DNA of 64,000 nucleotides from an uncultured Acidobacteriota bacterium (GCA_963796275.1 CAWCKY010000004.1:1568001-1632000); one strand, 5' to 3'; positions 1 through 64,000 are shown, numbered from the stretch's first letter. The notes: a model not told the origin generated them from the letters alone. Translations and numbers: made by a program.

Positions 1-2
1 GA

Positions 3-2297
3 ATGCTGCCGGTCAAAGAGCCGCAGGAACTGGTGGTTTTCTCCCACACCAACACGCTGGGTACAAGAGTCACGAGCAATAGTTTTAACTATCCGCTCTA
101 CGAAATGTTCCGCGATCGCAATCAGTCCTTCACCGGCATCTTTGCCGCGGGTGGGGTGGGAAGGGCGCGGCTGACGGTGGAGGGAACGGCAGGCGAGGTC
201 GAGTCTGCTCAACAGAATCGCGTGTCGGGTAACTTCTTCTCTGTTCTGGGAGTCGATGCGATCATAGGCCGCACTCTGACCGAGGACGATGACAGGATAG
301 TCAATCCACAACGGGTAGCGGTAATCAGCTACGATTTCTGGCAACGCCGGTTCGGCCTTGACCCCGCCGTCATAGACCGTCGAATCACTCTCGATGACAG
401 ACCGTTGACTATTGTGGGCGTCGCTCCGCCAGGCTTCTTCGGTTTCGAAGTCGGGCGTAGACCCGATATCTGGTGGCCGATCACCGAAAAGGGCGACGGT
501 TCGTTAAGACATTACGATGATTATTGGATTCGAGTAATGGGTCGTTTGCGTCCCGGAGTGAACCTCACGCAGGCGCGGGCCGAGATGCACTTGATCTACC
601 GGCAGCAGATTGATGAGATCACCAGGGGGGAAGGGGCAAACTGGAGACCGACGGAGCGGCAAAACTGGTTCGAGAGCCGTATCGAGCTCGAATCGGGGAG
701 CGCCGGTTGGACACTTTTACGTCAAAGATTCCGTCAACCGCTCTTGATCCTGATGATCACCGTCGCGCTAGTGCTGCTAGTCGCTTGTGTCAATATCGCA
801 AACCTGCTGCTGGCGCGCGCGGCGATGCGGCGCAAGGAGATTGCGGTACGGCTGGCGCTCGGCGCAGGACGCTTCAGGCTGATCCGCCAGTCGCTCACTG
901 AGAGCGTTCTGATGGCCGTGCTCGGCGGCACCGCCGGATTACTCTTCGCACACTGGATCATGCGTCTTCTCCTTGCCTACCTACCACAGCAAAGTCAGGT
1001 GTTGCTCGATGTCGCGCCGGATGGACGGGTGCTCGGATTCACTCTGGCGGTTTCGCTACTGACCGGACTGTTGTTCGGCCTGGCGCCGGCGCTACAGGCG
1101 ACGCGGCTCGACTTGATCTTGTCACTCAAGGATGCAGTGGGGAGGAGCACGGGCCGCACGCGATTTGCGTTGAACAAACTCCTGGTCGTGACACAGGTTG
1201 CGCTATCGCTCTTCCTGCTCGTCGGCGCTGGGCTCCTTGTGCGCAGCCTGCATAATTTACGGAATATAGACACTGGTTTCGATCACGAGAATCTGATGCA
1301 GTTCTCTATTGATCCTGGCAGAGGCTATAACACCGAGCAGCGCGTTAACCTGCATAAGCAACTGGTGGCGCGGCTGGAGACATTACCGGGTGTGCGCGCA
1401 GCCACATTTTCCAGTCCCGGCTTTCTGATTGGCGGTACCTATCGTACTGTTCCCACCGTTCCCGGCTACGCGGCGGGGCCCGATGAAGACCTGACGTGTC
1501 ACTATATGGATGTGGGACCACGTTTTTTTGAAACGATGAAGATACCGATCCTGGCAGGTCGCGACTTCGGGCCGCAGGGTAAAGGAGTAGTGATCAATCA
1601 GACGATGGCCCGCTATTTCTTCGGCAAACAGGACCCGGTCGGTAAGCGCTTCTACGAAGGTAAGCAGCAATATGAGATTATCGGAGTAGTGAAAGACGCC
1701 AGGTACTCTGATATGCGCGAACAACCGCCGCGCACTTTCTATCGGCAGTGGCCTCCAGATAATGTGACCTTTCAGCTGCGCACAGGCGGCGAAAATCAGG
1801 CCTATGTGGCAACGATCCACCTTCTGGTACGGGAGATCGACCCGAAGCTGCAGGTAGTGGATTTACGCACTATGGATGACGCTGTAAACGATGACCTCGT
1901 AAAGGAGCGCTTCACCGCGCAACTTGCGAGCTCCTTCAGTCTGTTCGCCCTGCTGCTGGCCTGCATCGGGTTGTACGGAGTGATGTCCTACGCTGTGGCG
2001 CGCCGGACGAGTGAGATCGGTATTCGCATGGCCCTCGGCGCACAAGCGCGGGACGTTGTAGTGCTGGTTATGCGAGAGACGATGCTGCTGGTTGTGATCG
2101 GTGTCGCTATCGGACTGGCGGCGGCATTGGCGTCCACACGTCTGGTATCCACGCTATTGTATGGCCTCACCCCCTCGGATCCTTTGACTATCGCGTTGGC
2201 CACGATGCTGTTAATCGTAGTAGCGGCTCTAGCCGGGTATCTGCCTGCGCGACGTGCAGCGCAGGTAGAACCACTTGTGTCTCTCCGGCACGAATAA
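3..2297 (+). CDS. ADOP-family duplicated ABC transporter permease (MacB/FtsX-like), 5' partial
   Basis: Two periplasmic+FtsX repeats: [33 protein letters not shown] and [25 protein letters not shown]; C-terminal ARRAAQVEPLVSLRHE. Confidence 0.93.
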   Translation: MLPVKEPQELVVFSHTNTLGTRVTSNSFNYPLYEMFRDRNQSFTGIFAAGGVGRARLTVEGTAGEVESAQQNRVSGNFFSVLGVDAIIGRTLTEDDDRIVNPQRVAVISYDFWQRRFGLDPAVIDRRITLDDRPLTIVGVAPPGFFGFEVGRRPDIWWPITEKGDGSLRHYDDYWIRVMGRLRPGVNLTQARAEMHLIYRQQIDEITRGEGANWRPTERQNWFESRIELESGSAGWTLLRQRFRQPLLILMITVALVLLVACVNIANLLLARAAMRRKEIAVRLALGAGRFRLIRQSLTESVLMAVLGGTAGLLFAHWIMRLLLAYLPQQSQVLLDVAPDGRVLGFTLAVSLLTGLLFGLAPALQATRLDLILSLKDAVGRSTGRTRFALNKLLVVTQVALSLFLLVGAGLLVRSLHNLRNIDTGFDHENLMQFSIDPGRGYNTEQRVNLHKQLVARLETLPGVRAATFSSPGFLIGGTYRTVPTVPGYAAGPDEDLTCHYMDVGPRFFETMKIPILAGRDFGPQGKGVVINQTMARYFFGKQDPVGKRFYEGKQQYEIIGVVKDARYSDMREQPPRTFYRQWPPDNVTFQLRTGGENQAYVATIHLLVREIDPKLQVVDLRTMDDAVNDDLVKERFTAQLASSFSLFALLLACIGLYGVMSYAVARRTSEIGIRMALGAQARDVVVLVMRETMLLVVIGVAIGLAAALASTRLVSTLLYGLTPSDPLTIALATMLLIVVAALAGYLPARRAAQVEPLVSLRHE

Positions 2298-2311
2298 GGA
2301 GGCTTGAGGGG

Positions 2312-2640
2312 ATGCGATTCATACGCTGGTTCTACACCATACCACTGAGATTCCGCTCGCTCTTCCGCCACCGGCAGGCCGATCAGGAGTTGGACGAAGA
2401 GCTCCGATAACACATTGAACGGCAAATCGAAGAGTTCATCGACAAATGTATGACTTTAGAGGAAGCGCGTTATGATGCGCTGCGCGCTCTCGGAGGCATT
2501 GACCAACGCAAGGAGGAGTGCCGAGATATGCGACGTGTACGGTTGATCGAAGACATGGTCCAGGATGTCCAATATGGGCTGCGGACGCTGCGCCGCAATC
2601 CAGGCTTTGCCGCGTTCTCAATTCTCATTTCGGCGGCGAC
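2312..2640 (+). pseudogene. Truncated ADOP permease N-terminus (permease prefix domain)
   Basis: ATG at 2312 reads MRFIRWFYTIPLRFRSLFRHRQADQELDEELR*(TAA 2408)HIERQ..EEARYDALRALGGIDQRKEECRD..QDVQYGLRTLRRNPGF, then similarity stops. Confidence 0.8.
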
Positions 2641-2755
2641 TCAACAATCCGCTAGTAGCGCATATTATGCGTCAGTCGCGTCAGAACGAAATGCTCTGTG
2701 TCCTTGTGGTACCCGACATATTTCCTCCATGCCTTTTGTATTCTTCCATCGGTTT

Positions 2756-3928
2756 TCAATTCATTTTCGGATTCCGATAGATACAAACATTCCTGCTGAG
2801 CTGCTTAGTCGGCGTCGCGCCTTCATCCGTCCTAATGCCATGTAGCAAGGAGAGTGCCTCGCTCAGGGCAGTAGTGGCGCCTCGCCGGGACACCTCAATC
2901 ACCTCGTTCAGACCTGTCGAGCTTGACAGATGTATCTGTTCGTAGGCGCAGATTGGAATCTCACGGTTGTCCTTAAATCGCCGATCGGGGCCACCTTTCT
3001 TGTTGACGTAGCGCCAAGTTCTCCCGACTACTGTCGCGTCCTGAGGGACAGCCTCCTCCTCAACAAACTGGCTCTCGGCGATGTTGAGATCGAGAGCTGA
3101 GTAGCTGATAGCGCCTACAGCTGCCGGCTCGAACACCAGAAGCCGATCTGGCATGAATGCAAGCACCTGCTTGCCGACTGGAACCAGTGGCACCTCGACA
3201 TTCGTTTTGACAAACGGGGGCGCGCCGGTGGTCAGGCTAAACTGCTTGCGCTTCACAATCCCACTGGCTCCTGCATGATACTTGCGGTCCTGGACTTCCC
3301 CCCGGGCTTCAATGTGCCATGTCCGGGAGCACGACCGTAACATGCTAAAGGCATCGTGGAGTCTCGCATATGCGGTCTCGACCTCCGGCTCGAGTTCGTA
3401 CAGGATAACCGTTGTCTTTCGGAGTTCGTCTTTCATGGATAGCAACCAGCAGATTCCGACAGCCAGGGCAGCGAACAGCACGACCAACCAAGTGGGCGTA
3501 TCACCCGCGAGTAATAGCAGTGTCCCGATGATGGACAGAGCGATCGCACCCGGCAGAAGTCGGACCTTCTTCCTCTTTTCGTTCATCTCCCGGAGGAGTT
3601 CACCGCTGGATGCATCAACCATCTCCTGGACGGACCTGCTTTCGATATCATGTAGTGGTCCCGCCGTGCCCGGCGGGACTTCCGGGCCAGAAGGCGCGCC
3701 GGGACCCGGCAATAGCTGAGGGTTGTTCGACCGGGTGGCTGCGCGTCCGCTTGGCGGATTGAGACTCTTGCGAAAGTAGAGCCCTCCTCGGCCCATGTGG
3801 ACGTAGTTCCCGCGCGGCCCTGTGCCGAGCCGGAGCCCCTTGATTCCTGCGGACACGCCCACGCCCGACTTTGACAGGTTGAATCGAAGCGGGCCAACTT
3901 TGAGCGCCTTCCTGATGTAGAAGCCCAT
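2756..3928 (-). CDS. DUF4236-domain membrane protein
   Basis: N-terminal MGFYIRKALKVGPLRFNLSKSGVGVSAG is typical of DUF4236; two TM segments; WRYVNKKGGPDRRFKDN motif; GGAGG RBS. Confidence 0.8.
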   Translation of the reverse strand: MGFYIRKALKVGPLRFNLSKSGVGVSAGIKGLRLGTGPRGNYVHMGRGGLYFRKSLNPPSGRAATRSNNPQLLPGPGAPSGPEVPPGTAGPLHDIESRSVQEMVDASSGELLREMNEKRKKVRLLPGAIALSIIGTLLLLAGDTPTWLVVLFAALAVGICWLLSMKDELRKTTVILYELEPEVETAYARLHDAFSMLRSCSRTWHIEARGEVQDRKYHAGASGIVKRKQFSLTTGAPPFVKTNVEVPLVPVGKQVLAFMPDRLLVFEPAAVGAISYSALDLNIAESQFVEEEAVPQDATVVGRTWRYVNKKGGPDRRFKDNREIPICAYEQIHLSSSTGLNEVIEVSRRGATTALSEALSLLHGIRTDEGATPTKQLSRNVCIYRNPKMN

Positions 3929-4306
3929 AGACTATCCTCCTCTCCGGCCGTCTAACAACGTTTTATCATTCTGTAAATTTCAGAATGGGTTATTTTCTTG
4001 CCAGCCTTTATGTACTGCTTGTGATCAGGGTGGCTTCGGTATATGGGGCAATATGAAAGCTATATTGGAGGGAAACATCTCTCTAATTTGAGTGATTAAT
4101 ATGACGCACATCTTTCAACATTTAATCTGATCGATTAAATTCAAAGATGATTGCATATTGGCTCAGTTACTTTAGTTTTGCCTGATGGTGATCTCAGCAT
4201 CTTTTGCATGGTATAGCCCCCATCCACAACCCGATCGATGCGTCCGGACTTAATAAGCCGGCTAATTTGATTGGCCGTCACCCCTGCTCTGCGAGATTGC
4301 GGCGGG

Positions 4307-5275
4307 TCACCTGGCTCTCTTCTCTTTCGCCATCGCATCAAACTCAGCGATGTCTAATCCCCTTGCATCGAGATAGTTGTGAAGCTCACGGCGAGCCGCC
4401 ATCTTCTCGCGGGCGGAGGTCTGTTCGAGGACTTCGCCAATCTTCCAGGTAACGACAGTCGCCTGCCGGTCATATCCGCTTCGCCGATAATATGCGCCAT
4501 CGTTGTACTCCCATATCCAACCCACAGGGCAATTCTCCGAGAGGGCGATCATGGTCAGGTTCTTGAGCCGCCTCGAGCAGTATGAGTCCTCAGATTCAAG
4601 ATAGGGCCCGCGGTCTTCCATCCCGGCGTAGAGACAGACCTGTTCGTCAGCGTGTTTATCGATGCCAGGCTCGGTGAGAATGAATAACTTCATTAAGCGA
4701 TCAAGCTCTTCCTGCGAGCCCTTCTCAAAGTGGAGTTCGTGACCTTCAGCGGAAGGATCAAAGAACGGGTCTTCCATGAAGCGACTGATGCCGTCGCGAA
4801 AGTAATCGTGCAGGCGTTTGCTTATCGCATCGTGGTCGTTTCCGCATTCCTGCCAGACCTCCACCAGGTCGAGTTTGTGCTCAAAGAACTCATACGAGGC
4901 CCCTTCCTTGATGACGCCGATGCCGTCAGCCCGGAAGATTACAGAGACGCTTTCGAAGCTATAGTCGCAGGTAGTGGTCAGATGAGGGATACGGGCGTTG
5001 ACGAAGCCCACCCTCTCGACCAGCGATCCTTCGCTTTCGGGTCTGACCTCTACGAATATCCTGTAATCGACGGCTCTGAAAGTGAGGTCGGGATAGACCT
5101 CTTCCAGCTTATCGAAGATGTGGTTGTATTTGGGTTCTTTCGTTGGAGACTGGCCATATCGCTCGCGCAGGAAGTTGTGGAATTTCAGAAGCGACATCAT
5201 TTCGCGGTAATCCAATTCCGCTTCGCGAGCTTTCTCATTGAGGTCTGTAAAATCCATTATGTCCTCCAGCGGCAC
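4307..5275 (-). CDS. Hypothetical acidic protein (322 aa)
   Basis: Long ORF with protein-like composition, co-oriented with neighbours; no motif recognised. Confidence 0.65.
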   Translation of the reverse strand: MPLEDIMDFTDLNEKAREAELDYREMMSLLKFHNFLRERYGQSPTKEPKYNHIFDKLEEVYPDLTFRAVDYRIFVEVRPESEGSLVERVGFVNARIPHLTTTCDYSFESVSVIFRADGIGVIKEGASYEFFEHKLDLVEVWQECGNDHDAISKRLHDYFRDGISRFMEDPFFDPSAEGHELHFEKGSQEELDRLMKLFILTEPGIDKHADEQVCLYAGMEDRGPYLESEDSYCSRRLKNLTMIALSENCPVGWIWEYNDGAYYRRSGYDRQATVVTWKIGEVLEQTSAREKMAARRELHNYLDARGLDIAEFDAMAKEKRAR

Positions 5276-5440
5276 GATTTTTTTGCGGCCCGCCGATATA
5301 TCCGGTCTAAGCGAATGATTGCCCGGATTTTCTACGAGCGGCAGCGAACATTAACGGAGCGAGGGGAGAAACCCGCTCGACCACCCCTGGCCCCTATGTG
5401 CGAGTCTCCCGCCTCCGCCTCCGCTTATTGCCGCCCGCAT

Positions 5441-5713
5441 TCATGTTCTCTTCTTCGTGTGATCATCGAATTCAGGAGCAGAGGCAGGGATCAACGTCTC
5501 GTAAGGGTCGTCATCGAACATCAACCCGAGTGAGACCATTTCGATCTCAGGTTCTCGATCGGCCCGACGGTGGAGATTGATCGCGCAGATGGCATAAGCG
5601 GGTTCGCCGTTGCTGCGGTTCCGACATTCGAGCAGGGCGATGTCGCCGTTCCTGAAAGCCCTCTCCAAAGAATTAAAGTTAGTTTTGATCGCATTGGGAA
5701 TCGCCATCATCAC
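5441..5713 (-). CDS. DUF6117-like small protein of mobile elements
   Basis: MAIP...NFNSLERA..GDIALLEC.....GEPAYAICA....G..F..DPY..L.P pattern; GAGGAGG RBS. Confidence 0.65.
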   Translation of the reverse strand: MMMAIPNAIKTNFNSLERAFRNGDIALLECRNRSNGEPAYAICAINLHRRADREPEIEMVSLGLMFDDDPYETLIPASAPEFDDHTKKRT

Positions 5714-5720
5714 CTCCTCG

Positions 5721-6833
5721 TTATCGACAGGCTGCCAGAGCCAGGGGCATTACGATTGCCACGCAGCGATCCTGATCGGATGTGCTGATAGTGAACTGGG
5801 CCGGTGTCTCGCCGTTCTTGATCTCGAGTCGGATTTCGTCTTCATCGAGAGCGTTGAAGACGTCGCTGAGATAGCTTGCGTTGAACCCCACGGTTATCTT
5901 CTTTCCTTGATATCTGACTGGTATGGTCTCGCCCGCTTCTCCGCAGCCAGCAGACTGCGATGAGATATCCAGCTTCCCTTTGCCGATCACCAGTTTGATC
6001 GCCCGCGAGCGGCTATCAGCCATCAACGCGACACGTTTGACGGCCGGAGAGATAAGGTCACGATCGAGAGTCAAACGACTAAGATTCTCTTTCGGCAGAA
6101 CGGCCGAATAGTCCGGGTACCGGCCGGCTAGCAGACAGGAGACGAGTTCACGTTTGCCGATTTTGAAGTGGATGTGATTGTCATTCTTTCCGATCAGCAG
6201 CATCTCGTCGCAGGCGGCGCATATCTTTGCCAGTTCGACCAGGGCTTTCTTGGGTATGTTTGCGTCGACCACCGCATCGAATCTTCCTTCGTGCTCGACC
6301 AGGGCCAGGCGATGGCCGTCTGTCGCTACCATTCTGATACTTTCGTCGGAGATATCCAGCTTCACGCCGTGGAGGGAGTAATGCGATCCCTCCTGACCGA
6401 CAGCGTGAATGACGCGAGGGATGAATCGCGAAAAAAGCTCGGCCGGGGCCTCGGCGTATTCGCCCGAGTATTCTTGAACGCGAGGAAAATCCTTGGCGGG
6501 CGCTCCATGCAGTTTGAACCTTGAGCCGTTACTTGCGATCGTCGCCTGGCACTGATCGTTGGTCTTAATTTCGATCTCACCATTGGCGAGAGACTTCACT
6601 ATCTCCGCCAGCTTCCTGGCAGGCAGACAGATCGAGCCGCCCCCGCCCACACTGGCCTCGCATTCGGTCGTGACTGTAACGTCGAGGTCGCTGGCGCGCA
6701 TCGTGATTTTACCGGGGACAGTTTCGATCAGAATATGCGAGAGGATAGGAATCATCTGCTTCGAACCCGCCACGCCCTGCAGGTAGTAGAGCTCGCTCAA
6801 GAGCTGATCGCGATCGACCTTAATGTTCATCAT
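5721..6833 (-). CDS. dnaN: DNA polymerase III beta sliding clamp homologue (element-borne copy)
   Basis: IPILSHILI, ASDLDV, LPARKLAEIVKSL, MVATDGHRLA, GRYPDY, GFNASYLSD, IVMP; likely start at MMNIKV (6833). Confidence 0.9.
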   Translation of the reverse strand: MMNIKVDRDQLLSELYYLQGVAGSKQMIPILSHILIETVPGKITMRASDLDVTVTTECEASVGGGGSICLPARKLAEIVKSLANGEIEIKTNDQCQATIASNGSRFKLHGAPAKDFPRVQEYSGEYAEAPAELFSRFIPRVIHAVGQEGSHYSLHGVKLDISDESIRMVATDGHRLALVEHEGRFDAVVDANIPKKALVELAKICAACDEMLLIGKNDNHIHFKIGKRELVSCLLAGRYPDYSAVLPKENLSRLTLDRDLISPAVKRVALMADSRSRAIKLVIGKGKLDISSQSAGCGEAGETIPVRYQGKKITVGFNASYLSDVFNALDEDEIRLEIKNGETPAQFTISTSDQDRCVAIVMPLALAACR

Positions 6834-6950
6834 TGCCTCTTGACTCGCCCACCAAGCCACACGGATAGAAATTGACGAAGTGGACACAGGTAGAGCGGTC
6901 TTCGTCGTGTCTTATTCGTGTGATCTGATGGGCGAATCTTGTTAATGGGT

Positions 6951-8027
6951 TTAAACCACAGCAAACTCAGATTCGGTGAAGAGCGGTGCCGGAGTATTAG
7001 TGGTTGTGGCGTTGGGAGGGACGATCTCCGAAGTGAGAAGGCTGAGCGCCTCCCGTTCCAATCCGGCGATACCGGCTCGCACCTGATCCTGCCGCATTCC
7101 GAGCAGGTCCTGATACATCTCTGCCTTCGCTTTGAGCTGCTTGTAGATGACCAGGCGCTGCGCGATCGTCTTCTCTCGCAGGCGGTCGCCGGATTCGCTC
7201 AATCGGCCGAGGTCACCCCGCAGCGAACTGATCTCATCAAGCAACCCGGCGTGGATGGCTTTGGACAGGCCGCGCTTGGCCTCGACCGCGTCGGGAACGC
7301 CGAGTGCGCAGACAAACGGATCGAGCCCAGTCATCTGAGGGATAGCGGTGATCAGCTGGCGTAAACGAAGAAGCGAATCGCGCTCTCCTGACGGCACGAA
7401 ATAGACGCCGCCCGCCTGGCGAAGCGATACTGCACTCATTCCGTTAATGATCTCGCGCATCATCTCGGACAGGTCGCGCGCGATGAACAGGTCGCGGTAT
7501 TGCCGCCAGTAGGGTGCGAGTTCCTCCGTGACGCGGCGGCTCTCTCGCTGCGCGTCGATGACGCCCTCGGCATCGGTCGTGCAGATCATCTCGCCGGTCT
7601 TCTTGTGCAGCAGGATGCGCAGCGCAGTGCCGTACGACAGGCCTAGCACGCTGAAATCGATGTCCTCGGCGACGAGCGCATAGACGAGATGCTCACTGCC
7701 CGCGCGGTTGATGACGCGGATCAGCGTTCGTCTACGACCACTACCGTTCTCGTCCTGATCTTCGTCGCCCTGCTGAAGCTGCAAATTTCTGGCAATCCGT
7801 TGTTTAACCTTGATCCATTCTGCCAATGCTCGGCGCAATGCCACGCGCGGCGTCGGCGGATCGGGCAGATATTTGTCAAAGCCTGTTGCTTGCAGCGCCT
7901 GCTCCAAGTCAGGATGGCTGACGCGAATTCCTGCCAACCGCCAGAAGACTGTGTAGCCGATGAGCGGAAACTGCGAGGTTGAGGCTTCAACGCCGTTCAG
8001 ATCATGAATGTTCACGCCTTTATGCAT
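6951..8027 (-). CDS. DUF6744/DUF3150-like hypothetical protein
   Basis: IGYTVFW at the N-terminus, AVSLRQAGGVYFVP motif, coiled-coil C-terminus ending KAEMYQDLLG; strong AAGGAGG RBS. Confidence 0.6.
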   Translation of the reverse strand: MHKGVNIHDLNGVEASTSQFPLIGYTVFWRLAGIRVSHPDLEQALQATGFDKYLPDPPTPRVALRRALAEWIKVKQRIARNLQLQQGDEDQDENGSGRRRTLIRVINRAGSEHLVYALVAEDIDFSVLGLSYGTALRILLHKKTGEMICTTDAEGVIDAQRESRRVTEELAPYWRQYRDLFIARDLSEMMREIINGMSAVSLRQAGGVYFVPSGERDSLLRLRQLITAIPQMTGLDPFVCALGVPDAVEAKRGLSKAIHAGLLDEISSLRGDLGRLSESGDRLREKTIAQRLVIYKQLKAKAEMYQDLLGMRQDQVRAGIAGLEREALSLLTSEIVPPNATTTNTPAPLFTESEFAVV

Positions 8028-8325
8028 AAGACACCTCCTTTTTCGTCAGAGTATGCCGCCCGCTTCAACTTCTGCTTGGAGGAGACGGCTCTTGAATCTC
8101 ATGAGCCATGATGGAAGCGCCGTAACTGAATAGGGAATTGTGCCATGGGAACCATCCGACACGATCTCCCACGGTATTTTCAATCGGCAATAGGACGCTC
8201 ACGCGTACTTTGGCTTGTCTTTTCTGCCTTCAGTCATGGGCTGAAGGTGAAACAACGCGGGCTTTTATTTATATTCTCAGCCGGGGTAATTGAAAATTAT
8301 GGCACCGTTGGAGACAATTGGTTGA

Positions 8326-9299
8326 TGGTTAGAATAACACAACAGATAACAAAAATGCCTGAGATTACCAATATCATTACTGCACACCTAAACACCCCTA
8401 GAATACAAAGGCCGAAACTGGTTTATTTTGATAAAAATATATATAACCAGATAAAAAAGCAGTTTTTAATAACCAGTGCTGATTACGAGTTAATTAAGAG
8501 AGCCATCAATATTGGAGTTATCATAGTCCCCGGAAGCATCACTGTGTTAGAAGAGGCACTGGGAATATATCGCAGCAAATCTAAAGGTTCCCTAGCTATA
8601 GAGAAGCAGGTGCTATCTGAACTCATTGACTGGAAACTGTTCATCAAAGCACCCAGGGATCTATTATTCGATGAAATCATGGGGTATATCAATGATGTGC
8701 CTTTTAACCCGTTTACTAGATATCCAATCACGCCAGAAAAGTTATACACAGAGGATCCAAAACAGGTGGCAGATTGGATAAATGTAGAGGCTGAAACAGA
8801 AGCACAAAAACTCGCATTTATCGATGGGCTCAAACCAGTTCGAGAGCAATTCCGTAAGCAAATGTTACAGATTCCGAAACAAAACAGAAAAATGACATTT
8901 CCCAGACTATGGCAGGAGCGGGCACATGAGTTTGCGGCAGAGTACGTCTCCAGATATTGTGCACTCAAGAAGGTGCAGAAAAAAGGGATCGAAGGCTTAT
9001 TAGATCGGAGGGTGCTACGCCTTACCGTTGGGTACGATCTTGCTTATTTCTTCAAAAAATTCATCCTTGATGCAAAGATGTCATCTTCTGATTCCCGCGA
9101 TCATCATCATGTGGCTTTAAGCTCAGTCACAGACATCTTTGTGACACAAGATGGGCCATTGGCCAACCTGCTATCCCTTGTACCAATGGAAAATTATACA
9201 GTTTGGTCATATAGGCAATTTATGAGCTGGTTGCGCCTAGTTATTGACTCGCCCACCCGAATACCTAGCTCAGTCTATAAGAAAGCTTGGGTGCGGTAA
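8326..9299 (+). CDS. AT-rich PIN-like domain protein (putative nuclease)
   Basis: VYFDKNIY start motif, acidic DSRDHHH and TDIFVTQD motifs typical of PIN-like folds; start uncertain (8145/8326/8356). Confidence 0.5.
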
Positions 9300-9318
9300 C
9301 CTAGAAGCGGCGGGAGTG

Positions 9319-10939
9319 TCAAACGGTAGAAAAGATCACTTCGAGCGCCGGTAGATCGCCCCGCAGGTCATCAACGCGAAGGACCGCATCGCTGATTTGA
9401 TCCAGCAACGATTCGCCCTGATTCGCGGCCGATCAGGACGCCGTATGCGCGCATACCGCGTTCCGCCCTTCTCCTAGACCATTCCTTCTGCGATTCGGGA
9501 GAAACATCGCTGATTCCGTCGCTGACGCAGATCACGTCGGCCTTCTCGAACTGCGATCCGTCCACCAACTCCAGCGCCTTCTCCATCCACGGCTTAAAGA
9601 CAGTCCCGCCATTGAAGAAGAAACTGGCGCAGGCGATCACCTCGGCGGGCGTGGCTTCGCCTTTCGGAAACAGGTCGAGCCGCAAGTCGTCCGGGCCCGA
9701 GAAATGGATCACGGCCAGGTCGCGCTTCTGCAGTCTCGCGATCGAGAGCAAAGCCAGCATCACTGCCTTGGACCACACCTCGCCCGTCATCCCTCCGTAG
9801 TCGGTCGTCATTGAACCTGACTCGTCGATGGCGATGATGATCGGCCCCTGGCCTTCTGGCTCGTTGCCGATCAGGTCGTACTGCATCAGGCTGTTTTCGG
9901 CAAATTTGAGATAGAAGAGGTCTTCGAGGTCGGTATCGGCCAGCAATGCGATCTCGCTCGGCAGCAGACGTTCAATTTCACAGCCCGTGGTAATCGAAGT
10001 GATCTCGTCGGGCGGATGCTTGACGCGAGTCTTCTGTTGCTGAAGCGCGATGCGAGTGAAACGACCGCAGACGGCGGCGATCTGTTGCAGTTTCGGCGAC
10101 CGACCCACCTGTTGCGCAATGACGAGCTTCTCTTTTGTCGTGAGCGATCGCCCGCTCCCGCCGTTCTCCGTACCAAAGCCGATGTCATAGCCGCCGCCGA
10201 AGGCATTGATCGCGTCGTTGGCCTGCTCAACCTCGGCCATCGCTTCGGCCAGACCTCGTCGGACGGCCCGGCGCACATTCTGTTCACGCTCTTCGGTCGA
10301 CTCTTCCAGTTTGCGGTTCAGACGCTCCGCTTTCTTCTCTCTCTTTGCGGCGTCTGCTCTCGCTTGCATTGCCTCTCGTTTCAACTGTTCGGATCGTTCC
10401 TCATCCGGCGACAGCGCCGCCAGTTCGTCGAGCGCTTCGGCACGGGCGAATAACTGCTCGACCTCGCCGGCCAGTTCGTGCAGTTGGTTGAGATACTTGA
10501 TCGTCTCTTTATCGAGGGCGGTCACGGCTGAAGCCGCACATCCGATTGTCGCCATCGCGCTGGAGAGCGAATCTCCCACCGTGCCGCTCTCACGCATCTC
10601 GCGCCATTCGGTCGTGGAGAAGATATGCTCGATGATCCCACGGTTGATTTTGTGCGCCGGAGAGAGTGGCGCGACTGGAGCGATTCGCGGAACGCGTTTG
10701 TGGAAGCTCCAGAACAGGTCACGCAAAAGTGCCGGGCCGGTGCGGATCGTATCCGCCGTCTCATCAACCGTCCGAGCCAGCCGCGCGTACTCATCCGCCG
10801 CCTGCACAAACGTCTCTACATCGAATCCGTCGTGCGCTATCGCCTGGCTGCCATCAGTAATTGCGCCGGCAACACTTTTGGAGTCTGGCAGGTCGGCGAC
10901 AAGCTCCGGCTCCTGGATTTGTTTGCTGATTGTTTCCAT
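9319..10939 (-). CDS. vWA-domain protein (ViaA/CoxE-like) with coiled-coil; C-terminal frameshift near 9425
   Basis: MIDAS motif IIIAIDESGSM, GGTVF and ICVSDG; alternative frame continues to ..LEVIFSTV* at 9319. Confidence 0.85.
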
Positions 10940-10959
10940 AAGGTCACCTGATCGGATGG

Positions 10960-12182
10960 TTAAAGGACCAGCGAGGCGATCTCCTGCTTCATCTTCCGAT
11001 GGCCTCGATCACCTTATCGATTCGAGTCGTGTCGCGCCCCTGCTCGACTGCCTGCTCGCGCAGTTCCTGCAATTTCGCGCCGATCTGCTTGAGTTTCGTG
11101 TTGGCCTCGATCGCGGCCTGCATCTTCTGCTCCTCGCTCTGCGCGGCTTGCTGCGCGTCCATGCATTCACGATGGACCGACGCCGCCTGGTCTTCGTAAT
11201 CAACGGCCTTGGAGTTGAGCGGATTGCCGATGCGGGCGAGCGCCTTGCCGATCTCGGCCTGTTGTTCGGGCGATTGCCACAGGACGTGTTTGAGGAAGAA
11301 CAAGATCATCCTCGGTCACCGCGTCGCGCCCTTCCGCGAGCGCGTGAGCCTGCAACACGCCGAGCGCCTGTCCCCATCGCCGGTCGCTGATGATGATTCC
11401 CTTGCCAGCGAGATCCCTGCGCAATTGCTCAATCAGGTCGATCGCCGCGTTCGGAATGGCGACCTGCGCGGCAGCCTGCTGCAAAGCGGCAAGCTCTGAC
11501 TGCAAGAGCGTCATCGGCTGGCTGCCATTCGAGTTATGACCGTTATGCTTCGCCGGCGAGCGGCGCGGATGAATTTGGCGAAGCCGGTGTCGGTGACGTA
11601 GCCGACACGGAAGCGCAGCAGGAACCGATCCCAGAGCGCTTCGAGTTCATTGCCCTGCGGCATCTCGTTGCTCGCGCCGAAGAGCGAGATCAGCGGGACC
11701 TGCATCTCCTGGTCGCCGTTGTGGAAGACTCGCTCATTGGCGATCTTCAGCAAGGCGTTCAGGATCGCGCTGCTAGCCTTGAAGATTTCGTCGAGGAAAA
11801 CGAGTTCGGCCTCGACAAGTTTTCCAGCCGTGATGCGCCTGTACTCATCGCGCTTAAGCCCGCTGACCGACACCGGCCCGAAGAGTTCTTCCGGCGTCGT
11901 GAAGCGAGTCATCAGATATGCGAAGCTCCGCAGGCCCGAGCCGTTCTGCGGGCCGATGCGCTCGGCAAGATTCGTGATCAAGGCCGACTTCGCCGTGCCC
12001 GGCGGTCCAAGTACGACCAGGTGTTGCCGTGCGAGCAATGCGACCAGAGAAGCGCGAATGACCTCGTCGCGCTCGATCAGCGACGCCGCCAATTCGCGTT
12101 CGATGGTTTGCAGTTTATCGAGAGACGGTTTGATGGATGCGAGATTGAGTGTTGTGGACATAGTGATCATCCTTTCACTCAT
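10960..12182 (-). CDS. MoxR/RavA-like AAA+ ATPase, split by apparent frameshifts
   Basis: Walker A GPPGTAKS, TRFTTPEELFGP, Walker B FLDEIFKA, ASNE, DRFLLR, ISDRRW lid, across ORFs 11511-12182, 11200-11514 and 10989-11309. Confidence 0.88.
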
Positions 12183-13147
12183 CTGCGTGCCGCTTCCATC
12201 TTTCTGCTCGATGCCGTGAGGAGGTTGGCGTCGCCTTTTCGTGCGCTGTGCGCTATACGGATACGGATTGGCGGAGGAGATGAATCTCCAGGTGCTTCAG
12301 TCAGGGATTCATGCAAGTATCCTGGGCGTAATGCAAATTGAAGACTCCACAAAACGGCGAAGTCACGTGATTAGTGGTCAGGATAGATTGAATGCTGGCC
12401 TGTCGGTAGGTGGCTGCTAGGATTGTGTCAGGAACCGCTTGCGACCCAAGGAGAACTTTTGCAACCAGGCAAGGAGCTGTCTGGTCGCGGCGTCGTCAGG
12501 AAAGATGCGCACTGCTTCCCGCGCCGTCCACCACTACTCGGCAGTTGTTGGCTGCGGTCATATCGAGCGACTTATTAGTTATCAAGTGTTCTGTGACAGG
12601 ACGGAGTTGGGTTGGGCTCCAGGTTTTGGAACTTCAATTGTCTTGAGCGAATCGGATAGATAGAGGGTTTTACATTGATCGCCAGTTGCAATAAGCTTTT
12701 GATCGCTTATCCTAAACCCTAACAATGATCCGATGCTATGCGCTAATAAGTTTTTTGGATTACCTTCAACAGTTGGCTCACCAACATTAACCCACCTATT
12801 TACTGTCCCGGTGAACAAATCGGCGACTTGAACCAAATTAAAAGCCGCAGAGTCTAATGTCCTTACGTCATTCAAACTGACTTGCCCCGGTGAGAACAGG
12901 GCTTTAGCCCCAGTAAGTATTCGTCTCTCCATCTCAGCTATTTCAAGCTTGTCTGTGTCACTATCCGCATCCTTAGAGATGCGTACAGATATGGGGGGAC
13001 TGATTCTTCTTGCATCAAACTCAGACTTAATACCTTGGAGAACGGTCTCAGCAAATGCATCATATATCGCCTTTGAAAGTCGGTTTGATGGAATACCCTT
13101 TCTCTCTATTATGAGCGCGACAAAAGAATTAAGTTGTGTTTGTATAA

Positions 13148-14660
13148 CTCGACTTTAGATAAACGCGGCTGGGGCTTCCACCACAGCCGCGCCAGGGTTA
13201 GTTGTTATGCGTGACCATCAACAAACCAACCCAAGAACATATTAATTCACTGACGGACTTTCGTCAGCAAGTTTACGCGCTCTTTGAAAATCAGCACGAT
13301 GCGTTGTTTGAAATCATGGATGCAGTAATCCAGACACCGGCCGCGCGCTCCTATGCTGAACTCTCGCTAGCTCCTGCCTTCACCAGGAAGTGGCCTAGCC
13401 TTTATAGCGCACTCGCCGACGGGTCGATTGATGTTAAAGAGCTGCGGGAGCTATGTCTGAAGCAAATGCCGCGGACGCAAGCGCGAATCCATTTCGCCAT
13501 CGACGTGATGGCCGTTCGGCGAATGAATTCGCCAACCTTGAAGGATCGCGTCTTTTGCCACGGGGCGAAACGCGAGGTTTCAGGCACTGGTATCATTATC
13601 GGATTGCCGTACTCGATTCTCGCTTTCGTCAAGCAGCGCGGGGCGAGTTGGGCGCCCTCGCTTCATACGCAACGAGTCAAACCCAGTCAGAGCGCCGTGG
13701 ATGTCGCAGTAAGGCAAGCCAGTTGGATCGCCGAGCAGCTGACGGCAGAGACGAGCCCCGAGATAGCTCTGGACGGCAGCTATGGCAATCTCAAATTCTT
13801 TCGTGGGATACGCGGCGTGAGAAGTTTTGCGACGGCCCGAATGCGAAATGATAGGGTGCTCTACCAAATCCCGCAGACACCCGCTGAAGGCGAACCGATG
13901 AAGCCTGGACGTCCACCCAAATATGGCCAGGAATTCCGCTTCGCTGACCCCCAGACTTGGCCGACACCGGATGAAGTCCTCGAGTTTGAAAACGCGCAAT
14001 ATGGGCGTGTCCGTCTGCAATTGTGGTCAACCTTACGATTCCGGACGAAAAAGAATGAGATTGTTGATATCCCCGCCGTTGTCCGCTCGCAGATTCATTT
14101 GGAGAGGGACCAGCCGCCCGCACCGCATTGGTACGGAGTACATAATGGGACGACAGAAGAGACCACTCTGGGTCGCGTCTTTGAGTGCATCACGCATCGT
14201 TGGCCGATAGAGCCCGCCAACCGATTTCGCAAAGAAAGACTCTACGCCGAGCTGCCGAAAGTGCGACAAGCCGAGGCCAGCGATCTCTGGCTTCAGCTTC
14301 TACAAGTCATCGAGTGGCAACTTTACCTCTGGCATCCGGCGGCGAATGATGCTCATCTGCCGTGGCAAAAGCCTCTTGCTCTCGAGCAATTGACGCCCGG
14401 CAGAGTGATCCGCTCGCTGAGTGAGAATTTAAAACGAGTAGGCACGCCGGTTTCGGCTGTGCTACCACGAGGAAAATCTCCAGGCTGGCCTTCAGGCCGA
14501 GTCCGGACAGCGCCAACGACCTACCTTCTTGAGTCGATGAAGCGTAAAAAGGCGCTAGAAATGTCAAAGAACGAATGAAACAAATGAAATGTTGAACGAA
14601 AGTAGCTCTTTTCAACCTGATGGATAGTCAGGTTTTGGGAGAGCGTTATCTAAAGTCGAG
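13148..14660 (+). mobile_element. Insertion sequence (IS701-like DDE), 1513 bp, 15-bp TIRs, 5-bp TSD TATAA
   Basis: CTCGACTTTAGATAA (13148-13162) and TTATCTAAAGTCGAG (14646-14660) are perfect inverted repeats; TATAA at 13143-13147 and 14661-14665. Confidence 0.92.
13202..14578 (+). CDS. DDE transposase (IS701/DDE_5-like)
   Basis: DALFEIMDA, FTRKWPSLYSALADG, FAIDV, ALDGSYG, GRPPKYG, RWPIEPANRFRK, RGKSPGWPSG. Confidence 0.9.
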   Translation: MLCVTINKPTQEHINSLTDFRQQVYALFENQHDALFEIMDAVIQTPAARSYAELSLAPAFTRKWPSLYSALADGSIDVKELRELCLKQMPRTQARIHFAIDVMAVRRMNSPTLKDRVFCHGAKREVSGTGIIIGLPYSILAFVKQRGASWAPSLHTQRVKPSQSAVDVAVRQASWIAEQLTAETSPEIALDGSYGNLKFFRGIRGVRSFATARMRNDRVLYQIPQTPAEGEPMKPGRPPKYGQEFRFADPQTWPTPDEVLEFENAQYGRVRLQLWSTLRFRTKKNEIVDIPAVVRSQIHLERDQPPAPHWYGVHNGTTEETTLGRVFECITHRWPIEPANRFRKERLYAELPKVRQAEASDLWLQLLQVIEWQLYLWHPAANDAHLPWQKPLALEQLTPGRVIRSLSENLKRVGTPVSAVLPRGKSPGWPSGRVRTAPTTYLLESMKRKKALEMSKNE

Positions 14661-15737
14661 TATAAGCGACTCTCCGAAAAATGATGCTGCAAGTTTAGCA
14701 TCATCGTGTTTGCTTATTTCGGAAAAGTGAAATTCTTTTGTGGTATTTCGTGCGGTTCTCCAGTGGTTGAACCTTCTTTCGAAGAACTCCCATTCATTAT
14801 GGTTGTAAATCCAATAGCTACCGACAACCACGTAATCATGAAGTCTTACCACTCTCGTCGGCAAAGATTGCAATTTCTGAAGCAATCCGCCCTTCAGGAG
14901 TAAATGCCTCTCTCGCTTCTTCTTCTAGTTTTCTCCTTTGTCTCCGAACTTGTGGATCGGCCTGAAAAAGGCCGTACTCATTTTGAATTTTAGCTCTGTA
15001 ACGCTGCATATCGTAGAACTTTGGAATCTCGTGAAGAGAGTCCAAAGATAATTTTCCATGTGCGTCAATGAACTTTGAATAGAATGTTTCAACCACACGA
15101 ATAGAAAGTTGGCGGTCTGAGTTTCGCGTGTCGGGATAGTGATTGAGTACATATGCAACCTGATCTTGCAATTTTACGATTTTGTTTTCACTCAATGCAC
15201 TTAGAAGCCTATCTCTAGCCCGTTCAATAGCTAGCCTTTTTTTCTCGTTTTTTTCTTGTGAGAGGTCAGACGCGACTATCTGATTCTGTTCTTCCATCTG
15301 ATACTCCCCTGAGGTAGAGAATAGTATCTTAAATTGCGAAGCAGATTTCGGCACCTCGGGTGCTGTACTGCTATGAGCCGCTACGATTGATAGCCAATGT
15401 CATGAGAGCGGAAATCAAGTAATATTTCTCGTCGCTTGATTCCTTCCAGTATATTTAGTGATCTATTTAATGCAAATCTTTCAACTTTTAATTTTCGAAC
15501 CGCTTTCGCTCAATAACCACGCCAGCATAGCTTCTGGAATATAGTAGTAGAGTAGGAATCGAGGGGGATCATTCTCAAGGTGTGCGAGCGTTTGGTTTGA
15601 GAAGACCGCGCTAGGTTAGAATTGCAAGCCACGGTTTTACCTGGCCAAGGCAGCTGAGATTAGCCTCGAACGAGTCTCGGATTAGGTTGCCGAGGGCGAT
15701 CGGCATTCGTGATGTCAGCCGTTAGCAGCCTGATCGT

Positions 15738-15944
15738 TTAGATGGTAGATTTTGGGATTCGGTTCGGTGAACCGGAGGTGTCAGTGACCCATATGAATGA
15801 ACTCGGCCAAAACCTGTGGGTCAATCGCGATGAGGTCTCCCGTCGCCACCAGACGGCGGGACAGAATGCCCGAGCAGCAGCCTGGTCGGTATGCTCCTTT
15901 ACTTCCGCCGCGACCAGAAAGCCGGTGTCCAGTAAATGAATCAT
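15738..15944 (-). pseudogene. PIN/VapC toxin, degenerate
   Basis: MIHLLDTGFLVAAEV start overlapping the antitoxin stop; IDPQVLAEFIH in a shifted frame; C-terminus lost. Confidence 0.6.
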
Positions 15945-16162
15945 AATCTGCCTTCCAACATTTCACCGAGAATATCGTCCTCGGCTGTCAGTGGACGCAG
16001 CATGACACCCAAGCTTACCGGCGCTATTTCCAGGATGCTATGCGGCTGTGGGCCAGCTGGCCAGGCAGCAGAAACGACCACGGTTACTTCCTGCCCCTCA
16101 GGCAATTGTATGCCGTTGTTGAGCACTATAACGCCGTTCCTTACGTGGCCACTGGCAACCAT
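15941..16162 (-). CDS. Putative antitoxin (AF2212/DUF104-like)
   Basis: GHVRNGVIVL..LPEGQEVTVVV motif; ATGA-type overlap with the PIN gene. Confidence 0.65.
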   Translation of the reverse strand: MVASGHVRNGVIVLNNGIQLPEGQEVTVVVSAAWPAGPQPHSILEIAPVSLGVMLRPLTAEDDILGEMLEGRL

Positions 16163-16350
16163 AGAAGATACTCCATGTGGAGAAGACATAAAAACATTTT
16201 ATCAACCAGGTTAAGCAAGCGAAAGTGAGGGACGCTTGCACGGAACTCTAACGGTGGAAACTGCCGCGAGCGAGAAGGCTTGAATCAATCTGAAGAAAGT
16301 CTCGGCGATTCGCCAGTTGTCTATAGCTTCATCTCATTTTAGGCATTTGC

Positions 16351-16611
16351 TCAACGCACCACTCCCGCCAGGGTATCGGTGCTATATTGCGGCTCCATGC
16401 CTCGAGCATAGTGAATGTTCCGGTACCCGCCATTTGGCACAGCATAAAGGAGGTCGAGTACGGGATATGCATCCTTGACAGCTCTCACCCATTTGATCAG
16501 GGCGACCTGGTGACGACGCACAAGCTCGCGCGGCTTGGCTCGCCGCTTGACGCCTAATTTCTCCCGGAGAGCTTCGTCAGACAACTCAGAGACGTGAGTG
16601 CGGATCGACAT
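16351..16611 (-). pseudogene. VRR-NUC-like nuclease N-terminal remnant
   Basis: HQVALIKWV...YPVLDLLYAVPNGGYR matches the N-terminus of phage VRR-NUC proteins; catalytic PD..E.K half absent. Confidence 0.5.
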
Positions 16612-16700
16612 ATTGGTCCTTGTTAAAGAGACGAAGGGCTTGGAACCCTCATTAGATGTAAGCGGGCAAATGGCGAACTAACGAACGAGAGCGTCGCCGC

Positions 16701-17864
16701 TCACCGTCCCTGCGAGCCGCTTCTGTTTTTCGAGCGAATTGGGAATGCGGTGGTCTCGGACAGGCGTGTCATCGCGATCTGTCGAAACCGGGGGCCGAGG
16801 CGATCGAGCCAGCGCTGGACGCTGATGGATGTGATCGGTAGATTGCGAACTGCGGCGTCGTCAACTCCCTTGACCCGGACATCCCACGAGGCAATGCGCG
16901 TCGTCGAGAGCGTCCTTTCGCGCTGTATCCGCCTAGCGACGAGCGCTGCCAGGTGAAAGCAGACCTTCTCGTTTGAATAATGATCTTGATCGAACGCAAT
17001 CCAAATAGGTCTGCCGTGTGTGAGTTCGATGATCGGGCTGTGATTGGCCGTTACGCATGGCGTCGCGACAATATACAACTCAGGATGGATGGCAGAGAGG
17101 ACATCCGCTTTGAGCACTCCCTCGACGATCACAATCCGGGCATCACGCGGAACATCAGCAAGATGGAACTTGAAATGTAACGGGCTGCCCGAGCCGGACC
17201 CGTGCGGCAGATCGGAAGAGGAGAGCCAGAGGTATCGCAACCCTTTCTTCGAAGCGATCGGCAGTCGAATCTGGCAGGCTTGAATGCGCCCCGAGTCATC
17301 GCGCACAGGGATAAGCAGTCTCGGGAGCAGATAATCTTTCGGCTTCCAGAGATGCACCCCCTGCCAGTCCTCCCAGAGCCCTGGAATGCCGCGCAGCGAA
17401 CCAACGCCCGGAAACTGGTCATTTATCTCCTGCAGGAGCAGCCGCGAGATGCGGTCTCGCTCTCTCGAACCTCCGGCCAGCCCTCCGTAATTGCCGATAT
17501 GACATTCGTTTAATCCGCGCGCAAGAAGCCCCGTCTCTCCGGCGATGAGCACGCCTGGATAGAGAGTGGCCGGGCTGAGTTCGATCAGTTTGCCGTAGAT
17601 GAAGTCGCGAATTTCGATAGAAGCGATCGGCGACTGCGGAAGATCGGCGGCGAGGCGAACGCCAATTCCCTTCTCTTCATGCGAATCTTCGTGAATGAAG
17701 ATCGCGCCGCCGTGGCTGTTGATCTTGCGCGCACCATCGCTTACGCGCATACACACGGAGAGAGTCTCGTCTCGGACAAACACGCACCAGTCCGGCTTTC
17801 CGCATATTCGGCAAGGCCTGCGCCGATTGACGCGGCAGAAGACGTTTGAAGTCGATGTCGGCAT
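16701..17864 (-). CDS. Primase-like protein (Zn-finger + TOPRIM, DUF3854-like)
   Basis: CRICGKPDWC..CMR Zn-binding region; LLIPVRD..GRIQACQIR; IVEGVLKAD and IAFDQD TOPRIM motifs; KGVDD. Confidence 0.75.
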   Translation of the reverse strand: MPTSTSNVFCRVNRRRPCRICGKPDWCVFVRDETLSVCMRVSDGARKINSHGGAIFIHEDSHEEKGIGVRLAADLPQSPIASIEIRDFIYGKLIELSPATLYPGVLIAGETGLLARGLNECHIGNYGGLAGGSRERDRISRLLLQEINDQFPGVGSLRGIPGLWEDWQGVHLWKPKDYLLPRLLIPVRDDSGRIQACQIRLPIASKKGLRYLWLSSSDLPHGSGSGSPLHFKFHLADVPRDARIVIVEGVLKADVLSAIHPELYIVATPCVTANHSPIIELTHGRPIWIAFDQDHYSNEKVCFHLAALVARRIQRERTLSTTRIASWDVRVKGVDDAAVRNLPITSISVQRWLDRLGPRFRQIAMTRLSETTAFPIRSKNRSGSQGR

Positions 17865-18037
17865 GGCGTCACTGCAAACCGCGCCATTTTCAGACCGATG
17901 AAGCGCGCCGATTGAGGAGCGCCCTCATTGACCGGATAACCAGCAAGACGCCGACGACTTCTCCCTTGAACGGCCGCCGGTCGAAATAACCAAACCGGTC
18001 TGGTCGGTAGTTTTTTGATTTTCGTGAGGAGATCCAG

Positions 18038-18502
18038 TCACCTATCGGGTATATCCCAGCCCAAGCTATAAACAGACTCCTCTCCTTTATAACCGATTAT
18101 CTTCAGATCAGATTGCCTGATGTAATTTTCCGAAAGAATGAACGTGGCGTAGGCGCAATGGTCCGGATCACCGAAACGAACCAATGAAGATAAACCACAA
18201 TCACCAAGAGCGACTCCTGTGCGTGCAGCTTGGAGATAGACCTCAAGCTCCGCATCGAATAAAACCGTCTTATCCGCGCAGTTATAAATCCGCACGCCCG
18301 CCACTGCATCTTCATATTTTGTATAAGTGTTGATTGCGCCTTCCTTCTGTCCGAAGAGTACGCGGATGCCACCAGCCGGAGCATCGTAAATGCGCACACT
18401 ATACCCGTCGCGGCTTGGAACAATTTTGTGTTCGACCATGGCAAAATCCTCCTTTTGCGCACTACCGTCGCCCGCTTTGTTCTTGTATGAGTGCTGAGCC
18501 AT
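18038..18502 (-). CDS. Hypothetical protein
   Basis: 154 aa ORF co-oriented with element genes. Confidence 0.5.
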   Translation of the reverse strand: MAQHSYKNKAGDGSAQKEDFAMVEHKIVPSRDGYSVRIYDAPAGGIRVLFGQKEGAINTYTKYEDAVAGVRIYNCADKTVLFDAELEVYLQAARTGVALGDCGLSSLVRFGDPDHCAYATFILSENYIRQSDLKIIGYKGEESVYSLGWDIPDR

Positions 18503-18630
18503 TTCTTGCTGCCCCTGACTCGTTGCGTGATCGCATAAGACCCCGAGCGGCGTTGAGGTCTGCTCTGGCGGATGTCGAAATCTTAAGTCCTTTCCATTGC
18601 CATTTTCTCTTCAACCTATTCCGCAAAGCC

Positions 18631-18939
18631 TCACTCTTCCCGCTTCTGTGTGCGGATTTTGCGAGGTGAGAGGTATTGAAGAAATCTCATCACCGGGAAT
18701 GCGGCTTCGTCCGGCGCTCTATCGACTACCGAGATACCCGTCAATTCTTTCAAGCGGTAGTCTTCAACCCCTTCGATTACTGTCCTTGTAATCTCAGGAG
18801 CGACGTCATATAACCTGCAAGCCTCGACATGCCTATTGACGAGCATGAGGACGTGGTCGATAACAGGCGTCTCCAGTTCTTGAGTCTTGAAACATCTTTC
18901 GATGATTTTACTTATCTGATCGACAGTGATGGTCGGCAT
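18631..18939 (-). CDS. Hypothetical protein
   Basis: GAGGAGG RBS before MPTITVDQ; co-oriented with element genes. Confidence 0.5.
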   Translation of the reverse strand: MPTITVDQISKIIERCFKTQELETPVIDHVLMLVNRHVEACRLYDVAPEITRTVIEGVEDYRLKELTGISVVDRAPDEAAFPVMRFLQYLSPRKIRTQKREE

Positions 18940-19482
18940 CTTCCCTCCTCTTGGCTGGTTAAAACGCGGCGAGAACAAGCTACCAGCGCGAGTGCTGGCT
19001 TGCGCTCACAATGCCGACCGCTATCTCTTTGTGATAAGAAGAAAGGCAATGGTATTTAAATGAAGCAATGCGCACCCTCCAGACCATCCTCAGAGTGCGA
19101 ATGCGAAATGGATTTCAGTTTTGTCGTTTTCGGGTTGTCTGCGCCCGAAATCAGAGCAACAGAGGGATGAGCCGGAAAATGTCTGGGTGGTGACCGGAGG
19201 ACCAAAAAGCCGGACTGAGTTTACGCCATCCAACTATTGGACATTGTACTAACTGCAAATTCGCCCATGGAACCATTCCTACCCTTGAAGGTATTCACGT
19301 TGGGTAATATTGACTTTCCGTGAAATTAATTGATGAAAGACCGAATTCAGCCATATCACTATATATAGATGAATGATAAGGGACGTATATGTATATGTTG
19401 TATAAAAAGAAAAGTAGGTGAAGGGGCAGGTAGCTCGTTATACTGCCTGCTCACTCTCAGATTCCCAGGAGATTTTCTGGCA

Positions 19483-20028
19483 ATGGCAAAGACAGAAGAG
19501 TTAAGTGTGAAGGCGGATCGGAATTGGCTCCGGCTTCCTGTGGTCTCGTTGGGCGCTGAATATCTAGTGATGGGCTATCTCATGCGCCGCAACATCCTCA
19601 CATACAAGGCCCCCCCGAACAACGAAGGCTATGACTTGATCTGCATTCATCCCGATCCTAGAAGAGTTCCAAGGCAGGGAGAGCGTGCTCAGATCCGGGT
19701 TCAGGTTAAGAGCCGATACGCTACGGATTGCGACCGAGGCTTTCCTGTGAAAGATGTTTCATTCGAAGCATTCGACTTCCTTATTATAGCTTTTCTCAAC
19801 ATCGGAAAGTTCTACGGGCGGAATGATGGGACTGATGGAGAGAGAGAGCCTGAGTTTTTCACGCTCCCAAATGAATTTATCAGAAAACATCACAATAAGA
19901 GTTCTTCATGGCAGAAGGTCCACCTTCGTCACTTAGAAGAAGAGATACGCCCTTTCGCTGGAGAGGCGGGATTCGAACAGATTGCCAAGGCGCTTGGGAT
20001 TCTTAAACCGACAAAACTTAGGCTCTAA
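19483..20028 (+). CDS. PD-(D/E)XK restriction-endonuclease-like protein
   Basis: GAEYLVMGYL..NEGYDLIC..IRVQVKSR pattern; CAGGAG RBS before MAKTEE. Confidence 0.7.
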   Translation: MAKTEELSVKADRNWLRLPVVSLGAEYLVMGYLMRRNILTYKAPPNNEGYDLICIHPDPRRVPRQGERAQIRVQVKSRYATDCDRGFPVKDVSFEAFDFLIIAFLNIGKFYGRNDGTDGEREPEFFTLPNEFIRKHHNKSSSWQKVHLRHLEEEIRPFAGEAGFEQIAKALGILKPTKLRL

Positions 20029-20220
20029 AGGTCACTCTGCTTGGGCAGCACCGGAACTTATCACTTATTCGTGAGCTTTCGCTGCGCTAGTACGACAATG
20101 GGGGCCAGCGCAGCGAATGCTCATGGCGTTTTGGGAGGGCCAAAGCTGGTCGCAGCCAAAGCGGCGCGCTCTGTCCTTACTCTACCGGCTTGGAGAAAGC
20201 CACCTTTTTCGCGAAGTGAA

Positions 20221-21006
20221 ATGAGCAAACAACACATTCTACCAAGAAAGAAATATGCGCTCTGGCTTGCGTACAATGGAATCTGCTACTACTGCAAAAA
20301 GTCGTTAGATTATGAAGATGTCTGGGTTGATCACATTCTGCCAGAGCATTTATTGAACACTCCTGAAAGGCTGAAGCACCTACTGCAAGAGTATGAGTTA
20401 GATTCAGCCTTTGATGTTCAAGATTACGGCAATTGGATTCCGACGCACTGGCGCTGTAATCTTGAAAAAGGCGGCACAATTTTTGATAAGGGCGCAGCAC
20501 GATACTACCTCAACATCGCCCGGGAAAAAGTCCCAGCTGCACAGGAACAAGAACGACGAGTTATTCGCAACCTTAAAAGAAGCAAGCTTCTTGGCAGTTT
20601 AGAAATCGCGATAAGCGAAGGGTTGTTATCTAAACAAGCTCTCGCCACTATTGTTATGCAAGCGCCGACGCCAAAAGCGGGAATAGAGCCTACGATTATT
20701 ACGTTTGGACTGAACTATTATGATTTGTTGGAAAGCGAGTTGCGCCCTGGCTGGCTGGACGGCTATGATCAATCAGATTATCTTTTTGTGTGCGATTTGC
20801 TTGAAAAGGATTTGGTCAAACAATTGAAATCTTTGCTGACGTGCGAATTCTTCTACCCGGAAGCATCTGAACGAAATGTTGAAACGCTCTCAGTGAGATT
20901 AGCTTTTGTTCAGCTAGATAAAAAAGAGATGCGCCGGTTCAAAAGTAATTGGTGGGAAATTCTGGAACTTGCAAGTCACTCGGACATTTACGGTGAATTT
21001 GCGTGA
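20221..21006 (+). CDS. HNH endonuclease with C-terminal extension
   Basis: CYYC..VDHILP..GNWIPTHWRCNLEKG. Confidence 0.8.
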   Translation: MSKQHILPRKKYALWLAYNGICYYCKKSLDYEDVWVDHILPEHLLNTPERLKHLLQEYELDSAFDVQDYGNWIPTHWRCNLEKGGTIFDKGAARYYLNIAREKVPAAQEQERRVIRNLKRSKLLGSLEIAISEGLLSKQALATIVMQAPTPKAGIEPTIITFGLNYYDLLESELRPGWLDGYDQSDYLFVCDLLEKDLVKQLKSLLTCEFFYPEASERNVETLSVRLAFVQLDKKEMRRFKSNWWEILELASHSDIYGEFA

Positions 21007-21059
21007 GCTTTCGATGCGCCGCGCCGGTACAACAATGGGTACCAGCGCACCGAAATCTC

Positions 21060-21200
21060 ACGATCAAACGAATCAGTAACCGTAGCAGCCGGTTCAGCAA
21101 CTGCGTGTCTTCCTCGCGAAGCTGTCCCCGCTTGAGCCGGGTAATAAGCGCCTCAATCTCTGCGTGGTCAATCGAATTGTGGTCAGGATCCTTCTTCATC
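21060..21200 (-). pseudogene. Possible transposase N-terminal remnant (IS66-like)
   Basis: MKKDPDHNSIDHAEIEALITRLKRGQLREEDTQLLNRLLRLL resembles IS66-type transposase starts; very short, no TIR verified. Confidence 0.3.
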
Positions 21201-21335
21201 GGCGATGGTGCCGATTCTACATGGCGCGTCGCTCGGGGGCGAGAGCGAGCAGGCCTTTTTGCCTTTTTACGCTCGGTATGCCGCAGGCACACTCTGGTGC
21301 CAAATCAGAGTGCCAAAATCAATCAGTAGACTCAT

Positions 21336-22103
21336 TCAGTTTGAACGCATATCTTTCAGCGTCAAAAGAACATCATCCAACCCATGATGAGCAGCCTCGA
21401 TACGTTTTGATCGCAGAACGACAAGGTCACCGTTCATCTCTGAAAGCTGGAATGGAAAAAAAGCTGGGGTGTTCAGCATCAGTCTCAACGCCGCTTTGCC
21501 CTCAGAAATGGCGTGCAAAGCCGCCTCGAATAATAGTATCACCAGCTTTTGGTCAGTGATGATTATTGGCAGAGCTTTCTCATAACATCCTTTAAAATCT
21601 GAATCTTTCAGTACTCCCCACGCAACAAAGGAACGGACAACATAGCGCGCGTTTCTGGCAACTGTCTCGCGATCGCCGTACTGCTGTTTCAATCTATTGA
21701 ATATTTGCGCCTGGGTAATTTGGTCTTGAAGGTTCAGTAATCGGCCTACCTGCCGGGCAACATTGAACCAAAATGGATAGGCAGCAGAGATGACAGCCCA
21801 ATGCAGCGGTAACCACATCTCTGGTTGCAACTGCCGCGCCATTGACAATGCGTCATCTCGAAACGCGATCAGGTCTTCATTCGGAGAAAACCATGAAGCG
21901 AGGATACTGATTGCCATTCCATATGTCTTACTTCCACGTTCCCCAATTCCCCCGCTCTGCTTTTGTGTGGACAAGTATTCATCCAGGTTCTCTCGTATTT
22001 CCGTTTCAGACATGCCTGCTAATAGCATGTGAAGAACTCGATCCATCCATTCCTTCTGGATCGTTTGCTTGATTCCTAATTTTTCATGCCGTTTGTCAAT
22101 CAC
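21336..22103 (-). CDS. brxA: BREX type 3 BrxA-like protein
   Basis: LHW....YPFW, YGDRETVARNARYVVRSFVAWGVL, PAFFPF; last gene of the BREX-3 order. Confidence 0.75.
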   Translation of the reverse strand: MIDKRHEKLGIKQTIQKEWMDRVLHMLLAGMSETEIRENLDEYLSTQKQSGGIGERGSKTYGMAISILASWFSPNEDLIAFRDDALSMARQLQPEMWLPLHWAVISAAYPFWFNVARQVGRLLNLQDQITQAQIFNRLKQQYGDRETVARNARYVVRSFVAWGVLKDSDFKGCYEKALPIIITDQKLVILLFEAALHAISEGKAALRLMLNTPAFFPFQLSEMNGDLVVLRSKRIEAAHHGLDDVLLTLKDMRSN

Positions 22104-24095
22104 CGCGCTCTCCTCTCAAACTTTACCAAGGGCACGATGACCTCTTCAATGGCAATGCCTCCGTGTCCGACAAGTGTTTCGTTAGGGTTCATAAATGCAT
22201 TATTGCCACCGGCAAGAAGCGGGAAATAATCCGATGGCAGCCCGACTGGTTGCCACTCAATAGCAAAAGTAAATTTTCCAGCAACCAACGCCCTGAGTTC
22301 AGGAGTCGGGTAGACCCGGACTCGTTCTCCACGAGTCTCGGCAATGACGCCTTCATAGGGACGCCCCTTGCCACGGCATTCGATATTGCCATGATCGGAT
22401 GTCAACCAAACTTGAAACCCGGAATCAAGCAAATAGCCAATAAGCGACGCCAGAAAGCCTCCCTTGCACCACTGTTTTATCTGGTTATGCATCCCGGCTG
22501 CACCAAGCTGCAGTGCCATGCATGATTTTGTCGACCGTGTCAACAACCACCCCGACCGCCCTGGTCCTTCCCGGATGCAGAGTGGAATCCAAAATATTAG
22601 CAACGTCGCCATCGCCCAGCCCTCGCTGGTAAGCGATATCCAAACGCGACAATCCAACTCCTTCCCAGAACTGCTTCCAAAGATTGCCCTCGTTATTGGT
22701 CGTATTGATCGACGAAGGAAAGTAGATCGGAGCCTTTCCAGAAAAAATCGCTTGTCTGGAGACAGAGGTCAGCGTCGGAATCCAGGCGAAGGTCGCAGAC
22801 TCACGCAATATAAAACTCTGATCCTGCTCCTGAAGAACCTGACGAATGGTGACCCACTGATCTAAGGCAAGTCCGTCGACGACAATTAACGCGATTCGGC
22901 AGTCTTTGGCCTCCTCCATCTCCCGAGCCAACCGCCGAGGGACATGGTGCAGCATAGCTGAATTGGCCGGCGGCAAATTAATCAGACTGGCGTAGTGTGA
23001 CTTAAGCCAATTGGCAAAGGTCACGTTTACATTTATGCCGGTTTGAAGAAAACGGGCCTTGACTTCCGCTTCAGAGCCGCAGTAAATCAAGGTTGCCAAT
23101 TCAGCCCATTTCAATGCGAATGCGGTCCAATCCGAATACCTGCTATCTACCGATGGCAAACCACTCTCTATGAGTTCTAACAGACGAGAGATCCGTACCC
23201 CTTCATCTTCTCTTTCAGTTCCGATTATGCCGCACCGAATCCAAGACTCTGTATCGATCGAGATATCCTGTCTCTTAACGGGTGTGAGTCTTCCCTCAAC
23301 GAACAGGTTGTCGATATAAACCAGAATATCCTGATGATCAAATGGCAAAACTGCAGGTCCTGGATACCTGAGAATAACCTCAAAGGAATTTTCACTAATC
23401 TGATTGTCGGCATCGAGTCTGTCAAGGAAAACGGGCCAGCGCTCCTGTAAGAAAGAAAAGAATGCTTCCCCATCGACCACAATTTCATCCAAAGGCCAAT
23501 CTTCGAACCCGCCATTCACCTTGAGCGACTGCACGAGCCGATTAGCCAGAACTTTAGGAATATCAATCTTTTTGTAGTGCAGACGAAGCAATGTCCGAAG
23601 CAGATCCACTTCTGTCGTGATCAACTCAGCCGCAACGCCAAAAACGTGGCGAAGAATGAAATCCCTGGTCGCGTTGTCGCCCATCCGATCGGGCACTGTC
23701 TTCTTCTGGGCATCGAACAGCACGTCCAGAAGACCGCGGTCAAGCTTCTCAATGACTGAATAACTCAGATTTGGGAAAAGCCTTCCAAGGTCAAAGGCTA
23801 GTCGTCTACCGGCCTGGAGCAAATCATATGGAAGCGCTTCGAACGCCGAATCTTGTAAGCGTAGAATGACTACCAGATCGGTAACCCCACCCCGATCCCA
23901 GATCGAACGATATTTCGATTCATAAGCGTATCGAAACTCAACTGGATCACTGAACTCAATCAGTTCAAAGCCACGCGCCCTCAGTTCGAAGGAAAGTTTC
24001 TCTTCGGTCAAAAGGCAATCCGGATCAGCGACTAGCGTAAGTTTGCTGACATTAGGAATGAATTCGTTCAAGATAGCGTCTCGCCAACTATTCAT
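22100..24095 (-). CDS. pglZ: BREX-3 PglZ alkaline-phosphatase-like protein (frameshift near 22500)
   Basis: LVADPDCLL, IVVDGLALDQW, WIPTLTSVSRQAIFSG, VDKIMHG, LTSDHGN, GHGGIAIEEVIVP. Confidence 0.92.
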
Positions 24096-27009
24096 TGAGC
24101 GCCTCCTTTAACGATGCGCATCAACAGCAGTGGCCGAATCTCCGGAACAATCTGCCTTGCAGATTCCAACTCTTTGCGCCATTCAGACTCCTCAGCATCA
24201 CATCGCACCAGCCGATGCTGGCGCACCTCGGGCAACCCAACACGATCAATGGCCTTTCGCCGTGAGCTAAAGGCGGTCGTTCCGCGATCTTCTTCCCGAA
24301 CAATAGAAGCCATGTGCTCCTGCTGCAAAGTATCAAATTGCTCCCGTCCTACCTGTTCCGCTGCACACATAAGCCGGTCAGAGGCGGCCAGTGATTCATC
24401 GTGCCCCATGGCATCCAGCACCTTCGGTTCCACTGTCTGCAGGGCATCCCAGATATGACGGGCAGTTGGTAGAAATACCTTGCCTTCTTCGCTCAAGAAC
24501 ATACTTAAGTAGCGCCTTCGAACTATAGGTATCTGAATCAGGTGGTTCTGCCTGTGCCTGCCAGCTTGTAAGCGGATTTCAAAAAGTCCCCAGTAACCTG
24601 ACAAACTCAAGGGCACCCCACTCAGGGACACACAGGGCAACGGCTGCCCAGCGGTGACTTGCGGCAGGTTGAGCGCCAATCCACGAACCTGGTTGTACTC
24701 CAGATTCAGCAAGGTGGCATCCGAAAGCCGGTCCGCCTCACGGGAACTAAACACGCACTTACGATACACTTGTCCATCCGGCCAAGTAAGCTCCCACCAC
24801 GAGCGCTTTCGTGTCGCCTTACCTCCATGAGAGTTCAAATAGCCAACTGTCATCCGCTCCACCCAATGTGGCAAAGGATGGAAACGCAAGCGTTCGGCTA
24901 CCTGCGCATCAGGCTCATCAGAAATACCATAGATGGAGGATGAATCCCGTATTTCGCGGATATCTTCTCGAAAACGGGTCGCCGTCTGCTCCACCGATGA
25001 TTCAATGCCATCCGGATTCAGTAAGGCTGAAGTGAAGACTTCCTCGAACAATTCGCCAGCTTGTGCCGAATCGAGCACATCGCCGGTCTTATCGATTCCA
25101 AACTCCTCGAAGATTACCGAGAGCTTTTTCTCCAGAACCTCCCGAACGCGGAATTCGACCGTGTTCTCAAAAACAAAATTGATGGCTTGCACCGTCTTTG
25201 ACTGGCCGATACGATCCACGCGTCCAATCCGCTGTTCCAGCCGCATTGGGTTCCACGGGATATCGTAGTTGACGATAATGTGACAGAATTCCAGATTCAA
25301 TCCTTCCCCACCGGCATCCGTAGAGACCAGGACACGAGCGTGCTCACGAAAAGCTTCCTGCGCGCGCTTGCGCTCGTCCATATCCATGGAACCGTTGAGC
25401 GTCACCACCGAAATACCTCTGGCCTCCAGAAATTCCCTTAACATCTCCTGGGTCGGTATGAACTCGGTGAAAATAAGCACCTTCAGATATTAGATCGTTC
25501 TGGTCAATTTGGAGCCGGTAAATCCATTCGATCAGCGCCTCTGACTTGGCATCGGGGCCAGCCTGTTCGCATCTTCTGGCCAAATCCAGCAGGGCGTCCA
25601 CCTGACCGCCTTCCCTTTTCAGAGTCGATACAGGGAACCTCAAAAACTCATCGAGAAGTTCTTGGCCATCAAGGTCGTACATCTCGTCATACCCGTCGAC
25701 AACACTAGCGCCATTTTGAAGCTCTTCAAGATGTAGACTAGCCTGCTGCCTGCTATCAATTAGTGCCTCAAGCCGGTGTTCTAGCGTGGTGCGGATCGCC
25801 CGGGTGCTGGAAATCACCAACCGCTGCATCAGAATCATCAGAAACCCTATGTGAAGTTTCTTCTCTCGTATGGCTTGGTTATATCCATCACGCACATAAT
25901 CGGTCACGGCATCATAAAGAAGTTGCTGGAGATGGTGTCGCGCTTCCCACGACACTCCCACCATCTGTGTGCGTCTGGGTTTGAATAGCGGCTTACCATC
26001 GGCATCTATGGCTTTCCGCTTTTCAGTGCGTATCACATAGGGGGCTACACGATCGCGAGAGACGCTATCTAAGTCTGGAAAGGCGTCGTTATCCAGCAGG
26101 TTCATCAGACGATAAAAGGCATCGGTTTTGCCTTGATGTGGAGTGGCCGAGAGTAAAAGCACATATGGAGCAGCGTCTGCAAGTCCCCGACCCAGCTTGT
26201 AGCGTGCTACCTGATCAGTGCTACCGCCCAGGCGATGAGCCTCATCCACTATTACCAGTATCCCAGCCCGCCGTCACCAGATCCTCAAAACGACTGCGGT
26301 TGTATTCCGTCACTCGTTGTAATGTCCAGCCACGCCGCTTGTCCAAGGGCTTTACAGAGTCCAGAGAAACTTCCACTTGATCAAACATCGCCCAAGGATT
26401 GTTCCGCAAGCGTGGAGCCTGGAGAGAGGGGGACATCATGTCGTCCCCGATTCTCACTTCATACTTTACATTCGAAATACGCTGCAGTGTGTTGATATCA
26501 TCACCCAGAATAAGCTGGAACCGTTCGTTGAAATGATTCAGCATCTCCGCTACCCATTGCGCAACCACCAGCGTTCGACGCGACAGGCCGCGCAGTTTAA
26601 GTTCGCGCATGATAAGCCCAGCTTCAATGGTCTTGCCTAAACCGACTTCATCAGCCAGCAGGTAACGTACGCGGTCGCCGGAGATGGCTTTAGACAAGGC
26701 GTGGATTTGGTGTGGCAGTGGAATGACTTTCGACTCCATAGGAGCCAGAAGCAGGGGGCCTTCAGAAGCGCTGGCACCACCCTCAAGAACCTCGGCGACT
26801 TTTGATGCCGCAGCGACATAGCCAATCCGATTGGCTTCAATATCTGGCTGAAGATCAGCGCTCAGCGGCCGAAGCGCAGAGCTAGGAATCCGGACTACAG
26901 CATCCTGATTCGGCAACCAAACACGGCAAACCGTCTGCCCCCACAAGATATGCTCTTCGATGACTTTACAGGCGCAGTTGTGGATCACGCTATATTGCCA
27001 TTGATTCAT
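24092..27009 (-). CDS. brxHII: BREX-3 SNF2-like helicase BrxHII (two apparent frameshifts)
   Basis: PLPHQ, LLADEVGLGKTIEAG, DEAH, LLSATPHQG, STDAGGEGLNL, WNPMRLEQRIGRVDRIGQ. Confidence 0.88.
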
Positions 27010-27017
27010 CGCTCTGG

Positions 27018-28070
27018 TTATTTCGGTATGGAAAAGTCATTGTGATAAACAACTGAAGCCAGCTCTATCGTCCCGTCGGCGCATTCCCAGTAATGAAGAT
27101 GGAATTCTCGGTCGATATCTCGGCGCTGAGCTTTATCATTCCCACGCATTCTTTGAGGGTCATTGCCTCCTGGGCCTGTTCTGAGCGCATGTACTGCGGC
27201 TAGATTCTGGTTTTTTATTGTTTCTACAATTGATCGTAATATCCTTGGCGGTAAAGAATCTCCTTGATTAGTACAACAGTTCTGACAAGCCTTAAGGAAG
27301 TTTTGGCCGATAGTTGGCACTGAGGCGTTCTCCCAATCAGGGGCTTCACCTTGCGCAATACTATTCTTATATAAGGCGATCCTGATTGAAAGTTCTATTC
27401 CAAGATTGTCAGATGCACCAGTCAGAATAACAGGCTCGTCAAGACATTCGATTAATCCTCTGAAGTCGTCACAGGCCAGAACGTCTCCCTCAAAAAATTC
27501 TGGAGGGGAGGGCAGTGTAGGAATGTCATCTCTTTCGTGTTCAAAAACATGAATCTGCGCTCGCACCCTTACCACCTGTTTTGGTGTTTGCCGGAGAATA
27601 AGTGAGTGGCCTCCGAGCGGTTGCCAACAATGTTTCCGCAGGATTGCAATTGGAGTGACACAGCGGGCCAAATCCGATTGCAATCCTTTATATGTCGTCA
27701 ACCTAATAATGTCCGGATCAGTTTCAAGTGGATCTGCCAACACATCTCTCACACGATAATAAGTTTCGAAGGAAGGGGTGATAGTCAGTAGCCGATCTGC
27801 AATTTTGGCGACCGTGTTTACGTCGTATTCTACGATCCCATGCGCATTAAATAACGCTCTAAGATGGTCACGTAGCGGATATAATCCATCTGCAAAAAGT
27901 GACTCAGATGCTCTTTCGCTCATATAAATCGCCACCCAAGGCTCGTCCAGAAGCTTGCTCCAATCTAGAAGTATATCGACGTACTTATACGCGTTCTCGG
28001 TAGAGCATGCTCCCTCGGGCACAGCTAGCACTGCGGCATCAATTGTTACACTTGGCCTACTTTGTGTCAT
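27018..28070 (-). CDS. Hypothetical protein with C-terminal RelE/ParE-like segment; ABC-ATPase partner
   Basis: Start MTQSRP overlaps the ATPase stop; C-terminus RRDIDREFHLHYW..GTIELASVVYHNDF resembles RelE-fold toxins (inference). Confidence 0.55.
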   Translation of the reverse strand: MTQSRPSVTIDAAVLAVPEGACSTENAYKYVDILLDWSKLLDEPWVAIYMSERASESLFADGLYPLRDHLRALFNAHGIVEYDVNTVAKIADRLLTITPSFETYYRVRDVLADPLETDPDIIRLTTYKGLQSDLARCVTPIAILRKHCWQPLGGHSLILRQTPKQVVRVRAQIHVFEHERDDIPTLPSPPEFFEGDVLACDDFRGLIECLDEPVILTGASDNLGIELSIRIALYKNSIAQGEAPDWENASVPTIGQNFLKACQNCCTNQGDSLPPRILRSIVETIKNQNLAAVHALRTGPGGNDPQRMRGNDKAQRRDIDREFHLHYWECADGTIELASVVYHNDFSIPK

Positions 28071-29979
28071 CTTTCCTCCTGCGGGCAATACGTTTATTGG
28101 CTGCGGCACGTAGAATCTCCTCTGCCTGCTGCTGGGATTGATCAAAAAATCCCTCAGGCCACTGAGGGACAGCGCCGTACTCATTGATAATCACCTCACA
28201 GAAAGAAGAACTTAGAGCGGGTTTCTCTACAAAGTAAATCTTTGTATAACTGTTAAGTTCGTCTCCTGGTATAGCAGCGGCAATTCTGAAGCGTAGGCGG
28301 TCAATAAAATATTCGCTGTGAGTTTCGACAATGCATTGCTTATTACACAACGCCATCGACAAGAAAAAGTCTCCCAATAGAGTTTGGACTTTAGGGTGAA
28401 GATGTAATTCCGGCTGCTCGAAAACTAAAGTCGAGTCTTGGTCGGCCAAGAGACACATTACAAGGATTGGAAGAACCTGACTGACGCCGACACCAACGTG
28501 AGTAAGATCATATGTGCTTTCTGAATTCGCCAAACCAACTTTCAGTTCATGTCCCAACTTACCTTGATCCCGACTCTTTACAAAACTGGCTACTCCAAGG
28601 TATTGAAGCCAATCTATAACGGCGGATTCTAAAGTACGCGTTATAGTCTTCCGGTCGATAGTTGCCGATTTGAAATGGGATGATGGGATGTAATTGATTT
28701 TTTTATTCTTGTGAAGCTCTAGTATAGAAGCGGTATGCTCGCCACGTAGTCCGACATCAAAAGGATCTACTGCGGGTGCAAGCGGATATAGTGGCTTGGG
28801 GGCATCCCTCAATGGGCCAAGATATTTCAGGGATGACGAAAAAAAGTCATCCAAATATCTTGAAGCTTCCATTATTTGTCTGGGGGGCAAGGCCTGGATA
28901 ATTGCATGGTTATCAGACTGTTGAGATGACTTTTTTAGTGCTTCTAGAATCCGATCAAACAAATTATCCGATTCACGCAGTACTTGCTGAACCTTAATTC
29001 TAGTGCCGGGAGCCAGCGATCTTAATCGCTCATTCCAAAACCGTAACGATATTGTCTCGTTATCAGCAATAAGGGAAGATTCCTGTTGATACCTTATATT
29101 GAAGACTTCGTCGAAATCTATGGTGTCGCAAAGAATGTCACGTAAAACAGCAATTACCTCTTTAGTGAGAATAATACCTCGGTTCATACTCCTTCTAAGG
29201 CCTACTGTTCGGCGCCTGTCATCTTGTAACGCCAGAGTTATTGAATTAGCTTCTTCTTGGACGGTATCAAGGCTATAAATTACTCTATCTGGCAGGAAAT
29301 GCCTCAGTATGCATCCCATTGCCTTTGCGGAACGAAAATCCTCCCTTACTTCACTCATGGAATGATCATCAAGATCAACATCATATGCTAGACTTGCGCG
29401 AAGTTGGTCGTCGAATTCATCCATGGCGTTCATGCCGTCAATTTGCGATATCGCCTTACTTGAATGTCGTATAGATATCTCTGCTTTTAGGTCGACATTA
29501 TCCTCATCTCTCGATATGCACAATAACCGGCTCGCGAAGAGCCTAGGCTGTATCTGGAACAGCTCTCTTTGTGAACTCGATGGGTCAGCATCAAAAGAAA
29601 TTTCGCAGGAAACCTCACGGAGTTGAGTATACCTTGACCCATAATAGACCGTTCCTCTCGTATATACAGCGGATGATGCTATAGTCGGAATATCTGTATT
29701 TGGCAATGGGTTGCAAGTGCATTTGACTACAATTTGATCTGACTCACTACCATTTGACTTTAGATCATCAAATTGCCCAAGACTTGTAAGTGCTCCATTC
29801 AAAACAACGGAGCGAGAGCTGACTTTGTGAGATAGCGTTTGGGCTACGAGCAGAATTGATTGGATTAATGTGCTCTTCCCACTGCTATTCGCACCGGCGA
29901 ATATGGTTAATGGTCCAAGAGACAATTCAGTTTCTTCACGAATTGACTTAAAATTGAACACTTCCCATTTGGTGATCAT
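28057..29979 (-). CDS. ABC-type ATPase (AAA_15/AAA_21, DUF3696-like C-terminus)
   Basis: NFKS, Walker A GANSSGKS, YLGPLR, VGVGVSQVLP signature, FEQPELHLHP, ETHS, WPEGFFDQ. Confidence 0.88.
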   Translation of the reverse strand: MITKWEVFNFKSIREETELSLGPLTIFAGANSSGKSTLIQSILLVAQTLSHKVSSRSVVLNGALTSLGQFDDLKSNGSESDQIVVKCTCNPLPNTDIPTIASSAVYTRGTVYYGSRYTQLREVSCEISFDADPSSSQRELFQIQPRLFASRLLCISRDEDNVDLKAEISIRHSSKAISQIDGMNAMDEFDDQLRASLAYDVDLDDHSMSEVREDFRSAKAMGCILRHFLPDRVIYSLDTVQEEANSITLALQDDRRRTVGLRRSMNRGIILTKEVIAVLRDILCDTIDFDEVFNIRYQQESSLIADNETISLRFWNERLRSLAPGTRIKVQQVLRESDNLFDRILEALKKSSQQSDNHAIIQALPPRQIMEASRYLDDFFSSSLKYLGPLRDAPKPLYPLAPAVDPFDVGLRGEHTASILELHKNKKINYIPSSHFKSATIDRKTITRTLESAVIDWLQYLGVASFVKSRDQGKLGHELKVGLANSESTYDLTHVGVGVSQVLPILVMCLLADQDSTLVFEQPELHLHPKVQTLLGDFFLSMALCNKQCIVETHSEYFIDRLRFRIAAAIPGDELNSYTKIYFVEKPALSSSFCEVIINEYGAVPQWPEGFFDQSQQQAEEILRAAANKRIARRRKDDTK

Positions 29980-29982
29980 GTG

Positions 29983-32822
29983 CTACTCATCTCCCATTCT
30001 TGTCATCGCTAGGTTATACCACATAAGCAGCTTTGGATTTCTTCGAGCACGTTGTTGGGAATCTTATCAGCTATACCAACGATGGTAGCGTAGTCGCGCT
30101 CTTGCCAAGCTTTCTTGAAGCCGGCGCGGACGGCTTCAAGGCGAAAGACTTTGAGCTTCTTCTTCGCTTGTCTATACTCCTCGAATTCTCTGAGCAGGGC
30201 TTTTTCGCGTAGTTTTTCTAGATCGCCTGCCTTGTTAGGTATCTGGAACGTACCATCTGTCACGGGCTTTTGCGATCAATGCCGAATTATCTTTCGGCAG
30301 GTTACGCATTTCCTTCCAGTTGGTAGATAGGTAGGAGTGAATCTGTTCCGGCACCGGGCCTTTACCGTCATATCGCAGAAAGTTTTGATCCAACAATTCA
30401 GATAGCTCTATGGCTCTCTCATTTTTTTGCCAGCCCCCCTGTGTTTCACGCATGAATTGTGGCTGAAGATCCTGAAATGTCTGTGGTTTTCTAATCACCT
30501 GTTGTTTTACCCACTGAATGGCGGACATTTCATCAGAAACGAAGAGGTCGAGTTGGAGCAGTTCCCTCGACGTCATCCGCTTACGCTCGTACTCAGCGAC
30601 CTGATCTGTCAGGAAGTACATGCCATCGCGCTCGGGAAACCGCTGGGCCAGTCCTTGGTAAAAGTCGCCTGCAGAGAGGGGTACGCTGACTTCGCGCTGT
30701 ACGTGAAAGGCGACCATGCGGTCGAACAAGAGTATCTGTTGCCTCTCCGCAATAATTTGCCCAAGCCCATCTTTGATAATGAAAACGGGAAGTTGCCGAA
30801 GGTGGGTTCGAATGAAATCCCAGACACCCTCTTCTGTTCCAGCGTGAAGTTGGAATCGCTTTTCGAGCCCGCCGTTAGGTTTGTAAGCGGAGATGACAAG
30901 GTCCTTATCGACTGCCTTGGCGTGCAACTGCTTCTTGGTCTTCATTCCTTTATCGAGAACGCTGACATCAGCGATGATGAATCCTGCGCGTCCCAACGCC
31001 TCCTGTATCGCGGTCCATACGGCGTTCTTGGAATTGTGAAACTCTATCGTGGCCCACCGGCCTGGCTTTAGGATGCGATAGACCTGTTTCAGGCAATCTG
31101 TCATCATCTTCGTATAAATGAACAAGTCTTTCCGTTGCTTTCCGCTTACCACGGTATCCTGACCTGAGTTTGTGAATACGTGGAGCCACGCCTCCCACAA
31201 AAAATTTAACTCGGCGTAGGGTAAGTTGTCGCCGAAGGGCGAGATCGTATGAACACATAATCAATGGAGTTATCCGGGATCAGTACAGAGGCGAGAGACT
31301 GGGTGGTTATGGCTACTGAGGAGCAACATTTTGGAAGAGCGTTGCCAAATCTCTTGATCTTTCCGGTTAAGACATACGTCGGGCTTGGTTCGCTAACTGT
31401 TGAGCCGATGTAGAGTGTGCCACTCAAGGCGCGGTTAACCTGGGAATAGGCGTTCTTCAGGAATCTATTACGACGGGTAAAGCTCACGACAACACTCTGC
31501 AACGTGAACCGCCAGAGCCGCTTCATTTCCTCTCTAGGCAGGTCATCAATCATTTGCCACAATAAAGAGAACGCGGCAAGTTGGCGCGAGAGGTGAAAAT
31601 CGTGAGCGCGGCTGATCCCCTCGTGGTATCCTCTATAAAGATCTCCCCATTCTTCTCCCTCTGACACAAACATCATCAATTCTGTCGGAAACTCGATGGA
31701 GTCAAACAGTCGCTCGACTTTCTCAAGGCAGGCTAGATCGTCACGATCGGGTTTCTTGCTTTTCTTCAACCCTCGATGTCGGTATCGAATCTCCACTGGA
31801 CGCAAGACTTGACGCGACCGAGTAGCCTTTACCGCCTTGTCGTAATAAGTAGTTGTAAGTCTGACAAGATCACGCTTAGACACCTCTGCAGTACAATGAG
31901 GACAGGCTAGCTGATCGGCTAACGATCCCGATTCTTCATCATAGGCCAAGTCCCAGAACTCCAGTTCACCGGCGCAATGGGGGCAGGAAAAGATATCTGA
32001 CCAGATGGTGAAGTCAATCGGGCAAGTCTCCCCTGTCTTGGGATCTCGCGTCTCATACATCCACCAGTATTCTCGGTTGAATTTGTCCAGAAGGTTTTGC
32101 GCAAGTTGCGCGAACTCCTTCGAATCATTCGTTAAGTTATAACCCGCTGCTATCAATGTTGCAGCGGACGAGAGGTCGTTCAGAATGGAAATTCGCTCTC
32201 CCAATTTAGAGAACCTTTGCTTATGTTCATCCAGAATGCTTCCATCTGCAGTTAGCGTATAACTAAGGGATGCAATTGTGTTTCGGTCCCCGCACATTTG
32301 CGCGGCCACGCCAGTCATCCCAGTTCCACAGAAGCCATCAAATATTATGTCACCCGGCTCGGTGTAATGAAGAATGTACCGCATGATAGCTTTATGCGGC
32401 ACCTTAGTATGATAGGAATGCGCATTGTAGATTGGGTCGTTCTTGCCCTCGCTCACATCAGCGGCAAACGGCTCTCGGTGATATTGGTGGTCTTCAGGCT
32501 TTTCCGGCTTTTGGGCTTCCCATTCAGCAATGAAATCTGCAATCCAAGGATTCGGGCAGGCGGTGTAATACGGAGGATCGCTCAGATTCAGAATCTCTTC
32601 GCCGTTACCGATGGGAAATCCGTCGATGTTGCGGAATTCCGGATCTTTCAGCTTTTCCCGCAGTTTCTCGGTGAAGTACTTGCGTCGCTCCTCATCGTTG
32701 ACAAAGGTCATGCCGAGGCAAGTTACAGCCTCGGACTGCCTCCACGCCTTTCCAGAGATCGTATCAAACAAGCTATTGTTACTCATATCCAAATTCTGGA
32801 TTACATTTTGTCTCTCAGACAT
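29983..32822 (-). CDS. pglXI: BREX-3 DNA methyltransferase PglXI (several apparent frameshifts)
   Basis: LSDPPYYTACPNPW, AHSYHTKVPHKAI, motif I DGFCGTGMTG, DYVF.. catalytic region broken at ~31240, RLEAVRAGFKKAW C-terminus. Confidence 0.88.
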
Positions 32823-32824
32823 TC

Positions 32825-36553
<3,729 letters not shown>

Positions 36554-36557
<4 letters not shown>

Positions 36558-37087
36558 CGTGTCTGCTCCAGAGCCACTTCAGTTCCTGTTTTCGCGCCAA
36601 CGTCTCCGGCCAGAGCTTCCGGAACGACTATCAGAAAATCCTGTATCGGATATCGCTTATATTCAGGGTGGTCCGGCGTTGCATAGACCATATGTTCACG
36701 ATCCACGGAGCCACTCCAGGATACAACTACCGTTTTGTTTCGTGAGACTCCTTGTAAGAGCCTCAGCGGATCCTGCTTGAGCGAGGCATCGAACAGTACC
36801 TCAATGTTGTCGAGCAGGATCAGCTCGGCCGGGTCTGCATTCATGATTTCCAATAAGAGGTGGGGCAACTGCAGCGCCCGCTGGCGTTCGGTAAGTTCAA
36901 GCATATGCCTAGACAGTTCAAGGTTGACATTGAAAACAGGGGCTCCCGTTCGCGCGTGAAGATATTGGAGTGCAGCGGTCTTTCCCGCACCCGCCGGGGC
37001 CACAAGTATGACGAGACGGTTGTAAAGTCCCGCTGCCTGGCCGATCTTAAGTATGATCCTGTCAGTAAGTGAATCAGGCATTTTCAT
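36554..37087 (-). CDS. brxF: BREX-3 P-loop protein BrxF
   Basis: [45 protein letters not shown]; overlaps brxC start. Confidence 0.88.
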
Positions 37088-38081
37088 TATCCTTCCAATC
37101 TCACGAGTTTAGACAGATAAAGGTAGGCCGCTCGGCCTACCACGAGGCAAACACCAGCGGTATACTCGTGGTGTGAAAATAGAAAATGCCTCGATGAAAA
37201 GTGTACATAAATTCCGAGATACTGTCGCTACCAGTCTGGGAGCCGGCGCTGCGATGCTATTAATGCAACCGACGCTTTGGCCATATGGCCACGTCATCGA
37301 TCCCCAATCGAACGGACGCTCAGCGAGATTTTTGCCTATGATTGGAGCAGGTTGAATCAGGTGCTACGCATGCCGACCGGCTTGACTTTCATCAAGTTGG
37401 CCTAACAACTCTCACACTCGTTCGCAGAACAAGGATGATTTGACTGGGCATCTCTGCCAACAGCCGTATCTGCCGGCCCACTCCCGACATCACTTCTTCC
37501 ACTTCTTTTTCTGCATATCGGATTGGGCTTTCTGATCTCAAGACGGCAGTTGCGAAGAATATCGGGAAGTCGGTCACGGCCACCAAAATTTCTCCATATC
37601 CACTTTAAAAGCTGCTACTTCGGATTCCTGACACGTGATGATTTCGCCGGATTACCAGCACGATAGTTCATCCGTTTGTTCGTCCATATCTGTCATCATC
37701 GCATCGTAATCATACAGAATCAGAATACAAGTTGTCTCCTGGTCGCACCCGAGATTTAAGGTTCTTCAATTTGGGCCCTAATTATCTCAAATTGATCTGA
37801 TTTGTGTCGAGGTTGAATTGGTACACCTTCAGGGCTTGAATACGCGCTCTCTACGACGCTCAGAGAGGTCGCGATTGACGAGTGCTGCCGCATCATTTGA
37901 TGCCGCCTATCGATAGTGACAAGCGTCGCATGATTGGCTTAGATGTCAGCCACGTGTTCCCACATCCTGATGTTGGATTCCTAGAATTCGAACTGGCTTT
38001 GTGAGCAATGCGAACGGGGTTGAGCTTAGTGCCCCTTATGACGCTGACGGAGCAAATGACGACAGGTTGGCGATTGATTCC

Positions 38082-39034
38082 TCACTTGGTAACGTGTCGC
38101 CGCGCCCATTCCAACCAATCGTAGAGAGTTGTGCGGTTTATTCCCAGCCGCTGAGCCGCTGCCGAATGACTTCCTAATCGGAACCGCTCCCGTTCATAAA
38201 TCGCCATCACTCCCCGGCAAATGTATTCTCGCATCGTTTCGCCCTCGCGCAGCGTCCGGGAAACACTCGGTGTTACCTGGCGCGAGCACAGACTGTCGTT
38301 CGAGCTCCATCTCGCGCCGCACGTGGTCTGTCGTGATTATCCGGCCGCTGCCAGCCTTGGCCGCCAGGCGCTCAATAGTTGAAATCAACTGCCGCACATT
38401 CCCCTTCCAACTATAGCGACAGAGTAGCCCCATGGCTTCTTCCTCGAATTCAACAGCGGGGAAATAGTGCCGGATAAGAATCGGGATGTCTGTGGGACGT
38501 TCTCTGAGAGCCGGCGTCCGGATAGGGTATCCGCACAGGCGATCATACAGGTCGCGGCGAAAGCGTCCCTTCATCGACTTCACGAAGGAGATCATGATTG
38601 GTCGCGGCAATCAGGCGTATATCTATCTTGATCGCCTGCTGTCCCTCCGACTCGCTCGAGTTCACGTTCCTGCAAGACGCGCAAAAGCATCGCCTGGCTC
38701 GGCTGGGGCAGATCACCGATCTCATCGAGAAACAATGTTCCGCCGTTTGCCCTCTCGAATCGGCCTAGTTTGCGAGCGATGGCTCCGGTGAACGCCCCTT
38801 TCTCATGTCCGAACAATTCACTCTCGATCAAATTGGGATTGATTGCCGCACAGTTGACGTCGATGAAAGGCTTTCCCTGCCCGGTTGCTGGCCTTGTGTA
38901 TGCCGCGCGCGACGAGTTCTTTGCCGGTACCCGGCTCGCCGGTGATGAGGACGCTCAGATCGAGGCCTCGCGGCGATCGCGATATTTTTCCTGACTTCTC
39001 GCATCAGTTCGGATTCGCCGACGAGTTCATCCAT
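38082..39034 (-). pseudogene. Sigma-54-dependent (NtrC/Fis-type) transcriptional activator, multiply frameshifted
   Basis: [50 protein letters not shown], Fis HTH LGINRTTLY in successive frames. Confidence 0.82.
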
Positions 39035-39050
39035 TACCACCGAGTGGCCT

Positions 39051-39353
39051 TCACTTCCCCGCCCTCCAAAATGTGTACGTCGTCCCTCCTCCTGCCAGTA
39101 CCTCGATGCGATGCGCGGCCAGATGAGCGGCATACTCAAGCTCGCTTACAATCGAACCGTCCATTGGTTCAAGATATTTCACGACAAGACGGGTTTGCCC
39201 GCCCTCGACGTCGACCGCCAGTTCATTGATCCTCCCGGACACGACCCCGGCGTTTGGAAGTTCGAATTCGCGCTCCAGCCTCCCGCGCGTGAACCTGACG
39301 CTGCACAGACGGATTCCTTTCTCCGCCGCTATCCTTGCGAAGCCATCCAGCAC
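39051..39353 (-). CDS. Hypothetical protein or N-terminal sensor fragment of the sigma-54 activator
   Basis: ORF directly upstream of and abutting the activator start. Confidence 0.35.
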   Translation of the reverse strand: MLDGFARIAAEKGIRLCSVRFTRGRLEREFELPNAGVVSGRINELAVDVEGGQTRLVVKYLEPMDGSIVSELEYAAHLAAHRIEVLAGGGTTYTFWRAGK

Positions 39354-39647
39354 ATCTTCGATACTCGCGCTCTGCGCCAGCCTGAGTAAAAGGCTCGCGC
39401 CGGCCAGGAGCGCTCTTTTCTATTCGAGAGATGACGGGGCACCATCGGCCTCCTCTCTTCCTCCAATGAGCAGGCCAGTAACGTCGGGGGATACTATTTG
39501 ATCGGGAAACCTCGGTGCATGGGTGTGTGTTGATGCACTCGATGAGTTACAAATCTTTTGAAGCTAGACTTCTAAGGGGCAGGGTGATCCTACACAAAGA
39601 TCGACGGTTTGTCGGTTTGAAATTGACTCTGTGAATGGCTGACTCAG

Positions 39648-40373
39648 TCAGAAGCATACCCAACTCCAGGTGGGAGAAAATATCCGATAGCCCTGCTGAT
39701 CGCCAGGTAGCATTCGCACACGGCGCTCTTCGAGCCCTGCTCGATTCAGGATACTGATGCGACCGCGCAAATAGTGAATCAGCCCTCTCTTCTGTAATGT
39801 TCCCGCAGCCAGGCTAACACTACTGCGGGAAACTCCGAGCATCTGTCCCATGTTGTCGTGCGTGAGAATCATCGAATCGGAAGAGACGCGGTCCTGCGCG
39901 ATCAGCAGCCAGCGCGCCAGGCGCTGCTCTATAGTATGAAACCAATTGCAGGTAACCGTCAGCGCAATCTGTTCGCTCAATGTATGCGTATACTCAAACA
40001 GCAATTCATAAAAAACTCTTTCCTGTCCGAGCATATTCTGCAATTCCTTCGTGCCGATCTGCAGCGCCTCTCCTGAAATCTGCACGTGCGCACAGAATGA
40101 CATTCCATTTCTTTTCGTGATCCCCGATAGGCCGACCACGCCTTCTCGGCCAACTGCCGCGGCCTCGATAAACTCGCCAGCCTCGGTGGTAGTGAGCAAT
40201 GAGACGATTCCACTGGTGATAAACCATGCGTGATCAGATGTGGAGCCAATATCGTAGAGCGTACTGCCTGCTTCCAGGCGAACACAATTGAGGCTTGGTA
40301 TCAAGCGATCATATACGGCAGGTGTAAGGGCAGCTAACACCCCGTTCTCGTTGGGGATCGGTCTAACTAACAT
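39648..40373 (-). CDS. Crp/Fnr family transcriptional regulator
   Basis: cNMP-binding SGIVSL..VGREG; HTIEQRLARWLL; HTH LTHDNMGQMLGVSRSSVS; C-terminal frameshift. Confidence 0.9.
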   Translation of the reverse strand: MLVRPIPNENGVLAALTPAVYDRLIPSLNCVRLEAGSTLYDIGSTSDHAWFITSGIVSLLTTTEAGEFIEAAAVGREGVVGLSGITKRNGMSFCAHVQISGEALQIGTKELQNMLGQERVFYELLFEYTHTLSEQIALTVTCNWFHTIEQRLARWLLIAQDRVSSDSMILTHDNMGQMLGVSRSSVSLAAGTLQKRGLIHYLRGRISILNRAGLEERRVRMLPGDQQGYRIFSPTWSWVCF

Positions 40374-40590
40374 ACTGCTGCCTTACCCTACGTGAATTAC
40401 AGTCTCGCCGGATTAGTGCCGCCAGATGATTCTTTGTTTAATTTGTTCTGGATTACTGATCTATGAAGGAACACCGAAGATGTCGCGACCGAAACTCTCA
40501 CTACCGTTAGCCCAAAGTAAAATCGAATGAGTTGATATCCAACATCACAGATATCGAAGACCGTATCTATCCCTTACACCGAACACCTAT

Positions 40591-41051
40591 TCAGTCTGGT
40601 TTCTGCTCTATGTTTCGAACACTCCAACCGTCCTCCAGGAGCGGGACAGTCGCACACGCCGGACCGCCGTCCTTGGCAGTTCCTGCGATGCGCGCCTCCA
40701 ATAAAACGCCTGATTTTGACAGCGCCTCTTCGATCAGCTCCCAAGTGATGCCCGAAAGCGGTACCTTGGCATGCCTCGACCAACAGGAATCCGAATGCCC
40801 CGCATAGGTTCCAGAGTTGATATATATATGAATCTGCCGCCTGTAGGGCCTTGCACAAAAGGGCCGCGAAAATTCGGTGGTCCATCAATCTGGTTGTTGG
40901 CAATGTTCACAGTGAAATCAAAAGAGACGTTTTCTCCTGAATCGGAAGTAGGAACAAGATCGTATTTGCCTTGCTGCAAAAAAAGCGGCACGCCAGGTGG
41001 AGGCTTAATCAGCGTAATGCGTAGCGGAAGCGAACGAATCATCTTTGACAT
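40591..41051 (-). CDS. DUF5990-like protein (frameshift near 40815)
   Basis: LRITL..PPPG, PNFRGPFVQGP.GGRFIY, then WSRHAKVPL..GGPACATV in a shifted frame. Confidence 0.65.
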
Positions 41052-41191
41052 ATTCGTAGTAGAAATAGTAATGGCGGGCGCTTTCGCTCCCGCCGATTCA
41101 GCAGCGTCCTCAGCCATTAGGTATACCGCTACGCTGTGCTTTACCAAATACCACCATACGAACGAGACGCCCGAGGATTCTACCGGTTTAA

Positions 41192-41629
41192 TTAAATAAA
41201 CAACTCCGGTGACACTTTGAAGAATTCCCCCAGAGCCTTCGCCTGAGCCTTGCTGATCGCGCGCTTGCCATTGACCACTTCCGAAACACGACCACGTGAC
41301 CCGAAAATCGACACCAGGTCCGTTTGGCGCAGATGATTCTGCTCCATCAAAAACTGGAGCGTCCGATACGGAGGACTATCAGGGACAGGGAAAGTCCGGT
41401 CTTCGTAATCTTCAATCAGCCGGCTCAGCAGCGCCAGAAGTCTTCTTTCCTCGACTGAGAGATTGTCGTACCCGCTCTTCAGCAGTCGCCCGATCTCGGC
41501 GTCTGCTCGCTCGAACTCCTCCTTAGTCTCGATCACAAGTGGCGCGACCTTCGACACCAGTCGCGAATACCTGCGAAGGTCGAATTTTTCTCTAGCAGTT
41601 GCAGTCACCTTTCCAATTGCCTTTGTCAT
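41192..41629 (-). CDS. higA: HigA-like HTH antitoxin
   Basis: LIEDYE..LQFLMEQNHLRQTDLV..FGSRGRVSEVVNGKRAIS. Confidence 0.85.
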   Translation of the reverse strand: MTKAIGKVTATAREKFDLRRYSRLVSKVAPLVIETKEEFERADAEIGRLLKSGYDNLSVEERRLLALLSRLIEDYEDRTFPVPDSPPYRTLQFLMEQNHLRQTDLVSIFGSRGRVSEVVNGKRAISKAQAKALGEFFKVSPELFI

Positions 41630-41921
41630 ACTCAGAGTGCGTCAGCACGTAGCGCACGTAGACGTGCCGAACTGGGTAAAGAATAATTGTAATCAATCGG
41701 TAGTCGTTCCCTTTAATGTCGAAGACCACGCAGTCACAGTACACATCCGCGTGGCGAAAAGAGGCGCGCACGTCAGTGAAACTCTTCCAGTCGGCGCGGC
41801 TCGTCACCTTGTACCATTCCATCAAAGGCGCTTCAGCGTCCGGATGCTTTTTCCAGAACTCTCGAAGTCGGCTCTTGCTGATGATCCGCACGGGGCGTGC
41901 TCCTGTCATAAATGATCCCAT
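41592..41921 (-). CDS. higB: HigB toxin
   Basis: RIISKSRLREFW.KHPDA, VVFDIKGNDYRLI, LTHSEYDKGNWK; toxin-first order. Confidence 0.88.
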   Translation of the reverse strand: MGSFMTGARPVRIISKSRLREFWKKHPDAEAPLMEWYKVTSRADWKSFTDVRASFRHADVYCDCVVFDIKGNDYRLITIILYPVRHVYVRYVLTHSEYDKGNWKGDCNC

Positions 41922-41996
41922 TTTGGGATCGCCGTGTCAATAACTATAGGTATTCTTTTTCAGGGATTAAGCGTCAGGATCTTCTTATCGCAGATT

Positions 41997-43172
41997 TCAG
42001 TTGATCAGTTGAGCCCCCGGTAGGTATGGCTTATCTTTCGCTATCATGCTTGCGATTTCCTCATTCCATTCATCAATTGCATTCGCAGCCGTTTCCAGGG
42101 AATCCTTAGTCAGACCAAGATACGTGAATGTCGTCTCAATATCGGTGTGACCGAGTCGGCGTGCGATTTCGTGAATCGGAACACCTTTCTTTGCCAGTCG
42201 CGTTCCAAACGTCCGCCTAAAATCATGGAAGCGCAAATCCTCAATTCCGGCCAACTCGCAAACAGAGTTGAAACTTTTACTTACATTGTTGGTAATGCCG
42301 AAGACTAATGAATCTGGGTTTTTGTCCGACTGATCCCATAATTTTCGAAGCTCTTCCCTTAAACGTTTTGACAGCGCCGCCTCACGTTCACGGAGAGTTT
42401 TGGTGTTGAATTCTCGGACCGTTGCCTTCCGCTTTTCAGCAATATTGAATTTTTCGCCATCCCAGTCGAGATCAGACCATTTTAGTTTGAAAATCTCGCC
42501 TCTACGCATTCCTGTGTCGATTGCGCAAATGATGATAGGTCTCAAGTGTTCTCTCGGCCCATCACAAGCGGCGAGTAGTCTTATCTCTTCTTCCGATTCC
42601 AGGACACGTTTCCTTTTTACCTCGTCAGCGGGATTGATCAAAGGCTTAGGCCCCTTGAATGGATTCAAATACAACCATCGCTCACCGATAGCGATATTCA
42701 ATGCATGTCTAAGCAGGCTTAGCTCGCGATCAACTCTTGCTACAGTGCGTTGTTCGCCGCGTATGGTGGGTGTCTTAAGGCGCAGGCTCCTGAATCTTTC
42801 AATCTTGCCCCATGTAATTCCTCGCAGTTCCATTCGCCCGAACGATTCTCGAAGGATTTTCAGAATACCCAGATCGTCTTTGTAAGAACGTTTCCCCGCG
42901 ACTTTTCTGCCATTCACATATTCCGGAGGAATCAAGTAGTGCTTCTCAAGATGATCGGCGAGGTCATTGAAGGTGGTACCGATGGCATTGAGCGATTCTG
43001 GACCATGATCTTCAAGCTCACGGATGAAGTTGGAGATGACCGTTCGCCCCTCAGTTTTAGTTCTTACTCGCTTTTCTTTGCTGCGCCGTTTGCCTGCGGA
43101 ATCGGTATAATCGATTCGTGCAAACAATTTTCCGTCGCGTAGGTGGATTGTGCCTGTTCTAGATCGCGCCAT
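41997..43172 (-). CDS. Tyrosine recombinase / integrase
   Basis: Arm-binding N-terminus; DTGMRRGE, RFHDFRRT, LGHTDIETTFTY catalytic tetrad; adjacent to att site. Confidence 0.93.
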   Translation of the reverse strand: MARSRTGTIHLRDGKLFARIDYTDSAGKRRSKEKRVRTKTEGRTVISNFIRELEDHGPESLNAIGTTFNDLADHLEKHYLIPPEYVNGRKVAGKRSYKDDLGILKILRESFGRMELRGITWGKIERFRSLRLKTPTIRGEQRTVARVDRELSLLRHALNIAIGERWLYLNPFKGPKPLINPADEVKRKRVLESEEEIRLLAACDGPREHLRPIIICAIDTGMRRGEIFKLKWSDLDWDGEKFNIAEKRKATVREFNTKTLREREAALSKRLREELRKLWDQSDKNPDSLVFGITNNVSKSFNSVCELAGIEDLRFHDFRRTFGTRLAKKGVPIHEIARRLGHTDIETTFTYLGLTKDSLETAANAIDEWNEEIASMIAKDKPYLPGAQLIN

Positions 43173-43207
43173 ATCAATTTCTTTCTATTGCAAACTCCAT
43201 TCCATGC

Positions 43208-43283
43208 GACACACGGATTATTGCCCTTATCATGACACACGGATTATTTTCCCGGACAAAATACTCACGTAATCACTCACGTA
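43208..43283. repeat. Direct repeats in the integrase-att spacer (GACACACGGATTATT x2; ACTCACGTA x2)
   Basis: Copies at 43208-43222 and 43234-43248; and at 43263-43271 and 43275-43283. Confidence 0.8.
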
Positions 43284-43383
43284 TTCAACTGCAACGTCGG
43301 ATGACATGGTGCAACGATATGAACGAAAAGGCCAATAAAATTGAGGTATTTCAAGAGGCTGAAACTCTGGGGAACATCATTCG

Positions 43384-43432
43384 ACGGACTGAAAATCCGT
43401 GTGTCGGCGGTTCGATTCCGTCCCTGGCCACC
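43384..43432 (+). mobile_element. att site: 3' portion of tRNA-Phe(GAA), not an intact tRNA
   Basis: ACGGA-CTGAAAA-TCCGT anticodon arm, GGCGG-TTCGATT-CCGTC T-arm, CCTGGCC-A-CC acceptor strand; no D-arm or 5' acceptor strand upstream. Confidence 0.88.
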
Positions 43433-43530
43433 TTTCATTACAATCACTTACAAAATCCATTCTCTCAGTCATGTCCGAATGTTCCTTAAACTGTTCCTCA
43501 AACCTTCGAAAGAAATCTGAGGCAGACACG

Positions 43531-43782
43531 TCATTCAGAAGTCCCAGGCCGGTGTCCAAAAAATTTCTGCTCATCTGCTTCCAGCTCTCTGCACTTCTCT
43601 GCTTGAAACTCCGTTGTTCCAGGGCGTCCGCGGAACATCCCGCGCACCCGGCGGATGACTGCGGTCTTTGTTTCAGTTGACGGTAAGACGGATTGAGCCT
43701 GCTGTATCAGAAGAGATGCGAGCAATAACTGTTCTCCCTGCGGTAGCGCCCGTGCTTCTCGTAATAGTGTTTCAACGGTCAT
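43531..43782 (-). CDS. Small antitoxin-like protein
   Basis: MTVETLLREARALP.GEQL.LAS.L..RGMF pattern of small antitoxins; GAGGAG RBS. Confidence 0.45.
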   Translation of the reverse strand: MTVETLLREARALPQGEQLLLASLLIQQAQSVLPSTETKTAVIRRVRGMFRGRPGTTEFQAEKCRELEADEQKFFGHRPGTSE

Positions 43783-43925
43783 TTTGCTGCTCCTCTCTTC
43801 TGGGTCTTCGCGCAGCTTCATCCCAAACACCACCTATATCCTACATCGAATGGCCCGCAGCCGTGAAGTATCTCGATTGACTCGCACCTGAAGAAGAACA
43901 GAGTAAAATGAGGTTAGCCCCAACG

Positions 43926-44021
43926 AGACGTATTCATTCGTAATCGTTCCTGAATCCACGAACCATTGCTGTAAGAACTGCATTGGGACTATCATTTAGG
44001 AATAGGAGTATGAGCGATGCA
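43926..44021 (+). repeat. ~96-bp leader repeat, copy 1 (copy 2 at 48029-48125)
   Basis: AGACGTATTCATTCGTAAT..TTGCTGTAAGAA.TGCATTGGGACTATCATTTAGGAA.AGGAGTATGA.CGATGCA shared by both copies. Confidence 0.9.
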
Positions 44022-44092
44022 GGAAACGGCATTGATACTGATGACTGGTCGAGGAATCGATCGGGCATTTACACTAAGCGAGGTATCGGTTT

Positions 44093-44467
44093 ATGACCAC
44101 GATCACTATCGAAGTCCCTGACGAACTAGCGGCACAACTTGACCCAAATACTTTATCGGCTCTGTTGCGCGAAATGGTTGCCAGTAAAACAGCCGGGCCG
44201 GATTCCGATAATGAAAACTCTCGACAATCATCGCCAATTTATCGGGAGATCACCGAATTTCTCTCCGACAGCCCCGCAACCGAGCAGATCATTGCATTCA
44301 AGATTTCGCCGCCAGCGCAAGAACGCCTGGAAGAGCTGCTGTACAAAAACCGCGAAGAAGTCCTCAATCCTGAAGAACGAGCTGAACTCGATACCTACGT
44401 GCAACTCAGCGAATGGATATCGATCCTCAAGACGCGCGCCCGAAGCGGAAAGCCATTGCTGGGATAA
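44093..44467 (+). CDS. Putative antitoxin / DNA-binding partner of the HNH nuclease
   Basis: MTTITIEVPDELA (RHH-like) and QERLEELLYKNRE..L.PEERAELD; 3 bp from the HNH gene. Confidence 0.6.
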   Translation: MTTITIEVPDELAAQLDPNTLSALLREMVASKTAGPDSDNENSRQSSPIYREITEFLSDSPATEQIIAFKISPPAQERLEELLYKNREEVLNPEERAELDTYVQLSEWISILKTRARSGKPLLG

Positions 44468-44470
44468 TCT

Positions 44471-44902
44471 ATGAATCGTCCACATATTCCGAATGCACTC
44501 CGGCAGGTAGTGGTTGAGAGAGCGAACGGTAGATGTGAATATTGTTTGATCCATGAGGACGACCGACCGGAAGCACATCAGGTGGATCATGTCATCGCAC
44601 TCAAACACGGCGGTCAGACAATCATTCAAAACCTGGCGCTGGCTTGCGCAGTTTGCAACAACAACAAAGGGTCCGACCTCGCGACCATTGATCAAACGAC
44701 CGAAGAACTCATCCCTCTTTTCAACCCGCGAAAGCAAAAATGGAGTGATCACTTCGCCTTCTCAGGTGCGCAGATTGTAGGGATCACAGTAATCGGAAGA
44801 GCTACGATCCGTTTGCTGCGAATGAATGGTCCCGACAGAGTTTTGCTTAGACGTATCTTGAGAGAAGTCGGGCTATACCCGCCCCCAGAGTTCATTCGGT
44901 GA
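44471..44902 (+). CDS. HNH endonuclease
   Basis: RCEYC..VDHVIA.KHGG..NLALAC..CN..KG; LFNPR..W.DHF. Confidence 0.9.
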   Translation: MNRPHIPNALRQVVVERANGRCEYCLIHEDDRPEAHQVDHVIALKHGGQTIIQNLALACAVCNNNKGSDLATIDQTTEELIPLFNPRKQKWSDHFAFSGAQIVGITVIGRATIRLLRMNGPDRVLLRRILREVGLYPPPEFIR

Positions 44903-45065
44903 CAGGTCTTCCGGGAAGATCGTTTCTAGGCGGTAGCGGTTCATCTCGAATAGGTTCAACGAAGCTGCAGAAGAGTTGTACAGGTTGCTACAAGACATAG
45001 AATAGCAGGACGTCCTTCATCAATCTAAGGCACTAGATCTCGATTGTACGCCGAATCACTATGGG

Positions 45066-46277
45066 TTAGACAATCAACGAATTCGCCTGTTCAACGACGT
45101 CCGCTGCCTTTAATTTCCTGTCGAACCACAAAACATTGAGCTCTTCGGCCACTTCGTCGTTGAGCGCCAGATGTTTTGATACTGCGATAATGAGGTTGCG
45201 CGGATCGGTCTGTCCGAGTTTCGCAAGCTTGCGGCTTAGATACTCGGGCGTCCAGAAACCGACAATCTCCAGGTGCACTTCGCGGCGGCCATTGGCGGTT
45301 TCAATGCGCAATGTGAAATCAGGGATCAGCACCTCATTTCTGATCAAAGGGATCACCGCATCAGCCCGTGCGAGTTGCCATCCATCGTGAACTCGCTCGA
45401 ATATTTTCCCGAAGTCTGCGGCGAAATCGCGTTCCAGTCGAGAATCATAAAAAGGAAAGCGGCGAAAATGGGAGACCAGACTGCTCTGATCGTCGAGTGT
45501 AAAAATAAGCTGCCGGCCACGCTTGATCAGCGTCGCTTCCATCCGCCATTTTCGGCAAAGCGCCAGCGCGGGAAGAAAGATTGCCATCTTAATACCGTAA
45601 CGAAGGCTCCCCTTGAGCAGCGAGAGGGGGCCGTTGAGATCAATTCGATAACCGCGAGCGCGCCGCTCGATACTATGCATCAGGCGGCAGAGTTTGATGT
45701 AACGAAAGATGTCCTGATATGAGTCCTCGATATCGATCGTCAGACGTTCGGCCCAGTACAACAGCCCGCGGGCCAGTTCCATGTTGTAACGAGCGATCAA
45801 AGCGCCCGGATCACAAACGGCTGTGAATCCGATTAATCGCTGCCGCCCGGGAAGATCTGAATAAAGCCCACTCTCCAGTTGATCAGGAGTAAGACCGATA
45901 CAACCGGCGACTTCGCTAAGAATGGATTGGCGATCGTGTTCGAGCGGCGATCTCTTATCTAGAACGATCGGCCATGCATTCGCAGCCCGCTCGAACACTG
46001 TGCTCCGGATCATCGCTGCGTTCCGAGTTCGCGGTTCGAACTCTGCGAATTTCATCAATATCTTGCCCAGGCCGCGAACGATACGGTAATCGGTTCGGCC
46101 CTCTGCACATCTTTCCATCGCCGTTTCTAGCTCATCGCGCGTCTTACCGACACAGTTGCGGAAGACCTTGAATAATTCACTGACGGTATGCCGATAACGT
46201 GGGGAGTCGGGATCGACGAAGGCCGGGCGTATCTGATCACCCTCGATCCGATAGCGAAGAAGGTCTTTAGTCAGCAT
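45066..46277 (-). CDS. DUF790 family (Bax1-like) endonuclease
   Basis: MLTKDLL, LYSDL, RYN..LARGLL, GPLSL..YG, YDSRLE.DFA, IPDF, LEIVGFWTPEYL. Confidence 0.85.
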   Translation of the reverse strand: MLTKDLLRYRIEGDQIRPAFVDPDSPRYRHTVSELFKVFRNCVGKTRDELETAMERCAEGRTDYRIVRGLGKILMKFAEFEPRTRNAAMIRSTVFERAANAWPIVLDKRSPLEHDRQSILSEVAGCIGLTPDQLESGLYSDLPGRQRLIGFTAVCDPGALIARYNMELARGLLYWAERLTIDIEDSYQDIFRYIKLCRLMHSIERRARGYRIDLNGPLSLLKGSLRYGIKMAIFLPALALCRKWRMEATLIKRGRQLIFTLDDQSSLVSHFRRFPFYDSRLERDFAADFGKIFERVHDGWQLARADAVIPLIRNEVLIPDFTLRIETANGRREVHLEIVGFWTPEYLSRKLAKLGQTDPRNLIIAVSKHLALNDEVAEELNVLWFDRKLKAADVVEQANSLIV

Positions 46278-46291
46278 AAGTCAGCATATCT

Positions 46292-47758
46292 TCAAAGCCT
46301 GGAGATTCTGTTCGCGTGTCCGGCGTACGCTTCGTTCTGACGTCTTCGCCGGCTCGTTCCGGTCTCTATCGTTGCACGTACCGTTACCTCGTAGAGGACA
46401 GCCAGTTTATTAGCTTTCCGGCGGAGAATGCGGCCGAGCCGCTGCGTATGCTCACGCGACGATCCGCTTCCGCCCAGTATGATCGCGATTTTGGCATCGG
46501 GTACATCGACCCCTTCGTTGAGCACTCTCGAGGTGACAACGGCTTTGTACTCGCCGCATTCGAATCGCTTCAAGATGGATTTCCTTTCACGCGTCTTCGT
46601 TTGATGAGTTATGGCGGGAATGAGAAATATCTGCGAAATTCTGTAAGCCATCTCATTGCTGGCTGCAAAGACTATAGCCTGATCTGCGGCGTGTCGGCGG
46701 AAAATTTCTTCGAGCATATCGAGTTTTGCGCCAGCCCCGGCAATAATATTGCGCATTTCATACCACGCCTCCAGTGCGCGCCGTGCTCGCAAATCATGGC
46801 TTTGCTCGCGCACTAGCAGTTCCAATCGCCCGTCGTTCTTGTAACCGGACTTCAGCGCTTCACTCGCTCGCCCGCTCTCTCCCTCTCCAGATCTCTCCTT
46901 CTCCCGTTCTTCCCTTCTATCCCTCCGGTTCTCATACCAATACTCCTGATAGTTCGATTCTTCGCGTTCGTATGCGCGACGTTCTTCCACAGAAAGTTCA
47001 ACGCTGAGTCTGATCACTTCGTAGGGAGCCAGTCTGGTCCCTCTCAACTCGCGAATCGGTTTCCAGAAGGCGAGGGGACCGATCAAGCGGTTCAATTCCT
47101 CAGATGCCCGCGGATCGTAGGTGGCAGTTAGTCCCAGGCGAAAGGGCGCGATTGCCAGGCGCGCAATCTCCGCCCAATGCGGCGCGGTCATATGATGAAC
47201 CTCGTCGAGGACAAGAAGTCCGAAGCGCGCGCCGATCTCACCGATGCAACGGTAGGCGCTCTGATAGGTGATAACCGTCACGTCTCGAATTTCGCAGGTC
47301 CCCTGACCGACGATGCCGATTTCGATGCCGTAACACTCGGTCAGACGATGATACCACTGGTTAAGTAGATCGAGCGTGGGTACGACTATGATCGTGGGGC
47401 GTTCAGTCAGATTGATGGCTTTCAGCGCGACCACAGTTTTGCCTGCACCTGTAGGCAATACCACGATGCCGCGCCGGTCCTGCAACTGCCAGGCTGTGAC
47501 TGCTTGTTCTTGATAATCGAAGAGCTGGAATGATGTGAAGGGCCGGATACGTAGGGCCGCTGGATCGTATCGCCGCGCCTTATCTATAAAAGGAATTTTA
47601 TTCTGCCGCAGCCAGAGGACGGTATCACGATAGCGAAATCCTTCCGCTCGCCAACTCTTAACTCGCTCATCCCAGATGAAACCGGCGAGCTTTATCCCCG
47701 CGTTATAGTCGATGGCGTCCATTAGGAGCGTACCTTGATCGAAGGAGAGAGTCAGCAT
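46292..47758 (-). CDS. XPB/Rad25-like superfamily 2 helicase
   Basis: [47 protein letters not shown]. Confidence 0.88.
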
Positions 47759-48028
47759 ATTTAAGATACTGGTAGGCTTGGGCTGGGTGGCAAAGTAAGT
47801 ATAATCCTGTTTTCATCAGTCCGGCAATATATCTGCCTGCTTCTGTTGTCCTTTCCCTATGAACTTGATATGAACTTGATTCCAGCGGAAGCCGAGTTGT
47901 TCGTGATGGAGAACATCCCGCAGCGGGCTCCGGAAACGCCTAGATGCTGGATTCGAAAAGAAATCATGTGGCATACATCTTTTCGGACGTTTGTGGTGGG
48001 ATCAGCCTGCTTATACTATTAACCATCT

Positions 48029-48125
48029 AGACGTATTCATTCGTAATTGTTCCTGTAACCATCGAACAATTGCTGTAAGAATTGCATTGGGACTATCATT
48101 TAGGAAAAGGAGTATGAACGATGCA
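48029..48125 (+). repeat. ~96-bp leader repeat, copy 2
   Basis: Near-identical to 43926-44021; ends in RBS + ATG of the 48121 gene. Confidence 0.9.
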
Positions 48126-48351
48126 AGCGGACTCACTGATTGAAAGAATCAAAGCGTTGCCACCTGAAAGGATTGCCGAAGTGGAAGATTTTGTCGAGTT
48201 TTTGTGGCAGCGGACAGTAAAACCGGAACAGTTTATCGAAGAGGAGGAACGCGTCAGCGAATTGCAGGCAATTGCGGCGAGCATGAGGGCGAATGTCTTC
48301 TCTGGCAATCCGCCCCGCTTCACTCGCGACGAACTGCATGAACGCCGTTGA
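48121..48351 (+). CDS. Putative antitoxin (DUF2281-like)
   Basis: IKALPPERIAEVEDFVEFL; C-terminal FTRDELHER overlapping the PIN start. Confidence 0.7.
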   Translation: MQADSLIERIKALPPERIAEVEDFVEFLWQRTVKPEQFIEEEERVSELQAIAASMRANVFSGNPPRFTRDELHERR

Positions 48352-48747
48352 CACGAACGTGTTGATCTACGCGCACGATCCTCGCGACCCGGTAAAAGCA
48401 AAACAAAGCCGCTGCCCTAACCGCTTCACTTACTGACGGCGTGTTACTGTGGCAGGTGGCCTGCGAATACATAGCTGCAAGTCGCAAGTTGGCCTCATTC
48501 GGCCTCAATCTACAGCAGTACTATGCTGACCTGAAGCGACTACGTGGCGTTTGGTCCTAGCCTAGCCTAGCCAGCCTGGACAGTCCTGGATAAGACTGAA
48601 ACGCTTATGGCAACTGGTAACTTATCGTTCTGGGATGCGATGATCGTTGCTGCCTGTATGGAAAACGGGATTCAAACACTCTATACCGAAGATATCGACT
48701 CCTCGACATCGTCTCTGACAGGAGTTACGATCATCAATCCTTTCTAA
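48338..48747 (+). pseudogene. PIN/VapC toxin, disrupted
   Basis: MNAVDTNVLIYAHD, WQVACEY, LSFWDAMIVAAC..G..TLYTED, IINPF*; frameshift near 48400 and CCTAG x3 (48556-48570) containing a stop. Confidence 0.75.
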
Positions 48748-49071
48748 CCGCATTTCTATGGTATTCAAAGTGTACACAAGTCCTTGGATTCAAGGCGGAT
48801 ATCTGCGGTATATTGTAAACATTACGCACGACTCAAAGTCCTTCAGAATCAGCGATGTACACAAATGGTCTTTTTGTTTTCAAGGTGAAAGAGCCTCGCG
48901 GGAAATATCCGAGTGGTTTTGCTCGCCGAATCTAGGCAGGTCGAGGTTAATGTCAGCTTTCAGGTCGAAGCTGCTGTTAACCAATTGATAACCGGCGATC
49001 GGCGCAGATCCGCTCAGTAAAATGGCGACCTTTAAGAAGAAGACTATCACTATCAGCCCCGCCGCAAAAAC

Positions 49072-51477
49072 ATGGCACTTAAGAAATCTGAACTTTACAG
49101 CTCACTCTGGGCCAGCTGTGACGAGCTCCGTGGGGGCATGGATGCTGGCCAATACAAGGACTACGTGCTGATGATGCTTTTCATCAAATATGTCAGCGAC
49201 AAATACGCCGGCATGCCGTACGCGCCGATAACTATTCCCAAGGGGGCCGGCTTCTCTGACATGGTCGGGCTCAAGGGCAAGCCCGACATCGGCGACCAGA
49301 TCAACAAGAAGATCATCGAGCCTCTGGCCAGGGCTAACAACCTGGATGAGCATGCCGGATTTCGACGATGCCGCCAAACTCGGCAGCGGGAAGGAGAAGG
49401 TGGACCGGCTCACCAACCTTATCGCCATCTTTGAAGACAGAGCGCTCGATTTCTCCAGGAACAGGGCTGATGGCGATGACATTATCGGCGATGCCTATGA
49501 ATATCTGATGCGTAACTTCGCCACCCAGAGTGGCAAAAGCAAGGGGCAGTTCTATACTCCCGCCGAGGTCAGCCGCGTCATCGCCCAGATCATCGGCATT
49601 CGCGAGGCCAGGACGACGAACAAGACAACCGTCTACGATCCGACCTGTGGTTCCGGCTCATTGCTTTTGAAGGTGGCCGATGAAGCCAGGGCGAAGGTCA
49701 CGCTCTACGGTCAGGAAAAGGACTCCGCCACGGCCGGACTCGCCCGGATGAACATGATCCTGCACGACAACCCGACTGCCTGTATCGTGCAAGGGAATAC
49801 GCTCGCTCACCCTCAATTCAAAGAGAGCGGTACGCTCAAGACCTTCGACTACGTTGTCGCCAATCCTCCGTTCAGCGACAAACGATGGAGCAACGGCGTC
49901 GACCGGCTGAACGATCCATACGAGCGTTTCAATTCGTTCGGCACGCCGCCCGACAAGCAGGGCGATTATGCCTATCTGCTGCACATCGTGCGATCGCTCA
50001 AGAGCCACGGCAAAGGCGCCTGCATTCTTCCGCACGGCGTGCTGTTTCGCGGCAATGCCGAGGCCGATATACGCCGGAACCTGATTCGCAAAGGCTACAT
50101 CAAGGGCATCATCGGCCTGCCTGCGAATCTCTTTTACGGCACGGGCATTCCCGCCTGCATTATCGTCATCGACAAGGAAGACGCTCGATCACGCCGAGGG
50201 ATATTCATAATCGACGCCGGCGCGGGCTTCATGAAAGACGGCGACAAGAATCGCCTGCGCGCAATGGATATTCACAGGATCGTCGATGTTTTCAACAATC
50301 TGCGTGAGATTTCGGAATACTCGCGCATGGTTTCTTTCGAGGAGATCGAGCGCAACGAGTTCAACCTGAACATCCCGCGCTACATCGACAGCCGGCAGGC
50401 TGAGGACATTCAGGACATTGAGGGACACCTGCGCGGCGGCATTCCCATGGCAGACGTGGATGCGCTACAGCCCTATTGGGATGTGTGTCCCGAGCTACGG
50501 CGCGCGCTGTTCAAAGATAACCGCCCCGGCTATCTCGATCTTGCTGTTGACAAGCAGACCATCAAATCCTCCATTTACGAGCACGCCGAGTTTGTTCGTT
50601 TCACCAAAAACATGAATCTCCTGTTCGCCGATTGGCGAGAAGGAACACTGCTCTGCTTAAGGGCTTACAGACGGGGTTTCACCCCAAACAGTTGATCCAC
50701 GACCTCGCCGAAGATCTGCTCGCGCTCTACTCCGGCAAACCGCTGATCGATAAATACGACGTCTATCAGCATCTGATGGATTACTGGGCCGAGACGATGC
50801 AGGATGATTACTATCTGATCTCCGCCGATGGTTGGAAGGCGGAGACTCGCCGCGTGTTTGTGAAGAACAAAAAAGGCAAGGAAATAGATAAGGGCTGGGT
50901 CTGTGATCTCGTGCCAAAGAGCCTGATCGTGGCCCGTTACCTCGCCGCCGAGCAGGAGGCGATCGAAAAATTTGAGGCTAAGCTCGAGACTGTTGTCGCC
51001 AGGATGACCGATATGGAGGAAGAGCACGGCGGCGAGGAGGGAGTCTTTGCTGAGCTCGAAAAGGTGAACAAGGCAACGGTTGCGGCTCTACTCAGGGATT
51101 TGAGGCTTGAGAATGGTGAGCCGGAAGCGAAAGAGAACGAGGTGTTGGAGCAATATCTGGAACTCTGCGAACAGCAGTACGATCTGAAAAATTTACTTAA
51201 GACAGCCCAATCGAATCTCGATACGCTTGCCTATGACAAATATCCGACGTTGATGGAGGACGAAATCAAGGTGCTGGTGGTGAATGATAAATGGATGGCT
51301 GCTCTCAATACAGCTGTCCGTGAAGAGATGGACCGTATCAGTCAGACATTGAGTCGGCGGGTGAAGGAATTGGCGGATCGTCATGATATCCCGATGCCTC
51401 GGCTAGCAAGCCGGGTTGATGAGTTGGAACAAAGAGTAGGCAACCATCTGGAAAGGATGGGATTTTCATGGAAGTGA
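49072..51477 (+). CDS. hsdM: Type I R-M methyltransferase subunit (two apparent frameshifts)
   Basis: LWASCDELRGGMD, GQFYTP, YDPTCGSGSLL, ANPPF, GLPANLFYGTGIP, FNLNIPRYID. Confidence 0.92.
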
Positions 51478-52749
51478 GGCAGGGTTACAAACAAACCGAG
51501 GTTGGGATGATTCCGGAAGATTGGGAATTGCGTTCACTACTGACCACAGTTTGTATTGCAAGTGGACAAGTTGATCCAAAGATTGAGCCTTACAAGTCAA
51601 TGATTTTAGTGGCACCGGACCACATCGAAAGCTCGACTGGGCGATTGCTTAGTCAGCGAACCGCATTAGACCAAGGCGCAATTAGCGGTAAATATCTCTT
51701 CGAAAGGGTGACATCGTTTATAGCAAGATACGTCCGAATCTACGGAAGGCTATTATTGCAAGCTTTAACGGGTTGTGCAGCGCGGACATGTATCCACTCA
51801 AGCCCACCAGCGATGTTTGTTCTGGGTTCATGCTGGCTATCCTTCTTGGGCGTCGCTTTTCAAAGTACGCCGAATCTGTTTCGGTTCGTAGCGGAATGCC
51901 AAAGATTAACCGAGCAGAGTTGGCAGAGTTTATAGTCGCCCTGCCACCTCTTCCTGAACAAGAAGCCATTGCCGAAGTCTTGAGCGACGCTGATGCCCTC
52001 ATTGAATCCCTTGAGCAACTCATCACCAAAAAACGTCTCATCAAATACGGCGCCATGCAGGAATTGCTCACTGGGAAGCGGAGGTTGCGTGAGTTTGCTG
52101 ATACGTCGACAGGTTACAAACAAACTGAGGTTGGGGTGATTCCGGAGGATTGGGATTCGCCTGAACTTGGTGACATCTTGAAATCTGTGCAGCTAGGCGG
52201 AAACTATAGGAATAGTGAGCGTGAATCGAACTGGCCGCTAATCAAAATGGGCAACCTTGGGCGTGGCAGCATCAAACTCGATAAGCTGGAGTTCATTGAT
52301 TCTGCGCATCCCCCCTCTAATCGCGACAGACTTGAGACCGATGATTTGCTTCTCAATACAAGAAACGCGCTGGATCTCGTAGGGAAAGTGGCCATTTGGC
52401 GCAACGAACTGCCAGAAGCATACTTCAACTCAAACGTCATGAGGCTGAAGTTCGATGAGCAGCGCGTGTCCTCCTACCGATTCATGAACTACATCCTCAA
52501 CATGTCGCGTTCCTTAAGAGGATTGCGAGGGATCGCAATCGGAACGACGAGCGTAGCGGCCATTTACGGTAGGGATTTGGTGAAGCTAAAGATTCCGCTG
52601 CCTACTAAATCCGAACAAGAAGCCATTGCTAAAGTCTTGAGCGACATGGACGCCGAGATTGCCGCATTGGAAACTAAATCGCCAAATATCGCCAAGTCAA
52701 GCAAGGTATGATGCAAAACCTCTTAACCGGAAGGATTCGATTAAAATGA
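51468..52749 (+). CDS. hsdS: Type I R-M specificity subunit (apparent frameshifts)
   Basis: Two [13 protein letters not shown] conserved regions, [21 protein letters not shown]. Confidence 0.9.
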
Positions 52750-52860
52750 ATATCGGCCTACCCGAACGCGCCACCCAAAGCCGCGTTCTCGAGCTCTTCC
52801 GCGATGAACTCGGCTATCGCTACCTCGGCGACTGGCGAGATCGCGACAACAACAGGGCAA
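52746..52860 (+). pseudogene. hsdR: Type I R-M restriction subunit, truncated after ~37 codons
   Basis: [36 protein letters not shown] is a typical HsdR start, overlapping the hsdS stop; no continuation. Confidence 0.75.
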
Positions 52861-53410
52861 GAAGTTGGCAAAAATAAAAACGATCGCGTGAAGCTGGAAT
52901 CGACTCAAGTCGAGGTCTTGGAGGTATCCGAAACAGCGGAGAAATGGTGAGGCTTCGGCAAGTCGGCAGGATTGACACGCTGATAATTTAGTCAATCCCG
53001 TCTCCCGAAGGAACGATGTCAATCGAAGCCTAAAGCGCAATCAAGACCGCGAAAGGATCGAATTATTGGTACCAACTATTTTGCCCAACGTGGTCGTGCG
53101 TAGGACGCTGAGGTCCGGAGAATTGTAATTGCGAGTTGCGCAAGACATAGGCCGCTTCTTGGCGCTTTCCTGCTTCGTTTGAGCGTTTCGTAATTTTCGG
53201 CGAGCCGTCCGGATTTTTATCATAAGCAAGTCGAGACAACTCGCCGAAAGTTCACCTTTCATCGAACCGGAGCGTGACACATGAAATTCCCTGTCTCGAT
53301 CTGTTTCTCCAGCCAATCCGCGACAGTGGACATCCTCCTTTGACACCCTATGTAGATTCGGATATAACTCGATACCGAGCAACATATGTACCGGTAAGGA
53401 GGAGCAACTG

Positions 53411-53737
53411 ATGAAGAATCCCCACCTTTCGTTCACGATGGCCGTGATTTTGCAGGCGGTCGAAAACGGCTATCGCTACGGTTTTGAAATCCTGCAGGCC
53501 ACAGGTCTGGCGAGCGGCACGATTTATCCGGCGTTGCGGCGGTTGGAAGACGCGCTGCTGATCAAATCCAAATGGGAAAATCAGAAGATCGCGCAAGCCG
53601 AACAACGTCCGGCGCGCAAATATTACGAAGTGACGAAGGCCGGACGCGAAGTGCTGGTCGAAGCGCGCAACCGCTTCAAGCTGCTTGAACAAATCGATTC
53701 GCCGACCGAACTCAAACCGGCGGGCAAAGCAAGTTAA
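53411..53737 (+). CDS. PadR family transcriptional regulator
   Basis: [32 protein letters not shown]; AAGGAGG RBS. Confidence 0.92.
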
Positions 53738-53741
53738 AACG

Positions 53742-56414
53742 ATGCGCAACGGGAACCGAAGTCTTTGGCTCTGGCTGATCGCCTTCATCGCCGTAATCGT
53801 GCCGCGCCGACTGCGCGCTGACTGGCGACTGGAATGGGAAGCCGAATTGCAATGGCGCGAACGGCAGCTTGCCGAATTGGACAAGCTGGATGGGAAAAAC
53901 AAACTCGAACTGTTGTTGTACAGCGTGGGCGCGTTCGCCGATGCGCTGTGGCTGCAACCGAAACGATGGGAGGATGAAATGATTCAAGACTTGCGTTACG
54001 GCGTGCGCACGTTACTACACCGGCCATCTTTCAGTGCGGTCGTGATTTTAGTGCTCGCGTTGGGCATCGGCGCGACCAGCGCGATTTTCAGCGTGGTTAA
54101 CGCAGTGTTGCTGCGCCCGCTGCCTTATCCCGAACCTGATCGTCTGATGGTCTACTCCGCTTACGAGCAAGACAGTCGCTACGGAAGAATCAACGCTTTG
54201 ACCGCGCCCGTTTTGGTTGAATGGCGCAATCGGTGCAGATCCTGTGTGCAGATGGCGGCCTATATTGAAGCCCAGCCGGTCAACCTGATTGGCGGCGCAG
54301 AGCCTGAGCGCGTGCGAATCGCTCGGATCACGGAAAATTTATTCGCCACGCTCGGCGTGCCGCCGCTCTTGGGGCGAACATTTTTACCGGAAGAGATCGG
54401 ACGGCCTTCATCTGATGACGATATTCAGCAAAACAGCAACACGGTTGTGATCTTGAGCTACGGATTGTGGCAGCGGCGTTTCAGTGCGGATCCTTCAGTC
54501 ATCGGCAAGACCGTCAAAATTGAAGGCGACGTTTGCGCCGTCGTCGGAGTGATGCCCGAAGGATTCAAATTTCCCGAGGAGGCTGACGCCTGGTTGCCGA
54601 TCACGCTCACCCCAATGCGCAATGACCTCAACATCATCGCTCGCCTGCAACCACGTGTCACACCAGCGCAGGCCCAAGCTGAACTCACGCTCCTCGCCCA
54701 CCGCTTGCAGCAGGAAGCATCGCAGAAAAATCGAACGCTGAACGCCAACTTGATTCCTTTGCAAGAGCAGATAGTCGGAAATGTGCGCTCATCGCTGCTG
54801 ATTTTCCTGGGCGCGGTGAGTTTCGTCTTGCTCATCGCCTGCGCCAATGTCGCCAATCTGTTGCTCGCGCGCGCGGCGACCAGACAAAAAGAGATGGCGG
54901 TGCGGGGGGCGTTGGGCGCAAGTCGGTTGCGCATCATTCGACAATTGCTGACCGAAAGTTTGCTGCTCGCGCTGGCGGGCGGCGTTCTCGGATTGTGGCT
55001 GGCGTCTGGAATTCTTAAACTGCTCGTCGCTTTTGCGCCGCAGGATGTTCCGCGACTCACTACCATCAGGATTGATCCGTGGGTGCTCGGCTTTACCCTG
55101 TTGCTTTCAATTCTAACCGGCATCATCTTCGGCCTCGCGCCTGCGTTGCAAGCATCGCGGCTTGATCTCAACACAGCACTCAAAGAAGGCGGGACGCGAG
55201 GGACAGGCGGCGGATCGCGCCATCGTTTGCGCAGCTTGCTCGTTGTGACGGAAGTCTCGCTGGCATTAGTGCTGCTGATCGGCGCGGGACTCCTGCTCAA
55301 GAGCTTCACGCGATTGCGCGAGACGCCGTTGGGCTTCAACCCCGATCACGTCCTGACCGCGAGTGTGGCGTTGCCTCAAGCCGATTATCCCACGACGGCG
55401 AAGGTGAAGACTTATGCCCAGCAATCGCTCGCCCGCCTCGCCGTGCGTCCTGAAGTGCAAGCGGTCGGTGTGGTCAACTCGCTCCCGCTCAGCCACGACG
55501 GTGTGATCATTCGAGGCCGCCTCGGCGTCGAAGGTAAATCGAAGGATCGCCTTCCCGTGGGGGCGAGCAAAGTGGCCGTGAGCGCGGATTACTTTCGCGC
55601 GCTCGGCATCCCGCTGCTTCAAGGCCGCGCGTTCAATGAGCGCGACACCGCTGACTCGCCCGGCGTGCTCATCATCAGCGAATCATTAGCTCATCAACTC
55701 TGGCCGAATGAAAGCGCGCTCGGCAAACGACTCGACATTAATCTGCCTGGCGAGACGTGGCGCGAAGTGGTCGGCGTGGTCGGCGATGTCAGACAATCAG
55801 ACTTGAACGCGCCGCTCGCAGCAGCGATCTATCAGCCATATTCGCAAGTCTCCGATAATATCCGCTGGTATCTCGGCGATATAACCTTCGTCATTCGCAC
55901 GACCTCTGAGCCGCAGAACTTAATCACCACTTTGCGAAGCGAATTGCAAACGGTGAATAAAGAACTGCCGCTGCACAATGTAGCGACGATGGAGCAGGTC
56001 GTGGCGAAGCAAGTCACCGATCCACGTTTTTACACGCTCCTGCTCGGCTCTTTCTCAGCGCTCGCCTTGATCCTGGCAGCAGCGGGAATCTACAGCGTCA
56101 TCTCTTACTCGGTCACGCAACGCACGCATGAGCTTGGCATTCGCATGGCACTCGGCGCGCAAGCGAAAGATGTCTTACGGCTCATCATCAGACAAGGCAT
56201 GACACTCGTACTCGTGGGTCTCGCCGTTGGCTTAGTCGGAGCGCGTGCGCTGACGCGTGTGCTCTCTGGTTTTCTATACCAGGTGAGCGTAACCGATGCG
56301 GCGACTTTCGTGTTGCTTTCAGGCGCGCTGGCAGTGGTTGCACTCGTGGCTTGTTATCTACCAGCGCGGCGCGCCACGAAAGTAGATACATTAGTCGCCT
56401 TGCGGCATGAGTAA
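53742..56414 (+). CDS. ADOP-family duplicated ABC transporter permease
   Basis: [30 protein letters not shown]; duplicated FtsX repeats; [14 protein letters not shown]. Confidence 0.93.
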
Positions 56415-56419
56415 AACCA

Positions 56420-56731
56420 ATGGCTGATGCGACGCGTACAACTCGCTTTCGTTTCTGGCTCTGGCTGATTGCCTTCATCGGCGTGATCGTGCCGCGCCGC
56501 CTGGGCGCCGATTGGCGGCAGGAGTGGGAAGCCAAGTTGCAGTGGCGCGAGCAACAACTGGCTGAATGGGACAGGCTGGATGCGAAGAACAAACTGGCTC
56601 TGTTGTGGTACAGCGCGGGCGCGTTCGCCGATGCGCTGTGGCTGCAACCGAAACAATGGGAGGATGAAATGTTTCAAGACTTGCGTTTTGGTTTACGAAT
56701 GTTGCTCAAACAGCCTGGCTTCACATTGATC
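56420..56731 (+). pseudogene. Truncated ADOP permease N-terminus, paralogue of the 53742 gene
   Basis: [50 protein letters not shown], then unrelated sequence. Confidence 0.82.
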
Positions 56732-56733
56732 AA

Positions 56734-57090
56734 ATGGAAAACGGAACGATGCAATGGCATAAGATCATGTTCGCCGAGGGCGAAGAGATTCTGCAGAAAC
56801 CCTGGCAGATTACGAAACAGGCAAGTCAGATCCACCAAGAATCCGGACTGTCCGAGGAGTTTGCCGTCTTTTTAGACTTAGACTTTTCCCAAGGTGGGGT
56901 TCGACCCGTTCTATACTTTTCACCGGCCGCAGCGAAACTCTGCGCTGAGCTGATACGATCTTTCGAAGGAACGGCCTGCTCATTGCCGTCTAATCCAGGG
57001 CCTTCGTTCGGCATGGCATATGGCAACGCGGATGAAGCCTGGGCGTTAGTCGAGCGAGACACACCACAAGAACAAGAAGAGGGTGATGAA
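56734..57090 (+). CDS. Hypothetical protein, in frame with the downstream gene start
   Basis: [10 protein letters not shown] motif; internal RBS + ATG at 57091 suggests a separate or fused gene. Confidence 0.4.
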
Positions 57091-58435
57091 ATGTCAAATC
57101 ATCTCAGCGGAACGCAGGCAGATGCAGTGAGTGAAGCACAGTTCATAAGAATTGATCCGCGAGATTTTATCGGCTCTCCATTCTGGCCCTGCCCTAACTG
57201 TGGACAAAAGGAATTCGGAGTGCTGGGGATATATGAGACTAGATATATGGCGTTGCCGTGCCTGCTGGCGAACGCAACATTTTGGACTTCCCCAGGTCAC
57301 AAAGAAGGTGATCTACTTAGACCAGAACGCGATCAGCAATATGATGAAAGCGCTCAATCCGAAGACCGACGCTCATCGAGACGGTCGAGTAGATCCATTT
57401 TGGCAAACACTCTTTGAGAAGCTCGACACACTGGTCACCCTCCAATTGATCATTTGCCCCGACTCTCTCACCCACAGTAATGAGTCTCGGGTCTCTACCT
57501 ATTTCCAGGCGCTGCAGAGAATGTATGAGCAACTCTCTCATGGAGTCACGTTTCACGATCCCGATACGATCGAAAGATTCCAGATATTTGAGCACCTGGA
57601 AAATGTATTCGCTGGCTCGCCGAACGCTCCGTCGAAGCTCGATGTGCATTCGGTCGTTTCCGGAAAAATCAATGTCTGGACCGATCGAATAATAGTCACA
57701 GCTTCAACCGAGTGGAAACCTGAATGGGTCGAAGACCTGCGACAGTTCCGAGACCAGATATCCACAGCGATCGAGGAGATTTTTCGACGCTGGCAAACAG
57801 AGAAGGGGCGAACTTTCAAAGATTGGGTCGAGGAGGAGGTTGCCGGATTCGGAACCTCAACTGTGGCACAGGCCGCAAACTTCATCACAGTTTTACGAGA
57901 AACCCTCGCTGGGCAGCGAGACCCGGATCCGAATATCAATCCACTTCTGCCGCCAGCGTCGGTTATACTTGTTAACACCATATGTGAACGTCTACGTAGA
58001 TCTGGCATGGCAGCAGAGAGCGTCTACCCAACAGCAGTTGGCTATCTAACATCTGCAGGAATGAAGGAGATTCCATTCCTCAAAATCCGCTCGATGTTGT
58101 GGGCATCGGTCGCCAGAAAAGCGGCGAATGGAGGGAAGCGACCGCCTTCACGCGGGATGAGTAATGATATCAAAACAATTTCAACGATTCTGCCCTACTG
58201 CGATGCGATGTTCGTTGATAAAGAGTGCTGGACCTATCTAAACGAAGAGCCTTTGCGCTCGGAATTGAAGTTCGGGACAAAACTATTCTCTTTAAACAAC
58301 AAGCAAGAGTTTCTAGACTATCTGGACTCAATCATCGCCAGCACCACGCCTGAGCACCTGGCTACGGTTCATACAGTCTACGGCGAGAATTGCCTCATCC
58401 CGTATACTTCTATCTATAGCAAGGAAAACCTGTAA
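57091..58435 (+). CDS. Zn-ribbon + PIN-like domain protein (frameshift near 57245)
   Basis: CPNC..CRAC split across frames; VIYLDQNAIS, H.NES, NDIKTISTILPYCDAMFVD. Confidence 0.6.
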
Positions 58436-58912
58436 ACCTCAGAGTCTGCAATATTGCTCCACGTTGAGCTAAGATCAAAATGTAAGATTTAGCTTTAAAT
58501 TCTGGCCATTGTGTAGCGAATGGGGCTGTTTGGGCCGCTTTCAAACTAAATCTTTAGTAGATTACCCTCATAAGACAAGGTCTGACGGGATGGCCACCGC
58601 GCCGCTCCCTTTCCGGATCGCCTAACTGGTTGCGGTTGCCTCGATCACTTTGCAGATGTCCGTCAGCATCCAGGCAGAGGGTATCATTCACTTCCTGATA
58701 TTCGGCAATCCCCGTCTTGATACAGGCAATGGCTGACCGGCACCAAGAGAATCGTCAGCTCGGCCTCTATAGCGGCGTTCAATAAAGGCGGCAGTTCATG
58801 CTCGACAATGAAGTCGGAGGCTAGAAAATTCTGACTGACCAGCAGTAGTGCGACTTTGGCGGCCAGTTATTTAGTAGCAGCAAACGCGAATGCCATATCT
58901 CAAGGAGGACGC

Positions 58913-59734
58913 ATGGACAAGATAGATTTTCCCGGTCTCTTGAAATCGATAGGCGAGGAGCTTCAAGCCAGAGTCGACAGAGCGTCGATTTATAAACACC
59001 CATCCGGTGTTGGCGATGCCAGAGAAGACGTGGTGCGAGAGTATCTTCAGCAGGTCCTGTCGCCAAGGTTTATAGTAGATCGTGGGAAAATCTTCGATAG
59101 TGATGGAAATTTGTCGCGTGAGTTCGATGTCATTATTTCTGAGAAGAATGACGTTGCACCAGCGATGAGTCTAGCTAGCCGCAGGATCGTACCCATTGAG
59201 GCCGTTTACGGGATCATAGAAGTCAAGTCATCCTTGAAGAGAATTGAGTACGAGACTTTTATCAATGCCGTCAATGAACTGAATGGAATGCGCCGTTATT
59301 ACCTTCCTCTCGATCAGACATTTGATCCCGTCACTCTGCAGAAATTGCAAAATGGAGTAGGACCTCAAGACGATCTGCCAAATGGAGTGGGATGGATATG
59401 GAGCGGGATCATTGCTTTCGATGCACCACAGGGGGAGGCGTTGTGTGACTATCTGGCCTCATGCTGCAAGGGCTTTTGGTTCATCTGTGTCCCCGACAGA
59501 GAACTGGTGACGATGTCATTCAATCCTCAAGGTTTCAGGGGCATCCCCTTCGGCTCCAGATCTTTGCCGTTGACGATCTGGGTGATCATGGACTTGGTTT
59601 CACAGAACATACGTCCCAAATCATTTGCACCGGATTTTTCCCGCTACCGAAGTCAAATGTTGAAAGCTCTCGGCGACCACGTAGGCTGGGAATGCAAATT
59701 CCTTCCGGATCAGCCACAAGAAGAAAGTAATTGA
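58913..59734 (+). CDS. DUF6602-like PD-(D/E)XK-type nuclease
   Basis: HP..VGDAREDVVREYL, G.IFDSDG..SREFDVII, VPIEAVYGIIEVKSSL; AAGGAGG RBS. Confidence 0.75.
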   Translation: MDKIDFPGLLKSIGEELQARVDRASIYKHPSGVGDAREDVVREYLQQVLSPRFIVDRGKIFDSDGNLSREFDVIISEKNDVAPAMSLASRRIVPIEAVYGIIEVKSSLKRIEYETFINAVNELNGMRRYYLPLDQTFDPVTLQKLQNGVGPQDDLPNGVGWIWSGIIAFDAPQGEALCDYLASCCKGFWFICVPDRELVTMSFNPQGFRGIPFGSRSLPLTIWVIMDLVSQNIRPKSFAPDFSRYRSQMLKALGDHVGWECKFLPDQPQEESN

Positions 59735-59849
59735 TAGATTCAGCGTTTACCACAAGAGACAAAGTCTATAAGGTCCCATCAAAAATGGTCGAGCCCTGAT
59801 ATTTGTGGCCCCCATACCAACAAAGAGATTGACAGACATTTCGACATCT

Positions 59850-59876
59850 TCTACATTGTAGACTCTACATAGTAGA
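59850..59876. promoter_or_regulatory. Tandem palindromes TCTACATTGTAGA / TCTACATAGTAGA, probable PadR operator
   Basis: Two 13-bp dyads at 59850-59862 and 59864-59876, downstream of TTGACA and ~45 bp upstream of padR. Confidence 0.65.
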
Positions 59877-59921
59877 CTACATCCATATCAACGATATGGC
59901 GTTTCAGAAAGGACCGGACGA

Positions 59922-60254
59922 ATGAAAGGAACGAATTTACACATTGGGGACTTTGAAGAGATCGTGCTTCTGGCGATTTTACGACTTCAGGACAATGCTC
60001 ACGGATCTGCAGTGCGCGAGTTGCTTGAAGAGGCCACCAGCCGATCCATATCTGTTGGTGCATTTTACACCACGATCAATCGGCTTGAACAAAAGGGTCT
60101 GATTCACTCTCGGACTGGGGAAGGCGCTCCCGAACGGGGAGGCCGAGCTAGGCGATACTTTGAACTTGATGGACCTGGCAAGGAAGCTCTTAAGCAAGCC
60201 GACGGGGTCCGAAAGCAGTTGGTCCCCAAACTAGCAACTGCACTTAAGTCATAG
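59922..60254 (+). CDS. PadR family transcriptional regulator
   Basis: IGDFEEIVLLAILRL, SVGAFYTTINRLEQKG, ERGGRARRYF. Confidence 0.9.
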   Translation: MKGTNLHIGDFEEIVLLAILRLQDNAHGSAVRELLEEATSRSISVGAFYTTINRLEQKGLIHSRTGEGAPERGGRARRYFELDGPGKEALKQADGVRKQLVPKLATALKS

Positions 60255-60268
60255 AGGTCAAACAAAAT

Positions 60269-60829
60269 ATGGTAGTTAAAACGATCAGCCAATATATCGC
60301 CGAACAAAGAGAGCGGTTCAAAGAATATCAGGCTAAGAAATTCGAACACTGGATGAGTGGATTCTTCATTTGTTCATTACTTTATGCTGGAAGTCGTGTA
60401 ATGAAGAAACCAGGTTCCGATGAGCCCCTCATCGAACAGGATTGGCGCCATCGGCTGGTCTTCTCCTTGATGTTCGCGATGATGTTTGGAAATTTGTTGA
60501 TCATTTCTCCGGTTGTGTTCTTTCATATCTGCGTCAACGCCGTCAGTACAATCTTTGCGATACTGTGGGGCGGGTCAACGAAGCCGCCGCATGCCTTCGA
60601 TTGGCTGCTTTTCCTCTTCTTCCTCCCCAAAAGAGACCGTGAAACGATTCTCGGCGACCTCGAAGAATCATTCCCCAAATGGATCATGGAGCGCGGGGTG
60701 TTTCGCGCAAATCTCCGATACATGTACGAGATCATCACAGCAATCTTACCGGTGCTGTTCAGATTTTTAGATGCGATTGGCGTGATGCGCTTGATAAAAG
60801 AAGTTATACGAAGGAATTGGCACCAATAG
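60269..60829 (+). CDS. Membrane protein with permease-prefix-like C-terminus
   Basis: TM segments; PP..FDWLL..FLP.RDRETILGDLEE.F resembles prefix domains of PadR-associated permeases. Confidence 0.55.
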   Translation: MVVKTISQYIAEQRERFKEYQAKKFEHWMSGFFICSLLYAGSRVMKKPGSDEPLIEQDWRHRLVFSLMFAMMFGNLLIISPVVFFHICVNAVSTIFAILWGGSTKPPHAFDWLLFLFFLPKRDRETILGDLEESFPKWIMERGVFRANLRYMYEIITAILPVLFRFLDAIGVMRLIKEVIRRNWHQ

Positions 60830-61578
60830 CGTCGGCGAAATGACCCAGGCTCTGTCATTCGGAGAAGTGCCCCACATCTCGAAGGTCATCAGTGAAATGT
60901 GACATCTATCCGAGGGGTGGAGTATTGGAGACTTGTTGAAAAAGTCGGAAAGTCGGAGGAGACCAGCGCTCATATTCATTCGGCTTTCGAATCGTCCATC
61001 ACCGCCGTGACTGCATGTATGACGATCGATTCGGAGTGCTCAACCGCTCGGCCGAGGACCGGGGCGTGGCCTATGTTGGGGACCGCGATGGGGGCGAGAA
61101 ATTTTTTGCAGAACTCAAAACCCAGTTCCCTCGTTCTATCAATGAATCAAACATGAATTCGGAGGACAACATGTTCACCAAACTTTTGATTGCGCCTGGA
61201 CTCTGAAACCTGCCCGCGTTCAGCATCGCGGTAATTGCTTCCAAGCAGGCTTTGGGCATCTTGGGACTGTTCGCAGGTACGGAGAGTAGAAGCGGTCTAT
61301 ACCGCTTTACCCGTTCGCGATATGACAAGGCAGATATGCTGACAAGGTCGGTTGATCTCATCTCGATTTCAATCGGCCTTTGCTTTATGACAGACGAAGC
61401 CCTCGGCCGGTGACAAAGCAAACCGGCCGAGGACCAAGGCGCGCCTTCAATCGGCGACACAGACCGCTCAGATTCGCTTCGGAGAGGGAGTCCATCGCTG
61501 ATCCGTCAGAGGATGACATGAGCTTGCAAATGAAGAGCGGGAATAGCGGACGATACATAGTGGAGGTGGTGGTCTGAA

Positions 61579-62568
61579 TTGGAAGATCAAAGACGAGTCA
61601 CTGAAGGAAATGATGAGACGCAACCGCCCGCCAATCACAGCAATGTTTGCGACTGCCTGACGGCTCCAGAGACTGATCGCGAGAGTACAATCGATATACT
61701 TGAGAGGATTCGAGTAGAGTGCCCCGCATTGCGTTCTTTGTTTTTGCCAGATGATATCTGGCCTGAGTTCAAAAGTCGGCAGCGGCACCCTGATACAGAT
61801 GCAGGGCATCGATCCAGACTACTGCTGGCACTGGAATGGGGTCGTCTAGCGCGACTCACGCGCCCAATCCACCGATATCTTATTGAAAACGGCAGGCTGC
61901 GATCGGATGTTCGCCAACAATATATGCAGGATATACAAGAGAAGTGGATGCACTACGAAGAGCCTCTTGAGCGCCACCAAAAGTCAAAAATGTTCATAGG
62001 AAAGGTCACGGAACTGCAGTGCGCGGAATGGATCGAGACGCTCGGATGGACGATCGTCAGCCTCGACGCCCTGCGTGAGGGGGCGGACGTCGAAGCGACC
62101 AAGCCTGACTCGGGCGTAGTCACGACATTTGAAGTGAAGTCTATTGGCGTCGACGACGATGACTTCGAGATAATGATACGCAGCCTGATGGAAGGGCCAT
62201 CTGGTGGGGCAAGCTGTCTATATGTTGCAATCAACTACCTGATCTTTCGCATCTATCAAGCAGCAAAACAGCTTGAAAGCTTTAACGAGCCGCGGGTCGC
62301 TTTGGTGGTTATTGACGATGAGGCGTGGTGGCGATTCAGGCGTGGCTTGGAGGAGGGATGGCTCGACTTGGCCAATCCAGCCTTTTTCAATTGTCATCCG
62401 CATCCCAAATGGGAGGCACTCCTTCGAGGCCAAGCGGGGCGCTATCCGAATCTCGAAGTTGAATTGGCAGATATGGTAAGGCAACTCGACGCAGTGTGGA
62501 TAATCAGACGACTACATGGTTATGAATACAATTTGGAGTATGAGTTGCACCCATCAACGCCGACTTGA
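61579..62568 (+). CDS. Hypothetical protein, possible PD-(D/E)XK nuclease
   Basis: TELQCA..GADVEAT..TFEVKS..AAKQL pattern; TTG start after GGAGG. Confidence 0.55.
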   Translation: MEDQRRVTEGNDETQPPANHSNVCDCLTAPETDRESTIDILERIRVECPALRSLFLPDDIWPEFKSRQRHPDTDAGHRSRLLLALEWGRLARLTRPIHRYLIENGRLRSDVRQQYMQDIQEKWMHYEEPLERHQKSKMFIGKVTELQCAEWIETLGWTIVSLDALREGADVEATKPDSGVVTTFEVKSIGVDDDDFEIMIRSLMEGPSGGASCLYVAINYLIFRIYQAAKQLESFNEPRVALVVIDDEAWWRFRRGLEEGWLDLANPAFFNCHPHPKWEALLRGQAGRYPNLEVELADMVRQLDAVWIIRRLHGYEYNLEYELHPSTPT

Positions 62569-62693
62569 TTCGACACTACCACCTACAAATTCATCTAAGC
62601 CGCTCTCCTCTCGTTCCCACCGATGCCGCCCTCCGGGTGCATCGGCGTAATTACTTCCCCCCTGCACTTCTGAATCAATGGTCTTAAAGCGAT

Positions 62694-62720
62694 GAGGGGT
62701 CGAATCCCTCACTCTCTGCC
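62694..62720 (+). other. Degenerate tRNA-Ser-like 3' fragment (possible relic att site)
   Basis: GAGGG-GTCGAAT-CCCTC T-arm followed by ACTCTCT-G-CC, compared with Ser-type NCTCTCC-G-CCA. Confidence 0.45.
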
Positions 62721-62844
62721 TCTTATTCTTCCTCTATAGCTGTGGATCCTGTGCATTATGCTCGATTTTCCGCAATGTTTACTATGACCGAAGTCAGACC
62801 AAACGCCAGGCGAGCGAGTCGTGTTTTTCGTGTTCGCATTTATT

Positions 62845-63890
62845 TTAATTGACCAGCTCCAACCGCTCCGGTTCGTTCTGCTGCCCGGTGAGCTCGGCCA
62901 GGCTCGAAGCGAGCTCCCATTCGCGCAACTGCTCGCGTTGCTTCTCGCGTACTTCTTCGGCCATTCGGCGTAGCGCATAAACGTACGTGGATCGGCGTGT
63001 CCACTGCGCTTCATTGCAAATTCCATTGTGCGGCCGCGCAGCAGTCCATAGGTAATACTGGTAGCGCGCAAATCGTGAAATCGCGTCGGTATGGTTATCT
63101 CGGCTTCTTTCAGCGCAGATTCCCAGCCGCGGTTGAAATTGTCCTTGATGCCGAACACTAGGCCGTCAACGTTCTGCGTGCTCCGCTCCCAGACGCGCCT
63201 CAACGCGGCAACGGTCAGCGGCTCGAGATCGATCGTACGCCTCTTGTTAGACTTGGCATTCATCGCAAGGATGCGTAGCTCACCACGCACGAGATCGATC
63301 TCACACCATTTCAACTTAAGAAGTTCACCGCGTCGGCATCCTGAATCGAGCGCGGTTAAATTCAGCGGGAATAGATGCTGGCGGTAATCGTTCTGGCAAG
63401 CCTCCAATAGTCTCCGCTGTTCGGCAGTCGATAAGCAGCGCTCTCTCGCCACTTCCTGCGCCATTACGATTAAATTTTCACCCTTGCTGAATGGCGAGCG
63501 CACCACCCATTCTTTCTGAATGACATAGGTGAAAGCGCCCGACAACCTAGCCAAGATACGGTGAACGTCGCCAATGCTACGCTCGCGTGTCGTAGTGACG
63601 ACGCCCGCTTTGTTCTTGAAGACAACCGGCCGGCCGAGCAGATCATCACGAAAGTTTTCGATGTCGGCATAGGTGATGGTGCGAATGCGTTTCTTGCCGA
63701 AATGTACAGTACAGATTTTTAGGCGACGTCGTGCATCCTTCCAGTCGCGCATTCCCTTCACCTTTTTTTCATTGCGATACTCTGCCGGCACGAGGCGCTT
63801 TGCTTCGTACTCTGCAGCCAACTGCAGGAAGGTGATTTTGCTGGCGTCGAGATAAGCTTCGCCTTGTGAGTCGAGCTCCGCTAGCAAGCT
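62845..63890 (-). pseudogene. Second tyrosine integrase, N-terminus missing, C-terminal frameshift
   Basis: DSGCRRGE, RFHDLRAT, SGHADPRTFMRY; shifted frame ends ..LELVN*, echoing ..QLIN* of the first integrase. Confidence 0.8.
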
Positions 63891-63931
63891 TGGCTTGGGA
63901 TGCCGCTGGTGATTTCGTTTTGGACAGCAAA

Positions 63932-64000
63932 TCAGTACCGCGAGCGGTAGCGAGCGTGGCTCTCGCAAAGGATTTACGCCGGAAGTCACGCTCGCTACCG
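63932..64000. repeat. REP-like inverted doublet
   Basis: CGGTAGCGAGCGTGGC (63945-63960) pairs with GTCACGCTCGCTACCG (63985-64000) at 15/16; internal hairpin TACCGC-GA-GCGGTA. Confidence 0.65.

What the first reader, a model, noticed from the sequence alone, without database searches (positions are those of the whole stretch)
5441..12182. Element-borne AAA-vWA-DUF6744-like-beta clamp-DUF6117-like module
Seen: five co-oriented genes: a RavA-like AAA ATPase, a MIDAS vWA protein with a long coiled-coil, a GGVYFVP-motif protein, a full-length sliding clamp and a small DUF6117-like protein, downstream of a primase-like gene. Known: MoxR AAA + vWA pairs are chaperone-like remodellers that act on a client protein, and similar pairs occur on conjugative elements and viruses with mostly unknown roles. 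Inference: this may be an uncharacterised three-component system, with the DUF6744-like protein as client or adaptor, coupled to the element's own clamp. It could act in establishment, replication or anti-defence after transfer.
Basis: partly seen in the sequence, partly recalled or inferred. Interest (0 to 1): 0.72.

Follow-up and report, generated by a model that had tools for sequence, protein, structure and literature searches.

The report
Decayed mobile-element MoxR-vWA-DUF6744-clamp cassette
The five genes are real and belong to an unstudied gene set (a motor ATPase, its adaptor, an unknown protein, often a private DNA clamp) that travels on phages, plasmids and integrated elements, but the copy in this window is broken.

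Summary
The five co-oriented genes exist on the minus strand at 5441-12182: a RavA-like MoxR AAA+ ATPase, a ViaA-like vWA protein with a complete MIDAS motif, a DUF6744 protein, a bona fide DnaN clamp and a DUF6117 protein. The ATPase is broken by three indels, one a 10-bp deletion. The vWA gene has a +1 frameshift 37 codons before its stop. A foreign gene sits in the vWA/DUF6744 spacer. So this copy is probably dead. A second copy in the same genome has intact ATPase, vWA and DUF6744 genes but a frameshifted clamp.

The ATPase-vWA-DUF6744 trio is a conserved unit. It stands together in 20 of 25 related loci with 6 kb or more on both sides, and in Moorella phage MTATph1. DUF6744 lies beside the pair in 5 of 8 sampled plasmids from three phyla. 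The clamp is a frequent but optional fourth member.

DUF6744 folds confidently but matches no solved structure. It ends in an acidic disordered tail.

My best reading is a MoxR-vWA remodelling machine with DUF6744 as third subunit, working on the element's DNA replication or maintenance. That function is inferred, not shown. I found no paper on DUF6744. This scan has noted the same trio before on other DNA.

The parts
10963..12182 (-). RavA-like MoxR AAA+ ATPase, pseudogene in three frame pieces (11511-12182, 11200-11514, 10989-11309)
   Evidence: Pfam bpMoxR, AAA_5 and AAA_lid_8. Indels of -10, +1 and -1 against the intact 403-aa paralogue L003:6635-7846. RavA is the only PDB relative by sequence, E 7.5e-51.
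9322..10939 (-). ViaA-like vWA protein with MIDAS motif; +1 frameshift near 9428 puts the last ~36 residues in another frame
   Evidence: tblastn pieces 10939-9416 and 9429-9322. Indel located. MIDAS residues conserved in 28 relatives. ViaA model NF008230 E 1.9e-24, below its cut-off.
8145..9299 (+). Foreign opposite-strand gene in the vWA/DUF6744 spacer. It is cargo, not part of the module. Homologues are about 300 aa, so the true start is probably internal.
   Evidence: Absent from the paralogue, whose spacer is 482 bp. No Pfam family. 7 homologues besides the window's own protein, 43-53% identical over 76-77% of the query. GC 0.484 in this stretch.
6951..8027 (-). DUF6744 protein, 358 aa, intact
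   Evidence: PF20529 E 1.4e-17. AlphaFold model with pLDDT 88.9. 1281 representative clusters at E<=1e-3.
5721..6887 (-). Accessory DnaN sliding clamp, intact (likely start at 6830)
   Evidence: Three DnaN Pfam domains. TIGR00663 at 268 bits, above its cut-off. 45% identical to the housekeeping dnaN, which lies beside dnaA on contig 3.
5441..5713 (-). DUF6117 protein, 90 aa
   Evidence: PF19612 E 1.7e-13. Follows the clamp or DUF6744 in 22 related loci. Homology with the paralogous cassette ends here, at 5464.

Best explanation
What it is. This is a decaying copy of a mobile-element cassette. Its constant core is three genes: a RavA-like MoxR AAA+ ATPase, a ViaA-like vWA protein with a full MIDAS site, and DUF6744. 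In this acidobacterial-type lineage a private DnaN clamp and a small DUF6117 protein are added.

How it most likely works (inferred). By analogy with studied MoxR-vWA pairs (recalled: RavA-ViaA, CbbQ-CbbO, the MIDAS domain of Rea1), the vWA protein would grip an acidic peptide of a partner through its MIDAS metal site, and the ATPase ring would pull on it to remodel or release a complex. DUF6744 has a split ferredoxin-like alpha/beta part, a three-helix bundle and an acidic disordered tail. It would be the third subunit, either the client or the adaptor that brings the target.

Likely target (inferred). The company the trio keeps includes clamp, DnaE/PHP, DnaB-like helicase, primase, SF2 helicase, ParB and SSB genes. 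So the target is most likely a protein-DNA assembly used in the element's replication, establishment or maintenance. In this lineage the tail carries an xLF motif that could dock on a sliding clamp.

State of this copy. The ATPase has three indels and the vWA gene one, so the window copy can hardly work by itself.

Shown: gene identities, breaks, co-occurrence, fold model. Inferred: subunit contacts, the target, and any tie to the clamp.
For: Gene identities.

Breaks in this copy.

A movable unit: a second copy in the same genome shares homology exactly from the ATPase start to the DUF6117 end, at 74-85% nucleotide identity.

The trio together:
- 20 of 25 loci with 6 kb or more on both sides.
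- Moorella phage MTATph1: ATPase 39.5% and vWA 28% identical, DUF6744 21%.
- Of 8 sampled plasmids with a vWA homologue, all 8 have an AAA gene beside it and 5 have DUF6744, across Bacillota, Cyanobacteriota and Actinomycetota.
- Three phage contigs (L020, L026, L027) put DUF6744 beside, or in L026 about 3 kb from, a different P-loop ATPase and a DUF2201 vWA-like protein, which looks like partner displacement.

Intact machinery in relatives: MIDAS and Walker motifs are at least 95% conserved.

Replication company:
- Clamp in 10 of 14 well-flanked metagenome loci.
- Order dnaN-DUF6744-AAA-vWA on the Alicyclobacillus plasmid.
- Gene clusters named from one Pfam-scanned member each (PHP/UDG, SF2 helicase, DnaB-like, Toprim, HTH_36, ParB) in 10 of 15 viral loci.
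- SSB beside the trio in Pseudanabaena.

The tail: 56 of 70 tails are net acidic. [LM]F occurs in 9 of 70 tails against 2.8 +/- 1.5 in shuffles, with 3 of 2000 shuffles reaching 9. Among loci, clamp with motif 12, clamp without motif 4, no clamp with motif 2, no clamp without motif 12.

The logic that a vWA domain captures a peptide and MoxR releases it in altered form is stated for ternary systems in PMC7159879 (passages seen).
Against: No experiment or paper ties any member of this trio to a function.

The clamp is optional. 11 of 22 loci with DUF6117 have no clamp between it and DUF6744. 7 of 8 sampled plasmids have no clamp within 6-7 kb.

The [LM]F tail motif is in only 9 of 70 diverse tails. 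Its link with clamp genes rests on two or three clades: at 60% identity the groups are 3, 2, 0 and 8. One counted motif (L015) lies in a helix, not a tail. Clamp-less close relatives such as L006 and L033 keep the motif.

Three of 8 plasmids and the Bacillus phage 0305phi8-36 locus have the ATPase-vWA pair without a detectable DUF6744 nearby.

I did not annotate every neighbour gene, so virion or transfer genes close by cannot be excluded.

The window copy is broken, and whether the second copy complements it is unknown.
Confidence: 0.5

Rival explanations
1. Assembly chaperone. The MoxR-vWA pair with DUF6744 helps fold or assemble a large structure of the element, such as a virion part or a transfer apparatus, and has nothing to do with DNA.
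For: PMC7824862 (passages seen) proposes a virion-assembly role for a MoxR-vWA pair, with a peptidase-fused vWA, in jumbo phages. It cites the MoxR-vWA system needed for tail development of Acidianus two-tailed virus. The DUF2201-type pair beside DUF6744 in some phage contigs is of that peptidase-fused kind. Bacillus phage 0305phi8-36 annotates its pair as a 'metalloprotein chaperonin'. On a Nocardia plasmid the trio lies beside a type IV coupling protein gene.
Against: The trio occurs on plasmids typed non-mobilizable and in integrated elements. There, the neighbour clusters I sampled within 10 kb include ParB, a methylase-helicase, a GHKL-type ATPase and a clamp, and none of the ten cluster representatives scanned matched a structural-protein family. 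In phage contigs it sits among replication genes. I did not annotate all neighbours.
Confidence: 0.15
2. Conflict system. The trio is a defence or counter-defence device of the MoxR-vWA ternary kind, in which DUF6744 senses an invader or a host immune protein and the ATPase switches an effector on or off.
For: The ATPase's best Pfam model is the MoxR domain of ternary conflict systems (PF20030). PMC7159879 describes MoxR-vWA systems with a variable third component. The window copy lies in an island with BREX-like, type I restriction and XPB/DUF790 genes. The Alicyclobacillus plasmid neighbourhood lists an AcrIIA9-family gene and toxin-antitoxin genes. The vWA/DUF6744 spacer collects cargo, including an Argonaute-like gene.
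Against: No member hits a PADLOC defence model beyond one weak match, mad8 at E 1.1e-4. Here the vWA domain is the C-terminal end of its protein, so there is no fused effector, whereas effectors are fused to the C-terminus of the vWA core in the described systems. No nuclease, peptidase or other effector is a constant neighbour. DUF6744 is well conserved, not rapidly diversifying: mean column identity is 51-55% in alignments A2 and A5.
Confidence: 0.15
3. The window locus is only a dead remnant. The cassette was inactivated after integration and now has no role in this genome, whatever the family does elsewhere.
For: Four frame-breaking indels in two of the three core genes. An IS transposase lies upstream, and the upstream backbone seen in relatives (methylase-helicase and a 554-aa protein) is absent. 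A foreign gene sits in the spacer. The ATPase is a single ORF in all 39 other loci that hold it.
Against: DUF6744, the clamp and DUF6117 are still intact here. The second copy has intact ATPase and vWA genes but a broken clamp, so the two copies could complement each other. I could not check the indels against reads: no public run holds more than 0.15 of the sampled words.
Confidence: 0.6

Closest known systems
E. coli RavA-ViaA (MoxR AAA+ ATPase with its vWA partner)
   Same: RavA is the only solved relative of the ATPase by sequence (E 7.5e-51, residues 16-302 on RavA 12-291), and the ATPase has a RavA-type lid domain. The vWA protein matches the ViaA model over its vWA part (E 1.9e-24) and has a full MIDAS motif. 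The two genes are adjacent.
   Different: Both score far below the equivalog cut-offs (223 against 681 bits; 86.7 against 500 bits). The ATPase match ends at position 340 of the 498-position RavA model, so the C-terminal part of RavA is not matched (recalled: that part holds the LARA domain that binds LdcI). The pair is carried on mobile elements with a constant third gene, DUF6744, which RavA-ViaA lacks.
MoxR-vWA-centred ternary conflict systems (VMAP, iSTAND and FtsH types; Kaur et al. 2020, PMC7159879)
   Same: A MoxR ATPase, a vWA protein and a constant third protein encoded together. The best Pfam model for the ATPase comes from this work's beta-propeller variant (PF20030).
   Different: The third component here is DUF6744, not VMAP, iSTAND or FtsH. 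The vWA protein has no effector domains fused to its C-terminus. The carriers are phages, plasmids and integrated elements rather than chromosomes of multicellular bacteria (passages seen).
Phage and archaeal-virus MoxR-vWA pairs (jumbo phages of group 2.2; Acidianus two-tailed virus)
   Same: A virus-borne MoxR ATPase beside a vWA protein. The peptidase-fused DUF2201 type stands next to DUF6744 in some phage contigs.
   Different: Those pairs are proposed or shown to act in virion assembly. No DUF6744 or clamp is mentioned in the passages I saw.
Bacterial sliding clamp DnaN
   Same: Three DnaN domains, TIGR00663 above its cut-off. The TDGHRL stretch and the C-terminal MP are conserved in 13 element clamps. 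That these positions form the peptide-binding pocket is recalled, not tested.
   Different: It is an extra copy, 45% identical to the housekeeping dnaN beside dnaA, and it is carried inside the cassette.

Membership tests
MoxR-class AAA+ ATPase, RavA-like | AAA+ core with Walker A and B motifs and a RavA-type lid domain | tested here: met
   PF20030, AAA_5 and AAA_lid_8 hits. G52/P54/G55/K58 and D124/E125 are at least 95% conserved in 23 relatives. RavA is the only PDB relative.
MoxR-class AAA+ ATPase, RavA-like | RavA equivalog: full-length match including the C-terminal part of RavA | tested here: not met
   NF010054 scores 223 bits against a cut-off of 681. The match covers model positions 9-340 of 498.
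MoxR-class AAA+ ATPase, RavA-like | One open reading frame in this window | tested here: not met
   Three frame pieces, with indels of -10, +1 and -1 against the intact paralogue.
vWA / ViaA-like MIDAS protein | MIDAS motif DxSxS ... T ... D | tested here: met
   DESGS is in the window protein. D373, S375, S377, T447 and D475 are at least 95% conserved in 28 relatives.
vWA / ViaA-like MIDAS protein | ViaA equivalog score | tested here: not met
   NF008230 scores 86.7 bits against a cut-off of 500. Pfam VWA_2 scores 20.2 bits against a cut-off of 27.
MoxR-vWA ternary conflict systems (Kaur et al. 2020) | Third component is VMAP, iSTAND or FtsH | tested here: not met
   The third gene is DUF6744 (PF20529). 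System definitions taken from passages of PMC7159879.
MoxR-vWA ternary conflict systems (Kaur et al. 2020) | Variable effector domains fused to the C-terminus of the vWA core | tested here: not met
   The vWA domain lies at residues 367-475 of 522, and nothing follows it. The same layout holds in 28 relatives of about 540 aa.
DUF6744 (PF20529) | Score above the Pfam gathering cut-off over most of the model | tested here: met
   64.1 bits against a cut-off of 27, residues 6-314 on model positions 3-292 of 314.
DnaN sliding clamp | Three DnaN domains and the TIGR00663 equivalog score | tested here: met
   PF00712, PF02767 and PF02768. TIGR00663 scores 268.1 bits against a cut-off of 137.65.
DnaN sliding clamp | Forms a ring on DNA and binds partner peptides | not testable with these tools
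   Only conservation of the TDGHRL and MP positions was seen.
DUF6117 (PF19612) | Score above the Pfam gathering cut-off | tested here: met
   50.7 bits against a cut-off of 27.

The most novel reading that the evidence does not exclude
The MoxR-vWA-DUF6744 trio is a clamp-directed remodelling machine of mobile elements. DUF6744 would dock on a sliding clamp, the element's own or the host's, through its C-terminal tail. The vWA-ATPase pair would then strip, open or reposition clamp-bound complexes on the element's DNA. That would be an ATP-driven way of handling clamps unrelated to the RFC-type clamp loader.
Probability: 0.12. Interest if true: 0.85.

Novelty: new variant of a known kind. Interest (0 to 1): 0.5.

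Why it matters
MoxR-vWA pairs are widespread, and few have a known client. Here the pair has one constant, well-folded and wholly unstudied partner, DUF6744, with 1281 sequence clusters at 50% identity. The trio is spread over phages, plasmids and integrated elements of several phyla, and the fold also appears in an archaeal tailed virus.

If it acts on replication or clamp-bound complexes, it would be a new accessory machine of mobile-element DNA replication. It could be tested on tractable plasmids and phages.

For this window in particular the value is smaller. It shows an acidobacterial lineage with a canonical private clamp, two copies in one genome each broken in a different gene, and a cargo hot spot inside the cassette.

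The scan has already noted the trio on other DNA, so this is a further member rather than a first sighting.

Tried and rejected
Complex prediction of a clamp dimer with the DUF6744 tail (residues 316-358): no verdict. The median score was 0.40, but a control scored 0.62, so it counts neither for nor against binding.

Fold searches.
- Foldseek against the PDB found nothing at E<=0.001 for the whole DUF6744 model or for its N-terminal 247 residues.
- VIA-align matched only generic three-helix bundles for residues 246-341 (Z up to 11.7).
- For the N-part it matched only weak ferredoxin-like, Cas2-like cores (best Z 6.1, rmsd 2.7, 69 residues aligned). Both are within the range of common arrangements.
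- A PDB profile search with A1 gave nothing meaningful: best hit prefoldin beta, E 0.0029.
- The ESM Atlas gave no usable hit.

Fused forms. No DUF6744 proteins of 628-2000 aa were found, which the tool itself calls weak evidence.

Direct tblastn with the window's DUF6744. No plasmid match at E<=1e-5 and one phage match. The plasmid members appeared only through the vWA query and an HMM.

PF20529 in 400 other genomes of the phylum: one weak, sub-threshold match.

Reads. No public run holds more than 0.15 of the sampled words of 9300-12200, so I laid no reads, and I read no habitat from these small shares.

Island borders. I looked for a split permease gene and for direct repeats. I found only short N-terminal permease fragments and no clear ends.

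Viral scan. The first attempt, with the 85-sequence alignment, failed for lack of a conserved stretch. I repeated it with a 10-sequence alignment.

Literature. Searches for 'DUF6744' and 'DUF6117' returned 0 papers each. 'MoxR' + 'von Willebrand' + 'sliding clamp' + 'phage' returned 0. 'MoxR' + 'integrative and conjugative' + 'von Willebrand' returned 0.


Full report
**Observation**

- The ATPase matches PF20030 (bpMoxR, E 8.8e-59), AAA_5 and the RavA-type lid AAA_lid_8. It is spread over three ORF pieces.
- The vWA protein (522 aa as an ORF) has only a weak Pfam VWA_2 hit but carries DESGS.
- The 358-aa protein is DUF6744 (PF20529, 64.1 bits, cut-off 27), with the GGVYFVP motif.
- The clamp has all three DnaN domains and passes TIGR00663 (268 bits, cut-off 137.65).
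- The 90-aa protein is DUF6117 (50.7 bits, cut-off 27).
- The 'primase-like gene' is not well founded. The 387-aa ORF at 16701-17864 has a sub-threshold DUF3854 match and is separated from the cassette by an IS transposase (13202-14578, DDE_5).

**State of this copy**

The same genome (9.46 Mb, 7 contigs) holds a second copy on contig 3. BLASTN shows that homology runs exactly from the ATPase start to the DUF6117 end, at 74-85% identity. It is interrupted only in the vWA/DUF6744 spacer.

Against that copy's intact 403-aa ATPase, the window gene has a 10-bp deletion near 11555, a 1-bp insertion near 11305 and a 1-bp deletion near 10996. The first frame stops at 11511. The vWA gene has a 1-bp insertion near 9428 that shifts the last ~36 residues.

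The spacer holds an opposite-strand 384-aa ORF (8145-9299). This ORF has about 300-aa homologues elsewhere but no family. The paralogue has a 482-bp spacer instead.

The contig-3 copy has a 1-bp frameshift in its clamp. In all 39 other loci that hold the ATPase it is a single ORF.

A 10-bp deletion is unlikely to be a read error, but I could not check reads, because no public run holds the stretch. The genome's housekeeping dnaN lies beside dnaA on contig 3 and is 45% identical to the window clamp.

**Is the module real beyond this genome?**

DUF6744 has 251 close relatives in the 90% clusters and 1281 representative clusters at E<=1e-3. It is nevertheless rare per genome: one weak hit in 400 other genomes of the phylum.

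I fetched 5 genome loci, 15 viral loci and 80 metagenome loci around DUF6744 relatives. I mapped the five families with iterated HMMs.
- Of 25 loci with at least 6 kb on both sides, 20 hold both the ATPase and the vWA gene (genome 1 of 2, phage record 1 of 1, viral 5 of 8, metagenome 13 of 14).
- Moorella phage MTATph1 has DUF6744, the ATPase (39.5% identity) and the vWA protein (28%) within 4 kb.
- A tblastn with the vWA protein found 66 plasmids and 13 phage records.
- Of 8 plasmids I inspected, all have an AAA gene beside the vWA gene. Five have DUF6744 as well: Alicyclobacillus, Pseudanabaena, Streptomyces, Brevibacillus and Nocardia.
- Chroococcidiopsis, Lysinibacillus, Clostridium and the Bacillus phage 0305phi8-36 locus do not, within 6-7 kb.
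- In L020 and L027, DUF6744 directly follows a different P-loop ATPase and a DUF2201 (peptidase plus vWA-like) protein. L026 carries the same pair about 3 kb upstream on the other strand.

So the trio is a conserved unit with some partner displacement.

**The clamp and DUF6117**

A clamp gene is present in 10 of 14 well-flanked metagenome loci. It lies either after DUF6744, before the ATPase, or a few kb away. On the Alicyclobacillus plasmid the order is dnaN-DUF6744-AAA-vWA.

The clamp is dispensable, though. In 11 of 22 loci with DUF6117, that gene follows DUF6744 directly. Only 1 of the 8 plasmids has a clamp nearby.

**Surroundings**

In the acidobacterial-type elements the backbone around the cassette is as follows:
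- a large methylase-SNF2 helicase protein (1222-1763 aa);
- a 554-aa relative of its helicase part;
- then the cassette;
- a GHKL-type ATPase (about 600 aa);
- ParB-like proteins (about 595 aa);
- a CxxCxxCC protein.

In viral loci the neighbours include PHP/UDG polymerase parts, SF2 helicases, DnaB-like helicases, Toprim primases, HTH_36 proteins and ParB. Such gene clusters occur in 10 of 15 viral loci. Each cluster is named from one Pfam-scanned member. One viral ATPase carries an intein.

The window itself is a mosaic island: BREX-like genes with a split PglZ, a type I restriction system, an XPB/DUF790 pair, two tyrosine recombinases and an IS. I could not define its ends.

**The proteins**

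RavA is the only solved relative of the ATPase (E 7.5e-51). The RavA and ViaA equivalog models both match far below their cut-offs, and the ATPase match stops at position 340 of the 498-position RavA model. Walker and MIDAS residues are at least 95% conserved in relatives.

DUF6744 folds with pLDDT 88.9. Its parts are:
- an alpha/beta part whose core strands (about 21-48 and 200-247) resemble a ferredoxin-like unit, split by an inserted sheet-and-helix unit;
- a three-helix bundle (246-341);
- a disordered tail.

No solved structure matches in an informative way. Four uncharacterised viral proteins match at E about 1e-14 or better, one from Haloarcula vallismortis tailed virus 1.

Seventy of 85 diverse members have a tail of 8 or more residues, and 56 of these are net acidic. 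In this lineage the tail holds PAPLF or ends in PMLF. [LM]F occurs in 9 of 70 tails against 2.8 expected from shuffles. It goes with a clamp gene in the locus (12, 4, 2, 12), but the groups are few and related. The resemblance to clamp-binding peptides is recalled knowledge, not a test.

**Mechanism**

The established logic of MoxR-vWA pairs is that the vWA MIDAS site captures an acidic peptide and the ATPase ring remodels or releases the bound protein. I took this from passages of PMC7159879 and from recalled work on RavA-ViaA, CbbQ-CbbO and Rea1.

On that logic I read DUF6744 as the third subunit, either client or adaptor. I read the target as a protein-DNA assembly of the element's replication or maintenance. 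This rests on gene company only.

Rival readings are an assembly chaperone, as proposed for other phage MoxR-vWA pairs (PMC7824862, passages), and a conflict system of the ternary kind. Against the second:
- the vWA protein has no fused effector;
- there is only one weak PADLOC hit;
- DUF6744 is well conserved.

**Novelty**

I found no paper on DUF6744 or DUF6117 and none joining MoxR, vWA and a clamp or conjugative elements. Supplements were closed.

Earlier notes of this scan describe the same trio, with or without a clamp, in planctomycetes and phages. They agree with what I found independently. One gave the lead to Bacillus phage 0305phi8-36, which I checked: the pair is there, and DUF6744 is not nearby.

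I rate this a new variant of a known kind, namely a MoxR-vWA ternary system with a new third component on mobile elements. The window's own copy is a decayed example.

Noticed in passing
window 8028-9370; loci L034, L047, L048, L063, L084, L085, L094, L099, L107: The spacer between the vWA and DUF6744 genes is a cargo hot spot. It ranges from about 100 bp to 4.3 kb and holds different, mostly opposite-strand genes in different elements: a Piwi-domain (Argonaute-like) protein with a partner, a Rad52-like protein, a GNAT, GrpB, and a beta-lactamase-fold protein beside an ORF whose N-terminus reads like a MacB-type permease (by eye, not scanned). In L039 three MacB-like genes fill the 10 kb upstream of DUF6744.
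   Followed up: partly
G000 contig 3, 24620-30597 (L003 6620-12597): Second copy of the cassette in the same genome. It has intact ATPase, vWA and DUF6744 genes but a 1-bp frameshift in the clamp, so each copy is broken in a different gene. Its upstream flank looks chromosomal (hemerythrin, BrkB, NmrA-like, a photolyase fragment).
   Followed up: partly
window 21336-37087: BREX-like cluster: PglZ split into two ORFs (22100-22657 and 22485-24095), a helicase C-terminal piece, an AAA_15/DUF3696 ATPase, a DNA methylase and a 1200-aa DUF6079 protein. Some of these genes also look broken.
   Followed up: no
window 45066-47758 and 49346-52711: An XPB-like helicase next to a DUF790 protein, and a type I restriction-modification methylase with a specificity subunit. 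Tyrosine recombinases lie at 41997-43172 and 62709-63989.
   Followed up: no
window 2549-2677 and 56663-56731: Short N-terminal fragments of MacB-type permease genes beside full-length ones (3-2297, 53685-56414). They may be scars of insertions, but no clear island ends were found.
   Followed up: partly
L015 5624-7849; L022 3542-5956: A viral contig's MoxR ATPase carries an intein (Hint plus LAGLIDADG homing endonuclease). An SF2 helicase in another viral contig does too.
   Followed up: no
L020 7253-10801; L027 815-4373; L026 1909-4346 and 7280-8230: In L020 and L027, DUF6744 directly follows a different P-loop ATPase (about 400 aa, no Pfam hit for the L020 member, the only one scanned; Walker A strict in L020, degenerate in L026 and L027) and a DUF2201 peptidase/vWA-like protein. 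L026 carries the same pair about 3 kb upstream on the other strand. This is an analogous trio with swapped partners.
   Followed up: partly
window 4307-5275: The 322-aa ORF just after DUF6117 has no family, but it recurs in the same position in one related metagenome locus (L080).
   Followed up: no
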